The position numbers and the translations under genes are program-made. Under the pieces are notes generated by a model. It was not told where the DNA came from and did no database searches. It saw nothing but the letters and a program-made list of their open reading frames with translations. DNA of 64,000 nt from Parcubacteria group bacterium. GTDB lineage: Bacteria > Patescibacteriota > Patescibacteriia > UBA1558 > GWA2-36-10. Positions 1 to 64,000 of the stretch are shown here, piece by piece. Each line of letters begins with the position of its first letter. Position 1 is the first letter of the stretch. Location of the stretch: assembly GCA_003104935.1 (NCBI GenBank), contig PQAE01000010.1, positions 13,768-77,767 on the forward strand. The letters run 5' to 3'.

Positions 1-612
1 ACCATATTTCCCGCCTTGTCTTCGGCGTGAAGCTTAACATAATAGGGTTGATGGGCTTTTAGATTATAAATATAGACGATGTGGTCCTTTTTGAGCGCAC
101 CGTCTTTAACTATTTTTTCGGCAACAGTAGTGGATCCTTCGATACCATAATAAATCGTGCCGCGAGTATTTTCATCAGACACCCAGCGCAAAGCCAAAGC
201 ATTATCCGTAATCTGTTCGGTATTATTATAGATCAGCTTAGGAGCGACAGTATCGGCCATGTCCTTGGTCGAAAAGCTCTGTAAAAAAGTAGTTACTTCC
301 AAACCACTGTCATCAATCGCGACTATTTTGTAATAATAGGTTTTTTTGGTTTCTAAACCGTTTAAAACCAGGTCATGCTGATAAACCGAGACTCCATAAC
401 TCAGCCGGATATTCAGATCATCGGGCGTTGAGCCGTAACTGACCACTGCCTTGGTCGGAACACTGGTAGTCCAGGATAGCGTGGCGTGATTATTTTCCAG
501 CTGGCTTATTGTGACACTGGAAACGGAAAAAACCGCTCTGGCCACGGAGACAGCGCTAAAAATTAGCAGAAAAATCGAGATAAAAAGGCTTATTTTGCTA
601 AATTTATTCATA
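1..612 (-). CDS. secreted fibronectin-III-like repeat protein, partial (C-terminus beyond window start)
   Basis: Minus-strand ORF open to position 1; ATG at 612. Translation MNKFSKISLFISIFLLIFSAVSVARA... is a signal peptide followed by beta-rich Fn3/PAP-N-like repeats (YYYKIVAIDDSG, YYVKLHAEDKAGN). Not in the ORF track because it has no in-window stop. Confidence 0.5.
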
Positions 613-725
613 ATTTTGCTTATTTTTTTAGGACTTTTTATCATATAACAAAATATAAGATTTGTCAATAGTCACTAAAAAACCCCTACTTTTATCATAG
701 GGGATTTTTCCAAAATGTAAATGCC

Positions 726-3182
726 TTATTTCTTTGATGAAGGCGGCTGATTGGTCTCGACAATCATCTGACGGGCCTCGTCGGCCATAGCCGGATTGAT
801 TTGCTTTAGTTTGTCGATATATGTATCTACTTTGGCTTTATTGCCCAGTTTATTATTATAGACGATGAGCTGGGCTAAGATCGGAATATTATCCGGATAA
901 AAGCTATGAGCCTCCTCCAACAGAGCCAGGGCTTCCTGGGGATATTGCGTGAAGTAATAAACCTCGGCCAGACGGCCATAATATTCCGGACTTAACTCCT
1001 GCCTGCCCCCAGCAAAAAATACTTCTTTGTTTTTTACCGCCGCTATTATTTTCTGGGCATCCTCTAGACGGGCCGCGGACAGATCTACGGTCAGCAGACT
1101 CAAATAAGATTCAAAGACGTCGGGGGATAACTCCCGGGCTTTTTCAAATATCTTTATCGCCTCGTCAATATTATTTTTCATCATATACTCCCGGCCCAAA
1201 GAATAATAAAAAGTTGTGCGGTTCGGACTGAGTGGTATGGCCGATTTGATTAGCTCGATATTTTTATCGGCATAAACACCGCTCACCTCTCCGGCGGCTA
1301 CCGTGTAGAGGTTTATCAGAAAGGCCTGGTGCCGGACATTATCCGGTTGTTCCTGCATAGATTTGAGCAGTTGTTCCTCCGATAGCTGGACAAGCCTGGC
1401 CTTATCACTAATGGCCAGGTTCGGATTTTGGATCATGCCCGAGACATATTCAGAATATACTTGACGCGCTTCAAACTTGCCCAGGTAATGTTTATTAAAA
1501 GCGTTAATAAAATCCTGCTGCTGTTGTTCATCAAAGGCGCTCGAACGCAGGGCCGTATAATTTAGCACCAACTCGCGGTTGGCCTTCATCTGAGGAACAT
1601 TAAAACTGTAGCCCAGAATCAAAACTATGACCGGCAGGACATAAGCCAACCATTTATTTCGCATTGGTCGGGGCAAAGCCAGCTCAGTTTTTGGTTTGGT
1701 AGTGATAAAAGTAACTAAAGCCAAATAAAGCGCAAATAATATAGTAGTATTCAGGGAGTCAAAAACAAAAAAATTTTGCACGGCATAGCCCAGGAGCAAT
1801 CCGATAAAAATCGCATAAGTGACGATATCGCCGCTACGCTTATAGTATTTGTGCAAACGCCTAATGACAAAAGCATAGATGCTGAGATAGGCCAATAGCC
1901 CTAGCAGGCCTCCGCCCACCAGATACCCTAAAAAAACATTGTGCGGCCGATCAAACCAGACGCGCGAATTATTGTCTTTAAATATGGCTGTAGGAAAATA
2001 CTTATTGAAAACTGCGTAGAATTTTTCTTCCCCCCAGCCCAGCACCGGTTTTTCCGTAAAGCCCTTCAAACTCGCCTGCCAGGTGAGTAGGCGCGATTCG
2101 GTAGTGACGTCGGTCAGCGATATGCTGGCTATCCGCCGCAAAGTAGAACTGTTTTTTATCAGCGGATTGCCGGAAAAAATAAAAATGCCGCCTAAAAATA
2201 AAATCAACAAAATCAGGGCGCCGGAAAAAGCCAGTCGGATCTTTTTACTGACCCGCCCGGAGCAGATTACTAGTAGCGCGCCCCCGACCACACCTAAAAA
2301 TAAACCCACTACCGCTCCTCTGGTTTCGGTGTTAAATAAGGCCCAAAAATTCAGTAAAATTAAAATAATATAATAGAGCAAAAAACTTTGTCGGGCCAGC
2401 AGGCCGGCCTTTTTCTGGAGAAAAAAATTAAAATGCACCAGCAACTGCGGAACTACAAAAAATATCAGCAGACTGGCATTGGTGAAAATAGCCGAGAGCG
2501 GACCGGTCTGACCGGCGCCGCGATATTTAAACTCCAAATATATTAGCAGCAAATCTAAAACATAAAATCCGAATAATTCAAATTTAAGGACTTTTCTTTT
2601 ATCTTTAAAGATCAGGTAAAGCGCGAAAAAGATGTGAAACAGAGCATAGGCCGCCAGATAGGTCGGATTGCCCATCGTGGATGAGACGCGCGCTCCGCCG
2701 GCTGATTCCAACAAAAACGGAATATTTAAAATCTGGGTCAGGGCCACAAAGGAAAAAATAAAAGAAGCAAAGGTGCTGATATACACCAGTTGGCGCCAGG
2801 CCTGGCGGCGATAATAAACTCCTAAGATGATTATCAAATAAGCGATCAGATAGTAAAATTGGAGTAATCCTTCCATGCGTTCGTAATCGCCCCAAAAACT
2901 ATAGCGCCAGTCTCCGGCGATTAGACTAGACACGGTCATGATCAGTCCCAGAGCCAAATAAGCCAAGATAAGGGGGCTAAAAACCGGCCGGTATTGCCGG
3001 CGGTTTCTAAAAAATAAAAAAAGATAAAATGCCAAGATCAGACTGATTAGGATGCGGAACAAAAAATTGCGCCCGGTAATAAAGGGAAAATAATAGTCGG
3101 CCAGGACTACTAAGGGCAAAAAATAAACGATCGGCGTCAAAACACGAACCGTTTTATATAAATAGGCATCAATTTTTTTCAT
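726..3182 (-). CDS. polytopic membrane protein, O-antigen-ligase-like (Wzy_C) domain plus C-terminal TPR repeats
   Basis: 818 aa, more than 10 predicted TM helices. Motif TETRGAVVGLFLGVVGGALLV is typical of the Wzy_C/O-antigen ligase family. C-terminal about 250 aa has TPR-like repeats (YYSLGREYMMKNNIDEAIKIFEKARELSP). Confidence 0.6.
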   Translation of the reverse strand: MKKIDAYLYKTVRVLTPIVYFLPLVVLADYYFPFITGRNFLFRILISLILAFYLFLFFRNRRQYRPVFSPLILAYLALGLIMTVSSLIAGDWRYSFWGDYERMEGLLQFYYLIAYLIIILGVYYRRQAWRQLVYISTFASFIFSFVALTQILNIPFLLESAGGARVSSTMGNPTYLAAYALFHIFFALYLIFKDKRKVLKFELFGFYVLDLLLIYLEFKYRGAGQTGPLSAIFTNASLLIFFVVPQLLVHFNFFLQKKAGLLARQSFLLYYIILILLNFWALFNTETRGAVVGLFLGVVGGALLVICSGRVSKKIRLAFSGALILLILFLGGIFIFSGNPLIKNSSTLRRIASISLTDVTTESRLLTWQASLKGFTEKPVLGWGEEKFYAVFNKYFPTAIFKDNNSRVWFDRPHNVFLGYLVGGGLLGLLAYLSIYAFVIRRLHKYYKRSGDIVTYAIFIGLLLGYAVQNFFVFDSLNTTILFALYLALVTFITTKPKTELALPRPMRNKWLAYVLPVIVLILGYSFNVPQMKANRELVLNYTALRSSAFDEQQQQDFINAFNKHYLGKFEARQVYSEYVSGMIQNPNLAISDKARLVQLSEEQLLKSMQEQPDNVRHQAFLINLYTVAAGEVSGVYADKNIELIKSAIPLSPNRTTFYYSLGREYMMKNNIDEAIKIFEKARELSPDVFESYLSLLTVDLSAARLEDAQKIIAAVKNKEVFFAGGRQELSPEYYGRLAEVYYFTQYPQEALALLEEAHSFYPDNIPILAQLIVYNNKLGNKAKVDTYIDKLKQINPAMADEARQMIVETNQPPSSKK

Positions 3183-3188
3183 AATTTT

Positions 3189-5501
3189 TTATTTTACCTT
3201 CTCAAAGGTGCTGTTTTTTATTTTTTTTATAAAATCGTCGGCCTGCAACTCATATTCTCCGCCGAATTTTTTTATTTCCTCAGCGACGGCGATGGCCTCG
3301 CTTTTTTTATCTATATTGGCATAAGACAAGGCGACATTGATATAATATTGGGGATTATCCGGATATTTTTCCTTTAAAATCAGGGAAAAATACAGTGCCC
3401 ACTTAAAATCTTTGGCGCTGATGGCCGAGTTGGCCAAGCGCAAATAATTGTCCTCGCTAAACGCCGGCGCGGTATTTAAACGCCGGTCATAGGTATGTGC
3501 GCTGTCAAAATTAGTCACCTGATCCAGATAATTTTGCACCAAATCAGACTGGTCGGTGGCAATCAGGGTCATGATGATATTGACATAGGACTCGGTTACA
3601 AAAGGGTTGAGCTCCAGCGCCTGGTCAAAATTAGTCAGCACACCTTGCTGATATTTTTTGGCCTCAACAGTTTTGCCTTGATCGCGGTACATCTGATAGA
3701 GGTAAACGTCGGCGTAGCCCATTTCCTGATAAAATTGCTGGCGCGTCGGGCTATACTTTATCGCTTCTTGCCCCAACGTTTCTACTTTGTCCAAGCGCGT
3801 CGGGTCTAAAATATAAGTATAATTAAGGTGGCGCATGTACAATAGATAATTAGCCACGTCCGAGGGAAAATCTTTGACGCGCATATCCAGCTCTCCGTCT
3901 AATTTTTGGGCATAACGTAAGGCATCATAGGGACCAATTTTCTTATTAACTATCAAACCGTCGATAAACTCTCCTCCGATTCTCCGGTACTCCTGACGGC
4001 CGGAAGTATTCATCTTCATGGCTTCAAAATAAGTATCGATGGCTTTGGTCACATCCGCATTCTGCGAACGCACAGCTTTGATCAAAGTGCGGTTAGACTG
4101 GATTTCCCGGATGTTGACATAATATAGGATAAAACCAAAAGCTATTAAATAGAAAATGGCTAGGCCATATATTACCGGCCGTCGGGCGAGATTAAATTTA
4201 AACGGAATAAACTTTGCTCCCACTACGGCGATAATCAAAACCAGCGGTAAATACGTAACCAGGGCCTCAAAAACAACCATTCCCTGGACGATAAAAGCGA
4301 TAATAGCTAAAAACAGCATCTGGTCGCCCAGTTGTATTTTATCCGCCAAAGTGAGACCGTCGCTCTTGCTTCGCAAACCCTTTTTAAATAAAACCCAAAG
4401 CGGACCAAAAATTAAGACACCATACAGAATCAGACCGATCAAACCGCCGGCGATGAGGTGGTCTAAAAATATATTATGGGCCCGGTCATACCAGATCTGC
4501 GAACCGGCATGGGCGTAAATCTGCGGATTAAAATATTTATTAAAAACATATTGAAAATTATCCTGGCCGTAACCTAAAATCGGTTTATCTTTAAAACCCT
4601 GCCAGGCCGAGTTCCAGGCCATAAATCTGGTCTGGGCGGTCCGCTCGGTCCAGGAGATGCCGGTAATGCGACGTAAAATAGTATTTTTTTGTACCAAACT
4701 GCTATTACGGTTAGTAAAAGTAAGAGCCAGTAGTATGATAAAGACTAATGCGCCGGCGATCAGAAAACGCCGTAATTTGCTTCCCGATATTTTAAAAATA
4801 TTATAGATGAAAAACAATAAGACGGTAGCGATAAAAGCAATAAAGGCGCCTCGGGTGCCGGTCTGAAAAGCGATAAAAAGGTCCAGGGCTACAAACAGCC
4901 AATAGTACAGCCGCAGATAAAGTTTTTTCCGATAGACGCTCAGGTACAGACCGATAAAGACGGCGAAGAGCAGATAGCCGGCTAGGTAAGCGGCATTGCC
5001 GATGGTCGAGGCCACGCGGTCGGCGCCCACTCCGGTCTGATTGATAAAATCCACTCCGGCATATTGCAGTAGGCCCAATACACCGATCACCTGGGCTCCC
5101 AAAAAGAAAATATCAAACAGCCCCAGCCAATGTTTTTTTTCGCTGATAAAATTACGCAGGACGAAAAACCAGATAAAGAGATGCAACCACAAGAGTAACC
5201 CCTCTCCTCTTTCGGTGTTGCTCCAAAAACTGAAATAAAAATTAACTCCCCAGATAGCGGAGACAAAAGCCGTGAGCAGATAGAGGGCAAAGACGATAGT
5301 CAGCCAATCAATTTTTATTTTACTTTCCCGCTTGGCCCACAGATATAGGAGCCAGAGTAGTAATAATATTTCCACTAGAATCCGGAAAACTATAGTTTTA
5401 CTGAAAATGTAGGGGAAAAGAAAATTGCTGTTGACATATATCGGTACCAGTAAAATGAGAGTCAGCACCCCCCAAATAAGTTTGTTCAATATTTTTTCCA
5501 T
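3189..5501 (-). CDS. paralogous O-antigen-ligase-like (Wzy_C) membrane protein with C-terminal TPR repeats
   Basis: 770 aa; same architecture as 726..3182 (QTGTRGAFIAFIATVLLFF motif, many TM helices, TPR tail). Tandem, 6-nt gap. Confidence 0.6.
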   Translation of the reverse strand: MEKILNKLIWGVLTLILLVPIYVNSNFLFPYIFSKTIVFRILVEILLLLWLLYLWAKRESKIKIDWLTIVFALYLLTAFVSAIWGVNFYFSFWSNTERGEGLLLWLHLFIWFFVLRNFISEKKHWLGLFDIFFLGAQVIGVLGLLQYAGVDFINQTGVGADRVASTIGNAAYLAGYLLFAVFIGLYLSVYRKKLYLRLYYWLFVALDLFIAFQTGTRGAFIAFIATVLLFFIYNIFKISGSKLRRFLIAGALVFIILLALTFTNRNSSLVQKNTILRRITGISWTERTAQTRFMAWNSAWQGFKDKPILGYGQDNFQYVFNKYFNPQIYAHAGSQIWYDRAHNIFLDHLIAGGLIGLILYGVLIFGPLWVLFKKGLRSKSDGLTLADKIQLGDQMLFLAIIAFIVQGMVVFEALVTYLPLVLIIAVVGAKFIPFKFNLARRPVIYGLAIFYLIAFGFILYYVNIREIQSNRTLIKAVRSQNADVTKAIDTYFEAMKMNTSGRQEYRRIGGEFIDGLIVNKKIGPYDALRYAQKLDGELDMRVKDFPSDVANYLLYMRHLNYTYILDPTRLDKVETLGQEAIKYSPTRQQFYQEMGYADVYLYQMYRDQGKTVEAKKYQQGVLTNFDQALELNPFVTESYVNIIMTLIATDQSDLVQNYLDQVTNFDSAHTYDRRLNTAPAFSEDNYLRLANSAISAKDFKWALYFSLILKEKYPDNPQYYINVALSYANIDKKSEAIAVAEEIKKFGGEYELQADDFIKKIKNSTFEKVK

Positions 5502-5510
5502 AAATCTGCC

Positions 5511-6185
5511 TTAAAATTTATAATTTTTATCAATGCCTAAGATTTTTTCCTTGTATAGATTTACTTTTTCCTGATTATTTTCTCCCTGCCAAAAATTATA
5601 CAGATATCTGTAAAACCCCAATTTATTGGGCGTGACGGCTTTATCCGCACCGACCAGCATTATGGACTCTACTTTATAAGGGTCTTTGGGCAGATAATTG
5701 ATATAGAGATCGGCATAACCTTCATAATCAAAAAAATAGCCGGTATTATCTTTATTGATGACAATATTATAATAATAATCGGCTTTGTCATATTGTCTGG
5801 CAAAAGATTTATAGTAATTAGCCAGGTTGGCGTAGGCCATACTGATTTTACTATCCAGAACAATAGCATATTCCCAGGCCTCTACTGCTCCGGCAGAATC
5901 ATTTAGCGCCTGCTTGCTATTGCCGATATCTAACCAAATATCGTAATTATTATAATCCACCTTATCGCGCAAATATTTATAATCAGTATTGACCCTTTTG
6001 ACTAGCTGTTCAGTAGACGAGGCGTCCATGCCCGCCTGAGGAAAATCCTGGGCCGTGTATATCTTTTCAATACCGGGCACCTGCACCAGGTTTTGTTTTC
6101 TTTGCTGGAGCACAAAGAAAATAACCGCCACGACCAGGAGCGCCACCACCGCTAAAATGATGATATTTTTATAGATTTTTTTCAT
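5511..6185 (-). CDS. hypothetical membrane-anchored protein (TPR-like C-terminal region)
   Basis: 224 aa, N-terminal TM helix, Tyr-rich helical repeats. Promoter-like TTGTCA-N17-TAGAAT upstream on minus strand (about 6190-6220). Confidence 0.35.
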   Translation of the reverse strand: MKKIYKNIIILAVVALLVVAVIFFVLQQRKQNLVQVPGIEKIYTAQDFPQAGMDASSTEQLVKRVNTDYKYLRDKVDYNNYDIWLDIGNSKQALNDSAGAVEAWEYAIVLDSKISMAYANLANYYKSFARQYDKADYYYNIVINKDNTGYFFDYEGYADLYINYLPKDPYKVESIMLVGADKAVTPNKLGFYRYLYNFWQGENNQEKVNLYKEKILGIDKNYKF

Positions 6186-6242
6186 AGAATTACTACTTTG
6201 ATAACTTGCTTATTCTATTATATTTCTCCTGATTTGACAAGA

Positions 6243-6277
6243 AATACACCCTGTACCATACGGTACAGGGTGTATTC
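6243..6277. terminator. 15-bp perfect hairpin terminator downstream of the surface-protein gene
   Basis: aatacaccctgtacc-atac-ggtacagggtgtatt directly 3' of the minus-strand 6320..10069 CDS. Confidence 0.6.
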
Positions 6278-6319
6278 TTAAATAATCCTAAATCACTAGT
6301 GTGATTGGTAGATTATTAC

Positions 6320-9300
6320 TTAGCTGGCCCAACCAATAGTGTAGGCTGTGCCGGTGTTGTTGGTACCAAAGCCATTTACTAGATAGCCGTTGTACCATTG
6401 ACCCCAGGCAGTAGCGTTAGCAGCGTCGGTGGCTAGACCCCTATTCTTATAGTTGTCTGACCAGACAAAGTTACCCGCTTCCATTTGGGCCCAGGCATCA
6501 GCCGGGTTTTGACCGGTTGCCGCTGGTGTTCCAAAGCTGGCCGCTGGAGTGGAAGAAGCAATGTCGCCCACTAGACTGACGGCGATATTGTCTCCGGTTC
6601 CGGCGTTAGCAATAGTACAGTTCAACTTGTAAGTCGCGGAAGCTCCGGCAGAAATCTGCAAAGCTTCTTTGGTATTGCCCCATGAAATATTTGGATTATC
6701 AAAGACGAAAGTCTTATAGGTAAATCCAGTTCCGGCAGTCATGGTTGGATTGGCAGAAGCGCCGACCACATTACCATTACCATCCTTTAACAAACAATTG
6801 GTCACTGTAGTGTCCGTACCGCCACCAGTAGCGATAGCAAAGGTAGCACGATATAACAGCACTTCACCCTGTGAAGGAGCCGCTACGCTAAAGGCAAAGA
6901 TATCCCGAGCACCATTGTTCATAGCAGTGTCCGCGCCCAATGTAGTACCGCTAGTAGACCAGGAAACAGTTGGCACTGACTTGTGCAGGATCATAGCACT
7001 GGTAGTGGAGCCATTGTAGGTTTCAGTAGCAGTGCTGTTGGAATCATTACCAGTAAACTTAAAGCCGTCTGTACCGCCAAAACCAAGTTTGACATCAGCC
7101 GCCGGAGTTCCCGGAGCATTGTCGCTATTTTGATCAATGGTGGCAAAATCAGCTTTGATAGTAATGATCTTAGAACCGTCCTTGGGCACAACCAGAGTAC
7201 CCTTGTTAAAGTTGAAGGTATAGTTTGATGTAGACGGTATGGCGTTAGAAGCCAATAAAGTACTGCCATCATAGAGATATACCTTGAGTATGTCCTGATA
7301 GGTACCCGCCGCTGTTCCGGTCAAAGCACCATCAGCGACATAAACAACCAACTGATCCAAGTTCGCAGCCTCATAAATAGTATCAACTTTGACACTACCC
7401 ATAGTAACGCCAGTGGCGCCGGCTGCTACTAGACCATTAGCCGGGTTGTTGTAGGTGCTGACAGTCACCGTAGCCTTAGATTGCACGGTCAGGACAGCAC
7501 CATTGTCGGCAGTCAGAGACAAAGTAGCTCTGTTGCCGGAGGTGTTGCCGTAGGCCACAACTGAGGGATTGCTGGCGGCTGTAGCATCAGTCAAACCAAA
7601 CTGCACGGTGTTGTTAGCATGAGCACCGGTGGAGACATTACCCTTTAATTGGATAGTCTTACTGGTACCCTTAGTGACGATGATTGGGGCATCAAAAGCA
7701 AAAGTGGAGGTAACACCATCACAGGAAGAACGAGTGGAGCAAGGATCGTCATTAACCGGAGTCAAAGCAGTGCTACCGTCATAGACAGTCAGGTTGGTTA
7801 CTTCAGACGAGGAAGCGGCAAAGAGTAAAGAATTGATTCTGACATCTTCGCCGGAGTTCGTCGCGTCAAAACTCCAAGAACCCAAAAGCACACCTTGCGC
7901 GCCGGGGATGACATTGCCATCAGCTGGCAAGGTCTGTCGGCTAACCGCTAAGTAAGAACCCTTGATGGTCTGAGTGTTGGCAGCTACGCTACTCGATGGG
8001 CTGGCGGTAATACTATTGCCAGTTACCTGACCGGTCGCAGTGAGTACTGTAGCCGGGTTAAACTGCACATAGATAGTATCATTAGTCGCCCAAGCGCCTG
8101 CAGTATCCAAATTACCTACGACATTCAAAACAGTGTCGCCAATTGGCAAGGTAAAGGTATCAGTAAAAGCAACAGTGAAGGCACCAGCAGTAACATCGGT
8201 TGGTCCGGCTACGGTTGCACCAGCACTATTAACAAATTTTACTGACTTTAAGGCGTCCACGATAGTGGTAGCACTGGTGGACACTACTGTTAGAGTTAAA
8301 GCTGTCACGTCAATTGGCTCGCCTTTGACGGTGAATTTGAAGGCTCCCAATGTCTGGCTATTGCCCAAAGTGATGTTGGTAGAACCAACAGTGTTACTTC
8401 TTTCCACAGTCAAAGTACCGTTGGAAATAGTAAATTGGTTGTCGGTTAAGACCGGCTTGGTAGTTGCCGGAGCGCTACCGGTTCCGCTATAAGTCGGAGT
8501 GATATTATAGCCATAGGTCAAACCTTTGACCAAGAGATCAGTATTGCGATAGATCTCTAATTTGATGGTGCGGGCTGAACCGCCGGCCACATCAGCTTTG
8601 ACCGTAAATTGATAGGTCTGGCCCTTAGGAATGGTGAGGTTAATGCCTGAAAAGTCGGCATATCTGCCATTTACCACGCCGTCGGCAATTTTGGTGCCAT
8701 CTCTATACAGACGTATATTGGTGACATCGTCCCCCAGCACAGCGGTACCTTCAGTATAGACTGATACTGTGTTGAACTGCACATCTTCTGTCGATCCAGC
8801 TTGAATCTGGAAAGAGAAGTATACGTAATCCTTCTTACCTACTTCAATAGTAGTAGAAGTAGCATTGGTGTAAGAGCCTCTCTGAACTATGGGTAGACCA
8901 ACAGTAATGGTGGCATTAGTAGTCATGGCATTACCGTAGACCGGTAAAGTGCCAAACACTGAACCACCACCCACTAAGGTGACCGAAGCCAATCCCAAAG
9001 CCGGCACTTCACCAGCGTAGTTGGTCAAATTAGCCGCCATGTTACCAGACAAATAAATAGTCTTGGTAGTATTAGCCGGGATGACCAGATCCTTGGTAAA
9101 GGTGGCCTTGTGCTCCGAGTTAAAAGTCTTGGAGTTGGCATCAAATGGAATCATAGTGGTTCCATCTAAGATGTCCACACTAGCAAAGTCGGCATCTTGG
9201 GCCAAGCCGCCACGCTGGATAACCATCGTATCAATGGTTACGCCCTTGGCGCCGGTGGTCAGATTGACCTTGGTAAAAGGATAGCGAGCTGCATTGTTGA

Positions 9301-10069
9301 CTACGATTCCCGCAGCGGGAGTGTCGCTGGCTAAGGACACGGTCAGGTCTCCGCCGACTTCAGCGGTACCGCCGGCCACCGGCATAAAGCCGGAAATAGC
9401 GATTTCCTCACCAGTGATGGAAGTACCATCAGCATAAGCGCTCAAATCTGTGACTGGCAATACAAATGTTGCCACCAGATTATTAGCATCAAAAGCATCG
9501 GCTGATGCAAACGGTCTCTTTTTGCCGTCCTGGATGAGGTAGCGATTGCTACCCATAGAGACGACAGAGCCATTAGGTAAGGTGGACGATAGATCAGCGC
9601 CGGTAAATTTATAGCTGGACGAGAAATAACCAGGGATAACATCCCTGACTTTCTTAGCCCAGTCATTACCGTACAAAGCTTTTGCTACTGCTTCGCTAGG
9701 AATCAGCTGCAAAACACCGCCAGTACTGACAGCGTATACTTTGGCTGTATCTTCCGTCTTGACCAAGTAAGTACCTGGTCTGTAGGTGACTGCACCACCG
9801 TCAGTATACATATCTAGTTCTGTGACTGATACCTTGACCACGTTTTTGAAGTCAGAATACCAGGTATTATAGGTCTTCACATCTGGGAAGACATATTTTT
9901 TACCATCAGAACCGATGTAGTAGACAGCTGCGTTTTTGACACCTGCTTTAGCAAGCAAGGAGCCTGCTCCGTAGCTTCCGGCTGCTTTGACGTTAAAGCT
10001 AAGAGCGCTTGTGGTCAAAACTGTCGTCACTACGAGTGAAAATACAAACAGTCTTTTTAGTAAACTCAT
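6320..10069 (-). CDS. large secreted Thr/Ser/Gly/Val-rich cell-surface (S-layer-like) protein
   Basis: 1249 aa; signal peptide MSLLKRLFVFSLVVTTVLTTSALS; very low-complexity beta-rich composition with repeated Ig-like segments; distinct N- and C-terminal domains. Confidence 0.55.
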   Translation of the reverse strand: MSLLKRLFVFSLVVTTVLTTSALSFNVKAAGSYGAGSLLAKAGVKNAAVYYIGSDGKKYVFPDVKTYNTWYSDFKNVVKVSVTELDMYTDGGAVTYRPGTYLVKTEDTAKVYAVSTGGVLQLIPSEAVAKALYGNDWAKKVRDVIPGYFSSSYKFTGADLSSTLPNGSVVSMGSNRYLIQDGKKRPFASADAFDANNLVATFVLPVTDLSAYADGTSITGEEIAISGFMPVAGGTAEVGGDLTVSLASDTPAAGIVVNNAARYPFTKVNLTTGAKGVTIDTMVIQRGGLAQDADFASVDILDGTTMIPFDANSKTFNSEHKATFTKDLVIPANTTKTIYLSGNMAANLTNYAGEVPALGLASVTLVGGGSVFGTLPVYGNAMTTNATITVGLPIVQRGSYTNATSTTIEVGKKDYVYFSFQIQAGSTEDVQFNTVSVYTEGTAVLGDDVTNIRLYRDGTKIADGVVNGRYADFSGINLTIPKGQTYQFTVKADVAGGSARTIKLEIYRNTDLLVKGLTYGYNITPTYSGTGSAPATTKPVLTDNQFTISNGTLTVERSNTVGSTNITLGNSQTLGAFKFTVKGEPIDVTALTLTVVSTSATTIVDALKSVKFVNSAGATVAGPTDVTAGAFTVAFTDTFTLPIGDTVLNVVGNLDTAGAWATNDTIYVQFNPATVLTATGQVTGNSITASPSSSVAANTQTIKGSYLAVSRQTLPADGNVIPGAQGVLLGSWSFDATNSGEDVRINSLLFAASSSEVTNLTVYDGSTALTPVNDDPCSTRSSCDGVTSTFAFDAPIIVTKGTSKTIQLKGNVSTGAHANNTVQFGLTDATAASNPSVVAYGNTSGNRATLSLTADNGAVLTVQSKATVTVSTYNNPANGLVAAGATGVTMGSVKVDTIYEAANLDQLVVYVADGALTGTAAGTYQDILKVYLYDGSTLLASNAIPSTSNYTFNFNKGTLVVPKDGSKIITIKADFATIDQNSDNAPGTPAADVKLGFGGTDGFKFTGNDSNSTATETYNGSTTSAMILHKSVPTVSWSTSGTTLGADTAMNNGARDIFAFSVAAPSQGEVLLYRATFAIATGGGTDTTVTNCLLKDGNGNVVGASANPTMTAGTGFTYKTFVFDNPNISWGNTKEALQISAGASATYKLNCTIANAGTGDNIAVSLVGDIASSTPAASFGTPAATGQNPADAWAQMEAGNFVWSDNYKNRGLATDAANATAWGQWYNGYLVNGFGTNNTGTAYTIGWAS

Positions 10070-10563
10070 TTGTTCTTGTTTAAAGTAATGTTCCTAGACT
10101 ATTTTCTCCTCTTTCTCCTCTGGAGTACCACGTCAGACGTGGCTGAGACTACTTATGTGCTTCCTCCCGCCGCTGGCGGGATCGACCTTGCTGGTCACAG
10201 ACAAATAGACCCCAAATTTGATAAGCAAAGATAATGATGTCTAAGAACGCTAATTAGATCCCCGCAAATCTCCGATTTTACCCGGAAACGCGAGAGATTT
10301 TCATCCCGCGCATTGCTTTCTTGCTAAGCAATATTTACGGGACCACCCCTAAGTCGCGCGCGATTTAAGCGATAATTTAGGGATAGCAATCCTCAATTTA
10401 TCACCCGCTTTTTACGCACTTCTGCTTTAAAACGGGGGCCTGTCCCTGCGAAAGCAGGGATTAAGAACTGCCTACCCCAAAATTATTCTGCCTGCAATCG
10501 GACTAGGATTGTCGGCGCGTCTATCGGGTTATAAAAGAACGAAATAAAAATTATAAACAATGA

Positions 10564-11892
10564 TTAAAACTTGATCAGATCTTCGGGCTTGACCAGTGGT
10601 AGGGTGCTACTGGACAGATTCTGGCCATCCAAAGCCCCCGAGGCTTCTATCTTTTTGAACGGTGTAGTAGTACTGACCGGCAAAGGAATAGTGGAAGTGG
10701 CTCTGACACCGGTGGTAGCCGCTCTGTTCTGACTATCGCTGACGATTTGATCCAATTTTTGCAATACCGCTTCGGCTTTTTGGCTAACTTCTTTGGTCTC
10801 AGTCACTTTGGTCATCGCGTCTTTGATCGAACCTTCCTGCAACAAGACTTTGGCCTGGTCCAATTTGAGCTCGGCGGTTTGCGGTAACATCTCTTTGATT
10901 ACCTTTTCCACTTCGCCCTGTTGTAAAATCTCACTGCCGATCACCTGGTCTTTGACTTTGGCCAGATCTTCAGCTTTGACCGCTTCGGTCTTTATCTTGA
11001 TGTCTTGGATGTCTAAACTGGCATCTTTGATTTCATTTTCTACGATGGCCTTGACTCCGTCTTTGACGGCTTGCAACTCCTGTTGATCCACTTTGGAAGT
11101 TTCCACACTGACTGTACCAGTAGCTACGGCCTCTGCCAGATCCTGAGGCTTCATATTTGAGGCGGCTACTACTTCTTCGTGTACCTGGACGGCCAGACTA
11201 ACCGCCGAGTCATTGACTTTCTTGCTGGCCTCAGCCGCATCTTTGAGCACATTGCCGATCACCTTATCGCTGACTATATCCTGTTTTTCTTTGACGGTAG
11301 TTTTGACCTCCTTGGTAACGGCTGTAACTTTCTTGACCAACGCTACCACTTCGCTGGGCCGATTTTCTTCTTTTACTATCTTTAATGAGGCGTCAGCTCC
11401 GGCTACGTCTTTTTCCAGATGGCGGACAGCCAGATTAATAGCTTTTTCCTTGGACACGCTATCAGTCGACTCCAGAGTGTTATCTTCTAAAATCTTGTCA
11501 ATCTCTCCCAGACGGGTGCTAACGTGTTTGAGATGAATTTCAGTTTCTTTAACCTGGCTAAAGGTAAGAGATAATTCGGCTTGCTCCATAGATCTCTTCA
11601 TCGGCCAGAGCATCTCACCCGGTACCGAGGCCTGAGCGGCAAAGGCCACTCCCGAGCCCAGAGAGATTATCAGAAAAGCGGCGATCATCCTGGTCAACGA
11701 AGGCATAAAACGCCGCAAAGCCGTGGAAAAAAATAAATCAGCCCTTTCCGAAAGTGTCAGGCGCTGAACCCGAGACATTTTACTTTGAGCAGAAATCTCC
11801 GCTAAGAGCTCATATCTGGTTTTTTCCATCCAATCCTTATCCGGCGTCAGTGATGGTAAATTTTTCAGATTGGATAATTTGTGACTAAGCAT
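10564..11892 (-). CDS. putative membrane-spanning anti-sigma factor with extracytoplasmic coiled-coil domain
   Basis: 442 aa. Sits immediately downstream of the ECF sigma gene (10-nt gap). N-terminal cytoplasmic region, single TM (MIAAFLIISLGSGVAFAA), K/E/V/A-rich helical extracellular domain. Confidence 0.45.
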   Translation of the reverse strand: MLSHKLSNLKNLPSLTPDKDWMEKTRYELLAEISAQSKMSRVQRLTLSERADLFFSTALRRFMPSLTRMIAAFLIISLGSGVAFAAQASVPGEMLWPMKRSMEQAELSLTFSQVKETEIHLKHVSTRLGEIDKILEDNTLESTDSVSKEKAINLAVRHLEKDVAGADASLKIVKEENRPSEVVALVKKVTAVTKEVKTTVKEKQDIVSDKVIGNVLKDAAEASKKVNDSAVSLAVQVHEEVVAASNMKPQDLAEAVATGTVSVETSKVDQQELQAVKDGVKAIVENEIKDASLDIQDIKIKTEAVKAEDLAKVKDQVIGSEILQQGEVEKVIKEMLPQTAELKLDQAKVLLQEGSIKDAMTKVTETKEVSQKAEAVLQKLDQIVSDSQNRAATTGVRATSTIPLPVSTTTPFKKIEASGALDGQNLSSSTLPLVKPEDLIKF

Positions 11893-11902
11893 TTTATTAT
11901 GA

Positions 11903-12454
11903 TTATAATTTGGTAATTTCCCTTAATTTACTCAGCGCCCGGTGCAAGAGGACACGCACGGCGCTTTTTTGCATATCAACGATCTGGGCGATGTCATCGA
12001 TGGACAAATCTTCTACATAACGCAGATAAATCACTTCTTGATATTCCGGTTTCAATTTTCTTAAATCCTGCAATAACTTTTCCAGATCCAGCGACCGATG
12101 AAAACTATGGCTGTGGTCAGCTGGGGCCTGTTCCAGCTCCTCCGGCAAAAACTCTAGAGGCAATTCCTGACGATTATTTTGCCGGTAATAATCTATCACG
12201 GTATTGCGGGCGATCCGGAAGACAAAGGACTGAAAATTTGCAATCTGTTTCTTATCCACCAGATGCTGCCAGGTTTTAAGAAATATATCCTGGGTCAGAT
12301 CTTCGGCCACTTCTTTGGCGGAAACCTTGATCAGAACATAGCGATAAATGCTTTTAACGTACTTGTCGTAGAAAAAAACAAAGGCGTCAGCATCACCAGA
12401 TCTAAGCCTTAAGAAAACTATCCTCTCTTGTAAACTACTTTTCAGACTTTTCAT
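11903..12454 (-). CDS. ECF-type sigma-70 family RNA polymerase sigma factor
   Basis: 183 aa; region-2 like YRYVLIKVSAKEVAEDLTQDIFLKTWQ and region-4 HTH SIDDIAQIVDMQKSAVRVLLHRALSKLRE. Confidence 0.8.
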   Translation of the reverse strand: MKSLKSSLQERIVFLRLRSGDADAFVFFYDKYVKSIYRYVLIKVSAKEVAEDLTQDIFLKTWQHLVDKKQIANFQSFVFRIARNTVIDYYRQNNRQELPLEFLPEELEQAPADHSHSFHRSLDLEKLLQDLRKLKPEYQEVIYLRYVEDLSIDDIAQIVDMQKSAVRVLLHRALSKLREITKL

Positions 12455-12713
12455 ATATATAGACGAAGAAACCGCCTAAATATTACACTTTTTACCGCTA
12501 ATTATATGCGCTAATATTAGCAAAAATTAAAGAGAATCAAGATTCCCTTTAATTAATTAGACATGAAGTGAACAAATTATAGCATTTTGATACACCTATG
12601 TAAAGACAAAAAACCGGAAAAAAGTTACTTTTTTAAGGTTTAGTGGTTTAGTCTGAACATAGAAAAAAATTAACTAAAATCACTTATACACAATAGCTAC
12701 TTATCCACATTTA

Positions 12714-12742
12714 TTGACCAAAGGTATAGAATAGTATATACT
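12714..12742 (+). promoter_or_regulatory. sigma70-like promoter TTGACC-N17-TATACT for the small HTH gene (leaderless or near-leaderless)
   Basis: -35 at 12714-12719, -10 at 12737-12742; annotated ATG at 12747 lies at the predicted TSS. Confidence 0.45.
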
Positions 12743-12746
12743 ATAT

Positions 12747-13058
12747 ATGAATATTAATCTGGTTAAAAATATGGAAAACGTCATTCGCGTTTCAATTTCT
12801 GAGGCTGGCCGTTTATTTGGTGTTTCTACTAAGACTATCCGCCAAGCCATCAAAAATGAGGAGTTGCGATATATCGTGGTAAAAGGACGCTATAAGATCA
12901 ACTTTGCTTCTTTAGTAACCTGGTCGCAGAGATCCACTCGTAGGGCTAACCTGCTACGTCAGGACGGTATTGGCCAGTATGTGGATAACTGGAAAATATC
13001 AAACAAAAAATTTAGCCCTAGCTTTGAACTGATAAAAAACAAAAAAACCGCGGATTAG
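12747..13058 (+). CDS. small helix-turn-helix DNA-binding protein
   Basis: 103 aa; ISEAGRLFGVSTKTIRQAIKNEEL is an excisionase/MerR-like HTH. Divergent from the sigma gene and convergent with the HtrA-like gene. Confidence 0.45.
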   Translation: MNINLVKNMENVIRVSISEAGRLFGVSTKTIRQAIKNEELRYIVVKGRYKINFASLVTWSQRSTRRANLLRQDGIGQYVDNWKISNKKFSPSFELIKNKKTAD

Positions 13059-13085
13059 ATCCTCGGTTTTTTCTGGTATTATATT

Positions 13086-14174
13086 TTAGAGTTGCACTTC
13101 TATATCCTGGGTTTGACTATTACGCTGTATCTTAATAATAATCTTTTCCCCTACGCGGTAATTTTGGATAATAGAGGTCAGCGACTGACTGCCCGAAACC
13201 AGATTATTATTAACCGACAGGATCAAGTCGCCGGCTTTAATACCGGCTTTGCCGGCCGGTAAGGTAAATGTAACCGGCGAAACTGACGGATTATAAACCA
13301 ATACCCCCTTTTTAGTGAAACCGCTATTATTATCTAAATCCACATAACTCAATCCAAACTTAACTCTCTCCGTGCTATTAAGCATATTTTTAACGGCTTG
13401 CTTTAAGTACTCGGACGGCACCAATAATGTTTCCTGGTCTAATTTGTAGGCCAGCCCCATCAGGTTACCCTGCAGATTAAAGAAAGGGGCGGCCAATATG
13501 TTGGCTGGCTGTACCTCGCCAAGCTGTAAGTAATAATCAATCTTTTCGGTAGAAAGATACTTTTCCGGCACATAATGCGCGTTGGCCAGAACCGTCGTGT
13601 AAAAAGTATCCTCCAGACTGTGCACCGAATCAATACCAGTAAAAAGACTCTCCCCGGTCTTGACTTCGTCGGTCAGCTGGAAATCTATAGGCGACAAAAA
13701 GTTGGCGCTGATTTTAACAAAGACCGCACCACTAAAAAGATCGCGCTTGAGGTCAAGCGGTTCGTAGAGCTTATCTCCGAGGGCAATGACTACTTGCTTA
13801 TTTTTTATCACTTGATCCGTGCTCATCAACCAGCCGTCGGAAGTCACCACGACCGCCGATCCTAAAAAATCATCCTGCGAAAACAATGGCCCGCCGACGC
13901 TACTGACAGCCGCGACCGGACGGTAGACGCCGGCAATACTTCCGGCTGACTTTTGAGCCAAATCGATCAAGGGTTGGCCGGCCTGGTTGCCGCCTCTGGT
14001 CCATTGGCTTAAATTAATGTAATTGGCATTAGTGGACGGCAAAACATTCTGCCCCAATAAATAACCGCCGAAACCGGCAATCAGCCCGAGTAAAACCGCA
14101 ATAATGGTCAGGTTTAGTAATGAGGGCGGCTTTTCCATAGTCGGCCGGCTAAAATGTTGCTTTCTGTCTTCCAT
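13086..14174 (-). CDS. membrane-anchored HtrA-like trypsin-fold + PDZ protein, catalytic triad substituted (predicted pseudo-protease)
   Basis: 362 aa; N-terminal TM. GSAVVVTSDGWLMSTDQVI aligns to HtrA GSGFII..DGYIVTNNHVV (His to Gln). SGAVFVKI aligns to SDIALLKI (Asp to Gly). ANILAA replaces GNSGGP (Ser lost). C-terminal PDZ: GVLVYNPSVSPVTFTLPAGKAGIKAGDLILSVNNNLV. Confidence 0.55.
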   Translation of the reverse strand: MEDRKQHFSRPTMEKPPSLLNLTIIAVLLGLIAGFGGYLLGQNVLPSTNANYINLSQWTRGGNQAGQPLIDLAQKSAGSIAGVYRPVAAVSSVGGPLFSQDDFLGSAVVVTSDGWLMSTDQVIKNKQVVIALGDKLYEPLDLKRDLFSGAVFVKISANFLSPIDFQLTDEVKTGESLFTGIDSVHSLEDTFYTTVLANAHYVPEKYLSTEKIDYYLQLGEVQPANILAAPFFNLQGNLMGLAYKLDQETLLVPSEYLKQAVKNMLNSTERVKFGLSYVDLDNNSGFTKKGVLVYNPSVSPVTFTLPAGKAGIKAGDLILSVNNNLVSGSQSLTSIIQNYRVGEKIIIKIQRNSQTQDIEVQL

Positions 14175-14179
14175 AAGTG

Positions 14180-14902
14180 TTAGGTTAGCGCAGTAATTAA
14201 TAAAAGTAAAATAATAGAAATCAATAGGGCAAAAATCCAGCGGAAATTACGCAAAGTGACCAGAGATTTGTCCCCGATGAAAAAAAACCAAAGCGTAATG
14301 ATGGTACCGCCGGCATAAAAACTGAGCGGTAAAAGATAAACCGCACCGACCAGTTGTGCCACCAGAAAAATGAGAATGATCAATTCATACCAGTGACGGT
14401 TTTCGTCCCACAACCAAAGCTGAGCTAGCCAACTAAAGGCACCGGCCAAAACCAATCCCAGGGCATAAAGTACCGGGAACTGTATCAAATAAATCAGAGC
14501 GTAGAGACTGACGGACCAAAACCAAAAATTGAGATAATAAAAGAACTTTAGAGCCGGTAAATAATCCGCCCGACCGGTTTCTTTCAGCGCGCTAAAATGC
14601 CGGCCGACCAGCCACCAGACAAATCCCCAGACAAAAGCCAGAGCAAAAATCAAAATATACCTAAAATGCAGAGGGGTAAGTAAGCTGATGAAAATGAATT
14701 CGGCCAGATAGGCTAAAAGCAAATTTACAAATAAAAGTTTATTTTGCCAAAAATGGTGCCGCGTCGCCAAACGGAGGCTAATCATAATTACCAATAGACT
14801 AAAAACGGCCAGAAAGACAGGCCAGCGACCGTAATAAAAAAACCACAAAAAACTGAGCAGATATAAAAAGGGGCTTATAAATATTACTAGATAACGTGAC
14901 AT
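14180..14902 (-). CDS. polytopic integral membrane protein, function unknown
   Basis: 240 aa, about 8 TM helices; 5-nt gap to the HtrA-like gene (same operon). Confidence 0.4.
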   Translation of the reverse strand: MSRYLVIFISPFLYLLSFLWFFYYGRWPVFLAVFSLLVIMISLRLATRHHFWQNKLLFVNLLLAYLAEFIFISLLTPLHFRYILIFALAFVWGFVWWLVGRHFSALKETGRADYLPALKFFYYLNFWFWSVSLYALIYLIQFPVLYALGLVLAGAFSWLAQLWLWDENRHWYELIILIFLVAQLVGAVYLLPLSFYAGGTIITLWFFFIGDKSLVTLRNFRWIFALLISIILLLLITALT

Positions 14903-14903
14903 C

Positions 14904-15350
14904 TTAATTTATAATCGTCTTAAACCGGGCGATGTCCGGCGCTAACTCCGGAAATAACTGCACAACCTGTGATAAATTTTCTCCGGCTCGGTCTTTAAAC
15001 CTTAGGTCCTTGGTTACCAAATACTGCTCTAGCGAATCAAAGGCTAACAATAAGGAAATATGCGCCCGGCCCAAGCTCAAATCTCCACGGAAATTTGTAA
15101 TCTTTTCCCTGACCGCGCGCACCGCGGGCAAAGGATCCTGGCGGGGCACTTCCACCAACCAGACCCGGACATACTGGGGGTACTTATCAGCGCTAATCAC
15201 ATCAGGGTTAGCGCTCGGGGCGTTATTTTGACGGACTATAAAATCTGACGGTCCTGAACAAGGATGGACTAATTGTACTAATAAACACAGGCCAAAAAAA
15301 ATCGCAACAATCAATAATATCTTATTATTTTGAAAATATTTTATTAACAT
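14904..15350 (-). CDS. hypothetical membrane-anchored protein
   Basis: 148 aa, N-terminal TM helix, tightly coupled to downstream gene. Confidence 0.35.
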   Translation of the reverse strand: MLIKYFQNNKILLIVAIFFGLCLLVQLVHPCSGPSDFIVRQNNAPSANPDVISADKYPQYVRVWLVEVPRQDPLPAVRAVREKITNFRGDLSLGRAHISLLLAFDSLEQYLVTKDLRFKDRAGENLSQVVQLFPELAPDIARFKTIIN

Positions 15351-15368
15351 TTATTATAATAACTTATT

Positions 15369-15686
15369 TTAAAATAAATCTTCAGCGGAAAACTTTTCCC
15401 AATCCGACCGGACATCGGACCAGCGGTAGGCCTCCATATGGCTGACGGTCTCGCTATCAGAATAAACATAATCCACATTTACGCCCGAACCAATGCGATT
15501 GGAATAAGCAGTTTTTTTGTCCAATAATTTTGGCCGGGTGACAAATCTAAGACGTATTCGGCCGGCTGGGCCGCTAAACTCAATAATTTCCGCTTGTCCC
15601 GGGTCCAAATCTTCCTGATATTGCTCCTCTACCGAAAAACCGGTCTTGATTTGAGCCACTATTTCTTGCCAGCGTTCCTTGGTCAT
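15369..15686 (-). CDS. hypothetical protein
   Basis: 105 aa; 4-nt overlap with upstream gene. Confidence 0.3.
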   Translation of the reverse strand: MTKERWQEIVAQIKTGFSVEEQYQEDLDPGQAEIIEFSGPAGRIRLRFVTRPKLLDKKTAYSNRIGSGVNVDYVYSDSETVSHMEAYRWSDVRSDWEKFSAEDLF

Positions 15687-16135
15687 AATTTAATGTTAAT
15701 TTTATCCCCGTTCTCTATATTTAGACCTAAGTTTTGCTTTAAGTCAATCGGTATTTCTAAAACCTGATTTATCGGCACAGCCGAACTATAGCGAGGCCAG
15801 GCAACTTGGGGAATGCCATCAGGAATAAGCGACGCCCGCTCCACGCCGACGACAGCCGTGTCGTCCAGCCAGACTATATCAATCGGAAAGTTCATATCCT
15901 TCATCCAAAAGGTTCTCAATTGCTTATCCGGAAAAACAAAGAGCATCATCTGGTGTTTAGTCTGTCCGGACAATCCTCGCTCCCACTCGGCTGGCTGATC
16001 GGCTAATAAAGCCCGATAATCTCGCCCGCCGATAGTCACGGTGACCAAATCATTACCGGTGGCGCGCGAACTAAACCAAATAAAAATGGCTAGACCCACA
16101 ATAATTATCAGCGCGATGTATTTAATTATTTTCAT
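15683..16135 (-). CDS. DUF192-family membrane-anchored protein
   Basis: 150 aa; N-terminal TM; core FWMKDMNFPIDIVWLDDTAVVGV resembles the DUF192 (COG1430) signature. Confidence 0.5.
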   Translation of the reverse strand: MKIIKYIALIIIVGLAIFIWFSSRATGNDLVTVTIGGRDYRALLADQPAEWERGLSGQTKHQMMLFVFPDKQLRTFWMKDMNFPIDIVWLDDTAVVGVERASLIPDGIPQVAWPRYSSAVPINQVLEIPIDLKQNLGLNIENGDKINIKL

Positions 16136-17201
16136 GGCGCGCCTTTAAACGATAATTTAGCCAACTGCTCAAAACAAACATGAAAATCAGCAAAAAAGCC
16201 AGGGCGCCCAGTTTGGTTTTAGTGGTAAAAAAGATAGACATCAAACCGAAACAAAAACTGACTAAACTGAGAAAAAATACGACCTGGCGCTGACTCAAAC
16301 CAGCCGCCAGAAGACGAAAATGCAAATGTTCCTGATCGCCCCGCCAAAATGGCTGACCCCTTTTCAAACGGCGCACTACTACCCAAAAAATATCTAAGAG
16401 TGGCAAACCCATCACCAGTAAGGCAGTGGCAATCTTACTGCCGGAAATAATGGACAAAACTCCCAGGGTAAAGCCAATCAATGTGCTACCACCTTCTCCT
16501 AAAAATATTTTAGCCGGATGCCAGTTTAATACCAGAAAGCCAAAAATGGCCCCGGAAAAAGCAATGGACAGTAGTGAAGTGGTTGAACAACGCACGTCCC
16601 AGGACAAACTGACGATAAAGATCACCAAACTGGCTACCAGTCCGATGCTACTGGTCAAACCATCCACACCATCAAGGAGTTTAGCGGTATAAGTGATGCT
16701 GAGTAGCCATAGGAAAGTTATCGCCGGCGGCAACCACAGCAGAAAAAACCCACTATTACCGACTAGATTATTCAGATATAAAACCCCGCCGGACGGATGA
16801 GTAACGTGAGTAATCTCCATGCCGCTGACGATAATCGCTAGAGCGGCCAAAATCGGCGCCCAAATAGTGGCCTGAGGCGGTAAATTATATTTGTCGTCTA
16901 AGACCCCCATGATGATTAAAATCAGCCCGGCTACAAGCAGGCCCGCTAACATCAACCAACTAATTTTTTGATCCAGCAATCGCCCCTGCCAATTCAAAAA
17001 TAAAATAACTATCACCCAGGAAAAATATATGGGCAGTCCGCCCAGAAGCGGCATGGGAACCTTGTGAATTTTTCTTTCGTCTTTGGGATAATCCAATATT
17101 TTATAATTATTTGCCAAGGCGATAACCAGCTTGGTTAAAATAAACGACAAGACGGCCGTGCCGATAAAAATCAAAATAAAATTTGACCAACTAGCTGACA
17201 T
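16122..17201 (-). CDS. polyprenyl-phosphate sugar-1-phosphate transferase (WecA/TagO/MraY superfamily, GT4)
   Basis: 359 aa, about 10 TM. Motifs DERKIHKVPMPLLGGL (WecA-type PxPxxGG), VLDDKYNL, LLDGVDGL. Confidence 0.7.
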   Translation of the reverse strand: MSASWSNFILIFIGTAVLSFILTKLVIALANNYKILDYPKDERKIHKVPMPLLGGLPIYFSWVIVILFLNWQGRLLDQKISWLMLAGLLVAGLILIIMGVLDDKYNLPPQATIWAPILAALAIIVSGMEITHVTHPSGGVLYLNNLVGNSGFFLLWLPPAITFLWLLSITYTAKLLDGVDGLTSSIGLVASLVIFIVSLSWDVRCSTTSLLSIAFSGAIFGFLVLNWHPAKIFLGEGGSTLIGFTLGVLSIISGSKIATALLVMGLPLLDIFWVVVRRLKRGQPFWRGDQEHLHFRLLAAGLSQRQVVFFLSLVSFCFGLMSIFFTTKTKLGALAFLLIFMFVLSSWLNYRLKARHENN

Positions 17202-17577
17202 TGGCTTGCAAATAAGTATCTAAAATGGCCGCGGCCGCATGTTTATCTATATCTCGGCTGACGCCCTGGCGACTGTACAATTTGGAGGTCAAGCGTTCAT
17301 CCATGGTTTCTACCGGCACAGGCAAAGCTGACGCCAAACGGTCGATAAAATTTTTGGTTAGTTGCCAACGCTCGTTGGGCGCGCCAGACAGACTGAGAGG
17401 TAGACCGACAACCACCAGGCCGACATGCTCGGCTCTAATGATCTCAGTAATATTTTTAATTAAAATATCTTCACCTTCGTTACTAATTACTTTAAAAGGA
17501 AAAGCCGAGCCGCCCGACTCACCCAGAGCCAGACCAACCCGCTTGTCGCCAAAATCTATACCTAGGATTCTGCTCAT
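17191..17577 (-). CDS. ruvX: YqgF/RuvX-like Holliday-junction resolvase / pre-16S rRNA nuclease
   Basis: 128 aa; ILGIDFGDKRVGLALGE ... DERLTS ... DKHAAAAILDTYL. Confidence 0.8.
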   Translation of the reverse strand: MSRILGIDFGDKRVGLALGESGGSAFPFKVISNEGEDILIKNITEIIRAEHVGLVVVGLPLSLSGAPNERWQLTKNFIDRLASALPVPVETMDERLTSKLYSRQGVSRDIDKHAAAAILDTYLQANVS

Positions 17578-17580
17578 ATA

Positions 17581-18327
17581 TTATTTGGTGATAATTACAT
17601 GACCCTTATTGGTCACCGCCACCGTATGCTCAAAATGGGCGGTCAGGCTATGGTCATAAGAATTAACATCCCAGCCATTAGACCCCACCTCCACCCGGTC
17701 ATCGCCGCCGAGGATAATCATCGGTTCAATAGCAATAACTAAACCCGGAAACATTTTCTCCGTTTCTTTGCCATTATCAAAATTCATTACCAAAGGATCC
17801 TCATGCACCTGACGGCCAACTCCATGACCGGCTAAATCCCGAACAATGCCATAACCCAGTGGCTTTATATATGCCTCTATGGCTCGCCCGATGTCACTAA
17901 TAGCCCTATCTGGCCTAATTTGGGCAATACCCACTTCTAGAGCCTTTTTGGCGGCCAAAATGAGCCTTTTGGCCTCAGGAGTGACCTCGCCTACGGCTAA
18001 AGTAACGGCCATATCAGTAAAAAAACCCTTATAGAGCATACCCAGATCTAAACCGACAATATCTCCTGATTTTAGAGCGCGAGCCGTCGGTATGCCATGG
18101 ACTACGGTTTGATTGACGGAAACACAAAGCGCCGCCGGAAAATTATGATAATTTAGGAAAGACGGCACTCCTCCAGCTGTCCTGATCCATTGCTCCGCCA
18201 ACCGGTTTAACTCCTGGCCGTTCTGACCGGGATGCACCTGTTTTGCCAGACGGTTCAAAATATTACTGAGGATACGCCCGCCCTCCTGCAAAATAGCTAT
18301 TTCTTTGGGCGTTTTTTTATCAAGCAT
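17581..18327 (-). CDS. map: methionine aminopeptidase type I
   Basis: 248 aa; GHGVGRQVHEDP, IAIEPMIILG, metal-ligand pattern of MetAP-I. Confidence 0.9.
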   Translation of the reverse strand: MLDKKTPKEIAILQEGGRILSNILNRLAKQVHPGQNGQELNRLAEQWIRTAGGVPSFLNYHNFPAALCVSVNQTVVHGIPTARALKSGDIVGLDLGMLYKGFFTDMAVTLAVGEVTPEAKRLILAAKKALEVGIAQIRPDRAISDIGRAIEAYIKPLGYGIVRDLAGHGVGRQVHEDPLVMNFDNGKETEKMFPGLVIAIEPMIILGGDDRVEVGSNGWDVNSYDHSLTAHFEHTVAVTNKGHVIITK

Positions 18328-18967
18328 TTTTCTTCAAATAAGCAATGACACTCTGGCTAATTTTTTTTATCGGTTTTTCTCCGTTGATCACAACTAGTTT
18401 GCCGGACTTTTTATAATATTTCAAAAGCTTACTGGTCTTGCGGCGATAAATAGCTAAGCGGCGGGCAATAGCCCGGCCCCGGTCATCGTCGCGCACAAAC
18501 AAAAGTTGCCCGCAGATATCGCAAATCCCTTTTTGGCGCGGCGGATTGTGCCGGATATGCCAGATATGTCCGCGCTGGCAAACTAGGCGACCGGACAAAC
18601 GCCGTACGGCTTCACGGTCAGAAATATCAAAATTAAAAACTTTGTCTATGGAAAATTGCTTATCAAATATTCTGGCCTGGCGTAAACTGCGCGGAAATCC
18701 GTCAATAATAAAACCATTTTTGTAGGTCGGTTTTTTGAGCTGACGCATCACCAGATCGATCACAAAACCATCCGGCACCAATAGACCGGGAGTGACATAA
18801 GCCTTTAATTCTCGGCTGAGCTTTCCTTTTTTAAGGATAGCTTGGCGCAAAATCTGGCCGGCCGATACTTCCTTTAATTTTAAAAATTTGGCCATCACCG
18901 ACCCCTGAGTGCTTTTGCCAGCTCCCTGCGGGCCGAGAAGTATAATTCTTTTAATTTTATTGCTCAT
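18320..18967 (-). CDS. adk: adenylate kinase (Zn-lid type)
   Basis: 215 aa; P-loop GPQGAGKSTQ, GFIIDGFPR, Cys4 lid CQRGHIWH...CDICG. Confidence 0.9.
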   Translation of the reverse strand: MSNKIKRIILLGPQGAGKSTQGSVMAKFLKLKEVSAGQILRQAILKKGKLSRELKAYVTPGLLVPDGFVIDLVMRQLKKPTYKNGFIIDGFPRSLRQARIFDKQFSIDKVFNFDISDREAVRRLSGRLVCQRGHIWHIRHNPPRQKGICDICGQLLFVRDDDRGRAIARRLAIYRRKTSKLLKYYKKSGKLVVINGEKPIKKISQSVIAYLKKNA

Positions 18968-18981
18968 AGTCCAATACCGAA

Positions 18982-19010
18982 ATTATATCAAAATATAGTA
19001 TTTTTCTCAA
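18982..19010 (-). promoter_or_regulatory. consensus-like promoter TTGAGA-N17-TATAAT upstream of adk
   Basis: Minus strand -35 at 19010-19005, -10 at 18987-18982. Confidence 0.5.
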
Positions 19011-19022
19011 TTTATAAGCCGC

Positions 19023-19056
19023 AAAAAAATAAACCCCGTTTTGCTGCAAACGGGGG
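19023..19056 (-). terminator. intrinsic terminator after secY
   Basis: Minus strand: ccccgtttgcagcaaaacgggg hairpin followed by a T-run (tttatttttttgc). Confidence 0.6.
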
Positions 19057-19079
19057 CTATTTCCTAAAAAATGTTTCCA

Positions 19080-20357
19080 TTAAAATCCTTCATAATCTCG
19101 CATAATCAATTGAGCGTCTATCTGCTTGACGGTTTCAATCACCACCGCCACCACGATCAGCAGACTGGTGCCGCCGATGCGCATAGTGCCGACGCCGGTA
19201 AGCGGCGCGACCACGGTCGGCAACACGGCGATCACACCCAAAAATACCGCTCCCGCTAAAATAATCCGGTTCATGACCATATTGAGATAATCCGAAGTAT
19301 TGCGACCCGGTCTGATGCCCGGGATAAATCCGCCTTGTTTTTGGAGATTTTCCGCGATCTGTTGGGGTTTAAAAATGACGGAAGTATAAAAATAAGTAAA
19401 CAGGAAAACCATTAAAAAATAAAAAACATCATAAAAGACCCGGCCCTTGAACAAATCAATGATCCATTGTGAGGCGCCGGCTAACCAGGCCATACTGGAG
19501 TGCAGAAAAAACTGCGCTACCATCGGGGGAAAGATAATCACGGAAACGGCAAAGATGATCGGAATCACGCCAGCCTGATTTACCCGCAAAGGCAAATGGG
19601 TTCTCACTCCGCCTACGCTCTTTTGACCGACCATATGGCGGGCATAAGAGACGGGTATATTTCTGGTGCCCTCTGTGATTAAGACTATGGCGGCAATAGT
19701 TATCAGAGCAATTAAAACGAAAATTACTAAATTTAATACCATGCTATTATCAAAAGCAATCAAGGTATTTCTTACTCCCTGGGGAATACCGGTCACTATG
19801 CCGGTAAAAATCAGTAGTGAAACGCCATTGCCGATATGTTTTTCACTGATCAACTCTCCCAGCCACATTAAAAACATGGTGCCGGCCGTAACAATAACCA
19901 GAGTGGTAAAGAGTTGCATACCACTGAGGCCTAAGAGTAGTTGGCCCTGACTCTGGGCGGACAAAATACGGACATAGCCATAACCCTGTAGCATAGCTAA
20001 AGGCACGGTTAAAATCCTGGTGTATTGATTTATTTTTTGCTGGCCATACTCCCCTTCTTTGGACAGGGCTTCAAACTTGGGCACAATCATCGTCAGTAGC
20101 TGGAGGATAATCGAAGCGGTGATATATGGTCCTACTCCCAGCATCACCACGGAAAAATTTTCCATGGCCCCGCCGGAAAACAAATTAATTAAGCCCAAAA
20201 CTTGGTTGCTGGAAAAATATCCTTTCAGCTGGGAAGCATCTACGCCCGGCACCGGTATATGGGCGGCGATTCTAAAAACAACCAACAGAGCCAGCACATA
20301 CAAGATGCTGTTGCGGATGTCTTTGGCCTTCCAAATTTGTTGGAGCTTGTTTAACAT
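19080..20357 (-). CDS. secY: preprotein translocase subunit SecY
   Basis: 425 aa, 10 TM; GLINLFSGGAMENFSVVMLGVGPYITASIILQLL. Confidence 0.95.
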   Translation of the reverse strand: MLNKLQQIWKAKDIRNSILYVLALLVVFRIAAHIPVPGVDASQLKGYFSSNQVLGLINLFSGGAMENFSVVMLGVGPYITASIILQLLTMIVPKFEALSKEGEYGQQKINQYTRILTVPLAMLQGYGYVRILSAQSQGQLLLGLSGMQLFTTLVIVTAGTMFLMWLGELISEKHIGNGVSLLIFTGIVTGIPQGVRNTLIAFDNSMVLNLVIFVLIALITIAAIVLITEGTRNIPVSYARHMVGQKSVGGVRTHLPLRVNQAGVIPIIFAVSVIIFPPMVAQFFLHSSMAWLAGASQWIIDLFKGRVFYDVFYFLMVFLFTYFYTSVIFKPQQIAENLQKQGGFIPGIRPGRNTSDYLNMVMNRIILAGAVFLGVIAVLPTVVAPLTGVGTMRIGGTSLLIVVAVVIETVKQIDAQLIMRDYEGF

Positions 20358-20363
20358 AATATT

Positions 20364-20858
20364 TTATTCAGTTTTATTTTCAGACTGAATGCCGTTCGGC
20401 TCAACCGCGGGCGGATTGATGATGACCGCCTCACCGCCGGCCCGGCTTATCTGTTCTAAGGCTTGTTTAGAAAAAGCATTTGCTTCGATCTTTAAACTCT
20501 TAACGAGCTTTCCTTTGGCTAATATCTTTATGCCCGCCTTAATGTCCCGAGCTAAGCCGGCTTTAACCAGCGTGCGAAAATTTATCGTGTCACCGGATTT
20601 AAATAAGCGCTCCAAGTCTCCGGTGTTAACCGCCTGCATTTTAGAATAAAAAGACTTAAAACCCCGCACTTTGGGGATGCGCAGCATAAAACTTTTGATG
20701 CTTTTGACCTTCAAACCGACTCGGCCGCCAGATCTGGCTTTTTGTCCTTTGATACCCCGACCGGAATAATTACCCGCACCGGAAGCATTGCCGCGTCCCC
20801 GGCGTTTGCCGGAGCGACGATTTGATTTATTTTTTGCTAAATTATGCAAAGTCAACAT
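20364..20858 (-). CDS. rplO: 50S ribosomal protein L15
   Basis: 164 aa; Gly/Arg-rich N-terminus RRSGKRRGRGNASGAGNYSGRGIKGQKARSG. Confidence 0.85.
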   Translation of the reverse strand: MLTLHNLAKNKSNRRSGKRRGRGNASGAGNYSGRGIKGQKARSGGRVGLKVKSIKSFMLRIPKVRGFKSFYSKMQAVNTGDLERLFKSGDTINFRTLVKAGLARDIKAGIKILAKGKLVKSLKIEANAFSKQALEQISRAGGEAVIINPPAVEPNGIQSENKTE

Positions 20859-20862
20859 ATAT

Positions 20863-21504
20863 TTATTTCTTTATTTCCACTTGATCTTTAGGACCGGAAG
20901 TAATAGTCGCTTTGGGACCGCGGCTCTTAAAATTCTTAGCCCGGTTAAAAGCCCGAGGTACGAAAGACTTCAGTGCGATGATGGTAGCTTCGGCGTTATT
21001 TAGTTTGTTGCTGGTACCCAGGATTTTAGCGGCGGCGTCTTTGACTCCGGCTAATTCTAAAACAATACGCATCACGCCGCCGGCTTTGATGCCGCTTCCG
21101 GCGCGAGCCGGCTTAATCATCACGAAAGCCGCTCCTTCTTTTATCGTTACCGGATGAGGAACCGTGCCTTCAATAATCGGCACATGAATCAAGTGCTTTT
21201 TAGCCTTGGTTACAGCTTTGGAAATAGCCATAGAAACATCTACGCCTTTGGCAATACCGACACCTACCCGCCCTTTTTTATCACCGACCACCATACAGGC
21301 GCGGAACTTCATTCTTTTGCCACCGGCCATCACTCTGGTCACACGGGCCAGGTCAACGATCTTCTGTTCAAATTCTTCCACCGGACGGCTAAAAGAACCC
21401 TTGCCGCCTGAGCGACGGGGTCTAGCGGACGGATGGCGATGTGCGGAGCGCACTACATCCGGCTTGACCACTGCCTTGACTTCCGTTGTATTTTTTTCTT
21501 CCAT
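20863..21504 (-). CDS. rpsE: 30S ribosomal protein S5 (N-terminal extension)
   Basis: 213 aa; RVTRVMAGGKRMKFRACMVVGDKKGRVGVGIAKG. No L30 gene between S5 and L15. Confidence 0.9.
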   Translation of the reverse strand: MEEKNTTEVKAVVKPDVVRSAHRHPSARPRRSGGKGSFSRPVEEFEQKIVDLARVTRVMAGGKRMKFRACMVVGDKKGRVGVGIAKGVDVSMAISKAVTKAKKHLIHVPIIEGTVPHPVTIKEGAAFVMIKPARAGSGIKAGGVMRIVLELAGVKDAAAKILGTSNKLNNAEATIIALKSFVPRAFNRAKNFKSRGPKATITSGPKDQVEIKK

Positions 21505-21513
21505 GTTATTAAT

Positions 21514-21870
21514 TTAAAATTTTATACCCGCTTGTCTGATGCCTTCGGCCAGAGCTTTGACGCGGCCGTGATATTTATAGGCACCGCGGTCAAAAATGAT
21601 CGCCGTGATGTTCTGGTCGCTCAATTTTTTTCCAAAAGCCACACCGACAGACAGAGCTTTATCGGTCTTATGTCCTTTGGCCTTAATCTCCTGATCGGAA
21701 ACCGACGCTAAAGTGCGGCCGCTGACATCATCAATAGCCTGCACTTTGATATGCGACAAACTCCGAAATACAGAAACGCGGGGCTTAAGTGCCGTGCCGC
21801 TGATCTTGAATCTGGTACGGTGTTGCCGGCGTAAATATTTTTCCTTTTTAACCTTATTTTTATCTATCAT
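21514..21870 (-). CDS. rplR: 50S ribosomal protein L18
   Basis: 118 aa; FDRGAYKYHGRVKALAEGIRQAGIKF. Confidence 0.9.
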   Translation of the reverse strand: MIDKNKVKKEKYLRRQHRTRFKISGTALKPRVSVFRSLSHIKVQAIDDVSGRTLASVSDQEIKAKGHKTDKALSVGVAFGKKLSDQNITAIIFDRGAYKYHGRVKALAEGIRQAGIKF

Positions 21871-21881
21871 AACTTTATATA

Positions 21882-22439
21882 TTAGGCGGCTTTGACTACC
21901 TTGCCAGCTTTACGACGAATAACTTCATTAGTATATTTAATACCCTTACCCTTATAAGGTTCGGGTTTTTTTATGGCTCGGATTTCGGCCGCTATTTGTC
22001 CGACCAACTGCTTATCAATGCCGACAATTTTAATCTGGTTTTTTTCCACTTCCGCATTGATGCCGGCCGGCAAATTAAACTCTACCGGATGGGAAAAACC
22101 GACATTTAACACCAATTTCTTGCCCTGTAGAGTTACCTTGAAGCCAACACCGTTTATTTCTAATTCTTTGCTATAGCCCTGAGTCACGCCGATGATGGCA
22201 TTATTGACTAAAGTCCGACTTAGCCCCCAAACCGCTCTCTGGTATTTGTCGTTTTCTTTCACCACCGTAAAATTCAAATTTTTATCGGTCAGTTCGACGC
22301 TGACCATCTTGGGTATCACAATATCTAGGGCGCCTTTACTGCCTTTGACAGCCACGTGAAAACCATCGGTTGCGTTGCCGGAAATCTTGGCTTCCACGCC
22401 CGTTGGTAAGACAATTGGTTTTTTTCCTATTCTTGACAT
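21882..22439 (-). CDS. rplF: 50S ribosomal protein L6
   Basis: 185 aa; MSRIGKKPIVLPTGVEAKISGN. Confidence 0.9.
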   Translation of the reverse strand: MSRIGKKPIVLPTGVEAKISGNATDGFHVAVKGSKGALDIVIPKMVSVELTDKNLNFTVVKENDKYQRAVWGLSRTLVNNAIIGVTQGYSKELEINGVGFKVTLQGKKLVLNVGFSHPVEFNLPAGINAEVEKNQIKIVGIDKQLVGQIAAEIRAIKKPEPYKGKGIKYTNEVIRRKAGKVVKAA

Positions 22440-22532
22440 ATATTTATTATTGCTTATTGCGTATACTTATGGCTCATGAATAAATTGAATTTTTCTTTTG
22501 CTGTCCGCCAGGTGCCATAGGTTATTTGCTGA

Positions 22533-22922
22533 TTACCAGATCTCACACATTAATTCACCGCCGATGTTTTGCTTTTTAGCCATCTGGCTAGTCATCACGC
22601 CTTGGGAAGTAGAAATAATAGCCGAGCCATAACCGTTTAAAATCCGTGGCATTTCCTGGCCGGAAATATAAATCCTCTGTCCGGGACGGGAAATACGCCG
22701 GATATGATGAATAGCCGGGCCCTGTTCATTGTATTTAAGCACAATCTTCAACTCGTCAAACTGCCCGATCTTAACTTTTTCTACTTTAGCCACATAATTT
22801 TCCTGCTCCAGTAGTTTGGCGATATTATACTTAATTTTTGAGAACGGCAAAATTACCTCTGACTTTTTTACAGCCACAGCATTGCGTATTCTTGTTAACA
22901 TGTCTGCAATGGTATCCGTCAT
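22533..22922 (-). CDS. rpsH: 30S ribosomal protein S8
   Basis: 129 aa; MTDTIADMLTRIRNA. Confidence 0.9.
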   Translation of the reverse strand: MTDTIADMLTRIRNAVAVKKSEVILPFSKIKYNIAKLLEQENYVAKVEKVKIGQFDELKIVLKYNEQGPAIHHIRRISRPGQRIYISGQEMPRILNGYGSAIISTSQGVMTSQMAKKQNIGGELMCEIW

Positions 22923-22963
22923 ATGGAATCTATGTTTATTATCTTTTAATTATATAAATTAAT

Positions 22964-23149
22964 TTACCAACTGGATTTAGTAATGCCGGGAATCTCGCCC
23001 TTATCGGCTAATTCCCGAAAACAAATACGGCACATATTAAACTGGCGCATATAAGCCCGCTGCCGTCCGCAACGCCAACAGCGGCGCACTTTACGTGTAG
23101 AAAATTTGGGCTTTCTTTTGGATTTCGCGATTTGTGATTTGATAGCCAT
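22964..23149 (-). CDS. rpsZ: 30S ribosomal protein S14 type Z (zinc-binding)
   Basis: 61 aa; [25 protein letters not shown]. Confidence 0.85.
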
Positions 23150-23151
23150 AT

Positions 23152-23706
23152 TTATTTCTTTTTATCTTGCTTAAAGGGAAATCCCAGAGCGCGGAGTAAT
23201 GCCAAGGCCTGCTGATTATTTTTGGCAGTAGTATTGATGGCCACTTCCAGGCCGTGTACTTTATCGACGTCGTCCATACCGATCTCCGGAAAGACAATGT
23301 GCTCTTTAAAGCCGATGATATAATTTCCCCGGCCGTCAAAACCCTTACGGGTATCCAGTCCGAAAAAATCGCGCAAACGCGGCATGGCCGAATTGGTCAG
23401 CTTTTCTAAAAAATCGTACATCCGTTTGCCGCGCAAAGTCACTTTAGAGCCGATGACCATACCCTCTCTGATTTTAAAATTGGAAATGGACTTACGGGCT
23501 TTGGTTTCCACCGGTTTTTGGCCGGAAATTCTTTCCAAAATGGAACGAGCAATCTCAATCCACTGTTTGTCGGCTACCGCCCGGCTCAGTCCGATATTAA
23601 TAACCACCTTACTGGCCTTAGGGACGGCTAGTAAATTTTTCAGGCCCAGTTCTTTACTCAGTTGGGGCCGGATGGACTTTTGATATTTTTCTAATAAGGT
23701 AGACAT
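23152..23706 (-). CDS. rplE: 50S ribosomal protein L5
   Basis: 184 aa; typical L5 sequence. Confidence 0.9.
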
Positions 23707-23708
23707 AT

Positions 23709-24041
23709 TTAATCAATTATTTCTTTACATTTCCTGCAAAACCTCTCTTTGATCTTTTTATTGGTAGCCGAAGAGGCTAATCTCATGCCTACGCGGGAAT
23801 TTCGGCCGCATTTGGGACAGACTAAAATGACGTTACTGATGGCGATCGGTCCGTTGAACTGCACCCGCTGGCCCTTTTCCCCCTTTTTTTGGGGACGCAT
23901 GTGTTTGTACATGACATTAATGCCCTCCACGACCAATTTTTTCATGTCGGGCAGTATCTGTAGCACTTTGCCGGTTTTGCCTTTGTCCTTACCGGAGCTA
24001 ACGGCTACTTTATCATTTACTTTTATCTTATATTTATTCAT
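23709..24041 (-). CDS. rplX: 50S ribosomal protein L24 with C-terminal C4 zinc-ribbon
   Basis: 110 aa; KOW motif VSSGKDKGKTGKVL; C-terminus CPKCGRNS...CRKCKE. Confidence 0.85.
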   Translation of the reverse strand: MNKYKIKVNDKVAVSSGKDKGKTGKVLQILPDMKKLVVEGINVMYKHMRPQKKGEKGQRVQFNGPIAISNVILVCPKCGRNSRVGMRLASSATNKKIKERFCRKCKEIID

Positions 24042-24045
24042 ATAC

Positions 24046-24417
24046 TTATAATACTTCCGGGGCTAAGGATAAAATCTTGTTATAGCCCTTGGCTCTGAGT
24101 TCTCTGGCTACCGGTCCAAAAATACGGGAACCCTTGGGTTCTTTAGTTTTCCGATCGACGATTACCACCGCGTTTTCATCAAAACGAATATAGGTACCGT
24201 TGGAGCGGCGAGTCTCTTTGCGTTGGCGGACAATCACGGCCTGTAAGACCTGGCTCTTTTTGACCTGAGCATGCGGCTGAGCATCCTTGACCACCACCGT
24301 GATCAGATCACCCAGATGACCGTATCTTTTTTTATAACCGCCTAAAACCCGGATGCACTGCACGAGCTTAGCACCGGAGTTATCGGCAACTTTTAACATG
24401 GACCTTAACTGAATCAT
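24046..24417 (-). CDS. rplN: 50S ribosomal protein L14
   Basis: Core [30 protein letters not shown]-track start 24450 would overlap rpsQ; start at internal Met (24417) gives a canonical 123-aa L14. Confidence 0.85.
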
Positions 24418-24427
24418 ATAACAATTA

Positions 24428-24676
24428 CTATTTAATCTTTTTGATAACACGCCAGCGCTTATCGCGCGACAGCGGACGACAGGCTTCGATCTGCACTAAA
24501 TCACCGACCTGATATTCATTCTTCTCATCGTGAGCTTTAAACTTTTTGGTCGCTTTGTATCTCTTTTTATACTTAGGATGAATCTTAATGCTCACGATCT
24601 TAACCACGACGGTCTTAGCCATCTTATTGGCGACCACTTCACCGGTTAATTTTCTTTTGTTTGTTGACGTTGTCAT
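24428..24676 (-). CDS. rpsQ: 30S ribosomal protein S17
   Basis: 82 aa; [18 protein letters not shown]. Confidence 0.9.
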
Positions 24677-24687
24677 TTCTTTAAAAA

Positions 24688-24891
24688 TTATTTTTTAGCC
24701 TCAGCCTGGCGGCGCTCATTTAATACCGTCAAGATTTTAGCCACATCTTTCTTGATCCGGCGAGCTTCGCGAACATTTTTTAATTGGTTGTTGGCCAAAC
24801 TAAAGCGCATCTCCCGGGTCTTCTTTCTCAGATCAATCAGTTGTTCCTGAAGTTTGTCTGTAACAATTTTTCTAATATCATTAACCTTCAT
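24688..24891 (-). CDS. rpmC: 50S ribosomal protein L29
   Basis: 67 aa; typical L29 helical sequence. Confidence 0.85.
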
Positions 24892-24895
24892 ACCC

Positions 24896-25312
24896 TTATA
24901 TTAATTCCTTGGTAATAAATTTGCTTTTTACCGGCAATTTGTAAGCGGCCAGTTCTAAAGCGCGTTTACAGCTGGCTTTATCAGTGCCGCGCATTTCAAA
25001 CATCACGGTGCCGGGTTTGACCACAGCCACATAATGATCGACCGCTCCCTTACCTTTGCCCATGGGCATCTCACTGCCCTTCATAGTGATGGGCATATCC
25101 GGAAAAATACGAATATAGATTTCTCCGGTTCTTTCTATGTGACCGACAATAGCGCGGCGGGCGGCTTCGATCTGACGGGCGGTCACCCAGCCCGCTTCCA
25201 GACTCTTGAGGCCATAATCGCCAAAACTAATCCTAGTCATGCGGGTAGCTTTGCCCCGAATCTTATCGCTTCGCTGCCACTTGCGGTGTTTTTCTTTTTT
25301 TGGTGCTAACAT
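24896..25312 (-). CDS. rplP: 50S ribosomal protein L16
   Basis: 138 aa; MLAPKKEKHRKWQR... Confidence 0.9.
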   Translation of the reverse strand: MLAPKKEKHRKWQRSDKIRGKATRMTRISFGDYGLKSLEAGWVTARQIEAARRAIVGHIERTGEIYIRIFPDMPITMKGSEMPMGKGKGAVDHYVAVVKPGTVMFEMRGTDKASCKRALELAAYKLPVKSKFITKELI

Positions 25313-25321
25313 ATATCTGTA

Positions 25322-26092
25322 TTATTTCTTGGTTTTAGCGGAACGAGTACTGGTGCGGCGCGGCTTGGTCTCTACAATCTGAACATCCAAGGTATCCTTG
25401 GAAAATAACTTAGCCGTCTTCATCGGTAGTTTAGGAGCCGTACTCTTTTCTTTCTTTTTATCAAAATACTCTCCCTTGTAAATCCACACTTTGATGCCGA
25501 TCACGCCGTAAACGGTATTAGCCACACCGCGGCTATAATCAATTTCGGCCCGGATAGTCTGCAAGGGCACGCTACCCTGGACCAGTTTTTCCGAGCGGGA
25601 TATTTCCGCGCCGTTCAGTCGTCCACCCACCATAATCTTTACTCCCTTGGCACCGGCCTTCATGACCTTGTCAATATTTTGTTTCATCACCCGACGGAAA
25701 GGAATTCTTTTCTCGATATCGGCGCGGATAGCTTCCACAATGACGCTGGCCGACAGGCTGGGTACGGAAACTTCGGTAATATTTACACTCAGCTTCATTT
25801 TCTTGCCTAAAAATTTGGCCTGTAATTTCTTTTTCAGATCTTCAATGCCACTACCGGCCCGGCCGATAATAAAACCTGGCTTGGCCGCACTGACGTTGAT
25901 AGTGATCTCGCCCCGGCTACGTTCGATCTCGATCCGGTCAACACCGGCCTCGCGTAATTCGCGATTTAAAAAGCGGCGGATGGTAACGTCTTGCTGTAGG
26001 AAAGCAGCAAAATCACGGCCGGCGTACCAGCGGGATCTCCACCGTTCGCTCTGCCCCATGCGGAATATTCTTGGATTTACTTTTTTACCCAT
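25322..26092 (-). CDS. rpsC: 30S ribosomal protein S3 (C-terminal extension)
   Basis: 256 aa; GKKVNPRIFRMGQSERWRSRWYA. Confidence 0.9.
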   Translation of the reverse strand: MGKKVNPRIFRMGQSERWRSRWYAGRDFAAFLQQDVTIRRFLNRELREAGVDRIEIERSRGEITINVSAAKPGFIIGRAGSGIEDLKKKLQAKFLGKKMKLSVNITEVSVPSLSASVIVEAIRADIEKRIPFRRVMKQNIDKVMKAGAKGVKIMVGGRLNGAEISRSEKLVQGSVPLQTIRAEIDYSRGVANTVYGVIGIKVWIYKGEYFDKKKEKSTAPKLPMKTAKLFSKDTLDVQIVETKPRRTSTRSAKTKK

Positions 26093-26095
26093 ATA

Positions 26096-26620
26096 TTAAC
26101 CTTTTTTTACGTTTAAATTATCCTTGCCCTTGGCTAGCTTGGTTTGCCGGCCAAAAAATCCTTTTTTGGCTTCCACTTTAGTTTTGGTGTCCGTTACCGG
26201 GCCGTGAACGCGTTTATCAGTCTTGGTTAAATCAACAGTATCAATCTTTTGTTCGGTCTTTTCTTTGACAGTTACGGCAGCACCTTCTTTGCTGGCCACT
26301 ACTATCTCTACGTGAGCGGTGTGTTTGCGAAAAGGATGGGCTGTACCAAAAGCGGCCGGTTTCCAGCGTTTTAAATCTACCGATTTATTAACGATAATAC
26401 TTTTCACAAATAAATCTTCCGCTTTGACATCAAATTTGTTTTGAGCGTTAGCTACGGCGCTATTTAATAATTTAGCGACAATCGGCGCGGAACGCTTAAA
26501 AACCACCTGCAGTCGGGCTAATGCCTGAGGCACCGCTTGGCCGCGGATAACATCAGCCACCAAACGTATTTTCTTTGGTGACAAACCAATATTTTTTAAT
26601 TTTGCTTTGGCTTCTGGCAT
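26096..26620 (-). CDS. rplV: 50S ribosomal protein L22 (C-terminal extension)
   Basis: 174 aa; SPKKIRLVADVIRGQAVPQALARLQ. Confidence 0.85.
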   Translation of the reverse strand: MPEAKAKLKNIGLSPKKIRLVADVIRGQAVPQALARLQVVFKRSAPIVAKLLNSAVANAQNKFDVKAEDLFVKSIIVNKSVDLKRWKPAAFGTAHPFRKHTAHVEIVVASKEGAAVTVKEKTEQKIDTVDLTKTDKRVHGPVTDTKTKVEAKKGFFGRQTKLAKGKDNLNVKKG

Positions 26621-26625
26621 ATAGA

Positions 26626-26913
26626 TTAACTTACTGCTGGTTCTTGGCCCTTGGCCATCTTACCGCCGTGCTTAACAAACTTTCTGGTAGAGGCAAATTC
26701 ACCCAGGCGATGGCCGACCATGTTTTCTACCACATGGACGGAAATATGCTCCCGGCCGTTATGAACGCCAAAAGTAAAACCAACCATCTCCGGAGTAATG
26801 ACCGAAGGGCGGGACCAGGTCTTGATGATTTTGCCTTCGTCCTGACGCAAATTACTGACTTTCTTTAGCAACTTAGGATCAGTGTAGGGGCCTTTTTTTA
26901 AACTTCTTGACAT
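26626..26913 (-). CDS. rpsS: 30S ribosomal protein S19
   Basis: 95 aa; [35 protein letters not shown]. Confidence 0.9.
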
Positions 26914-26940
26914 AAATAATTATTTTATCTACAGATTTTT

Positions 26941-27792
26941 TTAAACAATAGTCTGTCTGCTCTTGCGACGCTTGACGATAAATTTATTGGAAGACTTTTT
27001 CTCTTTGCGGGTCTTAATACCAAAAGCCGGCTTGCCGGTATAGGTCTTAGGATGCTTCATACCAATCGGGTGCTTACCCTCACCACCGCCGTGCGGATGA
27101 TCCACTGGATTCATCACTTTACCGCGCACGCTGGGACGGATACCCATATGACGTTTGCGACCGGCCTTGCCCACCCGGATATTGATGAATTCCGGATTAC
27201 TGGGAATACCGATAGTAGCCAAACAATCTACCGACACCGAACGGATTTCTCCGCTGGGCATCTTTAGTTGGGCTAAATCGTCATTAACCGTTAAAAAAGT
27301 TAAGCCGTTACCGGCCGAACGGGCCAGTTGTCCGCCTTTGCCCGGCGCCGTTTCTACATTATGCACTTCGGTGCCGGTCGGAATATATTTTAAAGGCAAA
27401 GCATTGCCTACTTTAATATCTACTTTTTTGTCTTTAGCAGAAATGATGCTATCTCCGGCTTTTAATTGGTCGGGGGCGATGATATAGCGTCTTTCCCCGT
27501 CGGCGTATAGAAGTAAGGCTAAATTAGCGCTACGATTAGGATCATATTGGATGGATTCTACTTTAGCGGGAATATCGTACTTGTCACGCTTAAAATCTAT
27601 CACCCGGGTAAACCGGCGGGCACCGCCGCCCTGGTGGCGCACACTGATCTTCCCCTGATTATTGCGGCCGGCCTGGCTCTTGCGAAATTTAAGCAGAGAT
27701 TTGTGCGGGCGGCCTTTACTAATCCCTTTACTCACTAAGACGCTGGTCTGCCGACGAGCGGAAGTAGTTGGTTTGTAAATCTTGATCGGCAT
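26941..27792 (-). CDS. rplB: 50S ribosomal protein L2
   Basis: 283 aa; typical L2 ([16 protein letters not shown]...HPHGGGEGK). Confidence 0.95.
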
Positions 27793-27795
27793 ATA

Positions 27796-28233
27796 TTAGA
27801 TTCCTTCGTATAATTTAATAGTCTGTCCCTTCTTCAGGGTGACGATAGCCTTTTTTATTTTTTTGGTCTTACCCATATGACGGCCAAAGCGGGCCTGATG
27901 GCTATCTTCGTTTATGATATTGACGCTCAGCGGCTTCACGCCGTAGATATCGGCAATAGCTTTTTTTATCTCTACCTTATTTGACCCGCGTGATACTTCA
28001 AAAACATATTTATTTAAAGATGCTCCGATGGTAGATTTTTCGGAAATAAGCGGACGCAATAATACTTTATGCGACAAAATATTCTGGCCCAAAGAAACTT
28101 TTTGTTGATCCTGGGCCCAGCTGGCCAATTTTTTCGGCGCCGGCGCTTTTTTTACGGCCGCTTTAATCTCGGCCGGTACTGCCATCGGCTTGTCGACCGC
28201 GCTGACTTTATTTTTTTTATTAAAAATTCCCAT
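27796..28233 (-). CDS. rplW: 50S ribosomal protein L23 (N-terminal extension)
   Basis: 145 aa; C-terminal L23 core KKAIADIYGVKPLSVNIIN. Confidence 0.8.
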   Translation of the reverse strand: MGIFNKKNKVSAVDKPMAVPAEIKAAVKKAPAPKKLASWAQDQQKVSLGQNILSHKVLLRPLISEKSTIGASLNKYVFEVSRGSNKVEIKKAIADIYGVKPLSVNIINEDSHQARFGRHMGKTKKIKKAIVTLKKGQTIKLYEGI

Positions 28234-28237
28234 ATAT

Positions 28238-28876
28238 TTACGCTAGGTATTGCTCCTTGATCTTTTCGATGATTTCTTTATTTAAAATTATGTACTGGCT
28301 GCCGAGCAAATCAACGACATTGAGACTACCAAAATAAATAGTTTTTACTTTAGGCAGATTGGTGGCCGACTTGACTATCGCCGTATCATTTACCTTGGTC
28401 ACAATCAAAGTAGATTTTCCCTTGCTCGGTAATTTATCCAGAGTTTGTTTTAGCAATTTAGTCTTGGGTTCGGCCAGTTTGTAGGCCTCTAATAAAATAA
28501 GTTTGCCGTCAATAACCCGGTCGCTGAGTATCATCAGTAGCGCCTGACGGCGCGCTTTTTTATTTATCTTAACCGCAAAATTTCTTTCCGCAGTCGGACC
28601 AAAAGTAATGCCGCCGCCGATCCAGAGCGGAGAACGGATGGAGCCGTGGCGGGCCCGGCCGGTGCCTTTTTGCTTCCAGGGTTTTTTACCGCCGCCGCGG
28701 ACATCGCCTCTGCCCTTGGTGTGGGCGATGGGTTGGCGGGAATTCTTTTGCTGAGCCAAAACAGCCGACTGGATCAAAACCGGATTTACTTTGACGCCAA
28801 ACAAAGCCGGATCCAGCACTTCAGTACCGGCCTCCTGGCCTTGCCAATCATAAACTTTTACTTTGATCTCTGCCAT
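28238..28876 (-). CDS. rplD: 50S ribosomal protein L4
   Basis: 212 aa. Confidence 0.85.
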   Translation of the reverse strand: MAEIKVKVYDWQGQEAGTEVLDPALFGVKVNPVLIQSAVLAQQKNSRQPIAHTKGRGDVRGGGKKPWKQKGTGRARHGSIRSPLWIGGGITFGPTAERNFAVKINKKARRQALLMILSDRVIDGKLILLEAYKLAEPKTKLLKQTLDKLPSKGKSTLIVTKVNDTAIVKSATNLPKVKTIYFGSLNVVDLLGSQYIILNKEIIEKIKEQYLA

Positions 28877-28884
28877 ATTGATAA

Positions 28885-29649
28885 TTATTGCCGTTTCTCT
28901 TCACCGGCATTAGGAATAACTTCCTCTGCCTTGGTTTCTTCTTTAATTACTGGGACTTCATTTTTAACTTCTTCGGCCAAGACTTCCGGCTTAACCGCGA
29001 CTTCTTCAACTGATGCGATTTTCTTTTCCAGCGGAGTTAATTCTCCCTCACTGACAATCTCCAGTAGTGCTTGCCGTGATCCCGGCACAGCGCCTTTGAT
29101 ATATAAAAGATTTTTTTCCGGTTCAATATCAATCAGTTCTAAATTCCGGACAGTGATAGTGTCCACGCCCATGTGTCCGGCCATGCGAGTGCCTTTGAAA
29201 ACTCTCTGTGGCTCAGTGGAGCCGATAGAGCCAGGCATACGTTCCTGATCTTTGTGTCCATGAGTAGGCGGATGACCATGAAAACCATGTCTTTTTACTA
29301 CACCCTGAAATCCTTTACCTTTGGAAACTCCGGTCACGGTCAAGATATCACCAGGTCTAAAACTAGTAACATCAAAAGCCTGACCGCGTTCTAATTTATT
29401 TTTATCATCAATATTAAATTCGCGTAAATATCGAAAATTAGCCAAACCCTTGAGGTGTCCGGCCAGGGGCTTACTGACCTGGCGACGCTTACCAAAACCA
29501 ATCTGCACGGCCTGATATCCGTCCTTTTCCCCTTTGACCTGCACCACGGTGCAGGGGCCAGCTTCTACCACGGTCACGGGCATTACCCGGCCGTCTGGTA
29601 AAAATTTCTGGGTCATATTCAGTTTTTTGCCTAGTATAAATTTGGCCAT
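28885..29649 (-). CDS. rplC: 50S ribosomal protein L3 (acidic C-terminal extension)
   Basis: 254 aa; ...GKGFQGVVKRHGF... Confidence 0.9.
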   Translation of the reverse strand: MAKFILGKKLNMTQKFLPDGRVMPVTVVEAGPCTVVQVKGEKDGYQAVQIGFGKRRQVSKPLAGHLKGLANFRYLREFNIDDKNKLERGQAFDVTSFRPGDILTVTGVSKGKGFQGVVKRHGFHGHPPTHGHKDQERMPGSIGSTEPQRVFKGTRMAGHMGVDTITVRNLELIDIEPEKNLLYIKGAVPGSRQALLEIVSEGELTPLEKKIASVEEVAVKPEVLAEEVKNEVPVIKEETKAEEVIPNAGEEKRQ

Positions 29650-29866
29650 ATATTTAATAAAAAATCACGATTCTATTCTCAAAAAATGTTTTTAAGGATA
29701 AAATCGCGATTACTAGTTAGTTCTAGTATTCAGTACGGGGAATAATTTTTAACTATTGGCGATTTTTTACCTTTACAACACTTCCTTCTTTTGGCGCACT
29801 TCCTCCCTCTAGGAGGGTTATGCCAATCAACGAAAATGTTTTATAAACACTTACTTTAGGAAAGAA

Positions 29867-30199
29867 CTACATCTTAATTTCAACATCCACTCCGGCGGGC
29901 AAATTCAGACTCATCAAAGCATCCACCGTCTGCGGTGTAGGGTTCATGATATCGAGCAATCTCTTATGAACGCGCATTTCATATTGGTCGCGGGCTCCTT
30001 TGTGGACAAAAGTAGAACGGTTAACAGTAAATTTCTTTTTCTCTGTCGGCAAAGGTATGGGACCCATGATTTTGGCGCCAGTCCGATCAACGGTATCAAT
30101 AATAGTTTTAGTGGATTGATCAATGATCTTATGGTCATAAGCCCTGATCTTAATCCGGATGCGGGACTGCACTTCGTCTTTGACTTCTTTTTCTGGCAT
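29867..30199 (-). CDS. rpsJ: 30S ribosomal protein S10
   Basis: 110 aa; [37 protein letters not shown]. Confidence 0.9.
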
Positions 30200-30269
30200 G
30201 GATGGTAAATGAACTTGTTAATTTGCTTATTAAACCCCTGCGCCCACTCTGGACGCAGGGGAAAAATAT

Positions 30270-31457
30270 TTATTTAAGAATCTTGGTCACCGAACCGGCT
30301 CCGACAGTGCGTCCGCCTTCGCGGATAGCAAAACGGGACTGCTCTTCCAGAGCGACCGGGGCGATTAATTTGATGGTTAACTTGATAGTATCACCAGGCA
30401 TGACCATCTCCGTGCCCTCCGGCAAAATAACTTCGCCGGTAACATCGGTGGTGCGGATGTAAAACTGGGGTTTGTAGCCCTTGAAAAACGGGGTATGACG
30501 TCCGCCTTCCTCTTTACTCAAGATATAAACCTGAGCTTCGTATTCGGTATGTGGAGTAATACTGCCGGGCTTGGCCAAAACTTGGCCGCGCTCCACTTCA
30601 TCTTTCTTGGTGCCGCGTAGCAAAATACCAGCGTTATCACCGGCCATACCTTTGTCTAACTGTTTGTTAAACATTTCAATACCGGTAACCACGGTCTTAC
30701 TGGTCGGTCTCAGACCGACTAATTCCACGTCTTCGTTTAAGTTAATCACACCTCTTTCGATACGACCGGTCACGACCGTGCCGCGGCCTTCGATGGAGAA
30801 GATATCTTCGATTGGCATCAAAAACGGCTTGTCCGTGTCGCGCTTGGGTTCGGGAATATAGTCATCGATGGCTTTAACTAAATCTAAAATCGGTTGGGCG
30901 TCCGGTCCCTTGGGATCGGCCAAGGCCTTGAGGGCGGTGCCGCGGATAATGGGGATCTCGTCGCCGGGATATTCATATTTCTTTAACAAGTCGCGTATTT
31001 CCTCTTCCACCAGATTGACTAACTCCGGATCATCTACCTGATCCATCTTGTTTAAGAAAACAATAATATAGGGCACACCAACTTGGCGGGCTAACAATAT
31101 ATGTTCTCTGGTCTGGGGCATGGGGCCGTCAGCGGCGGAAACGACCAAAATCGCTCCGTCCATCTGGGCGGCACCGGTGATCATGTTTTTGACATAGTCA
31201 GCATGACCAGGACAGTCCACGTGAGCATAATGTCTCTTGTCGCTCTCATACTCAACATGAGCGGTGGCGATAGTAATACCGCGCTCGCGCTCTTCGGGAG
31301 CATTGTCAATCTGATCTACATCCTTGATCTGAGCTTTGTTGCCATGAGCGGCTAACACTTTTAGAATAGCGGCGGTCAAAGTAGTTTTACCGTGGTCAAC
31401 GTGACCGATAGTTCCTACGTTGATGTGCGGCTTTTCTCTGTTAAAAATTTCTGCCAT
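30270..31457 (-). CDS. tuf: elongation factor Tu
   Basis: 395 aa; [22 protein letters not shown]. Confidence 0.97.
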
Positions 31458-31576
31458 TTTTTTATTTAACTCCTATGATAGCACCCCTTCCGTGACCGCC
31501 TGAGCGGCAGTGGATGCGAGGATTTGTAATCCAGCTATCGATTATTTATGGATTAATTAATATTTAAAACACCAAG

Positions 31577-31605
31577 ATTATAGCAAACATCTTTATTTTT
31601 GGCAA
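31577..31605 (-). promoter_or_regulatory. promoter TTGCCA-N17-TATAAT for tuf
   Basis: Minus strand -35 at 31605-31600, -10 at 31582-31577; about 120-nt 5' UTR with SD GGAG before the tuf ATG. Confidence 0.55.
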
Positions 31606-31661
31606 GCCCTAAAGGCCAAGACTGAAACATTTTAATTTTTTATCTAATATTAGCTAAAAAA

Positions 31662-32045
31662 CTAATCTATTGGCTCCAGATAGTACTTTTCATCCACTGG
31701 CTCGTCCACCAGCTCCTCGGCTGGTTCGGAAAGAATACTAGGCGCCTCGGCACCGGTCACGGGTTCTTTTCTGACCTTATCGACCCGGAATTTGTCCAAA
31801 TCGTAGCCGGTCAAATCCGTGCCTTCGTCTTGAGAAGCCTTCCAAACCGCGATATCACGGTTGATTTTCTCCAACAATTGGTCCTCAGTCATATCTTTGA
31901 TCGGAGAAGACCTATGTAACAGGGCTTCATATTCCTTGACGCTCATGATCATATAGGGGTCATGAAATTCCGAAACTACTATAACCTTGTCCCCGGTACG
32001 ATGAGCTAGGTCTAGGACTTCATCGATTTTTTTGTAGTTTGCCAT
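31662..32045 (-). CDS. Phd/YefM-like antitoxin-fold protein with acidic C-terminal tail
   Basis: 127 aa. VIVVSEFHDPYMIMSVKEYEALL resembles Phd/YefM N-domain (PVIITRRGKPVAVLMSLEEYESL). No cognate toxin ORF adjacent. Confidence 0.35.
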   Translation of the reverse strand: MANYKKIDEVLDLAHRTGDKVIVVSEFHDPYMIMSVKEYEALLHRSSPIKDMTEDQLLEKINRDIAVWKASQDEGTDLTGYDLDKFRVDKVRKEPVTGAEAPSILSEPAEELVDEPVDEKYYLEPID

Positions 32046-32199
32046 ATTTTTTATCTGCCTATCGCTTATGGCTAATGGCTTATATAAATATAAAAATTTA
32101 CTATAAGCAATCGACTACAGGCCATAAGCCAATTAATAATTAGAGGTATTTTAAGCCAAAATATAGGCCTTGTCAATTAAAAACGTGCTGAACAAATAA

Positions 32200-32228
32200 T
32201 TGACAAGAGACTAAATATTTGATAAAAA
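32200..32228 (+). promoter_or_regulatory. promoter TTGACA-N17-TAAAAA with TG-extended -10, embedded in a 10-nt perfect inverted repeat (candidate operator)
   Basis: cttgtcaatt (32169-32178) and aattgacaag (32198-32207) flank/overlap the -35; downstream SD gagaggagg and ATG at 32262. Confidence 0.45.
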
Positions 32229-32261
32229 TAATCGTTTTATGTTCCATCTATGAGAGGAGGT

Positions 32262-32489
32262 ATGGTTGTGGCAAAATACCGCTATAGTGTCGAGGATTTT
32301 CTCGGCAATGTCCGCCACCGCACTCTGGAAGCGGACAGTGATGATGCTGCCCTACAGCAAATGAAACACAGGCAGGAGCAGGAAGTCAGGGGTATTTGGA
32401 GAAAACTGTTGTTCTTGGGATCTCCGAACATCGCTTACGACCTGGTCCGCATTGACCAGGAAGAAATCGTCACTCACCTCGTCCATTAA
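32262..32489 (+). CDS. hypothetical small protein (75 aa)
   Basis: Strong SD GAGAGGAGG 6 nt upstream of ATG at 32262 (ORF-track start 32250 lies inside the SD). Followed by intrinsic terminator. Confidence 0.35.
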   Translation: MVVAKYRYSVEDFLGNVRHRTLEADSDDAALQQMKHRQEQEVRGIWRKLLFLGSPNIAYDLVRIDQEEIVTHLVH

Positions 32490-32514
32490 ATCCCCTTCTC
32501 AGGGGAAAAACAAG

Positions 32515-32552
32515 ATGAGGAGTTCCCTGCGGAACTCCTTTTCTGTTTTTTT
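32515..32552 (+). terminator. intrinsic terminator
   Basis: gaggagttccctgcggaactcctt hairpin followed by ttctgttttttt. Confidence 0.65.
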
Positions 32553-32857
32553 ATTTATACTTACCCAATAAAATAAATAGAATTATCTATTAACATTGAC
32601 AAATATATAAATATATGCTATACTTATATATTCTAATAAAAAGCACCTAAAAAAGCTATAAAACGCAGATATGGAGGGGCAGAAAAGGCCATATTTTCTT
32701 GATTTTATTGGGTCCCTCTCGATTCACTCGAGGCAGGTCGCTCAATGTCTTCATGAAGGTGTGGCTGGACTATGCAACGGCTTTTAGCCGCTTTTAGTCC
32801 TCTCGCCTCCAGATCCGTGCTTTATAGAAAACGTCCTTCAAAACAAGGCAGAGAATC

Positions 32858-33097
32858 ATGATACTATGGATTATGGTTATTGCCCAATTAGTAGTCTGGG
32901 CTTGGTTCTCTTTGCGTGGCGGAAAGCTAAGCGACCGGAAATTTCTTATCTTTACCGCCGGAATGCTCCTGGGACAGCTGGGAGCCGGAATCGAGACTTA
33001 TCAGTCTCACGCCTGGAGAGCTTTTATAGTCCAAATCTACTTCTTTCTCTTCACCGCCATCGGAGGCCTGCAACGTTTCCGACAAATGAAGAATTGA
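32858..33097 (+). CDS. small 2-TM membrane protein (79 aa)
   Basis: Two hydrophobic helices; stop 1 nt before next ORF start (translationally coupled). Confidence 0.3.
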   Translation: MILWIMVIAQLVVWAWFSLRGGKLSDRKFLIFTAGMLLGQLGAGIETYQSHAWRAFIVQIYFFLFTAIGGLQRFRQMKN

Positions 33098-33098
33098 G

Positions 33099-33323
33099 GT
33101 GGCAACCATGACCACGATTATGTCCGAACGGATACTGCACAGCAGAAAGAGATTCCCAATAGTGGATTACTATTTGGGATATGACATCGTGGCCTGGAAG
33201 CAAGGAAGCTTGTACTATGCCAAGCCAGTGGGCTGGAAAGGCCCAATCCTTTCCGCTCCGACCAAACCTCTGCTCCGGAGAAGAATCCACGAGTGGTGGT
33301 TTGAAATCCAGCTACGTAATTAA
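33099..33323 (+). CDS. hypothetical small basic protein (74 aa), GTG start
   Basis: GTG at 33099 (alternative ATG at 33108) preceded by gaggtgg; downstream 10-bp hairpin ccctgaaatc/gatttcaggg. Confidence 0.3.
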   Translation: MATMTTIMSERILHSRKRFPIVDYYLGYDIVAWKQGSLYYAKPVGWKGPILSAPTKPLLRRRIHEWWFEIQLRN

Positions 33324-33439
33324 GTTCCCGCCAACATCTGCCCCCGTCACCCTGAAATCTAAAAGATTTCAGGGCCCGCCCCAGCATATTTTGCAAAAAA
33401 TATATTGAGGCGGGAAAATAAAAAATTCCCAGAATTCTC

Positions 33440-33475
33440 CGCTAATCAAAAATTCCACAGCCTCTGCTGTGGAAT
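33440..33475. terminator. bidirectional intrinsic terminator
   Basis: aaaaattccacagc-ctct-gctgtggaatttttgtt (A-run, hairpin, T-run). Confidence 0.55.
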
Positions 33476-33511
33476 TTTTGTTAAAACTATTGTGGATAAA
33501 CCCTAACTACT

Positions 33512-33540
33512 TGACAAATTAAAAATATGCTATAATATAC
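33512..33540 (+). promoter_or_regulatory. near-consensus promoter TTGACA-N17-TAATAT (alternative TATAAT with 14-nt spacer)
   Basis: TTGACA 33512-33517; TATAAT 33532-33537; TAATAT 33535-33540. Confidence 0.5.
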
Positions 33541-33612
33541 TAGTGATGATGTTTGTGAGGGTTTAGGCCCTCCCACGGTTAAAAGATATTCAAACCGTAG
33601 ACAAATATCATC
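33541..33612 (+). ncRNA. candidate small structured RNA: 72-nt three-way junction (14-bp closing stem, two internal hairpins), family unassigned
   Basis: gtgatgatgtttgt pairs with acaaatatcatcac (14 bp, one G-U). Internal hairpins gaggg-tttagg-ccctc and cggtt-aaaagatattca-aaccg. No ORF. Immediately downstream of the promoter. Confidence 0.35.
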
Positions 33613-33621
33613 ACAAAAAAA

Positions 33622-34107
33622 CTACTGATTTTCCAAGTCACCCTCGTAAAAAACATGTTTCACTCGACCCAATAAAGGGTCATTTTTTGTTTTCCAAAAA
33701 GGTATAACACTCCAGAAATATGGCACTCCGTTATTAACCTCCTTTATAATAACCTTGATTCTGACCTCATTAACAATGGCGACAAATCCATAATACCTAA
33801 CTATCACCATTTTTTTCTCCCATCGAGAATTAGTATTTTGTCTCTCTAAACTATTCTTTTGATTAAATTCCTGAACAGTGTGCGATCTTTCTATAACAGT
33901 TTTGGTTAGCTTCAAAAATTTTAATCTTAAATACTGATCGGAAAGTGACCTGGCCTTATTCCATTCTTTAAACTTAATATGGTCTAACCCCTTAGAATTA
34001 AAATTAACCTTTCTCCCTAGATAAGGGCAATGGACTTCTCTGATAGTGCCATAAAATTTTTCGGCCTCGTCCTTCACTCGATCTAATTTTTCCTGTAGTT
34101 TGTCCAT
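33622..34107 (-). CDS. hypothetical protein (161 aa), AT-rich codon usage
   Basis: Lys/Asn-rich; no recognisable motif; located in the inserted island. Confidence 0.35.
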   Translation of the reverse strand: MDKLQEKLDRVKDEAEKFYGTIREVHCPYLGRKVNFNSKGLDHIKFKEWNKARSLSDQYLRLKFLKLTKTVIERSHTVQEFNQKNSLERQNTNSRWEKKMVIVRYYGFVAIVNEVRIKVIIKEVNNGVPYFWSVIPFWKTKNDPLLGRVKHVFYEGDLENQ

Positions 34108-34157
34108 AAATGGTAGTGCGAGTGAATTTTAAGGTGCTAATGTGTTTTTGTCAATCA

Positions 34158-34190
34158 GTAAAAAAGCCTCACATCAACTGATATGAGGCT
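34158..34190 (-). terminator. intrinsic terminator after fusA
   Basis: Minus strand: agcctcatatcagttgatgtgaggct hairpin followed by ttttttac. Confidence 0.6.
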
Positions 34191-34209
34191 AACAATAAAC
34201 AGAATTAAT

Positions 34210-36306
34210 TTAATTTTTCTTTTTAATTTCTTCAGCGATATTAGTCGGCACCTGGGAATATTTCTGGAATTCCATGCTGTAGCTGGCTCGGCCCTGCGTC
34301 ATAGAGCGCAAGGTCGTGGCATAACCAAACATCTCGCCCAAAGGCACTTCGGCATCGATAACTTTGGCACCGGCCCGATCGGACATATTGTGTACCTGGC
34401 CACGCTTGGAGTTGAGATCGCCGATCACATCACCCATATATTGCTCGGGAGTGACTACCTCTACTTTCATCACCGGCTCCAAGATAATTGGCTTGGCGCG
34501 TTTGAACGCTTCTTTAAAAGCCATAGATCCGGCCACTTTAAAAGCCGCTTCTGAAGAATCCACTTCATGATAGGAACCGTCATAGACCACAGCTTTGACG
34601 TCTACCACCGGATAACCGGCGATGACGCCGTTGTCCATAGCTTCTTTGATACCCTTCTCTATAGCCGGGATATATTCGCGGGGGATCAGACCGCCCTTGA
34701 TCTCATCTTCAAATTCAAAACCCGCTCCCCGCTCCTGCGGTTCCAGACGAATCCAACAATGGCCGTATTGTCCGCGACCGCCGGATTGCTTGATATATTT
34801 TCCTTCGGCTTCGGCCACGGCCAAAATAGTTTCTTTGTAGGCGACTTGCGGAGCGCCGACATTGGCTTCGACTTGAAATTCGCGTTTCATACGATCCACG
34901 ATGATATCCAGGTGTAGTTCACCCATGCCGCCGATAATAGTCTGATTGGTTTCTTCATCGGTGCGTACGGTAAAGGTCGGGTCTTCTTCGGCCAATTTAG
35001 ACAAAGCCATACCCATTTTTTCCTGGTCAGCTTTGGTTTTAGGTTCTACGGCTACGTGAATAACCGGATCCGGGAAATCCATACTCTCTAAGACTACCGG
35101 GCGTTTTTCATCCGCTAAAGTATTGCCGGTAGTTGTATCTTTCAGACCGACCACGGCTACGATGTCGCCGGTAAATATCTCCTGCACTTCCTCCCGGGAA
35201 TTAGCATGCATCCGGAGGATGCGGCCGATGCGCTCTCTTTTTTCGCTATTACAATTTTCCACATAAGAGCCAGAACCCAAAGTGCCGGAATAGACCCGGA
35301 TAAAAGTCAGCCGGCCGACATAGGGGTCTGTAGCCACTTTAAAAGCCAGAGCTACAAAAGGATCTTTATCTTCTGCTTTCAATATTACTTTACTGTCTTC
35401 ATTGCGCGGCTCGTGGCCTTCTACTTCCGGCATGTCCAGCGGTGAAGGCAAATAGGCCGTGACTGCATCCAGCAAAAACTGTACTCCTTTATTTTTGAGT
35501 GCTGAACCGCAAAAAACCGGCACGATTTTTCCGCTGATCACGGCCTGACGCATAACTTGTTTCAAATCCACAATTTCCGGTTCTTGGCCGGCCAGATATT
35601 TTTCCATCAATGTTTCGTCGTGTTCCACGATAGCTTCGATCAGCTTGCCACGATATTCCTCTACTTTATCTTTTAAGTCCGCCGGTATTTCGCGCTTTTC
35701 GTATTTTTTGCCTTCTTCATCCAGATAATACCAGGCTTCTCTTTCCAATAAATTTATAATTCCGGTAAATGTTTCCGCCGCGCCAATAGGCAACTGCATA
35801 GGGTGGGCATTTTTTGTCAGCCGCTCATGAATAGTTCTCAGGTCAAAATAAAAATCTGCACCCATGCGATCCATCTTATTAACAAAGGCTAAGCGCGGTA
35901 CATTGTATTTATCGGCTTGGCGCCAGACAGTCTCGGACTGCGGTTCCACACCGGCTACACCGTCAAAAACCACTACGCCCCCGTCCAGCACACGCAAAGA
36001 GCGTTCTACTTCTACGGTAAAATCAACGTGCCCGGGAGTATCGATAATATTGATATTTGCCGTGCCACCCCCTAACCACTCCGGTATCGGCCAAAAGCAA
36101 GTAGTAGCCGCGGAGGTAATAGTGATACCGCGTTCCTTTTCCTGCTCCATCCAGTCCATCTCGGCCTGACCCTCATGCACTTCGCCGATCTTGTGCTTTT
36201 TCCCGGTATAAAAAAGAATACGCTCGCTGACCGTAGTCTTGCCGGCGTCGATATGGGCGATGATGCCGATATTTCTAGTTTTTTCTAGTGGTGTCTGTCG
36301 GGGCAT
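34210..36306 (-). CDS. fusA: elongation factor G
   Basis: 698 aa; [17 protein letters not shown], typical EF-G domains. Confidence 0.97.
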
Positions 36307-36375
36307 ACGTTAGTTTAAAGTTTAAAATTTCCGCCAGAGGCGGATCGCCCTTTGGGCGAAAAAGTGTAAAGTCTA

Positions 36376-36419
36376 ACCCCCTCTCCCTCCCCCTTGGTAA
36401 GGGGGAGAAGGTGGGGGTC
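36376..36419 (-). promoter_or_regulatory. GC-rich approximately 20-bp imperfect hairpin in the rpsG-fusA intercistronic spacer
   Basis: + strand acccc ctctccctcc cccttggtaa gggggagaag gtggggg; flanked by smaller hairpins cgccctttgggcg and ccgccagaggcgg. Confidence 0.35.
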
Positions 36420-36512
36420 TAAAATATCTAGATTATTTTTAAAAAATATTACTAATTATTTTTTAACATTAAAGTCAATGGCGCCGAGCCGCCAGCTATC
36501 AGCTATTGGCTG

Positions 36513-36977
36513 TTAAGCAAAATGTGCAAAAGCTTTGTTGGCTTCCGCCATCTTGTGCACGTCTTCTCTCTTTTTCATAGCTGTACCTTCACCTTTGGCC
36601 GCGGCCAGCAGCTCTTCGCCTAGTTTGACCCGGAGCGAAGCTCCTTTTCTGGACTTGGCCGCTTCCAAAATCCAACGATGGGCTAAGGCGATTTTTCTGT
36701 CGCCGGTCACTACTATCGGCACTTGATAGTTAGCGCCGCCGATGCGCTTTCCTTTGACTTCCAGATTAGGAGCGACATTGCGGATAGCGGTATCATAGAC
36801 CTCCAGCGGGTCCTGTTTGGATTTTTCCGAGATATATTCAAAAGCGCCGTAAACCAAACCCTGGGCTGTAGTCTTTTTACCGCGCTCCATGATGCGATTG
36901 ATAAACTTGGCGATATCCAGGCGGCTAAACTTGGGGTCCGGAGCAATTTTTCTCTTGGGTATGTTTTTTCCTCTCAT
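36513..36977 (-). CDS. rpsG: 30S ribosomal protein S7
   Basis: Core MRGKNIPKRKIAPDPKF...; start at internal Met (36977) avoids 38-nt overlap with rpsL; ORF-track start is 37019. Confidence 0.9.
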   Translation of the reverse strand: MRGKNIPKRKIAPDPKFSRLDIAKFINRIMERGKKTTAQGLVYGAFEYISEKSKQDPLEVYDTAIRNVAPNLEVKGKRIGGANYQVPIVVTGDRKIALAHRWILEAAKSRKGASLRVKLGEELLAAAKGEGTAMKKREDVHKMAEANKAFAHFA

Positions 36978-36981
36978 ATTT

Positions 36982-37416
36982 TTATGCTTTCTTAGTAGTA
37001 GCCTTTTCTCTCTTTGCACCGTATAAAGACCTACCCTGTTTGCGGGCGCTCACTCCCTGGGTGTCATAAACACCGCGGACGATATGATAACGTACGCCTG
37101 GCAGATCTTTGACCCTGCCGCCACGAATGAGTACGATGCTGTGCTCCTGCAGATTATGCCCCTCGCCCGGGATATATGCCGTGACTTCCATACCGTTGGA
37201 CAGGCGCACACGGGCGATTTTGCGCAAAGCCGAGTTTGGCTTTTTAGGAGTGGTGGTGGTCACTTTGACGCAGACGCCACGTTTAAACGGCGAACCCTTA
37301 GGCAGTTCGTGTTTATATCTTTTCAAACTATTTAAAATAGTTTTCATGGCCGGAGTTTTACCTTTGGCCTTGATACTTTTTCTCGGTCGTTTGAGCAACT
37401 GATTGGTCGTTGGCAT
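36982..37416 (-). CDS. rpsL: 30S ribosomal protein S12
   Basis: 144 aa; [13 protein letters not shown]...KPNSALRK. Confidence 0.95.
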
Positions 37417-37605
37417 AATTTACGGTTTTTTATAAATATTATTTTAAAATAAAAGTGCTTTTCTTAGGGTTAACGGAGCACCGTTAATTAAGAAAAGTCG
37501 CTAGTAAAGTATCACAATTACCCGGACAAGTCAACCCTGCTATAGATTTTTGTCTCTGACTAGGCCAACCACATAAAACCAATCCTGCTTTATGTACCAG
37601 GTCTA

Positions 37606-37642
37606 GTAAAAAAAGACCCCCGCCATAGGCGACTGGCGGGGG
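37606..37642 (-). terminator. intrinsic terminator after the M50 protease gene
   Basis: Minus: cccccgccagtcgcctatggcggggg hairpin followed by tcttttttt. Confidence 0.65.
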
Positions 37643-37781
37643 TGCGTGCGATTTGATGCCTGAAAGGCTGTGAGGTCTCTCTCCCCACCGAGAGAACTCC
37701 GCCCTGCCTTAGGCCACCAAATCCACGAAACGAACTTATATTAAATATTATTATAGTACAAATTTTTATTCTGTCAACAAC

Positions 37782-38414
37782 CTAAGAAAGAAAACGACCG
37801 ACAATATTGATGAAAAAATCGATGATGGATCCAAAAACATCAAAACCGGTCAGGTCACCCAAGATAACCAGACCGATTAATATCCATAGGCCGTTGATAG
37901 TTAGTTTAGTTTTAAAATCATCCCAAGAAGCCGGCAAAAAAGAAAACAATACTTTGGAGCCGTCCAAAGGTGGAATTGGTATCAAATTAAAGACTCCCAA
38001 AACTAAGTTGACTAGGAGTAGTTGCCCTAAAAAGATCGTCAGTAAACTATCCGGCGACAGACCGGGTACAAAAATTTTTATGATCAGCACAAACAAAACC
38101 ACGCTAAGCAGATTAGAAATCGGTCCGGCCAGAGCCACGGCCGCTTCGCCATAACGGCGCCAGCGCATATTATAAGGATTGATCGGCACCGGCCGGCCCC
38201 AGCCAAAACCAGCCAGCAGTAGCATCAGCGTGCCCCATAAATCCAAATGTACCATGGGGTTAAGCGACAGCCGGCCGCTGTATTTAGCAGTATTATCGCC
38301 TAGAGCTGTGGCTGCCAGGGCATGGGAAAATTCGTGGATGGTCAAAGCAAATATGATGGCCAGCACAATGATTAAAAACATCTGGGGGCTGGAAAATAGT
38401 AATCCAAACAGCAT
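37782..38414 (-). CDS. site-2-protease-like zinc metalloprotease (peptidase M50 family)
   Basis: 210 aa, about 6 TM; HExxH TIHEFSHALAA; LIPIPPLDGSK. Confidence 0.65.
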   Translation of the reverse strand: MLFGLLFSSPQMFLIIVLAIIFALTIHEFSHALAATALGDNTAKYSGRLSLNPMVHLDLWGTLMLLLAGFGWGRPVPINPYNMRWRRYGEAAVALAGPISNLLSVVLFVLIIKIFVPGLSPDSLLTIFLGQLLLVNLVLGVFNLIPIPPLDGSKVLFSFLPASWDDFKTKLTINGLWILIGLVILGDLTGFDVFGSIIDFFINIVGRFLS

Positions 38415-38551
38415 AATTTATTTTCTTATTTATAATCTTTAACCGTTGGTCGCACAAGACCGCTATCGGGCTTTACAAAAGAAATGATTTGTGTTAATAT
38501 ATTACAACGTTAATACATTATAACGATAATAAAGCAAAAAAGCAAAATAAT

Positions 38552-38743
38552 ATGGCTAAAATATGTTCTATCTGCCACCGTAAGGCAGTTACCGGTCACA
38601 GCCGCAGTCACTCCAATATCGCTACCAAGCGCCTGATGTCCATCAATATCCAGAGCAAAAAAGTTGACGGCGTTAAAAAGCAGGTCTGTACTTCTTGTAT
38701 CCGCTCGATTAATAAAAAGGTCCGGCAAACTACAAAAGCTTAA
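38552..38743 (+). CDS. rpmB: 50S ribosomal protein L28
   Basis: 63 aa; MAKICSICHRKAVTGHSRSHSNIATKR... matches L28 (CxxC, RSHSNxxTKR). Confidence 0.8.
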   Translation: MAKICSICHRKAVTGHSRSHSNIATKRLMSINIQSKKVDGVKKQVCTSCIRSINKKVRQTTKA

Positions 38744-38864
38744 TTTTAAAATCAGCGCCGTCGCGCTATATACTTTTCATTGTCATTTCGGACTTGATCC
38801 GGAATCTCAGTTACTCTGGTATTGAGATTCCCGCCTGCGCGGGAATGACAAGATAATTGCGAAG

Positions 38865-38886
38865 CGCGGCGGCGCTATTTTTTTAT
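38865..38886 (+). terminator. intrinsic terminator at end of structured rpmB 3' region
   Basis: agcgc-ggcg-gcgct hairpin followed by attttttt; similar hairpin agcgc-cgtc-gcgct at 38752-38765. Confidence 0.5.
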
Positions 38887-38890
38887 TCAA

Positions 38891-38938
38891 AAACAAAAAG
38901 ACGTCTGGCAAGCCCTTCGGCTATTTAGACGCCTTTTT
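38891..38938. terminator. bidirectional intrinsic terminator
   Basis: A-run, gacgtctggcaagcccttcggctatttagacgcc hairpin, T-run. Confidence 0.55.
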
Positions 38939-39129
38939 GACGGTCGTCGTCCAACATATTTAATCGTTAATGATTAAAGAATCGACGAGACTCTGCACCC
39001 TGATTTAAAGCTTATATACCCCTGCAAAGCAGGTGGGTATCCGCAGACCAGCGGCCACAGCCGTGGTAAATATAGGATTCCCAAAATATATGGTTGTAGA
39101 GTCATATATCACTCAAAAGAGCAGGGTAC
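38939..39129 (-). ncRNA. candidate small RNA (about 240 nt incl. terminator), family unassigned
   Basis: Minus-strand promoter TTGCAA-N17-TATACT (39164-39136) upstream, terminator 38938-38891 downstream; no ORF; several internal hairpins. Confidence 0.35.
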
Positions 39130-39135
39130 TTTTAT

Positions 39136-39164
39136 AGTATAGCACTGTCAAAATCCAGTTGCAA
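39136..39164 (-). promoter_or_regulatory. promoter TTGCAA-N17-TATACT
   Basis: Minus -35 at 39164-39159, -10 at 39141-39136. Confidence 0.45.
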
Positions 39165-39407
39165 ATACTCCCAAAGTGCGGCCGGCCAACGCGGCTGGTC
39201 CACAGTCATTGCAAGCATGTGAGGGCGTGACAATCCGACGCGCAGTGTCGCCTCGAGCGAAGTCGAGAGGTTAATCGCTTTTTATTACTAATATATTAAA
39301 CCTTCGCTAAGACTCAGGATGATACTTCTCATCAGATTGCTTCGTCGCCTCTGGCTCCTCGCAATGACTATCAAATAAATCTGGCTAGTCGCTAATTTTT
39401 TTACCAT

Positions 39408-39445
39408 TGCAAAAGCCGCCCTGCACCGTCCGGTGCAGGGCGGCT
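39408..39445 (-). terminator. intrinsic terminator after ndk
   Basis: 14-bp hairpin agccgccctgcacc/ggtgcagggcggct followed by a T-rich tract on minus. Confidence 0.6.
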
Positions 39446-39460
39446 TAAAATGTATAAATC

Positions 39461-40039
39461 CTATTCTACAAATCTCTTATAGTCAAAAATCACTTCCCGG
39501 TCGCCGAACCAGTGCTTGATTTCGTGCTCGGCTTCCTGGGGCGTCTCGGAGGCGTGGACCAGATTCATCACTGCTCTTTTCTCGCTATTGGCCACTGAGG
39601 GAGAATCGGCGCTATAGTCGCCCCGGATCGTGCCCATGTCGGCCATACCCGGGATAGTGGCTCCGCAAATTTTACGCACCATATCTACCGAGTGCACTCC
39701 TTCTACGACCATCCTGACCAAGGGAGCGGAAGTCATATATTCGATCAGCCACTTGCGGACCATCTGACCGATCTTTAAATCATTATCCGTGCCTAATTCT
39801 TTATTCGGATCAATGCCATACTTGGCATAAGTAGCCAGAGTTTTTTGGCCCAGGCGGCTGATCCAGGCCTCATCTTTGGGATAATGATCATGGATCTGCT
39901 CCACAGTCGGCATAAACATCTCTAGAGCCACGACTTTAAGATCGCGCTGTTCAAAGCGGCGGATAATCTCCCCAATCAGACCCTTCTTAACTCCGTCCGG
40001 CTTGATCATCACGTAAGTTTTTTCTTTTTTAAAATCCAT
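39461..40039 (-). CDS. ndk: nucleoside diphosphate kinase (with insertions)
   Basis: 192 aa; YVMIKPDGVKKGLIGEIIRRFEQ, TIRGDY, NLVHASETPQEAEHEIKHWF. Confidence 0.85.
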   Translation of the reverse strand: MDFKKEKTYVMIKPDGVKKGLIGEIIRRFEQRDLKVVALEMFMPTVEQIHDHYPKDEAWISRLGQKTLATYAKYGIDPNKELGTDNDLKIGQMVRKWLIEYMTSAPLVRMVVEGVHSVDMVRKICGATIPGMADMGTIRGDYSADSPSVANSEKRAVMNLVHASETPQEAEHEIKHWFGDREVIFDYKRFVE

Positions 40040-40129
40040 AATTATTCTTTATAAAATGTCCGCCAGAGGCGCCTGCCCGCCAGTGCCTGACATGGCAGGT
40101 GGGGATCCGCACCTCGCTCTGGCTCGGGC

Positions 40130-40161
40130 GGAAAATCACCCCGACGATAAGGTACGGGGTG
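40130..40161 (-). terminator. intrinsic terminator after receiver-domain gene
   Basis: Minus: caccccgtaccttatcgtcggggtg followed by attttcc. Confidence 0.5.
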
Positions 40162-40182
40162 AATCTTGATCAGACTATATAA

Positions 40183-40572
40183 CTATTTAGTTGATTTGTC
40201 CATCTGCTTCTTTACTTCCGCTACCACTTCAGCGGGAGTAATATTGGCTTTGACCAGATAGCCGATCGCACCCATTTTTTTTCCGCGGTCGATATCTTCT
40301 TCCTGTCCCAAGTTGGTTAGTAGTATCACCGGGATCTTAGCCATTTCCGGATCCTCTTTTAAGGTCTTAAGTACGGAAAAACCGTCCATCTTGGGCATGA
40401 TGATATCCAACAATATAAAATCTGGCTTTTCTTCTTTAGCCAGTTTTAGGCCGGCCGCGCCGTCCAAAGCTTTCACTAAATCAAAACCCTCGTTTTTAAA
40501 CTTGACCTCATACATATTGGCCAGCATCTCCTCATCTTCAATCAGCAGAACTTTAAATTTTTTATCCGCCAT
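40183..40572 (-). CDS. stand-alone CheY-like response-regulator receiver domain protein
   Basis: 129 aa; KVLLIEDEEMLANMY, FILLDIIMPKMDG, AIGYLVKA. Confidence 0.85.
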   Translation of the reverse strand: MADKKFKVLLIEDEEMLANMYEVKFKNEGFDLVKALDGAAGLKLAKEEKPDFILLDIIMPKMDGFSVLKTLKEDPEMAKIPVILLTNLGQEEDIDRGKKMGAIGYLVKANITPAEVVAEVKKQMDKSTK

Positions 40573-40603
40573 ATTTATTTATTTTTAATGATTTACTGCT
40601 TAT

Positions 40604-40632
40604 ATTATAGGCCAAACAAAGTCAAAAATCAA
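40604..40632 (-). promoter_or_regulatory. promoter TTGATT-N17-TATAAT for the receiver gene
   Basis: Minus -35 at 40632-40627, -10 at 40609-40604. Confidence 0.5.
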
Positions 40633-40634
40633 GT

Positions 40635-40863
40635 AAAAAGAAACCGGGTCCAGCCTGTGCTGAACCCGGGAGAAAGGTGACTGTCATGTCCAGTATTTGG
40701 GGCACTTTCCGGTTGCCCCCGACCCGCCCAGTTCCCCATGAGGGCTACAGCTTACTCTCCAGACGCGCATTCATACTGAACACTGTTCCTTCCTTTAGTA
40801 CCTCGGTAGGTACCTCGGCAACTGCAGGTCTCTAGCCACCCGACGGGTAGCGAAAAACGCTGC
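40635..40863 (-). ncRNA. candidate small RNA 1 (about 230 nt) with its own consensus promoter and terminator, family unassigned
   Basis: Perfect minus-strand TTGACA-N17-TATAAT (40898-40870). 11-bp hairpin ccgggttcagc/gctggacccgg followed by tttcttttt (40670-40635). No credible ORF. Internal GGGGCA-accggaaag-UGCCCC hairpin; tandem tacctcgg repeat. Confidence 0.45.
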
Positions 40864-40869
40864 GTATTT

Positions 40870-40898
40870 ATTATAATACCTGATATTTTGAGTGTCAA
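40870..40898 (-). promoter_or_regulatory. perfect consensus sigma70 promoter TTGACA-N17-TATAAT
   Basis: Minus -35 at 40898-40893, -10 at 40875-40870. Confidence 0.6.
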
Positions 40899-40943
40899 CA
40901 CGTCTGGAAACCTCGGCTTCTAGCTGGGTCAATAAACAATATT

Positions 40944-41177
40944 TTGCAAAAAAAGGACCCAACCGAAGTTGGGTCCAGCCTTGCACCACTCTGGGGGCAA
41001 GTTCGCGGCGTTGAAAGAGCCAGGTGCTCTGGGCAAGTATTATGCCCGTTTTCTCTTAGGCTACTTGCTGGCACCCTTCGAGAAACGATTCATAGAAAGC
41101 ACGCTCCTAGGACTTACCTCGAGTGCCGGTTCTCCGCATCCGGTTTTACGCTATCCCGAGGATAACTAAAACACGGC
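40944..41177 (-). ncRNA. candidate small RNA 2 (about 230 nt), family unassigned
   Basis: Minus promoter TTGATT-N18-TATAAT (41213-41184); terminator ggacccaacttcggttgggtcc followed by ttttttt (40976-40948). 3' region shares GGCUGGACCC with sRNA 1. No ORF. Confidence 0.4.
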
Positions 41178-41183
41178 AAATAT

Positions 41184-41213
41184 ATTATAAGCCTATTTGC
41201 CATTTGCAATCAA
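41184..41213 (-). promoter_or_regulatory. promoter TTGATT-N18-TATAAT
   Basis: Overlaps the stop codon of the comEC MBL-domain gene. Confidence 0.45.
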
Positions 41214-42034
41214 TAGCTTATGGTCTGACCGTCACTAATTACTCTGATCGTCCCCTGATTTTGCGTATTTACTATTTTGCAACCTGAATTTTCTAAGCGC
41301 TTGACGGCCTCCGGGTGCGGATGGCCAAACTTATTATCTTTGCCCGACGTAATCACACAAAGCTCCGGATTCACAGCCTGCAAAAATGCCTGGCCGGAAG
41401 AATACTTACTGCCGTGGTGACCGACTTTTAAAACTTCCGAACTAACCAGCGAGCCCTGCGCTAAAATATTTTGTTCACCCTCGACCGGCAAATCACCCGT
41501 CATCAAAAAATCAATCTGACCATAGCTTAATCTTAAGACTAATGAATTACCGTTAAAATCCTGTTGCTTATCTTCCGCCGATAAAACCCGGACCGATAAA
41601 TTATCGGCGAAAATAAATTTTTGGTCGGCGCGAACTATAGTGGACTCTAATTTGTGCTGAACTAAAGCTTTTTGCCAGAGTTGATACATAAAATCTTTGT
41701 CCGGCTGATGAGCAGTTACCAAAACATGCTCTACTTTATATTTATTCAGCAACTCTACCAAACCGATTATGTGATCGGCGTGGTAATGAGTGATCACCAG
41801 ATAATCTATTTTCCTTTCCCACCAGGGTAAAAAATCCGCCAGCTGGGATAAAAAACTATTGTCGGGCCCGCCGTCAATCAGGATGTTTTGTCCGCTCGGT
41901 GTGCGGACGATGATCGCATCGCCCTGTCCTACGTCCAGGAAACCTACATGCAATTTTTGCCCGGTCCGGAAAGTCGTAACCAATAAACCCAACAACAGCA
42001 AAATGACAAAAATTAAATACCCATATTTATTCAT
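41210..42034 (-). CDS. comEC: ComEC/Rec2 C-terminal metallo-beta-lactamase domain protein
   Basis: 274 aa; LDVGQGDAIIV, ITHYHADHIIG, KVGHHGSKYSS, FGHPHPEAVKRL. Confidence 0.75.
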   Translation of the reverse strand: MNKYGYLIFVILLLLGLLVTTFRTGQKLHVGFLDVGQGDAIIVRTPSGQNILIDGGPDNSFLSQLADFLPWWERKIDYLVITHYHADHIIGLVELLNKYKVEHVLVTAHQPDKDFMYQLWQKALVQHKLESTIVRADQKFIFADNLSVRVLSAEDKQQDFNGNSLVLRLSYGQIDFLMTGDLPVEGEQNILAQGSLVSSEVLKVGHHGSKYSSGQAFLQAVNPELCVITSGKDNKFGHPHPEAVKRLENSGCKIVNTQNQGTIRVISDGQTISY

Positions 42035-43337
42035 AGTGGTAAGGTTTTAACAGCCAAGTGATGATAAAAAGCAAAGTCAGGGCTAGCCAAAGATAAGAGA
42101 CCGGAAAAACTCCCAAAGTCAGAAAAGCTCCGGGCCAACCGGCCAGATACTCGGCGGTCATAACCATTATTTTTAATAATATAAATAAAGGCCAGGCCAG
42201 GAGCCAGGCTAATAATGGCCAGAAACCAAAGATGCCTAACAGCATGCTGAGAATCAGTGTCAGCGTAGATAGGGGCACGATAATCAGATTAGCCACAGGC
42301 GCTACCAATGAAAAAATGCCAAAATAATAGACAATCAGAGGCGTGGTAAAAATCTGAGCGGCCAAAGTCACTGCACAGACTTCGCGGATACCAAAAATCT
42401 CCGGCATAAAAAATAATAGCTTATTAAAAAATTTGCCGTAGCAAAGAAGTCCTAAAACCGCCAGAAAAGACAATTGCCAGCCGACGTCATAGAGCAAAAC
42501 ATAAGGATTGAGCAGAACGATAATATCGGCCGACCACAGCAGACTAAAAAATGGCGTACTGCGCCGACCCAGAGCCTGGCCGATAAAAACTACAAACAGC
42601 ATGATCACTGAGCGCACCGCCGAACCCGGCAAACCGGTCAGAAATAAATAAAACAAAATAATTAATAAGACCAGCCAAAGAGCATTTTGACGCGACCAGC
42701 CTAAAGCTATCAAAATAGTATTGAGCAACCAGGCGATGACCACCATATGCATGCCGGAGATGGCGATGACATGGCTCAAGCCCACCCGGGCAAATGCTTG
42801 ATTGACTGTGGCCGGCACCTCCCGACTGGTAGCCAAAAGCATGGCCTTACCCAGGGAGGAAGACGGTTCTACTAAATAATCATTGAGGTTTTGCCAAAGA
42901 TATTTTTTGACCCGGTAGAAGTAATAGCGCACGCCTCTTTCCTGCCCGATCACTTTTATTTTCGGCCACTGGCAGACGGCACTGATCTTATCCTTAGCCA
43001 GATATTTATCGTAAAAAAATTCCCGACCGCGGGCATCAACTAATGGTTCCGGCAATTTTAAGCGGCAATTGATCTGTAAAATATCGCCGATATCATATTC
43101 CGGATAAAGAGGTAAGTAGGTAATCAGCCGTCCGCTAAAACCAGGCAGCCGGCGCGGCGCTACCACCATCTGCCAGCCGTCAGTCTTTTTATCAAGTTTA
43201 ACAATACTGGCTTCAAAATCATAGAGCCGGCTGAAATCAAAATCAATATTCTGGTTATGATCCCAAAATATCAGCCAACAAAAATCAGCCAACAAAAAAA
43301 GGAGGCTTACACTCAAAAACCATCTGCTTTTAGGCAT
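42027..43337 (-). CDS. comEC: ComEC/Rec2 N-terminal membrane 'competence' domain protein
   Basis: 436 aa; VGLSHVIAISGMHMVVIAW; multiple TM; 8-nt overlap (ATGAATAA) with MBL-domain ORF. Confidence 0.7.
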   Translation of the reverse strand: MPKSRWFLSVSLLFLLADFCWLIFWDHNQNIDFDFSRLYDFEASIVKLDKKTDGWQMVVAPRRLPGFSGRLITYLPLYPEYDIGDILQINCRLKLPEPLVDARGREFFYDKYLAKDKISAVCQWPKIKVIGQERGVRYYFYRVKKYLWQNLNDYLVEPSSSLGKAMLLATSREVPATVNQAFARVGLSHVIAISGMHMVVIAWLLNTILIALGWSRQNALWLVLLIILFYLFLTGLPGSAVRSVIMLFVVFIGQALGRRSTPFFSLLWSADIIVLLNPYVLLYDVGWQLSFLAVLGLLCYGKFFNKLLFFMPEIFGIREVCAVTLAAQIFTTPLIVYYFGIFSLVAPVANLIIVPLSTLTLILSMLLGIFGFWPLLAWLLAWPLFILLKIMVMTAEYLAGWPGAFLTLGVFPVSYLWLALTLLFIITWLLKPYHYE

Positions 43338-43386
43338 CTCATAAATCGCTTTATCTTCTCTTCTTCTCTAAACTAAACAATAAAAC

Positions 43387-44856
43387 TTAGTTAGTCAAGA
43401 TGGCCGGCGCCAAAGGAAAATCCGGCAATTGATACCCATTGTACTGCTCCTCCTCGGCTGACCACCAGATATTGGCCGAAGTTTTTCCCCCTAGCGGCTC
43501 GTCATCGCCCGGCAAATACACTCGCAGGCCAGCATCTTTTTCCATACTTTTTACTTTGGCTAATAATTTAATATCGGCTGTCTGTCCGGCTTCTATTTTT
43601 ATCGGCAAAGACAAATCCGCCATCAGACGGTCGTCGCTTAATTTTAAATTTACCAGATAGACTTTGTCATTGACCCAGATTTCCCAACCATTTACATCCA
43701 GTCCCGTCAAGTCGATGCTCCAGGTCAGGCGTTTTATTTTTAAATCTGCTCCGCCGTGGGCCCGGACCTGTAAATTATAAACTTCGTTCCAGCCCGGAAT
43801 CAAACGGCGGTCAGTAGTGGCGGCCATAAACTCCAAATAATAGGGCTTGATCTCCACCGAATTTAAGGCTAATTTATCCGACAACATAACTTCCTGGCCG
43901 CTAATTAAGCCTTGTCCGCCGGCTTGACTGACATGCCACTGATAAACACCCGCTCCTAGTTTTGCCGAACGAATAATAAACTGCCGGGGTTGGTCCTTAA
44001 CTAAAGTCAATGGTCTGATAATTTCAAAACTTATCTGCCCCTGCTCGGCCGTAGCAGAACCCACTAAATTCTCATCATTATATAATTGAAAATCAGCCGA
44101 CAAATTATTACTGGCTCCGATAGACTCAAAAGAAAGAGCTAGAGACTCAAGTTCCACCGATTCATCGGGCGCCAGCAATTGGAAACGGGCTAAATCAGCT
44201 GTCTCCCCGACGGCAAATATAACCTTATTCGGTACGGGAAGATTTTGAGCTAGCAAGCTCGACTGGCCGCTAAAGGAGATGGTTCCTCCGGTTACCGGAT
44301 AAGTAGCTTGCGGATAAAATATATGCCCTTGGTATCCCAGAACTACGCTGGCCTTATCGGGCAGAGCCAATTGGATCACCTGTCCGGCCCGAACATAATC
44401 TTGATTATTTAAAATAAAACTAAATTGGTTCAGGCCGCGGGCTAAGACGTAGTGATCAATGGAAAAATAAATATTGCCGTGGTCATCATATTTATCAATT
44501 TGCCCTAATTGCGTCTGGCCCTGAAAAAGATGCAGGCCGTCGAACAGGGCTGGGTCATAAATTCCATTAACATTAACCTTTAACTTGCGCAGTTCCACTC
44601 CGCTTTGTTCTGTCTTGATCACAAATTTAAAAACCTCCGCCTGAGGAGTAGCCGCGGTCAGGACAATATCAGCCGCCGCCGCGCTTAGGCTGGCATTAAG
44701 ATCATTTGGCTCCGCTACCGCCTCCGGACCACGATGCAGATTAAACAATAGAGCTATCGCCGCCAGCGTTATTAAAAAAACTCCCCCGTGAGCTCTGAGA
44801 TCTGTCCGTTGGCGCCGCGGCCGTAATCTGGCTAGTGGTGTCAGATGTTCAAACAT
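43387..44856 (-). CDS. hypothetical secreted/membrane-anchored protein (489 aa)
   Basis: N-terminal TM anchor; beta-rich extracellular region; no recognisable motif. Confidence 0.4.
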   Translation of the reverse strand: MFEHLTPLARLRPRRQRTDLRAHGGVFLITLAAIALLFNLHRGPEAVAEPNDLNASLSAAAADIVLTAATPQAEVFKFVIKTEQSGVELRKLKVNVNGIYDPALFDGLHLFQGQTQLGQIDKYDDHGNIYFSIDHYVLARGLNQFSFILNNQDYVRAGQVIQLALPDKASVVLGYQGHIFYPQATYPVTGGTISFSGQSSLLAQNLPVPNKVIFAVGETADLARFQLLAPDESVELESLALSFESIGASNNLSADFQLYNDENLVGSATAEQGQISFEIIRPLTLVKDQPRQFIIRSAKLGAGVYQWHVSQAGGQGLISGQEVMLSDKLALNSVEIKPYYLEFMAATTDRRLIPGWNEVYNLQVRAHGGADLKIKRLTWSIDLTGLDVNGWEIWVNDKVYLVNLKLSDDRLMADLSLPIKIEAGQTADIKLLAKVKSMEKDAGLRVYLPGDDEPLGGKTSANIWWSAEEEQYNGYQLPDFPLAPAILTN

Positions 44857-44899
44857 ATTACTAATATAGCACGAAAACCGCCAAAAATAAATAAAATTA

Positions 44900-45982
44900 T
44901 TAACGGCGAATCCTTTCTAAATTCGCTTTAATAAAGGACATTAGATCGCCGTCCAAAACCGCTTCGGTCTGGCTAGTTTCAAAATTGGTGCGGTGATCTT
45001 TTACCATCTTATAGGGATGAATGACGTAGGAGCGGATTTGATTACCCCAAGCCGCTTCGGTATATTCGCCGCGAAACATCCTTTTCTCCTCTTCCTGTTC
45101 GGCTTCATAATATTTTTTGACCCGACTACGCAGATAAACCATGGCTTGACGCTTGTTTTGCAGTTGCGACCGTTCGTTTTGGCACATAGCTGATATGCCG
45201 GTAGGCAAATGCGTGATCCTCACGGCCGAATCGGTAGTATTGACCGACTGGCCTCCGTGCCCCGAAGAACGATAGGTTTCAACTTTTAGCTCTTCTTCTT
45301 TGATGGAGATTTCGGTTTCCGGTATTTCCGGCAAGACTTCAACCATGGCAAAAGAAGTATGTCGGGCATGATCGGCATCATATGGAGAAAGCCGCACTAA
45401 ACGATGCACTCCGGCTTCGTTTTTTAGATAGCCGTAGACATAATCGCCCCGCACTTCAAAGGCGGTATTTTTTATGCCGGCTTCGGCACCAACGGTACGA
45501 GACAGTGAACGCACCGCCCAGTGGCTGGCTTCGGCTAGACGCAGGTACATCCGCTCCAGCATCGCCGCCCAATCCTGAGCATCCACGCCGCCGGCCCCGC
45601 TGGTGATAGTGATAATAGCCGGTTGGCTGTCATAAGGGCCGTTTAAATATGACTGACGGGACAAATCCGTAAATATTACCTTGATTTCGGCAAGTTCTTT
45701 TTCCAGGTCAGGCGCCAGATCCTCAGATTGCTCTTCCTGACTCAAACTCTGCAAAGCCGCCCATCTCTTTTTTAGATCGCGCCAAACACTAATCTGCTTT
45801 TCCAGTAAAGCGGTTTGGCTACCGATCTTTTTTACCTGTTCCTGATCGCGCCAAAAATCAGGAGCAGACATCTGCTCCCGTAAATTAGCTAATATTTTCT
45901 CCTTGGCCGCCAGATCCAGCTTGTCCATCAATTCCTCTATTTGCCGGCCCAAGCTTTCAACCTGACTTCTGATATCAATCAC
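44900..45982 (-). CDS. prfB: peptide chain release factor 2 (single continuous ORF, no programmed frameshift)
   Basis: 360 aa; GGQ motif (SGHGGQSVNTTDSAVRITHLPTG); SPY/SPF-type RF2 motif RLSPYDADHARHTSFAMVEV. Confidence 0.85.
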   Translation of the reverse strand: MIDIRSQVESLGRQIEELMDKLDLAAKEKILANLREQMSAPDFWRDQEQVKKIGSQTALLEKQISVWRDLKKRWAALQSLSQEEQSEDLAPDLEKELAEIKVIFTDLSRQSYLNGPYDSQPAIITITSGAGGVDAQDWAAMLERMYLRLAEASHWAVRSLSRTVGAEAGIKNTAFEVRGDYVYGYLKNEAGVHRLVRLSPYDADHARHTSFAMVEVLPEIPETEISIKEEELKVETYRSSGHGGQSVNTTDSAVRITHLPTGISAMCQNERSQLQNKRQAMVYLRSRVKKYYEAEQEEEKRMFRGEYTEAAWGNQIRSYVIHPYKMVKDHRTNFETSQTEAVLDGDLMSFIKANLERIRR

Positions 45983-45992
45983 AAATTTTTTA

Positions 45993-46355
45993 TTACTGAC
46001 AATATTGTTTGACTAAAGCTTCCCGGGTCTGAGTATTGCACAACATTTTTTTTATCTCGGGAGTCAAAACAGAAGAAGGGATGATAGCGCTATTGGTCGG
46101 CTGGCTCCCCGGACTGATCGTGGTCAGGGTCTCAAAAAATGGCCGGACTGCTTCGACATAGGTTTTGACAAAAGGCGAAAGATAAATCACGCCGACGACG
46201 ATGGGCCCGATTATGATAATAGCCTTAATCACGCCAAAAATAGTGTTCCAGGTAAAATGCTTTTCTATGCGGTCCAGTCTTTTTTCAATCTTTTCCAAAG
46301 TCACCTGATTGTTACCGACTGATTCTTTACTGGCGATAATTTTATTTTCTTCCAT
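45993..46355 (-). CDS. hypothetical small membrane protein
   Basis: 120 aa; one TM helix. Confidence 0.35.
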   Translation of the reverse strand: MEENKIIASKESVGNNQVTLEKIEKRLDRIEKHFTWNTIFGVIKAIIIIGPIVVGVIYLSPFVKTYVEAVRPFFETLTTISPGSQPTNSAIIPSSVLTPEIKKMLCNTQTREALVKQYCQ

Positions 46356-46360
46356 ATATA

Positions 46361-46852
46361 TTATTTTGTCTTACGGCCAGATTTTTTGGTCTGACGACTT
46401 TTTTTGTTCAACAACACGGCTAACTCCCGCTGGAAAGTATTGGCATCTTTAAACGAACGGTAGACTGAGGCATAGCGGATATAGGCCACCTGATCAAACA
46501 GGCGCAACCGCTTCATCACTACTTCACCTAGTTCCCGGGAGGTAATCTCGCTACGGGCTTTTTTCTGGACGTCCCGTTCTATCTCCCGTACCAATTTTTG
46601 AAAATCTTCTTCCAGATAAGGACGTTTTTCCAGGGGAATACGCAAGCCGCGGATTAACTTGTCACGATTATAGCTTTCCCGGCGACCGTCGCGCTTGATC
46701 ACTACTAGATCCAAAATTTCAATTTCCTCCAGAGTGGAAAAACGATAATGACACTTATAACAATCCCGACGGCGCCTAATGCTAAAACCCTCGCCGCTGA
46801 GACGAGAGTCAATCACCTTGGTATCTCGGGAATTGCAGATGGGACAATTCAT
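46361..46852 (-). CDS. nrdR: transcriptional repressor NrdR
   Basis: 163 aa; N-terminal zinc ribbon MNCPICNSRDTKVIDSR...CYKCHYRF plus ATP-cone. Confidence 0.85.
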   Translation of the reverse strand: MNCPICNSRDTKVIDSRLSGEGFSIRRRRDCYKCHYRFSTLEEIEILDLVVIKRDGRRESYNRDKLIRGLRIPLEKRPYLEEDFQKLVREIERDVQKKARSEITSRELGEVVMKRLRLFDQVAYIRYASVYRSFKDANTFQRELAVLLNKKSRQTKKSGRKTK

Positions 46853-48039
46853 CGATTATGTAATTTTTTCCGCAAAAACGCGGGAATTTCCAATTCCTCT
46901 TCTTCCTTAGTCTTGGGTACTTCAATAGTTTCTTTTTCGGCTTCGTTTTCGCGGGTATTTTTCTTAAAAGCTTTTTTAATGGTCATTTCTTCGGCTTTCT
47001 TGGCAAAGGTCTCGGGATAAGACATAGTCGCCCGCAAAGGAGCCGTTTCCTGGCGAGACAAATCTTCCGCACCCCTAAAACCGGTGGCAATTACCGTAAT
47101 TTTTAATTCATCACCCAAAGAATCGTCAATATTGGCGCCGAAAATCACCTTGGCTTCAGCATCACAGCTGGCGGTAATAATTTCGGCCGCCTCCGATACT
47201 TCGTGCATGGTCAGAGTGGTGGAGCTTCCGGTTACGGTAAATAAAACCCCGGTAGCGCCGTTAATTGATAATTCCAAAAGCGGACTATCGATGGCGGCGC
47301 GGGCCGCTTCCTGGGCCCTATTTTCGCCGCTGGCCCGACCAATACCCATCAGGGCTGAACCGGCCTGGCGCATAATGGCCTTAACGTCGGCAAAATCCAC
47401 ATTGACCAAACCGGGCACAGTAATCACCTCAGAAATACCCTGCACGCCCTGCTTTAAAACTTCGTCCACAATAGAAAAAGCATCCAGCAAAGAAGTTTTT
47501 TTATCAATAATCTGCAATAAGCGATCGTTTGGTATGGTGATAATCGTATCTACTTTATCAATCAGATTTTCCAAGCCGCGGCTGGCAATATTTTTTCGCT
47601 GTACTCCTTCAAAAGTAAAAGGCTTGGTCACTACCGCCACCGTCAGAGCGCCGGCTTCGCGGGCAATGTCAGCGATCACCGGTGCCGCTCCAGATCCCGT
47701 ACCGCCGCCTAAGCCGCAGGTTATAAAAACCATGTCCGCACCTTTCAAAACTTCGATAATATCCGCTTCATTTTCTTCGGCGCTTTTCAATCCCAAATCC
47801 GGATCCATGCCGGCACCCAGGCCTTTGGTAGTATTACGGCCGATGTGAATCTTCTTGGGAGCGACCGAATGGTGCAGAGCCTGGGCATCGGTATTAACCG
47901 CAATAAACTCTACCCCTCGGATGCGGGAAGCGACCATGCGATTAACCGCCGAACCGCCCGATCCACCCACTCCTACCACTTTGATGTTGGCAAATGTTTC
48001 TACGGGAGGCATAACTTCTTTGATATTTTTCTTAACCAT
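46849..48039 (-). CDS. ftsZ: cell division GTPase FtsZ
   Basis: 396 aa; GVGGSGGSAVNRM, GLGGGTGSGAAPVIA. Confidence 0.95.
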   Translation of the reverse strand: MVKKNIKEVMPPVETFANIKVVGVGGSGGSAVNRMVASRIRGVEFIAVNTDAQALHHSVAPKKIHIGRNTTKGLGAGMDPDLGLKSAEENEADIIEVLKGADMVFITCGLGGGTGSGAAPVIADIAREAGALTVAVVTKPFTFEGVQRKNIASRGLENLIDKVDTIITIPNDRLLQIIDKKTSLLDAFSIVDEVLKQGVQGISEVITVPGLVNVDFADVKAIMRQAGSALMGIGRASGENRAQEAARAAIDSPLLELSINGATGVLFTVTGSSTTLTMHEVSEAAEIITASCDAEAKVIFGANIDDSLGDELKITVIATGFRGAEDLSRQETAPLRATMSYPETFAKKAEEMTIKKAFKKNTRENEAEKETIEVPKTKEEEELEIPAFLRKKLHNR

Positions 48040-48054
48040 TGCTTTATAATTAAT

Positions 48055-49305
48055 TTAGGACGAGGGCCAGAGGGAACGCAACCATTTGCCTACTTTGCCG
48101 CCGCCGATATGAAAACCAGTCATCTTGGACCATAAACCACCACCAGACTCTACGCTTTTATTCATCCACAACACCAATCCCAAAGCTGTAGTATATTCCA
48201 GATCCCCCAGCTTATCAATGGCAAAATTTGTCTCCACAGGCCTGCCCAAAAATACCGGCAATTGGAAAACGCGCTTGGCCAGATCGATAATCAAGGGAAG
48301 TTTTCCGCCCCCGCCGGTCAGCACGACGCCGCCCGGCAACTTGCCGGCCCGGTCGATTTTGCGGAGTTCCTGATTGACCAAAGAAAATATCTCCTCCATC
48401 CGGGCTTCAGCTATATCGGCAATATCTTTTTTATAAACATAAGAACCCTTTTTCTCTTCTTCGGAATATTTATGCAAATCTACTTCTTCGCGCTTGGAAA
48501 TATTGTCGCCCAGAGCGCTGGCATGATCGATTTTAACCGACTCGGCTGTTTCAATGGAAGTTTTCAGTCCGATAGCCAGATCCTGGGTGATATGGCCAGC
48601 GCCGGCCGGCACTACGGCGGTATGTAATATATTTCCTTCCTCAAAAACCGCCAGAGAAGTAGAACCGGCTCCGATATTGACCACGGCCACACCTAATTCT
48701 TTTTGCCGAGGCGTCAGTACGGCCTCAGCTGTAGCCAGTATGGATAAAACAATCTCGTCCAGCTCTACGCCGGTGCGGTAAATACACTTGGTTAGGTTTT
48801 TAATCTGCGAGGACATAGCCAAAACAACCTGAGTTTCTACCTCCAACCGGACCCCGGACATGCCCTGGGGCTCTTTAATATTTTTTTGATCGTCTAAATT
48901 ATAACTAATGGGTAAAACATGTAAAACCTCATAATTTGGCAAAGTAGTGGTCCTTTCCGCCAGATCACAGGCCCGCTCCATATCAGAATCTTCTACCTGA
49001 GAATTGGCCCTGGCTACAGCCACCACCCCTTTGCTGAAAACGGTTTTAATATTTGACCCGGATATGCCTACCACGACGCGATCGATGCGCATCCCGGTCA
49101 TACGCTCGCATTTTTCAATGGTTTCGGAAATGCAGGAAACCACATCTTCCAGCGAGGTGATACTGCCACGACTGACTCCCACCGAGGGGGTCTCGGCCGC
49201 CCCGATAAACTTAAGACGCCCATCAGGCAGACGCTGAGCCATCACCATGCGGATATAACTGGATCCGATATCTAAACTGGTAATAATGTCTTTATGACTG
49301 GGCAT
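48055..49305 (-). CDS. ftsA: cell division protein FtsA
   Basis: 416 aa; actin-like ATPase, ITSLDIGSSYIRMV. Confidence 0.9.
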   Translation of the reverse strand: MPSHKDIITSLDIGSSYIRMVMAQRLPDGRLKFIGAAETPSVGVSRGSITSLEDVVSCISETIEKCERMTGMRIDRVVVGISGSNIKTVFSKGVVAVARANSQVEDSDMERACDLAERTTTLPNYEVLHVLPISYNLDDQKNIKEPQGMSGVRLEVETQVVLAMSSQIKNLTKCIYRTGVELDEIVLSILATAEAVLTPRQKELGVAVVNIGAGSTSLAVFEEGNILHTAVVPAGAGHITQDLAIGLKTSIETAESVKIDHASALGDNISKREEVDLHKYSEEEKKGSYVYKKDIADIAEARMEEIFSLVNQELRKIDRAGKLPGGVVLTGGGGKLPLIIDLAKRVFQLPVFLGRPVETNFAIDKLGDLEYTTALGLVLWMNKSVESGGGLWSKMTGFHIGGGKVGKWLRSLWPSS

Positions 49306-49379
49306 GTAATATTTTTTACTTAAGTGCTGTTATATTATAACCTAAATTAAGTTAATTTGCCAAATATTTTACAAAAAGC

Positions 49380-49715
49380 TTATAAAAGAATGATTATGCC
49401 GATAACCGCCGCAAAAATACTGACCAAAAGCACCATGGCGGCCAGCAAATCCTTAATATCTTTGGCATAGGAATGGGTCTTGGGCGCTAAAACATCCACC
49501 AAGCGCTCAATGGCCGAATTAAATATTTCCAGAGCCATAATAAAAGCCATAATAATCAACAAACCGACCCACCTCTCCTTGCTCAGTCCTTTATACCAAG
49601 CGGCGGCTACCACGACGGCGGCGATCAACAGGTGCCAGCGAAAATTCTTTTCCGTGCGGATGACTGTGGCTAGGCCGCGGATAGCATGTTTAAAGCTTCT
49701 AACTAATGCTCCCAT
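49380..49715 (-). CDS. dgkA: diacylglycerol/undecaprenol kinase family protein
   Basis: 111 aa; FKHAIRGLATVIRTEKNFRWHL; 3 TM. Confidence 0.7.
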   Translation of the reverse strand: MGALVRSFKHAIRGLATVIRTEKNFRWHLLIAAVVVAAAWYKGLSKERWVGLLIIMAFIMALEIFNSAIERLVDVLAPKTHSYAKDIKDLLAAMVLLVSIFAAVIGIIILL

Positions 49716-49720
49716 ATTTA

Positions 49721-50140
49721 TTATTTTAATAAAGACAAAATCATTTTTTCCTGCCGGCTCTGGCGCCCGGCTTCGACGGCGTTTTTCTCATGATCATAGC
49801 CCAGCAGATGCAAAATACCATGCACCGTCAATAATTTTAACTCGCTTCCAAAGTTCGCTCTCCGCTCCCGGGCCTGTTTTTTGGCCTGAGACAGACAAAT
49901 AATGACCTCGCCTAAGATGAGATCACTTTCCATATAGAAGGACAAAACATCGGTGACTTTATTATAACCGCGATAAACCCGGTTCAGCTCCTGCATCCGA
50001 GCCGGACTGACCAAAGCCAGAGAAATATTTTTATTTATTTTATATTTGTGCCTCAATATTTTTTCTAAAGATGCCAGCCAGCCAAAATTTGTCCGGTAAC
50101 TCCCTTTATTGATTTGTATCCGCCGAGTTTTTATCATCAC
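49721..50140 (-). CDS. ybeY: rRNA maturation endoribonuclease YbeY
   Basis: 139 aa; HGILHLLGYDHE. Confidence 0.85.
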   Translation of the reverse strand: MMIKTRRIQINKGSYRTNFGWLASLEKILRHKYKINKNISLALVSPARMQELNRVYRGYNKVTDVLSFYMESDLILGEVIICLSQAKKQARERRANFGSELKLLTVHGILHLLGYDHEKNAVEAGRQSRQEKMILSLLK

Positions 50141-50143
50141 TCT

Positions 50144-51178
50144 CTATAATGGTTGGACGTCAAGCTCTTTGATCTTGATTAGTTCAAAACTCTTCAGCAT
50201 CATCTCCAGCACCGCCGGAAAATGCGACAAGGCGGACTCTCCGAGATTATACTCCCAAAAATAAATATACTTGTCGGTGACCAATAATATCTTGGTCTGA
50301 GTGCGCAGGGCCGGCAGGCCGGCCAAACTGAAATTTTCCGTCCGGTCAGTACCGGCAAAATAATTTATTTTTAGGGTGTCCAGACTCTGCTGGGAAGAAT
50401 TGGGCGTCACTTTGAGATCGATCGATTCGCCGGTTTCCGAATTAGTCAAAAACATCACCTCACTTTGTTCGGTATTGGTCGGCGACGCCAGCCAATTTTT
50501 GGGAATCAAAACGCTATAGGAAAAATTTTCATTTTTATAGCGCGTAACTAAGCCGGAATTTTCCAGACCTTGCCCCGGCACCAGAGGGTTAAACAGATTT
50601 GTGATTTCCTGGCCGTCCTTGTAGCCGTCGCGGTCGGAGTCATCACGGGCAATATTGGTAAAGAATAGAGCCTCTTCGTCTACCGTCAGTCCGTCGTTAT
50701 CCACATCCAGGTTTTGAGTGATTTCTGGAGGGTTATCGCCGTTGCCGGGAGTAGTGGTGCTGGTACTGGTGGGAATCTCATTGCTAATACCATTGACGTT
50801 GTTGGTAATCTGATTTTGTAAACTATTAGCCGGGGCTTCGTTAGTAGGAGCCTGATTAGTGTTTTGATTGGCACTATTATTTAGCGCCGCATTGTCATCA
50901 TTTCTAGCGTTATTAACCATAGTGGTCAAATAGAAAATCGCTCCGGCGACCAAAGCTACCACCAAAGACAAAATAATACTGGCAATAATGATTATTTTTT
51001 TTGTACCCGATCTGCCGGCCGGTTTTTTCCCCTGTCCCCGATCCGGAAAAAATTTACCGGGCATGACAAAAACATCTAGATCTGTGGTTACGGGATTGCC
51101 GGTTGCCGCTCCGTTAAATTTATTGGCCAAAGGCGTCGGACTAGTCCGAGGAGATTGTCCGCTGACATCATTAAACAT
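50144..51178 (-). CDS. single-pass membrane protein with thrombospondin-type-3-like Ca-binding repeats and C-terminal beta domain
   Basis: 344 aa; cytoplasmic N-term, TM, N/Q/T-rich linker, DVDNDGLTVDEE and DSDRDGYKDGQE repeats. Confidence 0.45.
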   Translation of the reverse strand: MFNDVSGQSPRTSPTPLANKFNGAATGNPVTTDLDVFVMPGKFFPDRGQGKKPAGRSGTKKIIIIASIILSLVVALVAGAIFYLTTMVNNARNDDNAALNNSANQNTNQAPTNEAPANSLQNQITNNVNGISNEIPTSTSTTTPGNGDNPPEITQNLDVDNDGLTVDEEALFFTNIARDDSDRDGYKDGQEITNLFNPLVPGQGLENSGLVTRYKNENFSYSVLIPKNWLASPTNTEQSEVMFLTNSETGESIDLKVTPNSSQQSLDTLKINYFAGTDRTENFSLAGLPALRTQTKILLVTDKYIYFWEYNLGESALSHFPAVLEMMLKSFELIKIKELDVQPL

Positions 51179-51190
51179 AATTGGAGATCA

Positions 51191-52048
51191 TTAATTAATT
51201 GTTGAAGTCGAGGTAGGCGCTAGTGGCTGGGGAGCCGGCGGTGCCCACTGATCGATAGTGCCGGATCCTAAGGGATTATAATTATTTTGCACTTCGGTGC
51301 CGTCGCTAAAACCGTCACCGTCTGTATCGGCTATTAGCGGATTGGTAAACCAAATCATCGCCTCGTCGTAATCGGAGAGACCGTCGTTGTCCGAATCGTT
51401 AAGTAAAGGATTGGTCCGATAAATCTCAACCTCGTCTTTATCAAACAACCGGTCGTTATCCGTGTCCGCCAAAAGCGGATTAGTCCCCAATTGCCTTTCG
51501 TGATCGTTGGTTAGCCCATCACCGTCATCATCCAATAAAGCCGGGTCAACTAAATTATCCGGCGCCTGATTGGTCAGAGTATTGCTATTATCGTCCGAAC
51601 TATTGGTCAGGGCATTGGCATTGTTGGTTAGGGCATTGACATCAATATTGGCCGCCGGCCGGGGTTTGTTGAAAATAAAAACATAGGCCGACGCCGCCAG
51701 GCCCAGGGCCAAAAAGACTCCGATAACCACGATAATCACTTTTTTTATTTTACTGCCGTGGTCAGTAATGGCCATATCATCTCGGAGTATATCAGCAGGC
51801 CCCACCGGTCTAGACGGCATCTGATTGGCGCTACCGGGATTAAAATCAGCCGCCGGTCGTTGGGAAACCGGCCGAATCTTACCGGACTGCACGGCGCTCA
51901 AGCTCCTGTCCGCGGCCGGATCTACATCCGCAAACATATCCTCCATCGGACCGCTAGGATTGGCGGCGGGCTGAGGAGCAGGTGCGGCTGGTGCGGGCTG
52001 GGGACTAGCAAAATTATTTTGGTTGTTTTGCTTTAGATCGTCAAACAT
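51191..52048 (-). CDS. paralogous single-pass membrane protein with four or more TSP3-like DxDxDG repeats
   Basis: 285 aa; DDDGDGLTNDHE, DTDNDRLFDKDE, DSDNDGLSDYDE, DTDGDGFSDGTE, each followed by TNPL; Pro/Ala-rich cytoplasmic N-term beginning MFDDL (cf. MFNDV in neighbour). Confidence 0.45.
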   Translation of the reverse strand: MFDDLKQNNQNNFASPQPAPAAPAPQPAANPSGPMEDMFADVDPAADRSLSAVQSGKIRPVSQRPAADFNPGSANQMPSRPVGPADILRDDMAITDHGSKIKKVIIVVIGVFLALGLAASAYVFIFNKPRPAANIDVNALTNNANALTNSSDDNSNTLTNQAPDNLVDPALLDDDGDGLTNDHERQLGTNPLLADTDNDRLFDKDEVEIYRTNPLLNDSDNDGLSDYDEAMIWFTNPLIADTDGDGFSDGTEVQNNYNPLGSGTIDQWAPPAPQPLAPTSTSTIN

Positions 52049-52075
52049 ATGATTTGAATTACTGATAAATTGAAA

Positions 52076-52843
52076 TTAAGCTTGGGGAGCGAAAAAAATC
52101 TGACAATTATTTCTGATGGCCGGAGCAACTATTTTTTCACAAATACTCTTATCCTTATCTACAATAGCCTGCCGATACCAGATAGAATCCTGACAGCGTG
52201 TCTGACCGTCAGAACCGACTGCTACTATCAGGGGATCTTCACAAACTTTTATATCATCCTGCTGACCAATAAAGGCAAATATACACTTATTCCTGATTTC
52301 TGCTTCAGTCAAACTACGACATTCGTCCAGACTCTGACCGCTAAACTCTACTTGGGTTAAATCCACGCTAAGTTGACAAGACTCTCTCTGTTCTTGAGCG
52401 CCGATCTTATCGCAAATCTGCCGATCCTTATCAATAGAAGCAAAATACCTATAACAGTCGTCTTTCTTTTGAATGTATTGACAAAGATCTACTTTTTTAA
52501 CAGTTGTCACTTGATTTAATTCCAGATTTCCAAAACATTCTTTCTGCCGCAGAACATCCTGATAACTCTCGCAGGTTTTTTGCATTTTTAAAAAAATGAC
52601 ATAAGTCTCGGCTACTTCCAGTATTTTTTTATCGGCTATAGTTAGGCCGTCAATATAATTTAATACATTAGTCGCGGTAGATACTGTGCCCGAGTCAATT
52701 CCGGGCAGACCGGGAATAAATGGTTTGATTATTTTTTTAAAAGTTAAAAACCAGATCAGTCCACTAACCAATATTAATCCTATAAATGTCAATAAAATAA
52801 TTTTTTTTCTGCTTATCATATATGTATTGCTTACCAATGACAA
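52076..52843 (-). CDS. membrane-anchored Cys-rich repeat protein
   Basis: 255 aa; N-terminal TM; about five approx. 25-aa units each with a Cys pair (CQYIQKKDDCYRYF, ICDKIGAQEQRESCQL, CRSLTEAEIRNKCIFAF, ICEKIVAPAIRNNCQIFF). Confidence 0.4.
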   Translation of the reverse strand: MSLVSNTYMISRKKIILLTFIGLILVSGLIWFLTFKKIIKPFIPGLPGIDSGTVSTATNVLNYIDGLTIADKKILEVAETYVIFLKMQKTCESYQDVLRQKECFGNLELNQVTTVKKVDLCQYIQKKDDCYRYFASIDKDRQICDKIGAQEQRESCQLSVDLTQVEFSGQSLDECRSLTEAEIRNKCIFAFIGQQDDIKVCEDPLIVAVGSDGQTRCQDSIWYRQAIVDKDKSICEKIVAPAIRNNCQIFFAPQA

Positions 52844-55800
52844 TAATTATAAGTACCACCCACTGTCCCCTGGTTAAATAATATTGAGGCATTAGGCGAA
52901 GCCCCGGCGTTAAACCTGACACTAAAGGGCAGATTATTGGGCGGATCCACAGCATCGCACATGCCTCCGGTATAAAGCGATCTGGTATCCAGGTGGATAT
53001 TGTTTGTCCAACCCGGCATAACGGCCGGCAAGCTGATGCTAGTCCAGCCCGAACCGCTATTTACTTCCACCGAGGTCAGATTGCTGGCTGATGAGAAAAC
53101 ACCGACCGGCGGAGCCAATAACCATCCGGTGGCCACGCTAGAATCTTCACGCACGCTAAACTTACGGGCTTTGGAACGGTCAATCCATTTACAATTGGCT
53201 CCGCAACCCGGTTGGCCGTCGCATTCTTCGGTATTTAGTGGCTGATCCAACCAGGCCGGGTTTGGAGTCCAATATAGCGGAGCGGTTTTAACACCCTGTT
53301 GAGCGCCGCAATCAACTACCCCGTTTCCGCAAGTACCGGCCGGCGTATAACAAAAGTTGGTATCAGCGCCACAAACGCAATTATTAGAAGAAACCGCATT
53401 AAGGACACCCTCATATCTAGTCCAGATATTGCCGCCAGTAGTGCCGAAGTGGTAAAAATCTAAAGTTACTACTTTGACACCCATGGCTTTGAGATCATCT
53501 ATCTTGGCCGGCTCAATTCCAGAGTTCCATTCTCCGATATATGTATTATCCAAACCGGGTAGTTTTTTACCACTATCTAAAACAACTAACATTAAATTAT
53601 CATACAGGGGATTAGCTTGAGTAAATAAAACTTTAGCATAACTTAACATATCAGAGGGATCTGAATAATCGCCGGTAGCCGGATCATTGATATAAGCGCC
53701 GTGATAATTATTAGCCCAACCTACCATCGGAGCTATGGCGGCGCCGATATTTAAATACTGGGAAAAAGAGTAATACAAATTATCATTAACAATTGAGAAG
53801 TCGGAGCCCAGTACTCCACACCCCCAGGTACAGGCTCCGCCCATAGTGGGATCGCCGGCACCATAGTGTATCATAGCCACATCCATGGTAGGGTCAGCGT
53901 TATGCATATTGAGTAATATAGTGGATAAAGAAAATTGCATAGCTTGAATCATGGTCTTATCGTTTGGCCGGCCATAGTGATCATCGCTAGATATCAAAGG
54001 ATTATTCAAATTAGTCTGAGTACAGTCATTGGCAAAGGGCGGATTCCAGACATCGCCCACTCCCACATTGCCGTCAGCCACACAGGTCTGTCCCTGAATA
54101 CTGTTGGCCACAGCAATGATGGCAAAGGTAGTGCCGGCGGAACCGGAGTCAATCCAGGCATTAGTCACCACATCTCCGCTTACTCTGCACTGCGGCAAAT
54201 TAATCGTGCTATTCTGGCCATTGTTCAAACTAACGTAGTTGCCGGTATTTGGCACTATCTGACGAACTTCCAATCCATTTATGCCCCAATTACAGTTGCG
54301 CAACGGACAGTAAGGATCTGTATCTAGTCGTAAATCTAAAAATCCATCATTAACATTAGCGATCATCTCAGTAGATTTCGTTACATTCAATCCCACCTGA
54401 GCATTAACAGTGCCTATGGTAATGCCACTTTCCTCTACATCCATTTTAGTGGGGAAAGTGGTAACGTCTTCGGTATCACCACGATAAACAGTAACTCCGT
54501 AAGCCCCGTTGGCTGGAACCTTAATTTTAAAGATAGGATAACCACGTGGATCCCCGGCGCCTAGGGCTCCCCCTCTTCTCAAATAGTCACGAGTCATAGT
54601 AGTGCCGACGGTACGAGTACGGCCGCCTATACCAAAAGTATCTGGATTAACTGCCGGATCAAAACCCCAACCTTGAGCAGCATTATAAATAACATTTATG
54701 CCAGGGATGACATTGCCGTGAATCACATTAGTCCAACCCGGTGTGAAGTAAGCACTATTATTATCAATATTAAAATCAAAATTCTGATACCAGTAATTGC
54801 CAAAGGTTACATTAGCGGTACTAACGACCCCGGAGGGATAATTATTAACATCAGCTACACAAGTATAGGTGCAAGTCGGACTGCAATCGGCAGTGCCATC
54901 ACATTGTTCGTTATGGATCGCCTGGACAATACCGTCGCCGCACCAGCCGCCAATGCTGACCGTACACTTATCGGCAGCGGCCGTAGAACATTCATATTGA
55001 TTAGCATTATTTATCGCCGTGGCCGGAGTCCTGACCCAAGAAGTGCCGTCGCAATATTCCGTGCCGTTTTTTATGTTATCACCACAGTAGCCGCCCGTGT
55101 CTTTGCAGGCCAGGGCGGTTGTTACTGCTCCGCAAGCATATTGAAAAGCGATGGTCGAGACTTGTGGAGTAGGCCCAACATAACCGTTCGGATCGCATTC
55201 TTCGCCATAGCCCATTTCGGCAACAGAATTGCCACAATATTTGTTTTCCCACTTGCAGGCCGTCGGAGTAGCCAAGGCGCCACAGACATACTGGTTAGCA
55301 ATGGTAGAATTTTGCGGAGTTACTCCCGGTCGCGGGTTGGCTGGCGGTTCACAATCTTCGCCGGCCTCCAAAATACCATTATTACAAACTACATTAACCG
55401 GAATTTCCGCACCCGGACAATCACGGACACAAACCGCACAACTAATCGGTGCGCCGCTGGGACAACTCCAGCCGGCCAGACCGGCCGCATTATCACACTC
55501 TTCCTGAGCGCCATTGACCGTATTATCACCACACCAGCCGCCAATGACTTGTTTGCAGGCATCGGCGTTAGGCGCGGCTACACAACCGTACTGATGAGTA
55601 GCATCCATGGCTTGAGCCGGAGCTGGGGCTACAAAACCGTTGGGATCGCAAGTTTCTCCAAAAGCGGCGTCCGGCGGCTGGCCGCTACCGCAATATCCTC
55701 CGCTGGTGGGCTGACAAGCATTGGCATTAGGAGCAGTGCCACACTGATAACGGTGATTGGCGTCGGAATCCTTGGGTGCCGGAGCCACATAAGTGCCGCT

Positions 55801-58800
55801 TTCACAGATTTCTCCGTGATCGGACCCATGTCCAGGTAAAGCTTGGCCGTCATTGATAATATTGTCGCCGCAATAACCCTCTATAAAGGTACAAGCATTG
55901 GGCGCTATATTTTTACATTTATATTGATGGGCAAGTGAAGAATCTTTTGGCGCCACGAGCGCGGGATAACTGGCCCAATCACAATCTTCACCGGGCTCAG
56001 GAATACCGTTGCCGCAAACTGCATTGGTGGGCAGACCGGGCGGGTTGCAGCGTCGCGTGCAATCATTATTACACAATATTGGCTGGCCGTCTGTACAGAC
56101 CCAGCCCTGGAAATCCGAACCATTAGGATCGCATTGTTCATTATTCAAATTTTGGGTAGTACCATCACCGCACCAGCCGCCGGTATTGGGCAGACAGGCG
56201 TTACTGCATTTGTATTGTTTGGCCTCTCGGGAAACAATTGGCGGCGGCGAGATATAAAGTGCCGGTTCACAAGTTTCATAAGCTGGTTGAAGAATACCGT
56301 CTTGACAATGTCCTCCGGCGATATTTGTCTGACAACTATGGCATTCATATTGACGGCTATCGCTAGACTGAGCCGGCGACGGCGGAGTATATACTCCATC
56401 GCAATTTTCACCAAATCCAGATTGTTGCACTCCGTCACCGCAATAGGGCTGACCAGTGGTTGTACAAACATTAGAACAAGTATAAGGATGAGTTATGGGT
56501 GACTGAGCCGGCGGCAAAGGTGTCCAGTCTGTGGGATCACAGGGCTCGCCGGCGGCTTGTTCCCATAGATTATTCATACAGACGAAATTTGAAGGCATGC
56601 CTACATCACAAGTTCTTTGACATTGGGCATTACAACTGATCACTCCGCCGGCAGTACAGCTCATATTTACCAATCCGTCCGGATTACCGCTGTAGTCGCA
56701 CTCCTCTACGCCCTGATCCCAGTGGCCATCGCCACAGGCCGAAGCCAAGATATTGCCGCTAGCCGGACAAACCGCCTGGCACCCGGTACAAGCAACTGCG
56801 CCGTTATTGGGACAACTATAATAAACATTGTTAAAGTTATTGCCTTCGCAACGCTCATAATTTGGCTGGATGGTATTGTCGCCACAATATCCTCCGCAAG
56901 CCGCCGCATCCAAAGGCGGATCTGGTACAAACCACCGGCACTGCAATAAATTACCGTTACTATCACGATAGCCCGGCGGATAACAACCGATGCGATGTTC
57001 GTTCCACCAATTTTGGTTTCCCAAGGCAGTGTCGCATGCAAACTCCGTATAATTGCCGTCGCATTGCTCACCTGGATCCATTATGTGATTACCACACGAA
57101 TTTGTTGGTGGTTCGCCGAAATGTCCCATGAATCCGCAAAATCCCGGAGTAAGGCGCGAAACCAGATGTTTGGCACCATAAGGATCTTCTATATTTTCCA
57201 CACCGCGCTGGCCGGAAACTAATATCAGATTACCTGCCCAAAAACCAGGTTGTAAAACATCATATTCAAAATTGTCCGCGATCCTATAATCGGTGCTCAA
57301 TAAGTTTTTGTAAAAATAATTATAAGTGTAAAGCGGGGTATTGTCAGAACATTTAAATTTTTGATTAATCTCATTCCAACAGGTATTGGGATCATATTTG
57401 GCGTCCGGCGGATTGGCGCAACCGGCAAACTTGTTGATCGGATCTTGAGGTAAGGACGTGCCCAAGGCCTCCTCTAAGGTCCCGTCCCAGGAAAGCGGCC
57501 AACTGCTGTTAGATATACCTCTAACATAACTACCGGAGCTGAGCGTCGGATAGGAATTAACGCAGGCACCTTGACAATCACTGTCTTGAAGACACGATTG
57601 AGCAGTGGGATCATTACAAATCTTGTTATTGCGGCCATAATCCACCATAAGATTTTGAATTTCCAGCATATGACCCAGGCGCTTCATATCGCGACGCAGT
57701 TTCAATCCCTGTGACTGACATGGACCCACATAATCGCGCCCTTCGTTTATCAGACACTCGCTATCTTCAGTACAATTAACAGAATTATCTAAGGAACAGA
57801 TATTATTATTATTTTGCGTCAGATTGGTATTAAAACGGATATTATCTATGAGCTGGTTGTAGATGTCTATAGTGGCCTGGCGCGCTCCGATATTATGGGC
57901 GATAACATATATATTAGTGTAGAGATCTCCGACGCCGGCATTAAGAACATTGGTACCGGCAATATAAGTGGTACCGCCTATGGTCAGAGCTTCATAACCA
58001 TCTACCTCGGTCACGGCACCGGCGTTGCCGGAATTGGGAGCAATACGATTATACCAATCGGTAATCGACATTTGAGTGGGATTGGTCATGACCCTGATAC
58101 CGATGATATCCTGAGTGGTGAGATTGGTGTTAAAATTGGAAACGGTAATAATGCCGGTAAAAACATATTGCGTAGGATAAGCCGCCCCGACCCGATAATT
58201 ATAAGTATCGCCGGTATGGATGCCGTTAGGATCAACATCTATAAATTCAAAAACCCCGGGCCCAAGATTAGCTCTGTCAGTCCAATTCAGATCAGTTGGT
58301 AGTTTTCTTTGCACTACATAACCCAAGGTAGAAACACCGTTCCAGGTAAGCTTTAACTGGGCACTCGGTCCAGTGCCGACCAAGCTATAGGCAAAATTTG
58401 TCGGCGCCGGTCCCGGACCCGCCGCACCCTCTACTCTTTCGGGTCTAAACAGACTGCTTATTTTTTTCCACCAGGAAGTCTGCTGACTCTGATCACCGGT
58501 ATTTCTGGCCAAAGTGCCCAGAGCCAAAGGCGCGGCATTTTGATTATTTAGCGCCGTAGCCGGCGGGTCAACAAAGAAAATATTTTCCTGCAATATATTC
58601 GGATCAGACGTATTTGGCGGTTGCCGCCTAAATGACCAGAAATAAGGCAACTCCGGTAATACCGGCGAGGTCGCAGTCTGAGCCATACAATAAAAAGTTT
58701 CAAAGTGATAGTCGGTTGCCGCTAGCCCGTCCTGCCAGGGAGTCCAGGTCGGCCCGACCGGTACTGGCCAGGGTCGTGCGCACATAAACATGTTTATTCT

Positions 58801-61800
58801 GGCTGAGCCATTGCCCGCACCAACCTGTGTTCCCTCCACATGCACGGCCAAGGTCTCATTGCCGTTAAAGGTGGAACCGGCCGACGGGCCGGCTAAAACA
58901 GTATCATTATTAGCGGCGCCAGTAATAGCCAGATTAGCCGGATTGCTGGAGGTCCAGGCAATCGTATCAATAAAAGCCGGATCAAGCTCTGTGCCACTGA
59001 CATCATAAGGCGTAACCTTATACTGGTGCTGATTTCCGGCAGTAGCAATATCTATATCTCCCGGACAATCATTGAAAGAGCAGGTAAATCTGTCAGTACT
59101 GGGTTCAACCAAAGTAAAACTGATCTGACAAATATTGCTACCGGTTTTAAAATTCCAGCCATAGCCGTCAATCGGACCGCCGTCAAGATTGATTTGTGGC
59201 AAGGCTCCCAGCCGGAAAATACCGCCCAGTTCTTTGCTCCGGATTGTACCCTTTACCAACACGGCATAATTTGTATCACCCCTCATCATGTTGTTGGGAT
59301 GAAAAGTCACCTTGCTATCCAAATCCTGGTGCGGTGCTTCCATTGCCATCAAAGGCGGCAGATCCAAATCTTGCACACTAAATGTTCCCGGAAATTCACA
59401 CCACCATTTTCCGGGAGTAACCAGATTATCCGGTATGCAACCAGCCGCGAAATTATCGGCCTGTTCATAAACTACCGTGGAGTTCCGGACACTGTCCGCT
59501 GTGACCGGCGAAGAAAATTCTATTGTCACCGCGGCATTCATGCAGGCGCCCGGTCCGATCGGAGGGCTGAATCTCTGGATGGAAAAATCAAAACTGCCGG
59601 GTAAAGCCACCTCAAAGTCGCTTTCAGCAGAACGATTTAAAGCATTTTGGGTAATAATACCCCTTACTTTGGTTCGGCCGACACCAGTAGATTTTACTGG
59701 ATTGACATCCAAATTAACATTAGGAACAAAAACTACTGCCACATTATCAGATTGCCAACTATAACTACAGTTCGTACAGTGGATCTGCTGGATACCGCAA
59801 TTCAAGTTTTGATTATTTGTCGCTATTAATGAGTAGGGTACGTCTTCCATTAACATCGTGGATAGATAACTAGCCGGTGAAATCATCGCTCCCGTAACCG
59901 AGCAAGCAGGCGGCTGAGCGATAGTAAATTCCCAAGATTTGTCTGCTCCCAATTGAGCGCCATCTTCGCTTGATACGATTCCACTCACTGTGGCTTTGTA
60001 ACGGTGCCCCAAAACGATTTTGCCGGGGAAGGGAAATATAAGTACGTGCTCATCCCCCATGGTGGTCGCAGTAATGTTTGGTCCTGGAACAGTTAAATCT
60101 TCTAACTTAAATCTTACTTGATTATCTGGCCAAATTGTATCGGTAAACAACAACCGCTGATTAAACTGCACATAAATATCCGCATTTGAGCAGGCCCCGT
60201 CGCATTGCGGACCAAAACCAAGTATTTGCAAAGGTTTGACAGTAATCTTGCATTGTTTAGTACCGGCCAGGGGCACAAAAGTATTATTCTGGTCAGAAGC
60301 GGTAACTTTTATTTCTAGATTATTCGGATCAGTTTTACTCCCTCCGGTCAACACACTGGATCCTCTTGGGGTGAAGTTATTATTGGCCGGCAGGACAGTG
60401 TTTGCGGGCGGGTTTAGCGAAGGATCAATAGTCTTAACCCAAGTCCAATTATAATTACCACCGCAGATATTACAACTGTCATCGGTCAGCCAGGCGCTAA
60501 GATTTGTAGTCCGGCCTTTAAGGGTAGTACAGTTATTCGGACCCATATATACTTGCGTCGGCACACAGGCATCGCTAGCAACTCGGGTCTTAAAATGCCA
60601 GGCTGGAGCTGGTTCTCCCGGCGGGTTTGGCCAGACGTCGCCACCCACTGCGGCGTGGAACTTATTGCCGCCGCCCAGATCCACCCGATACCAAGTATCC
60701 GGCTCTAAACCGGGATTGGGGCTAAACGCCATACCTTCTTCGTCAGTATTGTTATTCACTATGTCCGCGGGGTCAAAGGGATCGTGAGGTACGGAGCCGC
60801 CGGCACAAGCGGCATTATCAAAAGGATTATGAGCCGCGCCGCCCCCGGGATTACATTTTATGACTTGAAAATTATTTTCATCAAGGAGATCAATATCGGC
60901 CACATCTCTGGTAAAATGAATCACCACCTTTGTACCCACATAAGAATCTAAAGAACTGTAACCGGATTCACCGTCCGGCCAGGGCGTGGGCGTCTGATAG
61001 GACAAGCCCGGCTCACCACAATAATTATACCTCAGACGAAACGGCTCAGGTTCGGTGCGGAAAGTCCAGGGATACTCGCATTGATTAGGCACGGGTTGAC
61101 AACTATTAGCGCAATATTTCCCGGCATTACCCTCACAGCAATGGTCTAAGCCGGCATTTTGTACGCACCACTGATCATTGGGGCAATCACCTACTCTGAA
61201 ATTAATCGGGTTGCTTTCCTTATTAGTACTGTTATTGACCACCACCGTAGCGCCAGTCTGCGCTCCCAGGGGCACTTTGGCCTCGCCGATCTGCTGTCCG
61301 TTCCACCAGGAAAATGGAGGGACCGCTAATTTGTTTTCATAAAATTTAACTGACGGCTGGATATTGCCGAAATTATCGCCGTAAAAATTTACTTCCGTAT
61401 TGATCGGTCCGTTATCCGGGACTATGGCACACAATCCGGGAATCAGCGCATTAGCATTATTAACGGTAAAGTTATAGGGCTGGCTAACGGCGTTATCCGG
61501 AGCCCTGATCACCCGCACTTGCTGTAGATTATTGACGCCGGCGGGAATCTTGACGATGATGCGGTCGCTACGCCAGATACTATCTCGGCATTGGGGCGGA
61601 AATGTAAAATCTCCATTTACGGCGTTAAAGGTCACCCGGCCCTGTTGATTGCCAAAACGCGCACCCATAATGGTCACATACTGGCCCGGCGGCGGATCAT
61701 CGTCCGGTAGGATACTGTTAATTACCGGTAATCCCCCGCCAACCGTCTGCACAGTAAAGGGCAGTGAGTTGCTTTTTTCATTACTGCCGTTGTCTTTTAC

Positions 61801-63426
61801 CTGCATAGCGACCGTGCCACCTTGCAAGTTGGGCACATCCGTAGTGGCATCGATAGCATTGACTACATTATTATTATCACCGCTAATCCCGCCAAATAAG
61901 ATATCATCTCCCGGAGGACCAGGATTAAAATTATTTCCGGAAAGACTTACAGCCGTGCCAAATAATCCGGTGAGCGGATCTACTTTGCACAAACCTGGCC
62001 TGATAATTCCATCTTCATTAAAAGGTACGGCATTGCTGTCAACATTAGCCGCTGTTGTCAAATTAACCTGGCCGTCGGCTGTCCCTACTGGAACTTTGAC
62101 TATTATGTAATTATCATGCCAATAGTCATTGACACATTGGGGATGATTCGGAATGCCGGCCAAAATAGGATTGCCATCACCGTCAGAAAAATAAACACTT
62201 CCGAGGGCAATGCCAAAGTTTGAACCATAGATAGTTATCATGTTGCCGACCGTGCCTTTATCAGGGTCCAAACTATCTATGTGCGGACCAGTAGAACTGG
62301 TAGCGCACACAGCCGCCGCTCGGCAAGAATTGGAGACACAGCAACCGCTGTCGCAGTCGCCTGGATCGGCGCAAGTCACCGTAAAATATTCCGCATTACT
62401 GTCTACACCATTGGCTTTAACTTTTACAAAACCGGAAATAGCGTCATTTTTCAAATCAAAAACAATCTGACTGTCGCTCCAGGAAGTAATATTGGGATCA
62501 CCCACAGTGGTCGGGGTTATATCCATCAAAATCTGATCACCGGCCGCGCCGCCTAACCGGACGCCGTCTATAGTAACGCCGACAGTATTGCGCGGTCCCG
62601 AGTTGGGAGTAATATCACAAATTCCCGGTCCGGGAACAGAGTTATCAATATGGAAATTTGGACCAAGATCCGGCCACTCGTCTAATCTATTTAGGGCGAT
62701 ATTGCCTACTCTGATATTATAATCTCCCGGCACTGGCTGACCTGCGGCGGTAACATCAGGAACCTGCACCACGACCTTCCACTTGTTTCCATTGGGACCC
62801 CAGCTGGGAGCATTATTGGTGCACATCACTATCTCTGCCCGAACAGGCGGTAACACGCCGCTAAAAAATTCTACGTAACTATTGGCCACATCATAAATGC
62901 CAAAATTCCAACCGGTGATCGTCACCCAGGTGCCGGCGCCGCCACTGGTCGGTCCGACTGTACAAATCAATAAATCATTAGCATTAGCTGGTTCAGGACA
63001 AGGATCCGACCCTGATCCACCTGGTCCACCTGGACCTCCGCCCCCGACATTTATCCCATTATACAAACTCTGCACCACAAAGCGGGATATCGCGTAGGCC
63101 GAAAGAATGATGGCCAGACCGATTACTGCCGAAATAATTATAAGCTTAGCTTTTTGGATTTTATCCGGCGCTCCTTTGGAAGTCATCCAGATAAAACCGC
63201 CGTACAAAATGATGATTACCGCCACCACCCCTAAAAAGCCCAAGGCAACATTGATCAGTCCGGCGACCGAAGTGACCAAGTCCCGGTTTCCCAGTCGCAC
63301 CCCCTGCTGGACTAGATCATTGACGCCGTAGTATGTATCGGCGTTGTTGGCCGCCAGAGCTACCCGGCCAAAGATGAACTGGCCGAGGACTAGAAGCGGA
63401 CTGAAAAATGTTAAAAAGTATTTCAT
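52831..63426 (-). CDS. giant (about 3,533 aa) secreted multidomain protein: signal peptide, two-helix pilin-like membrane hairpin, Gly/Pro linker, six or more IPT/TIG domains, about 12 Cys-rich 'CGDG...EECD' repeats, large C-terminal region
   Basis: Start chosen at MKYFLTFFSPLLVLGQFIFGRVALA (63426; ORF-track start 63477 overlaps the upstream gene). IPT/TIG signatures (LCTVGPTSGGAGTWVTITGWNFG, HIDSLDPDKGTVGNMITIYGSNFG etc.). Repeats YCGDNTIQPNYERCEGN, CGDGHWDQGVEECDY, WCGDGTTQNLNNEQCDPNG, CGNGIPEPGEDCDW, etc. Confidence 0.7.
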   Translation of the reverse strand: MKYFLTFFSPLLVLGQFIFGRVALAANNADTYYGVNDLVQQGVRLGNRDLVTSVAGLINVALGFLGVVAVIIILYGGFIWMTSKGAPDKIQKAKLIIISAVIGLAIILSAYAISRFVVQSLYNGINVGGGGPGGPGGSGSDPCPEPANANDLLICTVGPTSGGAGTWVTITGWNFGIYDVANSYVEFFSGVLPPVRAEIVMCTNNAPSWGPNGNKWKVVVQVPDVTAAGQPVPGDYNIRVGNIALNRLDEWPDLGPNFHIDNSVPGPGICDITPNSGPRNTVGVTIDGVRLGGAAGDQILMDITPTTVGDPNITSWSDSQIVFDLKNDAISGFVKVKANGVDSNAEYFTVTCADPGDCDSGCCVSNSCRAAAVCATSSTGPHIDSLDPDKGTVGNMITIYGSNFGIALGSVYFSDGDGNPILAGIPNHPQCVNDYWHDNYIIVKVPVGTADGQVNLTTAANVDSNAVPFNEDGIIRPGLCKVDPLTGLFGTAVSLSGNNFNPGPPGDDILFGGISGDNNNVVNAIDATTDVPNLQGGTVAMQVKDNGSNEKSNSLPFTVQTVGGGLPVINSILPDDDPPPGQYVTIMGARFGNQQGRVTFNAVNGDFTFPPQCRDSIWRSDRIIVKIPAGVNNLQQVRVIRAPDNAVSQPYNFTVNNANALIPGLCAIVPDNGPINTEVNFYGDNFGNIQPSVKFYENKLAVPPFSWWNGQQIGEAKVPLGAQTGATVVVNNSTNKESNPINFRVGDCPNDQWCVQNAGLDHCCEGNAGKYCANSCQPVPNQCEYPWTFRTEPEPFRLRYNYCGEPGLSYQTPTPWPDGESGYSSLDSYVGTKVVIHFTRDVADIDLLDENNFQVIKCNPGGGAAHNPFDNAACAGGSVPHDPFDPADIVNNNTDEEGMAFSPNPGLEPDTWYRVDLGGGNKFHAAVGGDVWPNPPGEPAPAWHFKTRVASDACVPTQVYMGPNNCTTLKGRTTNLSAWLTDDSCNICGGNYNWTWVKTIDPSLNPPANTVLPANNNFTPRGSSVLTGGSKTDPNNLEIKVTASDQNNTFVPLAGTKQCKITVKPLQILGFGPQCDGACSNADIYVQFNQRLLFTDTIWPDNQVRFKLEDLTVPGPNITATTMGDEHVLIFPFPGKIVLGHRYKATVSGIVSSEDGAQLGADKSWEFTIAQPPACSVTGAMISPASYLSTMLMEDVPYSLIATNNQNLNCGIQQIHCTNCSYSWQSDNVAVVFVPNVNLDVNPVKSTGVGRTKVRGIITQNALNRSAESDFEVALPGSFDFSIQRFSPPIGPGACMNAAVTIEFSSPVTADSVRNSTVVYEQADNFAAGCIPDNLVTPGKWWCEFPGTFSVQDLDLPPLMAMEAPHQDLDSKVTFHPNNMMRGDTNYAVLVKGTIRSKELGGIFRLGALPQINLDGGPIDGYGWNFKTGSNICQISFTLVEPSTDRFTCSFNDCPGDIDIATAGNQHQYKVTPYDVSGTELDPAFIDTIAWTSSNPANLAITGAANNDTVLAGPSAGSTFNGNETLAVHVEGTQVGAGNGSARINMFMCARPWPVPVGPTWTPWQDGLAATDYHFETFYCMAQTATSPVLPELPYFWSFRRQPPNTSDPNILQENIFFVDPPATALNNQNAAPLALGTLARNTGDQSQQTSWWKKISSLFRPERVEGAAGPGPAPTNFAYSLVGTGPSAQLKLTWNGVSTLGYVVQRKLPTDLNWTDRANLGPGVFEFIDVDPNGIHTGDTYNYRVGAAYPTQYVFTGIITVSNFNTNLTTQDIIGIRVMTNPTQMSITDWYNRIAPNSGNAGAVTEVDGYEALTIGGTTYIAGTNVLNAGVGDLYTNIYVIAHNIGARQATIDIYNQLIDNIRFNTNLTQNNNNICSLDNSVNCTEDSECLINEGRDYVGPCQSQGLKLRRDMKRLGHMLEIQNLMVDYGRNNKICNDPTAQSCLQDSDCQGACVNSYPTLSSGSYVRGISNSSWPLSWDGTLEEALGTSLPQDPINKFAGCANPPDAKYDPNTCWNEINQKFKCSDNTPLYTYNYFYKNLLSTDYRIADNFEYDVLQPGFWAGNLILVSGQRGVENIEDPYGAKHLVSRLTPGFCGFMGHFGEPPTNSCGNHIMDPGEQCDGNYTEFACDTALGNQNWWNEHRIGCYPPGYRDSNGNLLQCRWFVPDPPLDAAACGGYCGDNTIQPNYERCEGNNFNNVYYSCPNNGAVACTGCQAVCPASGNILASACGDGHWDQGVEECDYSGNPDGLVNMSCTAGGVISCNAQCQRTCDVGMPSNFVCMNNLWEQAAGEPCDPTDWTPLPPAQSPITHPYTCSNVCTTTGQPYCGDGVQQSGFGENCDGVYTPPSPAQSSDSRQYECHSCQTNIAGGHCQDGILQPAYETCEPALYISPPPIVSREAKQYKCSNACLPNTGGWCGDGTTQNLNNEQCDPNGSDFQGWVCTDGQPILCNNDCTRRCNPPGLPTNAVCGNGIPEPGEDCDWASYPALVAPKDSSLAHQYKCKNIAPNACTFIEGYCGDNIINDGQALPGHGSDHGEICESGTYVAPAPKDSDANHRYQCGTAPNANACQPTSGGYCGSGQPPDAAFGETCDPNGFVAPAPAQAMDATHQYGCVAAPNADACKQVIGGWCGDNTVNGAQEECDNAAGLAGWSCPSGAPISCAVCVRDCPGAEIPVNVVCNNGILEAGEDCEPPANPRPGVTPQNSTIANQYVCGALATPTACKWENKYCGNSVAEMGYGEECDPNGYVGPTPQVSTIAFQYACGAVTTALACKDTGGYCGDNIKNGTEYCDGTSWVRTPATAINNANQYECSTAAADKCTVSIGGWCGDGIVQAIHNEQCDGTADCSPTCTYTCVADVNNYPSGVVSTANVTFGNYWYQNFDFNIDNNSAYFTPGWTNVIHGNVIPGINVIYNAAQGWGFDPAVNPDTFGIGGRTRTVGTTMTRDYLRRGGALGAGDPRGYPIFKIKVPANGAYGVTVYRGDTEDVTTFPTKMDVEESGITIGTVNAQVGLNVTKSTEMIANVNDGFLDLRLDTDPYCPLRNCNWGINGLEVRQIVPNTGNYVSLNNGQNSTINLPQCRVSGDVVTNAWIDSGSAGTTFAIIAVANSIQGQTCVADGNVGVGDVWNPPFANDCTQTNLNNPLISSDDHYGRPNDKTMIQAMQFSLSTILLNMHNADPTMDVAMIHYGAGDPTMGGACTWGCGVLGSDFSIVNDNLYYSFSQYLNIGAAIAPMVGWANNYHGAYINDPATGDYSDPSDMLSYAKVLFTQANPLYDNLMLVVLDSGKKLPGLDNTYIGEWNSGIEPAKIDDLKAMGVKVVTLDFYHFGTTGGNIWTRYEGVLNAVSSNNCVCGADTNFCYTPAGTCGNGVVDCGAQQGVKTAPLYWTPNPAWLDQPLNTEECDGQPGCGANCKWIDRSKARKFSVREDSSVATGWLLAPPVGVFSSASNLTSVEVNSGSGWTSISLPAVMPGWTNNIHLDTRSLYTGGMCDAVDPPNNLPFSVRFNAGASPNASILFNQGTVGGTYNYCHW

Positions 63427-63436
63427 TTTATTTTTA

Positions 63437-64000
63437 TTATGAACCTTGGCAAAAATTTCCGGCGCAGGGCCCGTCATCGCAACGACAACTGGCGTCGGCC
63501 GCTTGGCATATACAAGGAAACCAACAATTTTGCAGATTATCTTTGATGCCGGCCGTCATCAGCGGATGATAGTCGGTTAGTGGCTTAAAACGGTCATGGT
63601 GGATTAATACTGTCTTGCCGTCAGTATCCAGGCTTGTCCAAAAATTTAATGGTACTGCCGGATCCTCAACCAAATCAATATTAGGACTCTTGATTGAGCT
63701 GGATAATAAATTTTTACTAAACTCCACTTTTACTGCCTCCGTCAAAGAAGCGCCATTAGTCGGGTCCATCTTGGACACAACCGGGGCATTTAGGTCTACA
63801 GAATTAGTGGTATTAAACAACCATTCATAGTTATCGCCCGGGGTGCCGTCATCGTTGCCGTCCAGTTTATTGCCGGCCATGTCCCGAATCACCGCCCCTT
63901 TAACCGTACCGTCAATCTGCTGAGACTGAGGCAGGCAAAAGACATCGCCGCCGCAGGAGTTTTGTCCGCAAAGCAGATCGGTGATAAATTCTACGGTCCG
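63437..64000 (-). CDS. C-terminal part of another large surface protein (bacterial Ig-like domain, Cys-rich C-terminus), partial
   Basis: Frame open to window end; ...VIRDMAGNKLDGNDDGTPGDNYEWLF... (Ig-like 'DxAGN' signature) ... CICQAADASCRCDDGPCAGNFCQGS*; stop 8 nt before the giant gene start. Confidence 0.45.
   Translation of the reverse strand, partial: RTVEFITDLLCGQNSCGGDVFCLPQSQQIDGTVKGAVIRDMAGNKLDGNDDGTPGDNYEWLFNTTNSVDLNAPVVSKMDPTNGASLTEAVKVEFSKNLLSSSIKSPNIDLVEDPAVPLNFWTSLDTDGKTVLIHHDRFKPLTDYHPLMTAGIKDNLQNCWFPCICQAADASCRCDDGPCAGNFCQGS

Follow-up and report, generated by a model that had tools for sequence, protein, structure and literature searches.

Toxin-antitoxin modules and certain defence genes provide the closest described parallels to the locus considered here. 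In type III toxin-antitoxin systems (ToxIN, CptIN, TenpIN), a protein is paired with a highly structured RNA that is made of tandem 34-36-nt repeats and lies upstream in the same operon. In type I systems with cis-antisense RNAs (e.g. SymE/SymR), the partner mRNA is in part complementary to a small RNA that is transcribed convergently from a constitutive promoter. In the Phd/YefM antitoxins of type II systems (PF02604; PDB 3HS2, 4ZM2, 2A6Q), the folded N-domain leads into a helix and then a disordered C-terminal tail. Genes found inside restriction-modification (RM) operons, moreover, frequently serve in defence, as illustrated by PrrC in EcoprrI (PMC3874165), TgvAB (PMC11411939) and the "embedded" candidates of Payne et al. 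("guilt by embedding"; bioRxiv 10.1101/2024.01.29.577857). A last point of reference is LPD3 (PF18798), a domain found in polyvalent proteins of phages and conjugative elements (Iyer et al. 2017, PMC5512222).

The locus lies within a 64,000-nt stretch of DNA from a Parcubacteria group bacterium (the window), between fusA, which encodes EF-G (34210..36306, minus strand; a 698-aa ORF, with Pfam EF-G domains on an identical Logan contig), and tuf, which encodes EF-Tu (30270..31457, minus strand; a 395-aa ORF, 75-92% identical to the tuf genes at related loci). The 2,752-bp interval that separates them has a GC content of 40.3%, compared to 45.6% for the whole window, and this is the minimum among all 2.75-kb segments of the window. 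The dip traces to the gene for a 161-aa protein, p161 (34.8%), and to intergenic DNA (28-38%), whereas the other four ORFs (47-50%) are similar to the flanking genes. Promoter-like sites number 17 in the interval and terminator-like sites 8 (7.5±3.2 and 2.9±1.6 in shuffles, respectively), and there are two promoter-driven structured RNAs (33543-33613 and 32630-32860). Neither RNA matched an Rfam 15 covariance model at E ≤ 1 in a scan over 30000-36000, and focused Rfam scans of both returned chance-level matches only, far under the gathering scores. An earlier note on this DNA had described an AT-rich accessory insertion of 2.7 kb with five small ORFs, none with a confidently recognisable function, together with promoters, terminators and structured RNAs, between a fusA gene with its own terminator and a tuf gene with its own promoter. 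All of these elements were recovered, each ORF where it had been placed, and a housekeeping function is recognisable for none of the proteins; the idea of an insertion holds for most of the DNA, which varies by presence and absence among relatives, but not for one of the ORFs, p127.

We favor a composite model for the interval, at a probability of roughly 60%, in which a conserved core and a recombination-prone slot are combined with independent cargo units, including a cassette that is perhaps toxin/RNA-antitoxin-like or defensive. There is little doubt about the composite architecture itself, with p127 as core rather than cargo. The interval comprises at least three independent units, each with its own phylogenetic distribution. 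A first layer (31458-32200), in which a palindrome, the tuf promoter and a stem-loop in the tuf leader accompany the p127 gene, would be a vertically inherited, lineage-specific core; a second would be the slot, running from the fusA terminator to the p127 promoter; and the cargo carried here would be a p161/small RNA cassette, a promoter-leader-p74 unit and the orphan ORF p79a.

The protein half of the cassette is p161 (33622..34107, minus strand), a Lys/Trp-rich protein that follows closely on the intrinsic terminator of fusA (34165..34190, minus strand; an 11-bp stem with a 4-nt loop, then a T-run). Its promoter (TTGACA-17-TAAAAT, 34126..34154, minus strand) matches 11 of 12 consensus positions, and the 5' UTR between it and the ORF would be just 11-18 nt or so in length. 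The match of p161 to LPD3 is marginal (27.1 bits against a cut-off of 27.0), although it covers profile positions 4-113 of 114 and residues 9-130 of the protein, and an LPD3 annotation has been precomputed for several homologs. LPD3 has, to our knowledge, no known function. More than 235 homologs of p161, 160-164 aa long and about 55% identical, were found in Patescibacteria, at many unrelated genomic positions. The predicted structure (AF2, mean pLDDT 80) contains helices and a 4-stranded sheet, and the Lys-rich protein is predicted to be soluble and of the alpha+beta type. Neither fold nor sequence finds a match in the PDB, PADLOC gives none either, and a nuclease fold or motif is not recognisable. 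In contrast to the LPD3 polyvalent proteins, p161 stands alone and resides in Patescibacteria chromosomes, with no matches in IMG/VR, GenBank phages or PLSDB plasmids; the phage origin that had been suggested for the interval thus finds no support from this gene, nor from the motif of its RNA partner, which is likewise missing from IMG/VR.

This partner, whose connection to the 161-aa gene the earlier note had missed, is a small RNA of about 75 nt that is predicted from promoter, structure and covariation to form a three-way junction (33543..33613, plus strand, convergent to p161). It is made up of P1, P2 with a UUCG/UUUG-type tetraloop, and P3 with a variable extension, and its minimum free energy is -32 kcal/mol (z = -6.6). 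A covariance model scores 80.8 bits (E = 7e-19) at this one copy in the window, and its matches occur solely beside p161 homologs, with none in 47 control loci from the str operon. The small RNA accompanies essentially every p161 homolog and is the obligate partner of the gene; that the two constitute a functional pair is very probable. The small protein of this pair is hitherto undescribed. The p161 and p74 units are separated by a bidirectional terminator (33447..33480), an inverted repeat of 15 perfectly matched bp around a 4-nt loop, with flanking A and T runs.

Apart from the small RNA, no neighbor is universal across the cassette loci. In at least 20 of 68 loci the cassette is inside an RM operon, just after the methylase (M) or specificity (S) gene with a gap of 2-25 nt, and an R or S gene follows. 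Three RM architectures act as hosts (type I, the MTase+HsdS type and MTase+ResIII), and the domains enriched among neighbors are N6_Mtase, Eco57I, N6_N4_Mtase, HSDR_N, Methylase_S and ResIII. Other copies adjoin an integrase with HTH_17 and AbiV (L173) or lie in a NYN/RhuM/Fic/RM island (L004). Many cassettes thus sit, like the RM-embedded defence genes, between hsdM/hsdS and hsdR or their equivalents; they differ in that p161 is unrelated to PrrC or GmrSD by sequence or fold, has an RNA partner and, in the window, is found outside an RM operon, with no RM genes beside it. The low GC content of the 161-aa gene and its occurrence elsewhere in RM and mobile contexts agree with the earlier view of accessory DNA; the interval as a whole is not one module.

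The constant position of the cassette would suit a regulator of RM expression as well as it suits a defence gene, and p161 and the small RNA might then be a timing device for RM operons. The convergent RNA and its promoter would hold down the R or S gene that follows, by damping read-through or translation, and p161, co-translated with the methylase, would lift the block after modification has been established. The occurrence in three distinct architectures fits such a role, as does the LexA-like regulator that comes first in 8 of the RM operons with a cassette. In one locus (L106), with the order hsdM-hsdS-p161-sRNA-hsdR, hsdR starts about 50 nt past the RNA element, leaving little space for an independent promoter. 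The cassette in the window would then be the stranded remnant of an RM operon. Against this, most loci of the family, including those of the window, L003 and L170, have no adjoining RM genes, although many of them are on short contigs, and solo copies retain an intact ORF, promoter and RNA. By its substitution rates, the solo p161 copy is under purifying selection (dN of 0.158 with saturated dS in the comparison with L003, for which the dS of fusA is 1.42). In addition, no helix-turn-helix or other known regulator domain was detected in p161, a difference from the C-protein-like RM controllers, and in eight loci a bidirectional terminator parts the RNA from the ORF. On balance we regard the timing device as unlikely.

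A second alternative denies the existence of a separate RNA: the structured element, lying directly 3' of the p161 stop codon, would simply serve the p161 mRNA as its 3' UTR or terminator, or would insulate convergent genes from each other. The reverse complement does fold, with 89.8% of alignment cells paired. On the proposed RNA strand, however, pairing extends to 99.1% of the cells when 58 copies are aligned, compared to 36-48% in slid controls, and there are 102 double changes against 30±9 in shuffles, a value reached in none of 500. The strand itself is indicated by 110 G-U cells against 3 A-C cells, which argues that the RNA is read opposite to the p161 gene. A sigma-70 promoter (33511..33538, plus strand; TTGACA-16-TAATAT, and by eye also TG-n-TATAAT) aims into the element; of 57 homologous loci, 45 have a counterpart that matches at 9 or more of 12 positions, mostly ending 7-10 nt before P1. 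At the junction the nucleotides do not vary, a degree of conservation that a terminator would not need, and no T-run follows the element in the sense of the gene. These observations make the 3' UTR, terminator or insulator interpretation quite improbable, and argue for the separately promoted small RNA. Its candidate terminator (33666..33690, plus strand) is antisense within the 3' end of the p161 ORF; an analogous hairpin and T-run were found in 26 of the 58 homologous loci, and the terminator that separates RNA and ORF accounts for 8 of the 58.

The resulting arrangement fits no described toxin-antitoxin type. It resembles type III systems in joining a protein of about 160 aa to a highly structured, separately conserved RNA in mobile or defence-related contexts. 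Across the family, identity is 75-87% in the DNA directly 3' of the p161 stop codon, compared to about 55% for the proteins, and conservation of the RNA sequence beyond the needs of base pairing suggests protein recognition. Unlike the type III RNAs, the cassette RNA is a single three-way junction, with no tandem repeats found in its region, and it lies downstream, in convergent orientation, with a promoter of its own; nor does p161 resemble ToxN/AbiQ-type endoribonucleases in Pfam, PADLOC or the PDB. The likeness to type I systems lies in a convergent RNA, with a presumably constitutive promoter, that would be complementary to part of the p161 mRNA; the candidate terminator, inside the 3' end of the ORF in the window and many other loci, would give an overlap there in most copies. 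Here the differences are that p161 is a large, soluble protein and not a small hydrophobic peptide, that the overlap would not involve the ribosome-binding site, that the terminator would abolish it in the eight loci mentioned above, and that the conserved part of the RNA is outside the ORF.

Comparison of the junction in relatives, as the earlier note had suggested, showed that the variable region is narrower than the interval between fusA and tuf. The true variable slot extends from fusA to p127, about 32046-34209 in the window. Across 65 loci its length is anywhere between 36 and 4,402 nt, with unrelated cargo, a presence/absence polymorphism at a fixed chromosomal site of the kind expected of a genomic island or integration hot spot; fusA is within 300 nt upstream of the p127 homolog in 33 of the 65, and unrelated cargo occupies the slot in about half of the related genomes. 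Most of the cargo consists of ORFs without any Pfam match, but ValRS, an aminotransferase, a histidine kinase, RhuM, Fic, DUF559 and patatin also occur, and in L003, the closest relative, the slot contains a hydrolase and an IS (rve).

The second cargo unit in the window is centered on p74, a small Trp-rich protein (33099..33323, plus strand) that more likely has 71 aa, starting from the ATG at 33108. Its family is small, with 12 representative clusters and the conserved motif YLG...P.GW.G...LRR.IWRWW, and homologs occupy the corresponding slot of L003, L177 and L179/L180. The unit begins with a promoter (32596-32624, TTGACA-17-TATACT with TG) and a structured leader of about 190 nt (together 32596..32823, plus strand; z = -4.9 for the structured RNA at 32630-32860). 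The leader is conserved in L003 and L177, where it directly adjoins the p74 homolog; the outer stem is invariant, and 8 of 56 pairs covary among the three sequences. Thus p74 and its leader form a lineage-restricted unit that is semi-conserved in close relatives. In this genome alone among the loci fetched, an extra segment of about 250 nt separates the leader from p74 and holds p79tm, a predicted small membrane ORF of 79 aa (32858..33097, plus strand) with sub-threshold Pfam matches only, which would interrupt the promoter-leader-p74 unit. The third unit, p79a, is read from 32250 (79 aa) or from the ATG at 32262 (75 aa), after a strong GAGGAGG Shine-Dalgarno sequence, to 32489 on the plus strand; it has a promoter at 32200-32229 and is followed by a bidirectional terminator-like site (32517..32540). 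A search of 5.8 billion proteins matched p79a only to itself, and it is an orphan ORF.

The remaining ORF, p127 (31662..32045, minus strand; 127 aa), is central to a further alternative, in which all 2.7 kb would form a single island, phage-derived or with an addiction or defence role, and its Phd-like antitoxin would be paired with the 75-aa ORF or the membrane proteins as a non-canonical toxin. Such a reading draws on the low GC content, on the divergent promoters of p79a and p127 (the latter TTGACA-17-TAAAAT, 32148..32176, minus strand), and on the Phd/YefM fold that p127 shares over its N-terminal 45 or so residues. Foldseek places Phd and YefM as the top matches of this domain (rmsd 1.4-1.8 Å over 40 residues, probability 0.97), and in the family alignment it leads into a conserved helix (INRDIAVWKASQ), then an acidic linker and finally, at the C-terminus, a KYY(I/L)EP(V/I)D motif, a layout similar to that of the antitoxins. 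PhdYeFM Pfam matches are weak in 29 of 30 family members (best family E-value 6e-6) and all members fall under the PF02604 gathering threshold, p127 itself with 16.1 bits against 29.8. The conserved C-terminal motif KYYIEPVD is a further difference from the antitoxins. In all 77 informative loci, those with room, tuf lies directly 3' of the p127 homolog on the same strand, regardless of what is on the other side. These loci represent Parcu-, Komeili-, Buchanan-, Falkow-, Kuenen-, Jackson- and Nomurabacteria, and p127 is therefore not island cargo but a lineage-wide str-operon resident. No Doc, YoeB or RelE-like toxin gene is co-transcribed with p127, and its upstream or divergent neighbors differ from genome to genome, which leaves it with no conserved toxin-like partner. 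It does not have the patchy, mobile distribution typical of toxin-antitoxin loci. Neither proposed partner fits, p79a being an orphan and p79tm being absent from the nearest relatives. The interval also has no integrase and the window no tRNA genes, and the sole flanking repeats (20-24 nt, AT-rich, 75-80% identity) are weak and unconvincing. A single island is highly improbable, and the Phd-like gene is neither its member nor an orphan antitoxin.

The converse proposal, that all five ORFs are ordinary conserved core genes, which the earlier note had named as a finding that would overturn its reading, agrees with the status of p127 and the recurrence of p74 in the slot of four related assemblies, but is scarcely credible, being refuted for p161, p79a and p79tm by their absence from 80 related str-operon loci as well as by the scattered positions of p161 and the orphan state of p79a.

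The composite model assigns p127 to a core with several conserved elements. Past the p127 stop codon and ahead of the tuf promoter lies a palindrome (TCTAATATTAGC, 31643..31654). Of 48 loci, 30 have its consensus, GCTAATATTAGC, with at most two mismatches and without exception 48-50 nt upstream of the tuf -35 hexamer; among the genomes that carry p127, the more distant half do not have it. A palindromic site nearby is reminiscent of the Phd/YefM antitoxins, except that this one is upstream of the tuf promoter and not in the p127 promoter. The tuf promoter (TTGCCA-17-TATAAT, TG-extended; 31577..31605, minus strand) matches 11 of 12 sigma-70 consensus positions, and its pattern TTGCCAAAA...TGCTATAAT is kept in 32 of 48 loci. 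Just upstream of the tuf Shine-Dalgarno sequence, the 5' UTR contains a conserved stem-loop (31477..31539, minus strand); across 24 sequences, 6 of its 11 pairs show compensatory changes and the internal loop, UGGAUYACAAA, is invariant. The DNA upstream of p127 (32084-32183) is conserved in L003. Most likely p127 would be a dimeric DNA-binding protein that acts at the palindrome, and we tentatively propose that it regulates tuf.

For the cassette, a toxin/RNA-antitoxin or defence function is a possibility that we put forward with reserve. In this proposal, p161 would be expressed from its own promoter as an RNA-binding or RNA-cleaving effector, and the small RNA, starting at P1 and entering the 3' end of the p161 transcript from the opposite direction, would be abundant and would restrain it, by binding it directly at the conserved junction (type III-like) or, alternatively or in addition in most copies, by antisense pairing to the 3' region of p161 (type I-like). 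Being an addiction or defence module would explain why the solo copy persists intact in this genome and why the cassette is so frequently embedded in RM operons.

The window is part of a MAG of the Parcubacteria group. Read along the minus strand, its str/S10 cluster consists of rpsL, rpsG, fusA, an interval of 2,752 bp, tuf, rpsJ and further genes (NCBI locus tags of the window's proteins, C3F02_037xx), with ORF calls placing fusA at 34210-36306 and tuf at 30270-31457. The five small ORFs that the earlier note had claimed for this interval were all found with the same coordinates, as were its terminators, promoters and promoter-driven structured RNA. A terminator scan located the fusA terminator at 34165-34190 (minus strand) and a bidirectional terminator at 32517-32540, and a repeat scan located a perfect 15-bp hairpin at 33447-33480. 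The tuf promoter (31577-31605, minus) matches 11 of 12 consensus positions and carries a TG extension, and near-consensus promoters are found at 34126-34154(-), 32148-32176(-), 32200-32229(+), 32596-32624(+) and 33511-33538(+). The interval holds 17 promoter-like sites (7.5±3.2 in shuffles) and eight terminator-like sites (2.9±1.6), and folding beats shuffled controls in two promoter-driven regions, 33535-33625 (z = -6.6) and 32630-32860 (z = -4.9).

The description of this DNA as an AT-rich island held for the interval as a whole, which at 40.3% GC (window, 45.6%) is the most AT-rich 2.75-kb stretch in the window, but not for most of its genes; the dip was traced to one 161-aa reading frame (34.8%) and intergenic DNA, and the other four ORFs have the 47-50% GC of their neighbours. 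The observation in the earlier note was thus confirmed and its interpretation partly supported: instead of a single addiction island with an orphan antitoxin, the interval is made of three layers, namely a conserved Phd-fold gene with control elements for tuf, a cargo slot, and a protein-sRNA cassette within the cargo. Searches of all five ORFs with Pfam, NCBIfam, PHROGs and PADLOC returned just weak PhdYeFM and borderline LPD3 matches, Rfam gave only chance-level matches (E ≤ 1 over 6 kb, and E ≤ 10 in focused scans), and no tRNA or tmRNA was found in the whole window. The possibility that two flanking direct repeats (D1/D2, 31621-31653 and 34199-34244) are att-like sites was dismissed, since they match only weakly and are AT-rich. 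Elsewhere in the window, a single very large ORF of 3,548 aa occupies 52831-63477(-).

The gene upstream of tuf encodes p127, a 127-aa protein (31662-32045, minus strand) with 52 close homologs in a collection of 5.8 billion proteins. A genome scan with p127 confirmed 153 related loci, of which 80 were kept. The next gene after the p127 homolog, on the same strand and typically 150-260 nt away, is tuf in all 77 loci with downstream sequence, which cover Parcu-, Komeili-, Buchanan-, Falkow-, Kuenen-, Jackson- and Nomurabacteria; the Phd-like gene is therefore not cargo of an insert, as had been proposed. Because, in addition, fusA lies at most 300 nt upstream of the p127 homolog in 33 of the 65 loci that include fusA, the ancestral order is fusA-p127-tuf. 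The family alignment reveals three conserved parts, an N-domain, an invariant helix (LL.KINRDIA.WK) and an invariant C-terminal motif (KYY(I/L)EP), with a variable acidic linker between. Sub-threshold matches to PF02604 occur in 29 of 30 family members, and the AlphaFold2 (AF2) model of p127 (pLDDT 67) superposes on the N-domains of Phd and YefM at 1.4-1.8 Å over 40 residues; as modelled, the N-domain has the Phd/YefM fold. The protein is thus like the Phd/YefM antitoxins in fold but falls outside them by the tests that define membership. No toxin gene accompanies it, and the non-canonical toxin partner suggested earlier does not fit the finding that the gene on its far side varies among the genomes examined. 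A search of the neighbours for a conserved divergent partner yielded just a weak six-member family (124-171 aa) that is not in the window. Members of this family, which has no Pfam match, lie in the gap between fusA and p127, often divergent from p127 (L006 7367-7810, L019 3699-4151, L020 5210-5584, L039 5294-5809 and L177 820-1726).

The spacer between p127 and tuf contains conserved elements of its own. Of 48 loci, 30 carry a palindrome, GCTAATATTAGC, whose distance to the -35 hexamer downstream of it is 48-50 nt (window copy TCTAATATTAGC, 31643-31654), and the tuf promoter that follows, TTGCCAAAA...TGCTATAAT, is nearly invariant. Phd/YefM N-domains are dimeric DNA binders. On the most economical reading, p127 would bind the palindrome and modulate tuf transcription. 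Just before the Shine-Dalgarno sequence, the tuf 5' UTR forms a conserved stem-loop (31477-31539, minus strand) with an outer stem GAUAGC/GCUAUC, an invariant internal loop UGGAUYACAAA, and an inner stem that covaries, with compensatory changes at 6 of 11 pairs across 24 genomes. Rfam has no family that matches this stem-loop, which may act as a cis-regulator of EF-Tu specific to the lineage. The palindrome GCTAATATTAGC occurs once more as an exact copy at 12510-12521, where a promoter-like TTTACA-17-TATAAT precedes it and the start codon of an ECF sigma-factor gene (11903-12454, minus strand) follows 56 nt further on; chance alone would not be expected to give an exact 12-mer in 64 kb, and the palindrome may therefore be the mark of a small regulon. 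Between the ECF sigma gene and a gene for a PDZ-domain protein, on the opposite strand, lies a 103-aa ORF (12747-13058, plus) that contains ...GRLFGVSTKTIRQAIKNEEL... and has a helix-turn-helix look (excisionase/MerR-like).

The distance from fusA to p127 ranges from 36 to 4,402 nt and exceeds 600 nt in 31 of 65 loci, so that comparison of the fusA-tuf junction among relatives bears out the idea of variable inserts for this slot only, with p127 as core. The cargo in relatives includes ValRS, an aminotransferase, a histidine kinase, RhuM, Fic, DUF559, a patatin and a deaminase, and most slot ORFs have no Pfam match; homologs of the window's other four small proteins (p161, p79a, p79tm and p74) are absent from the 80 loci kept from the p127 scan. 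The closest relative found, L003 (fusA 92% and tuf 98.6% identical), has the order fusA, hydrolase, p160 (the p161 homolog), p74 homolog, an IS (rve), p127, tuf, and by comparison with this order the insert in the window spans about 32046-34209 and is itself mosaic. An independent assembly of the same organism, Logan contig SRR5381729_2393 (L001/L002), ends 300 bp into tuf; a break inside this highly conserved gene fits strain-level or repeat ambiguity. The fusA-tuf junction, regarded as universally adjacent, is a cargo slot in Patescibacteria, which helps both annotation and the spotting of accessory genes in MAGs.

Among the remaining cargo, p74 (33099-33323, plus strand) is probably a protein of 71 aa from an ATG at 33108 with a GAGGTG Shine-Dalgarno sequence. 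Its family is small (12 representative clusters, motif YLG...GW.G...LRR.IWRWW), and L003, L177 and L179/L180 carry homologs in this slot, oriented as in the window; in L179 a STAS protein takes the place of p161. The gene is preceded by a promoter and a structured leader of about 190 nt (32596-32823, plus strand, in the window; L003 5232-5447; L177 1841-2030). These three sequences share the same strong promoter, an invariant outer stem and some covariation, and the mutually pairing segments UGGAGGGGCAGAAAAAGCC and CCUCUCGCCUCCAGAUCC are 100% conserved; no Rfam family matches the leader. The p79tm gene (32858-33097, plus) is an extra segment of about 250 nt between leader and p74, seen only in the window among the three, and p79a (79 or 75 aa, 32250/32262-32489, plus) has no homologs in the 5.8 billion proteins.

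The most distinctive part of the cargo is a cassette formed by p161 (33622-34107, minus strand) and a convergent RNA. The p161 family is tight (more than 235 proteins of 160-164 aa, about 55% identical), comes mostly from Patescibacteria MAGs where a source is named, and shares 30 invariant positions, among which Lys, Arg, Trp and Tyr are frequent. It matches Pfam LPD3, a domain of unknown function in polyvalent proteins of phages and conjugative elements (PMC5512222), only marginally (27.1 bits, threshold 27.0). PADLOC, PHROGs and NCBIfam returned nothing for p161, nor did PDB sequence-profile searches with the p161 and p127 families. The AF2 model of p161 (pLDDT 80) consists of an N-terminal helix, a helical segment and a four-stranded antiparallel sheet, and Foldseek found no PDB match with E < 0.5. 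Neither p161 nor the RNA core motif has a match in IMG/VR, and tblastn against GenBank phages and PLSDB plasmids was likewise empty, so that a phage or plasmid origin of the cassette, including the phage-derived module of the earlier note, is unsupported. The window and L003 copies of p161 are 73% identical in amino acids, with dN of 0.158 while dS is saturated, which indicates that these solo copies are under purifying selection outside any restriction-modification (RM) operon. Saturation of dS leaves dN/dS without a value for p161, p127 and p74; for fusA in the same pair, dS is 1.42 and dN/dS 0.035.

Directly 3' of the p161 stop codon, about 100 nt are 75-87% identical in DNA (80 metagenomic loci plus others), above expectation given that the adjoining coding region is only about 55% identical. 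Alignment of 58 distinct copies gave a three-way junction (33543-33613, plus strand) with a P1 stem of at least 8 pairs, a 6-pair P2 with a UUCG/UUUG-type loop, a 6-pair P3 with a variable, sometimes extended loop, and invariant junction nucleotides (UUGUGAG...CUCCC.CGGUU...AAACCG.AGAC). In this alignment 99.1% of cells are paired, a figure that a shift of the partners by 1-3 columns lowers to 36-48%, and compensatory double changes occupy 102 cells compared with 30±9 in column shuffles (0 of 500 as high). The 110 G-U cells against only 3 A-C cells identify the selected strand as the one opposite p161; the RNA structure is thus under selection on the strand convergent to the p161 gene. By its sequence the predicted sRNA has its own conserved promoter, a sigma-70 site, often with a TG extension, that agrees with the consensus at 9 or more of 12 positions and in most loci ends 7-10 nt before P1, which argues that the RNA would start at P1.

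Searched with a covariance model of the RNA, the window yields one copy (33541-33622, 80.8 bits, E = 7e-19). Over 751 kb of other loci every match directly follows a p161 homolog and lies on the strand opposite to it, and 47 str-operon control loci give none; the one exceptional locus, L123, has a decayed copy (19.7 bits). No family in Rfam 15 matches the sRNA; likenesses to a retron, a hammerhead and a purine riboswitch were discarded (no RT gene, unfit junction sequences, Rfam silent). A hairpin plus T-run is recognisable downstream of the sRNA in 26 of 58 copies (window candidate, 33666-33690). Eight loci have a bidirectional terminator between the sRNA and the p161 ORF, and in many others a terminator hairpin is antisense to the conserved C-terminal p161 codons KKxFHEGDLE. 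This peptide is near-invariant though predicted to be disordered, and its DNA forms the opposite-strand hairpin (TCTCCTTCGTGGAGA plus T-run) about 21-27 nt after the RNA element in L097, L100, L104, L106, L107, L118, L119, L124, L134 and L135; possibly, the TCTCCTTCGTGGAGA hairpin would terminate the sRNA and the same bases are under dual constraint.

The sRNA is the only universal neighbour of p161, and by their co-occurrence in sequence the protein and the predicted RNA form an obligate pair; a universal second protein partner was sought among the neighbours and none was found, the downstream ORFs of about 150-180 aa not forming a single family. The cassette, previously undescribed, occurs widely among Patescibacteria and shows a strong association with RM operons. 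Counted over 142 flanking proteins, the leading Pfam families are N6_Mtase (9), Eco57I (9), N6_N4_Mtase (7), Peptidase_S24 (7) and HSDR_N_2 (7), followed by LexA_DNA_bind (6), AAA, Methylase_S and ResIII (5 each). Of the 68 distinct loci, many being short contigs, at least 20 have RM genes directly beside the cassette. Embedded copies begin 2-25 nt after a methylase or specificity gene and precede R or S, as in hsdM-hsdS-p161-sRNA-hsdR (L106), MTase-p161-sRNA-ResIII (L138, L145) and LexA-like, MTase, p161, sRNA, ..., HsdS (8-11 loci). The last is a recurrent operon of a LexA-like S24 peptidase, a protein of about 650 aa with HSDR_N_2/N6_Mtase/Eco57I, p161, sRNA, a small ORF and HsdS (L092, L095, L099, L111, L124, L135, L162 and L175), an RM architecture headed by a LexA-type repressor. 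The cassette also moves between contexts: it adjoins an integrase with HTH_17 and AbiV in L173, lies within an NYN/RhuM/Fic/RM island in L004/L005, sits between housekeeping genes in L170 and the window, and is solo but intact in the window and L003.

Latent toxins and defence effectors are common among the genes embedded in RM operons, as with PrrC (PMC3874165) and TgvAB (PMC11411939), and further embedded candidates have come from "guilt by embedding" (bioRxiv 10.1101/2024.01.29.577857). By this analogy, and at somewhat less than even odds, we favour the cassette as an RNA-restrained effector, which would be either a defence module or a toxin whose antitoxin is the RNA. The protein is a likely RNA binder, being basic and aromatic-rich, and the invariant junction would be its recognition site. 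More broadly, and with a probability of roughly 0.35, p161 and the sRNA would constitute a new class of protein-RNA conflict module in Patescibacteria and, independently, p127 would be a domesticated protein of antitoxin fold, now dedicated to EF-Tu expression as its regulator or partner across much of the candidate phyla radiation. In such a module a structured, independently transcribed RNA would neutralise or license a small RNA-targeting effector, and the pair would add a second layer of defence to RM operons, much as PrrC does but under the control of an RNA. The main rival is a timer of RM expression, in which the convergent sRNA would damp the downstream R or S gene and p161 would lift the block; the constant position of the cassette after M or S speaks for it, but a role that depends purely on RM does not sit well with the intact solo copies, and we consider the timer unlikely. 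That the element is a plain 3' UTR or terminator of p161 is contradicted by the G-U asymmetry and by the conserved promoter on the sRNA strand.

The Patescibacteria (candidate phyla radiation) are uncultivated and have tiny genomes, and little is known of their regulation or defence systems. The functions we infer for p127 and for the cassette bear on both. The sRNA defines a new family of RNAs, strongly supported by covariation and obligately partnered by a protein, that occurs in dozens of metagenomes and often lies within RM operons. It is a candidate RNA-controlled mechanism of defence or addiction that would be new, or else a candidate new means of timing restriction. EF-Tu is among the most abundant proteins of the cell, and the combination of an antitoxin-fold protein fixed beside tuf, a palindrome at fixed distance and a conserved hairpin in the tuf leader suggests that its expression is under lineage-specific control.

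Follow-up and report, generated by a model that had tools for sequence, protein, structure and literature searches.

Closest described systems

The dual-function RNAs SgrS/SgrT, SR1/SR1P and RNAIII/hld are ~200–300 nt long, have their own promoter and terminator, and combine a small ORF preceded by a Shine-Dalgarno (SD) sequence with structured parts. Some species have a truncated SgrS ORF or none, with the RNA elements still conserved. In unannotated bacterial small-ORF genes with stabilising 5' stem-loops, a strong promoter and a 5' hairpin precede a very short frame, which begins with AUG after an SD and is followed by a terminator. In attenuators of the trp, his, erm and cat types, a short, non-conserved ORF lies upstream of a terminator hairpin and a gene, and type I toxin mRNAs (hok, tisB and aapA1) are stable and strongly structured small-ORF mRNAs in which long-range 5'–3' pairing can occlude the SD. 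To our knowledge, almost no regulatory RNAs or micropeptides have been described for CPR bacteria.

Each of these systems shares the features listed with two units, A and B, found in tandem on the minus strand of a 64,000-nt stretch of DNA (the window) from an uncultured Parcubacteria bacterium. The units are located in the gap between a ComEC-type MBL-fold gene (274 aa; Pfam Lactamase_B; coordinates 41210–42034, minus strand) and a stand-alone receiver (REC) gene (129 aa; Pfam Response_reg, E=2.4e-22; 40183–40572, minus strand), and appear from their sequences to be diverged copies of one small, self-contained, clade-specific gene. The variability of the SgrS ORF resembles the variation of the unit frames from 7 to 36 codons. 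However, the most conserved RNA element of the units is the translation start, not a separate seed, and they have no sequence or Rfam relationship to the dual-function RNAs and are confined to one Parcubacteria clade. As in small-ORF genes, the long forms of the frame, in related loci L081 and L175, have a coding signature, but the window copies encode only 9–10 residues that are not conserved, and the codon usage of the long forms (third-position GC ~0.9) is foreign to the host genome. In contrast to attenuators, the gene downstream has its own promoter and is present without the units in relatives, no antiterminator was found, and the units are complete and in tandem. The unit peptides (7–36 residues) are hydrophilic or basic, unlike the hydrophobic membrane peptides of type I toxins; no antisense promoter was found inside the units by promoter scan, and no hydrophobic peptide. 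The family is new and lineage-specific but of a known kind, and a literature search recovered nothing on such units in Patescibacteria.

The initial annotation had assigned the units to no known RNA family, and this was borne out. No match was obtained with Rfam at gathering level in the window or at E<=0.05 in five orthologous loci, including any to 6S, SRP, RNase P, tmRNA or raiA motif RNA, and ARAGORN detected no tmRNA in the window. A faint S-box resemblance suggested for one unit was not upheld, as an Rfam cmscan of 40400–41400 at E<=10 listed no SAM family. The only weak Rfam matches (BjrC68, SorY and ncr1241) aligned little beyond the terminator hairpins.

Genetic context of the units

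The region was compared with related loci (L-numbers; 1.08 Mb of fetched DNA in total). In a scan of genome contigs with an MBL alignment, the matches listed were mostly from distant phyla, with L001 the one useful locus among them. MBL-REC-NDK synteny is widespread, and the distance between MBL and REC varies from 63 bp to 1.7 kb, with a clean gap of 63–108 bp in relatives that have no unit; the gap is a presence/absence hot spot. Homologues beside REC and comEC, a search for which had been proposed, were found in the equivalent gap of four further Parcubacteria genomes (L081, L167/L175, L168/L169/L172 and L177), in which the MBL proteins share 51–67% identity with that of the window. The family set used here consists of six members from five organisms, units A and B included. 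The GC content of the units is 0.53–0.56, compared with 0.456 for the window, and the comEC/MBL-REC gap can be described as a hot spot for accessory mini-genes whose codon usage looks foreign and whose expression is putatively high.

Promoters and terminators

Three minus-strand promoters had been annotated in the gap, and a promoter scan recovered all three: those of unit A (TTGATT-N18-TATAAT, CTATTGATTGCA; 41213–41184; 10 of 12 matches), unit B (a perfect TTGACA-N17-TATAAT; 40898–40870; 12 of 12 matches) and, outside the units, the REC gene (TTGATT-N17-TATAAT; 40632–40604). All three rank among the four promoter-like sites with the highest scores between 39000 and 43000, where 18 such sites were counted against 6.8 +/- 2.7 in shuffles. 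The sole plus-strand promoter-like site in the stretch (41197–41224; 9 of 12 matches) lies over the unit A promoter and is directed toward the MBL gene. The -35 hexamer of unit A and the TGA stop of the MBL gene overlap, and the unit promoters of L081 and L175 are placed likewise, with the MBL stop immediately before them. A TTGACR-N17-TATAMT promoter was read from the sequence of each unit in the four other genomes, and a 16-mer (gttgacactcaaaata) is common to the promoters of unit B and the L168 unit.

The two terminator hairpins previously described were also found, and are the two best terminator-like sites of the scan. That of unit A (40948–40976, minus strand) is GGACCCAAC-UUCG-GUUGGGUCC followed by U7, with a 9-bp stem (40976–40955), and that of unit B (40635–40669, minus strand) is CCGGGUUCAGC-ACAG-GCUGGACCCGG followed by UUUCUUUUU, with an 11-bp stem (40669–40644). 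In the orthologues, the ends of the unit B terminator (CCCGGG..CCCGG(A/U)UUC) are kept and the mid-stem changes are compensating. As no terminator is present between the MBL stop codon and unit A, the unit A terminator presumably also ends read-through from comEC/MBL. The predicted transcripts, both from the minus strand, are ~230 nt for unit A (40948–41177) and ~229 nt for unit B (40635–40863). An own promoter and terminator, predicting transcription as an independent small-RNA gene, are conserved in L081, L175, L168 and L177. The initial proposal of independent small RNAs rather than a single riboswitch leader therefore agrees with the recurrence of promoter, 5' hairpin and terminator in four genomes, although the description of these RNAs as ORF-free does not (see below).

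A short ORF and a terminator directly upstream of a gene could also point to a cis-acting leader or attenuator, in which translation of the mini-ORF modulates terminator read-through into the receiver and NDK genes. The U-run of the unit B terminator abuts the -35 hexamer of REC, and read-through regulation of the receiver gene had been raised as a possibility in the initial annotation. However, REC retains its own promoter in genomes that have no unit, and the conservation of this promoter with or without a unit indicates that the units are not a REC leader. In addition, both terminators are strong, inspection of the sequences and lowest-energy folds of all six members revealed no conserved pairing that competes with the terminator, the peptides have no shared regulatory amino-acid bias, and two complete tandem units would not be expected. 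Control of the receiver gene in cis is therefore very unlikely.

Relationship of units A and B

An nhmmer profile made from the four non-window units matched 40899–40634, corresponding to unit B, with E=5e-13 and matched nothing else in the window. By this comparison, unit B is the orthologue of the units in L081, L175/L167, L168/L169/L172 and L177. In global alignments, unit A reached z=4.2 with unit B and z=5.2 with the L168 unit, scores attained by 0 of 300 shuffles, indicating that it is a diverged paralogue. Relaxed constraint is possible for unit A, which has four changes in a 14-mer that is otherwise invariant and escaped detection with the family profile. When the units were compared by BLASTN with all loci fetched, no useful match was obtained because sequence divergence is too high, and only synteny allowed the homologues to be recognised. 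A 17-mer scan of viral contigs returned a single match, a chance one, inside a phage coding sequence.

A motif reported to be shared by the two units was located as an 11-mer (AGGCUGGACCC) with one copy in each, at 40981–40971 and 40656–40646. However, its role as a common terminator element was not supported: GGCUGGACCC forms the 5' arm of the unit A terminator but the 3' arm of that of unit B, and a relic of the tandem duplication is the more fitting interpretation. A CCGAGGUAC direct repeat (40818–40798) and a GGGGCA..UGCCCC hairpin (40719–40699) are likewise present, but both belong to the downstream unit B and not to the upstream unit in which they had been placed. The template of a diversity-generating retroelement was considered and rejected, as no second copy of the units exists in the window.

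Start module and reading frames

Neither unit contains a long ORF, consistent with the initial annotation, but each contains an SD followed by AUG-AAU and a frame of 9 or 10 codons. In unit A (41061–41108, minus strand), the SD is AGGAG (41108–41104) and the mini-ORF (41093–41061; AUG AAU...UAG) has 10 codons encoding MNRFSKGASK. The mini-ORF of unit B (40745–40774, minus strand; AUG AAU GCG...UAG) has 9 codons encoding MNARLESKL. The SD-to-AUG spacing is long, at 10 nt in unit A and ~12 nt in unit B. The most conserved element of the family is this translation-initiation module, SD-GUGUUCAGU-AUG-AA. A 14-mer made up of the SD tail, spacer, AUG and AA (GUGUUCAGUAUGAA; 40770–40783 in unit B, minus strand) is identical in five genomes, as is the longer form of the module, a 14-19-mer (aGUGUUCAGUAUGAAug), and the 14-mer has no other mismatch-free occurrence in the 1.08 Mb of fetched DNA. 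It includes the palindrome GUUCA-GUA-UGAAY. The Gram-positive LexA box is GAAC-N4-GTTC, and a LexA-type operator was rejected because the palindrome, GTTC-N5-GAAC, is unlike that box and lies at a fixed spacing from the AUG but at variable distances from both promoters.

Invariance of a 14-mer at the nucleotide level is typical of sRNA seed regions, and the units may be purely non-coding, trans-acting sRNAs with incidental mini-ORFs, in which the 14-mer is a pairing seed or protein-binding site. The lack of conservation of frame length (7–36 codons) and of peptide sequence would agree with this, as would the sRNA-like layout and the finding that the GC-rich units fold better than shuffles. However, the invariant element is exactly the SD tail, a 6-nt spacer, AUG and AA, always with a purine-rich SD ahead of it, and the GC-biased frames of L081 and L175 end at the same relative place, which is not expected of non-coding sequence. 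Sites complementary to the 14-mer also occur at chance level in the 64 kb searched, with 5 sites at <=3 mismatches against 4.2 expected. A purely non-coding role is possible rather than probable.

The frames in the four other genomes have 7, 13, 33 and 36 codons, and the window mini-ORFs are positionally homologous to the 33- and 36-codon ORFs. GC at codon positions 1/2/3 is 0.47/0.44/0.86 in the 36-codon frame of L081, which was skipped by gene callers, and 0.48/0.45/0.91 in the 33-codon frame of L175. As third-position GC in host genes is 0.47–0.59, far below that of the two long frames, these frames look translated. SD and start conservation, an open frame and codon bias were all found for these long forms, the window frames being too short a sample. 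All six family frames terminate with UAG, the stop codon used least by the long ORFs of the window (2 of 33), and the distance from the stop codon to the terminator stays at 53–84 nt while the frames span 7–36 codons.

The peptides (MNVLRDT, MNARLESKL, MNRFSKGASK, MNVTTTNARKSTA and the 33- and 36-residue forms) share MN alone. Six small peptides searched against Pfam and NCBIfam matched no family, and a search of a 5.8-billion-protein set with a 41-residue peptide matched only the peptide itself. At 9–10 residues and with no conserved sequence, the window peptides make poor candidates for a functional product. Nor did Pfam and NCBIfam support a resemblance to ribosomal protein Thx. Recoding or read-through of UAG was also rejected, as REC and NDK themselves end in UAG, REC orthologues elsewhere are also 126–130 aa, and beyond the UAG of a unit ORF a read-through frame would meet the terminator. 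Stop-free antisense stretches had no conserved sequence, and antisense coding was set aside.

More distant relatives have basic ORFs of 33–46 codons in the same gap that loosely share the motifs KW.G and KKKA(N/D)E. Together with peptides of this type in L081, L175, L087, L090, L092 and L001, these ORFs could indicate that the units are decaying remnants of genes for small basic proteins, with an ancestral K/R-rich peptide of 33–46 residues and truncated, non-functional copies in the window. In unit A, which has drifted from the family consensus, the frame past the UAG reads PKRKRA*, resembling the outcome of a nonsense mutation, and the gap is one in which units come and go. However, four of the six members are short-framed yet keep a near-consensus promoter, the 5' hairpin, the start module and a strong terminator, and random decay would not spare exactly those signals. 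No third-position GC periodicity was found after the stop codons, indicating that these are not recently frameshifted long ORFs. CPR genomes are compact and non-functional DNA is usually lost from them, and the several relatives with a clean 63–108-bp gap also argue against remnants. It is therefore unlikely that the units are only degraded genes. The interpretation that we favour, giving it about an even chance of being correct, is that one clade-specific small-ORF RNA gene, autonomously expressed and of the micropeptide or dual-function type, is represented by both units as diverged tandem paralogues.

RNA structure and possible mode of action

Folding, recommended in the initial annotation as a check, found both predicted RNAs to be more stable than shuffles (z=-3.15 for unit A and z=-3.43 for unit B), with a layout of 5' hairpin, closed central domain and terminator. 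The 5'-terminal stem-loop of unit A (41140–41176, minus strand; 16 pairs; z=-2.7) is collinear with that of unit B (40824–40863, minus strand; z=-4.2), and between the two stems there are three compensatory double changes, four wobble-compatible single changes and no broken pairs. These pairs were read directly from the sequences, as a MAFFT alignment puts the 5' hairpins out of structural register. Every one of the six family members has such a hairpin, as do three cassettes of more distant relationship, and the upper stems differ among L081, L168 and L177. Pairing of the SD with the region before the terminator scored z=-3.8 in unit B and z=-2.6 in L168, but was no better than in composition-matched shuffles in four of the six units. 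In the lowest-energy fold of unit B the start site is base-paired. Among the folds of the six sequences, the closing helix abuts the terminator stem with no overlap.

In the small-ORF gene interpretation, an RNA of ~230 nt would run from the sigma-70-type promoter of each unit to the intrinsic terminator of that unit, and its stable 5'-terminal stem-loop may protect it from 5'-end-dependent decay. The RNA would then present the SD and AUG-AAU module, followed by a very short frame (10 or 9 codons) closed by UAG and a structured tail of ~75–85 nt, in which a C-rich stretch just before the terminator could pair back onto the G-rich SD region. As selection keeps the signals, architecture and start module but not the peptide, ribosomes probably load at the AUG. 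The output could be a fast-evolving micropeptide or, in the short-frame versions of the window, mainly the RNA itself. The short-frame version would be a transcript of the dual-function type, its state controlled by translation start and 5'–3' pairing. Apparently ORF-free units with a promoter and terminator in CPR genomes can thus be predicted to include small-ORF genes with a conserved start module and an unconserved product. If functional, the units would open a way to study lineage-specific regulation, or interaction with hosts, in this uncultured clade, and if not, a clean example of small-gene shrinkage.

The same conservation could reflect a ribosome-engaging regulatory RNA, with selection on the initiation module and the 5'–3' closing helix and a peptide that is irrelevant, in which ribosome loading switches the RNA between closed and open states and reports or tunes translational capacity or another target in trans. 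We consider this improbable, but if it is true the units would count among the earliest described riboregulators of CPR/Patescibacteria.

In an automatic alignment of the six sequences, a small number for this purpose, 3 of 19 pairs covary, and each of these lies either in the terminator stem or in an internal helix of low confidence. A neighbouring RNA of ~245 nt (39137–38893) was observed to have much stronger covariation.

Organisation of the MBL-REC gap

The window belongs to a metagenome-assembled genome (MAG) of Parcubacteria (CPR). Its genes run along the minus strand here in the order prfB, a gene for a 489-aa protein, comEC (42027–43337), a ComEC-type MBL-fold gene (MBL; 41210–42034), a 637 bp gap, a stand-alone receiver gene (REC; 40183–40572) and NDK (39461–40039), and the MBL protein shares 100% identity with an NCBI 'Parcubacteria group bacterium' entry. 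All promoters and terminators that the initial annotation had named in the gap were recovered by promoter and terminator scans of this strand. The upstream unit A has a TTGATT-N18-TATAAT promoter (41213–41184) and a hairpin and U-run terminator (40976–40955), and the downstream unit B has a perfect TTGACA-N17-TATAAT promoter (40898–40870) and a terminator of the same type (40669–40644), followed by the TTGATT-N17-TATAAT promoter of REC (40632–40604). These promoters are three of the four best-scoring sites in a 4 kb region that includes 18 promoter-like sites, compared with 6.8 ± 2.7 in shuffled sequences. The predicted RNAs, 41177–40948 for unit A and 40863–40635 for unit B (minus strand), have a GC content of 0.53 and 0.56, respectively, against 0.456 for the window. 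The motif reported to be shared by both units is present as the 11-mer AGGCUGGACCC. A direct repeat and a GGGGCA..UGCCCC hairpin, previously placed in the upstream unit, also exist, but both are in unit B.

Rfam searches of the whole 64 kb window at gathering thresholds gave no match. At E≤10, only BjrC68, SorY and ncr1241 were matched across the gap, in alignments covering little besides terminator hairpins, and only comparable terminator-type noise was seen in 32000–41300 at E≤1. Five orthologous loci had no match at E≤0.05, and neither tRNA nor tmRNA was found using ARAGORN. S-box, 6S, SRP, RNase P, tmRNA and raiA were therefore rejected as identities of the units, in agreement with the earlier failure to fit 6S, SRP, RNase P or tmRNA; the S-box resemblance then raised was not borne out, as the SAM family is absent from the Rfam matches.

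The gap in related loci

The MBL-REC-NDK synteny is common across Parcubacteria, and the length of the MBL-REC gap is variable. Among the relative loci compared (L numbers), it is 63–108 bp with no unit in L082, L083, L085, L086, L088, L089 and L165, 357–1002 bp in several loci including the window, and 1.3–1.7 kb in L001 and L092, and the gap is thus a hot spot for accessory inserts. The REC promoter (cTTGATTttt ... TATAAT/TATACT) is kept in all compared loci, with or without an insert, indicating that REC is independent of the units. That the units form a leader or attenuator of REC is therefore very improbable, the more so as their terminators are strong and no antiterminator was found. The earlier case against a single riboswitch leader likewise holds, given the lack of an Rfam family and the conservation of the REC promoter in loci without units.

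One to three self-contained cassettes per gap, each with a promoter, 5' hairpin, Shine-Dalgarno (SD) sequence, ORF and terminator, were observed in L001 (4731–6080), L087 (3219–4235), L092 (3300–5000), L179 (2365–3010) and L090 (3270–3640). The GC content of the gap in L001, L087 and L092 is 0.46–0.56 compared with 0.34–0.44 for the locus. The cassettes encode basic peptides of 33–46 residues and, in some cases, Ala/Thr-rich proteins with an N-terminal segment that, read by eye, resembles a signal peptide. In the more distant L090, L087, L092 and L001, the 33–46-codon basic ORFs have the same build as the units, with KW.G and KKKA(N/D)E motifs loosely in common. L001 and L087 also carry a near-identical 5' hairpin, UGAGCGRUGCU-UACG-AGYRUUGCUCA, ahead of unrelated ORFs.

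Homologous units and a probable duplication

In the closest clade, where REC shares 83–88% identity with that of the window, the gap is filled by a single homologous unit (L081; L167 plus L175; L168/L169/L172; L177). Each unit consists of a TTGACR-N17-TATAMT promoter, a hairpin that begins within a few nt of where transcription is predicted to start, an SD rich in purines, GUGUUCAGUAUGAA and a short frame, then a tail of 53–84 nt and a CCCGGG...CCCGG(A/U)UUC terminator. An nhmmer profile made solely from these four non-window units matched unit B over its full length (40899–40634, E=5e-13), the sole match in 64 kb, and missed unit A. Unit A is nonetheless significantly similar to unit B and the L168 unit (z=4.2 and z=5.2, respectively), and neither score was reached in any of 300 dinucleotide shuffles.

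Units A and B probably arose by an old tandem duplication followed by divergence, on three grounds. The promoter of unit A adjoins the MBL stop codon and the terminator of unit B adjoins the REC promoter, both as in the single units of L081 and L175. In addition, a part of unit A with AGGCUGGACCC at its end can be aligned with the unit B terminator hairpin, and just 3' of this part unit A forms a new hairpin.

The end of L167 and the start of L174, from the same sample (SRR33452769), mark an assembly break within the 33-codon small ORF. This ORF is spanned by L175, assembled from a sister sample, and the break may be a sign that strains differ in the ORF.

Translation-start module and small frames

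Conservation within the family is highest in a predicted translation-start module. The 14-mer GUGUUCAGUAUGAA, composed of the SD tail (GUG), a 6-nt spacer, AUG and AA, stands unchanged in five genomes with MBL proteins only 51–67% identical to that of the window, and 17–19 nt are shared in some pairs. A search of 1.08 Mb of fetched DNA gave no other exact copy. The counterpart in unit A is GUGCUUUCUAUGAA, located 3' of AGGAG. The units, initially described as ORF-free, thus each include an SD/AUG module and a short frame. That they are purely non-coding, trans-acting sRNAs with the 14-mer as seed appears unlikely, as complementary sites are not above chance within the 64 kb searched.

The frames opened by the module are of 7 codons in L177 (MNVLRDT), 9 in unit B (MNARLESKL), 10 in unit A (MNRFSKGASK), 13 in L168 (MNVTTTNARKSTA), 33 in L175 and 36 in L081 (MNAQKWFGRTQTQKRDKNTTSRRKKKANEVPIHRRQ), the last missed by the gene caller. 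GC at codon positions 1/2/3 (L081, 0.47/0.44/0.86; L175, 0.48/0.45/0.91) shows a clear coding periodicity, and, compared with 0.47–0.59 at the third position of host genes, the codon usage is foreign to this host. Each of the six frames is closed by UAG, which is used by 2 of the 33 long ORFs of the window and is the rarest stop there. UAG is a real stop here, as REC and NDK also end in it. Stop codon and terminator are separated by a near-constant 53–84 nt, so that unit length varies with frame length. Regions 3' of the stop in the short forms have no third-position GC periodicity, indicating that they are not freshly frameshifted long ORFs. Decay from small basic-protein genes would best fit unit A, which has an in-frame PKRKRA past the UAG and a drifted start module, though as an account of the units we consider it doubtful, and less probable than a trans-acting sRNA.

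No small peptide had a match in Pfam or NCBIfam, and the L087 peptide, the one long enough to search, matched only itself in a large protein database. A type I toxin-antitoxin system was ruled out by the hydrophilic peptides and by the promoter scan, which detected no antisense promoter.

RNA structure and possible function of the units

Unit A (z=-3.15) and unit B (z=-3.43) fold more stably than dinucleotide shuffles. A hairpin occupies the RNA 5' end in each of the six family members, and likewise in three distant cassettes (z from -1.2 to -4.2). In units A and B the hairpins are collinear, each built from a base helix, a 1-nt bulge, two further helices of 6 bp (middle) and 7 bp (upper), and a triloop. 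Among the pairs read from the folds, three differ between A and B by a compensatory double change and four by a wobble-compatible single change, and none is broken. In L081/L175, L168 and L177, the base helix (A)CCG/CGG(U) is kept and the upper stems are different. In lowest-energy folds, a G-rich strand at or beside the SD pairs with a C-rich strand directly 5' of the terminator. Compared with composition-preserving shuffles, two of the six units, unit B (z=-3.8) and L168 (z=-2.6), show this pairing at a significant level, and four do not. In an automatic alignment of the six sequences, with hairpins out of register, only 3 of 19 pairs covary. Any further structure, apart from the 5' hairpin and terminator, is putative with six sequences.

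The peptide can vary and become shorter across units that retain their promoter, 5' hairpin, SD/AUG module, stop position and terminator. Such a pattern speaks for expression of the units and for the importance of ribosome loading at the AUG. We see roughly an even chance that they are autonomous small-ORF transcripts, in which the 5' stem-loop and terminator would stabilise an RNA translated to a very short, fast-evolving peptide, and 5'-3' pairing could hide the transcript's own SD. For the short-frame versions in the window, the chief product may be the RNA. The family is undescribed and lineage-specific, yet of a familiar kind, the small-ORF or dual-function RNA gene, which replaces the initial reading as ORF-free sRNAs.

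Other candidate RNAs in the window

A ~245-nt ORF-free unit (39137–38893, minus strand) lies downstream of NDK, with a promoter at 39165–39136 and a long terminator. It was matched by nhmmer in 17 loci, with counterparts in L081 (7172–7420), L168 (4175–4420), L177 (4196–4441), L176, L174, L179, L082, L001 and L088. RNAalifold analysis of 10 sequences predicted 45 pairs, 21 with compensatory double changes, and the stretches GACUCUACAA, GGGAAUCCUAUAUU and GCGGAUACCCACC are single-stranded and highly conserved. Rfam gave no match at 38893–39137. The unit appears to be a real, previously undescribed structured RNA of the Parcubacteria clade, and is a better candidate than units A and B for a structured, conserved CPR RNA.

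In 37608–37777 (minus strand), a perfect TTGACA-N17-TATAAT promoter (37777–37749) precedes a ~130-nt GC-rich ORF-free RNA with a strong terminator (~37640–37608), upstream of the rpsL promoter. The 126-nt query matched 168 nt in L081 (8507–8674, E=1.4e-5) using nhmmer, and Rfam yielded only a weak, terminator-driven Spot 42 match.

The GC-rich region at 33100–33400 (minus strand; ggggcgggccctgaaatc...), flanked by a hypothetical gene and a gene for a small membrane protein on the plus strand, has no convincing ORF and looks like a structured RNA; it had no Rfam match and no nhmmer counterpart among the fetched loci. The plus-strand gene at 32866–33111 (81 aa, hydrophobic) is preceded by a ~240-nt untranslated region that follows the promoter-like ttgacaaatatataaatatatgctatact, and 32600–32866, which had no Rfam match, is a possible cis-regulatory leader.

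No tRNA genes were found in the whole 64 kb window, and 60 of 67 crudely called ORFs are on the minus strand. In the spacer downstream of NDK (~39200–39368, and 6340–6440 in L081), hairpin-forming repeats, gtcattgcgag...cgacgaagcaatc, look like miniature repeat elements.
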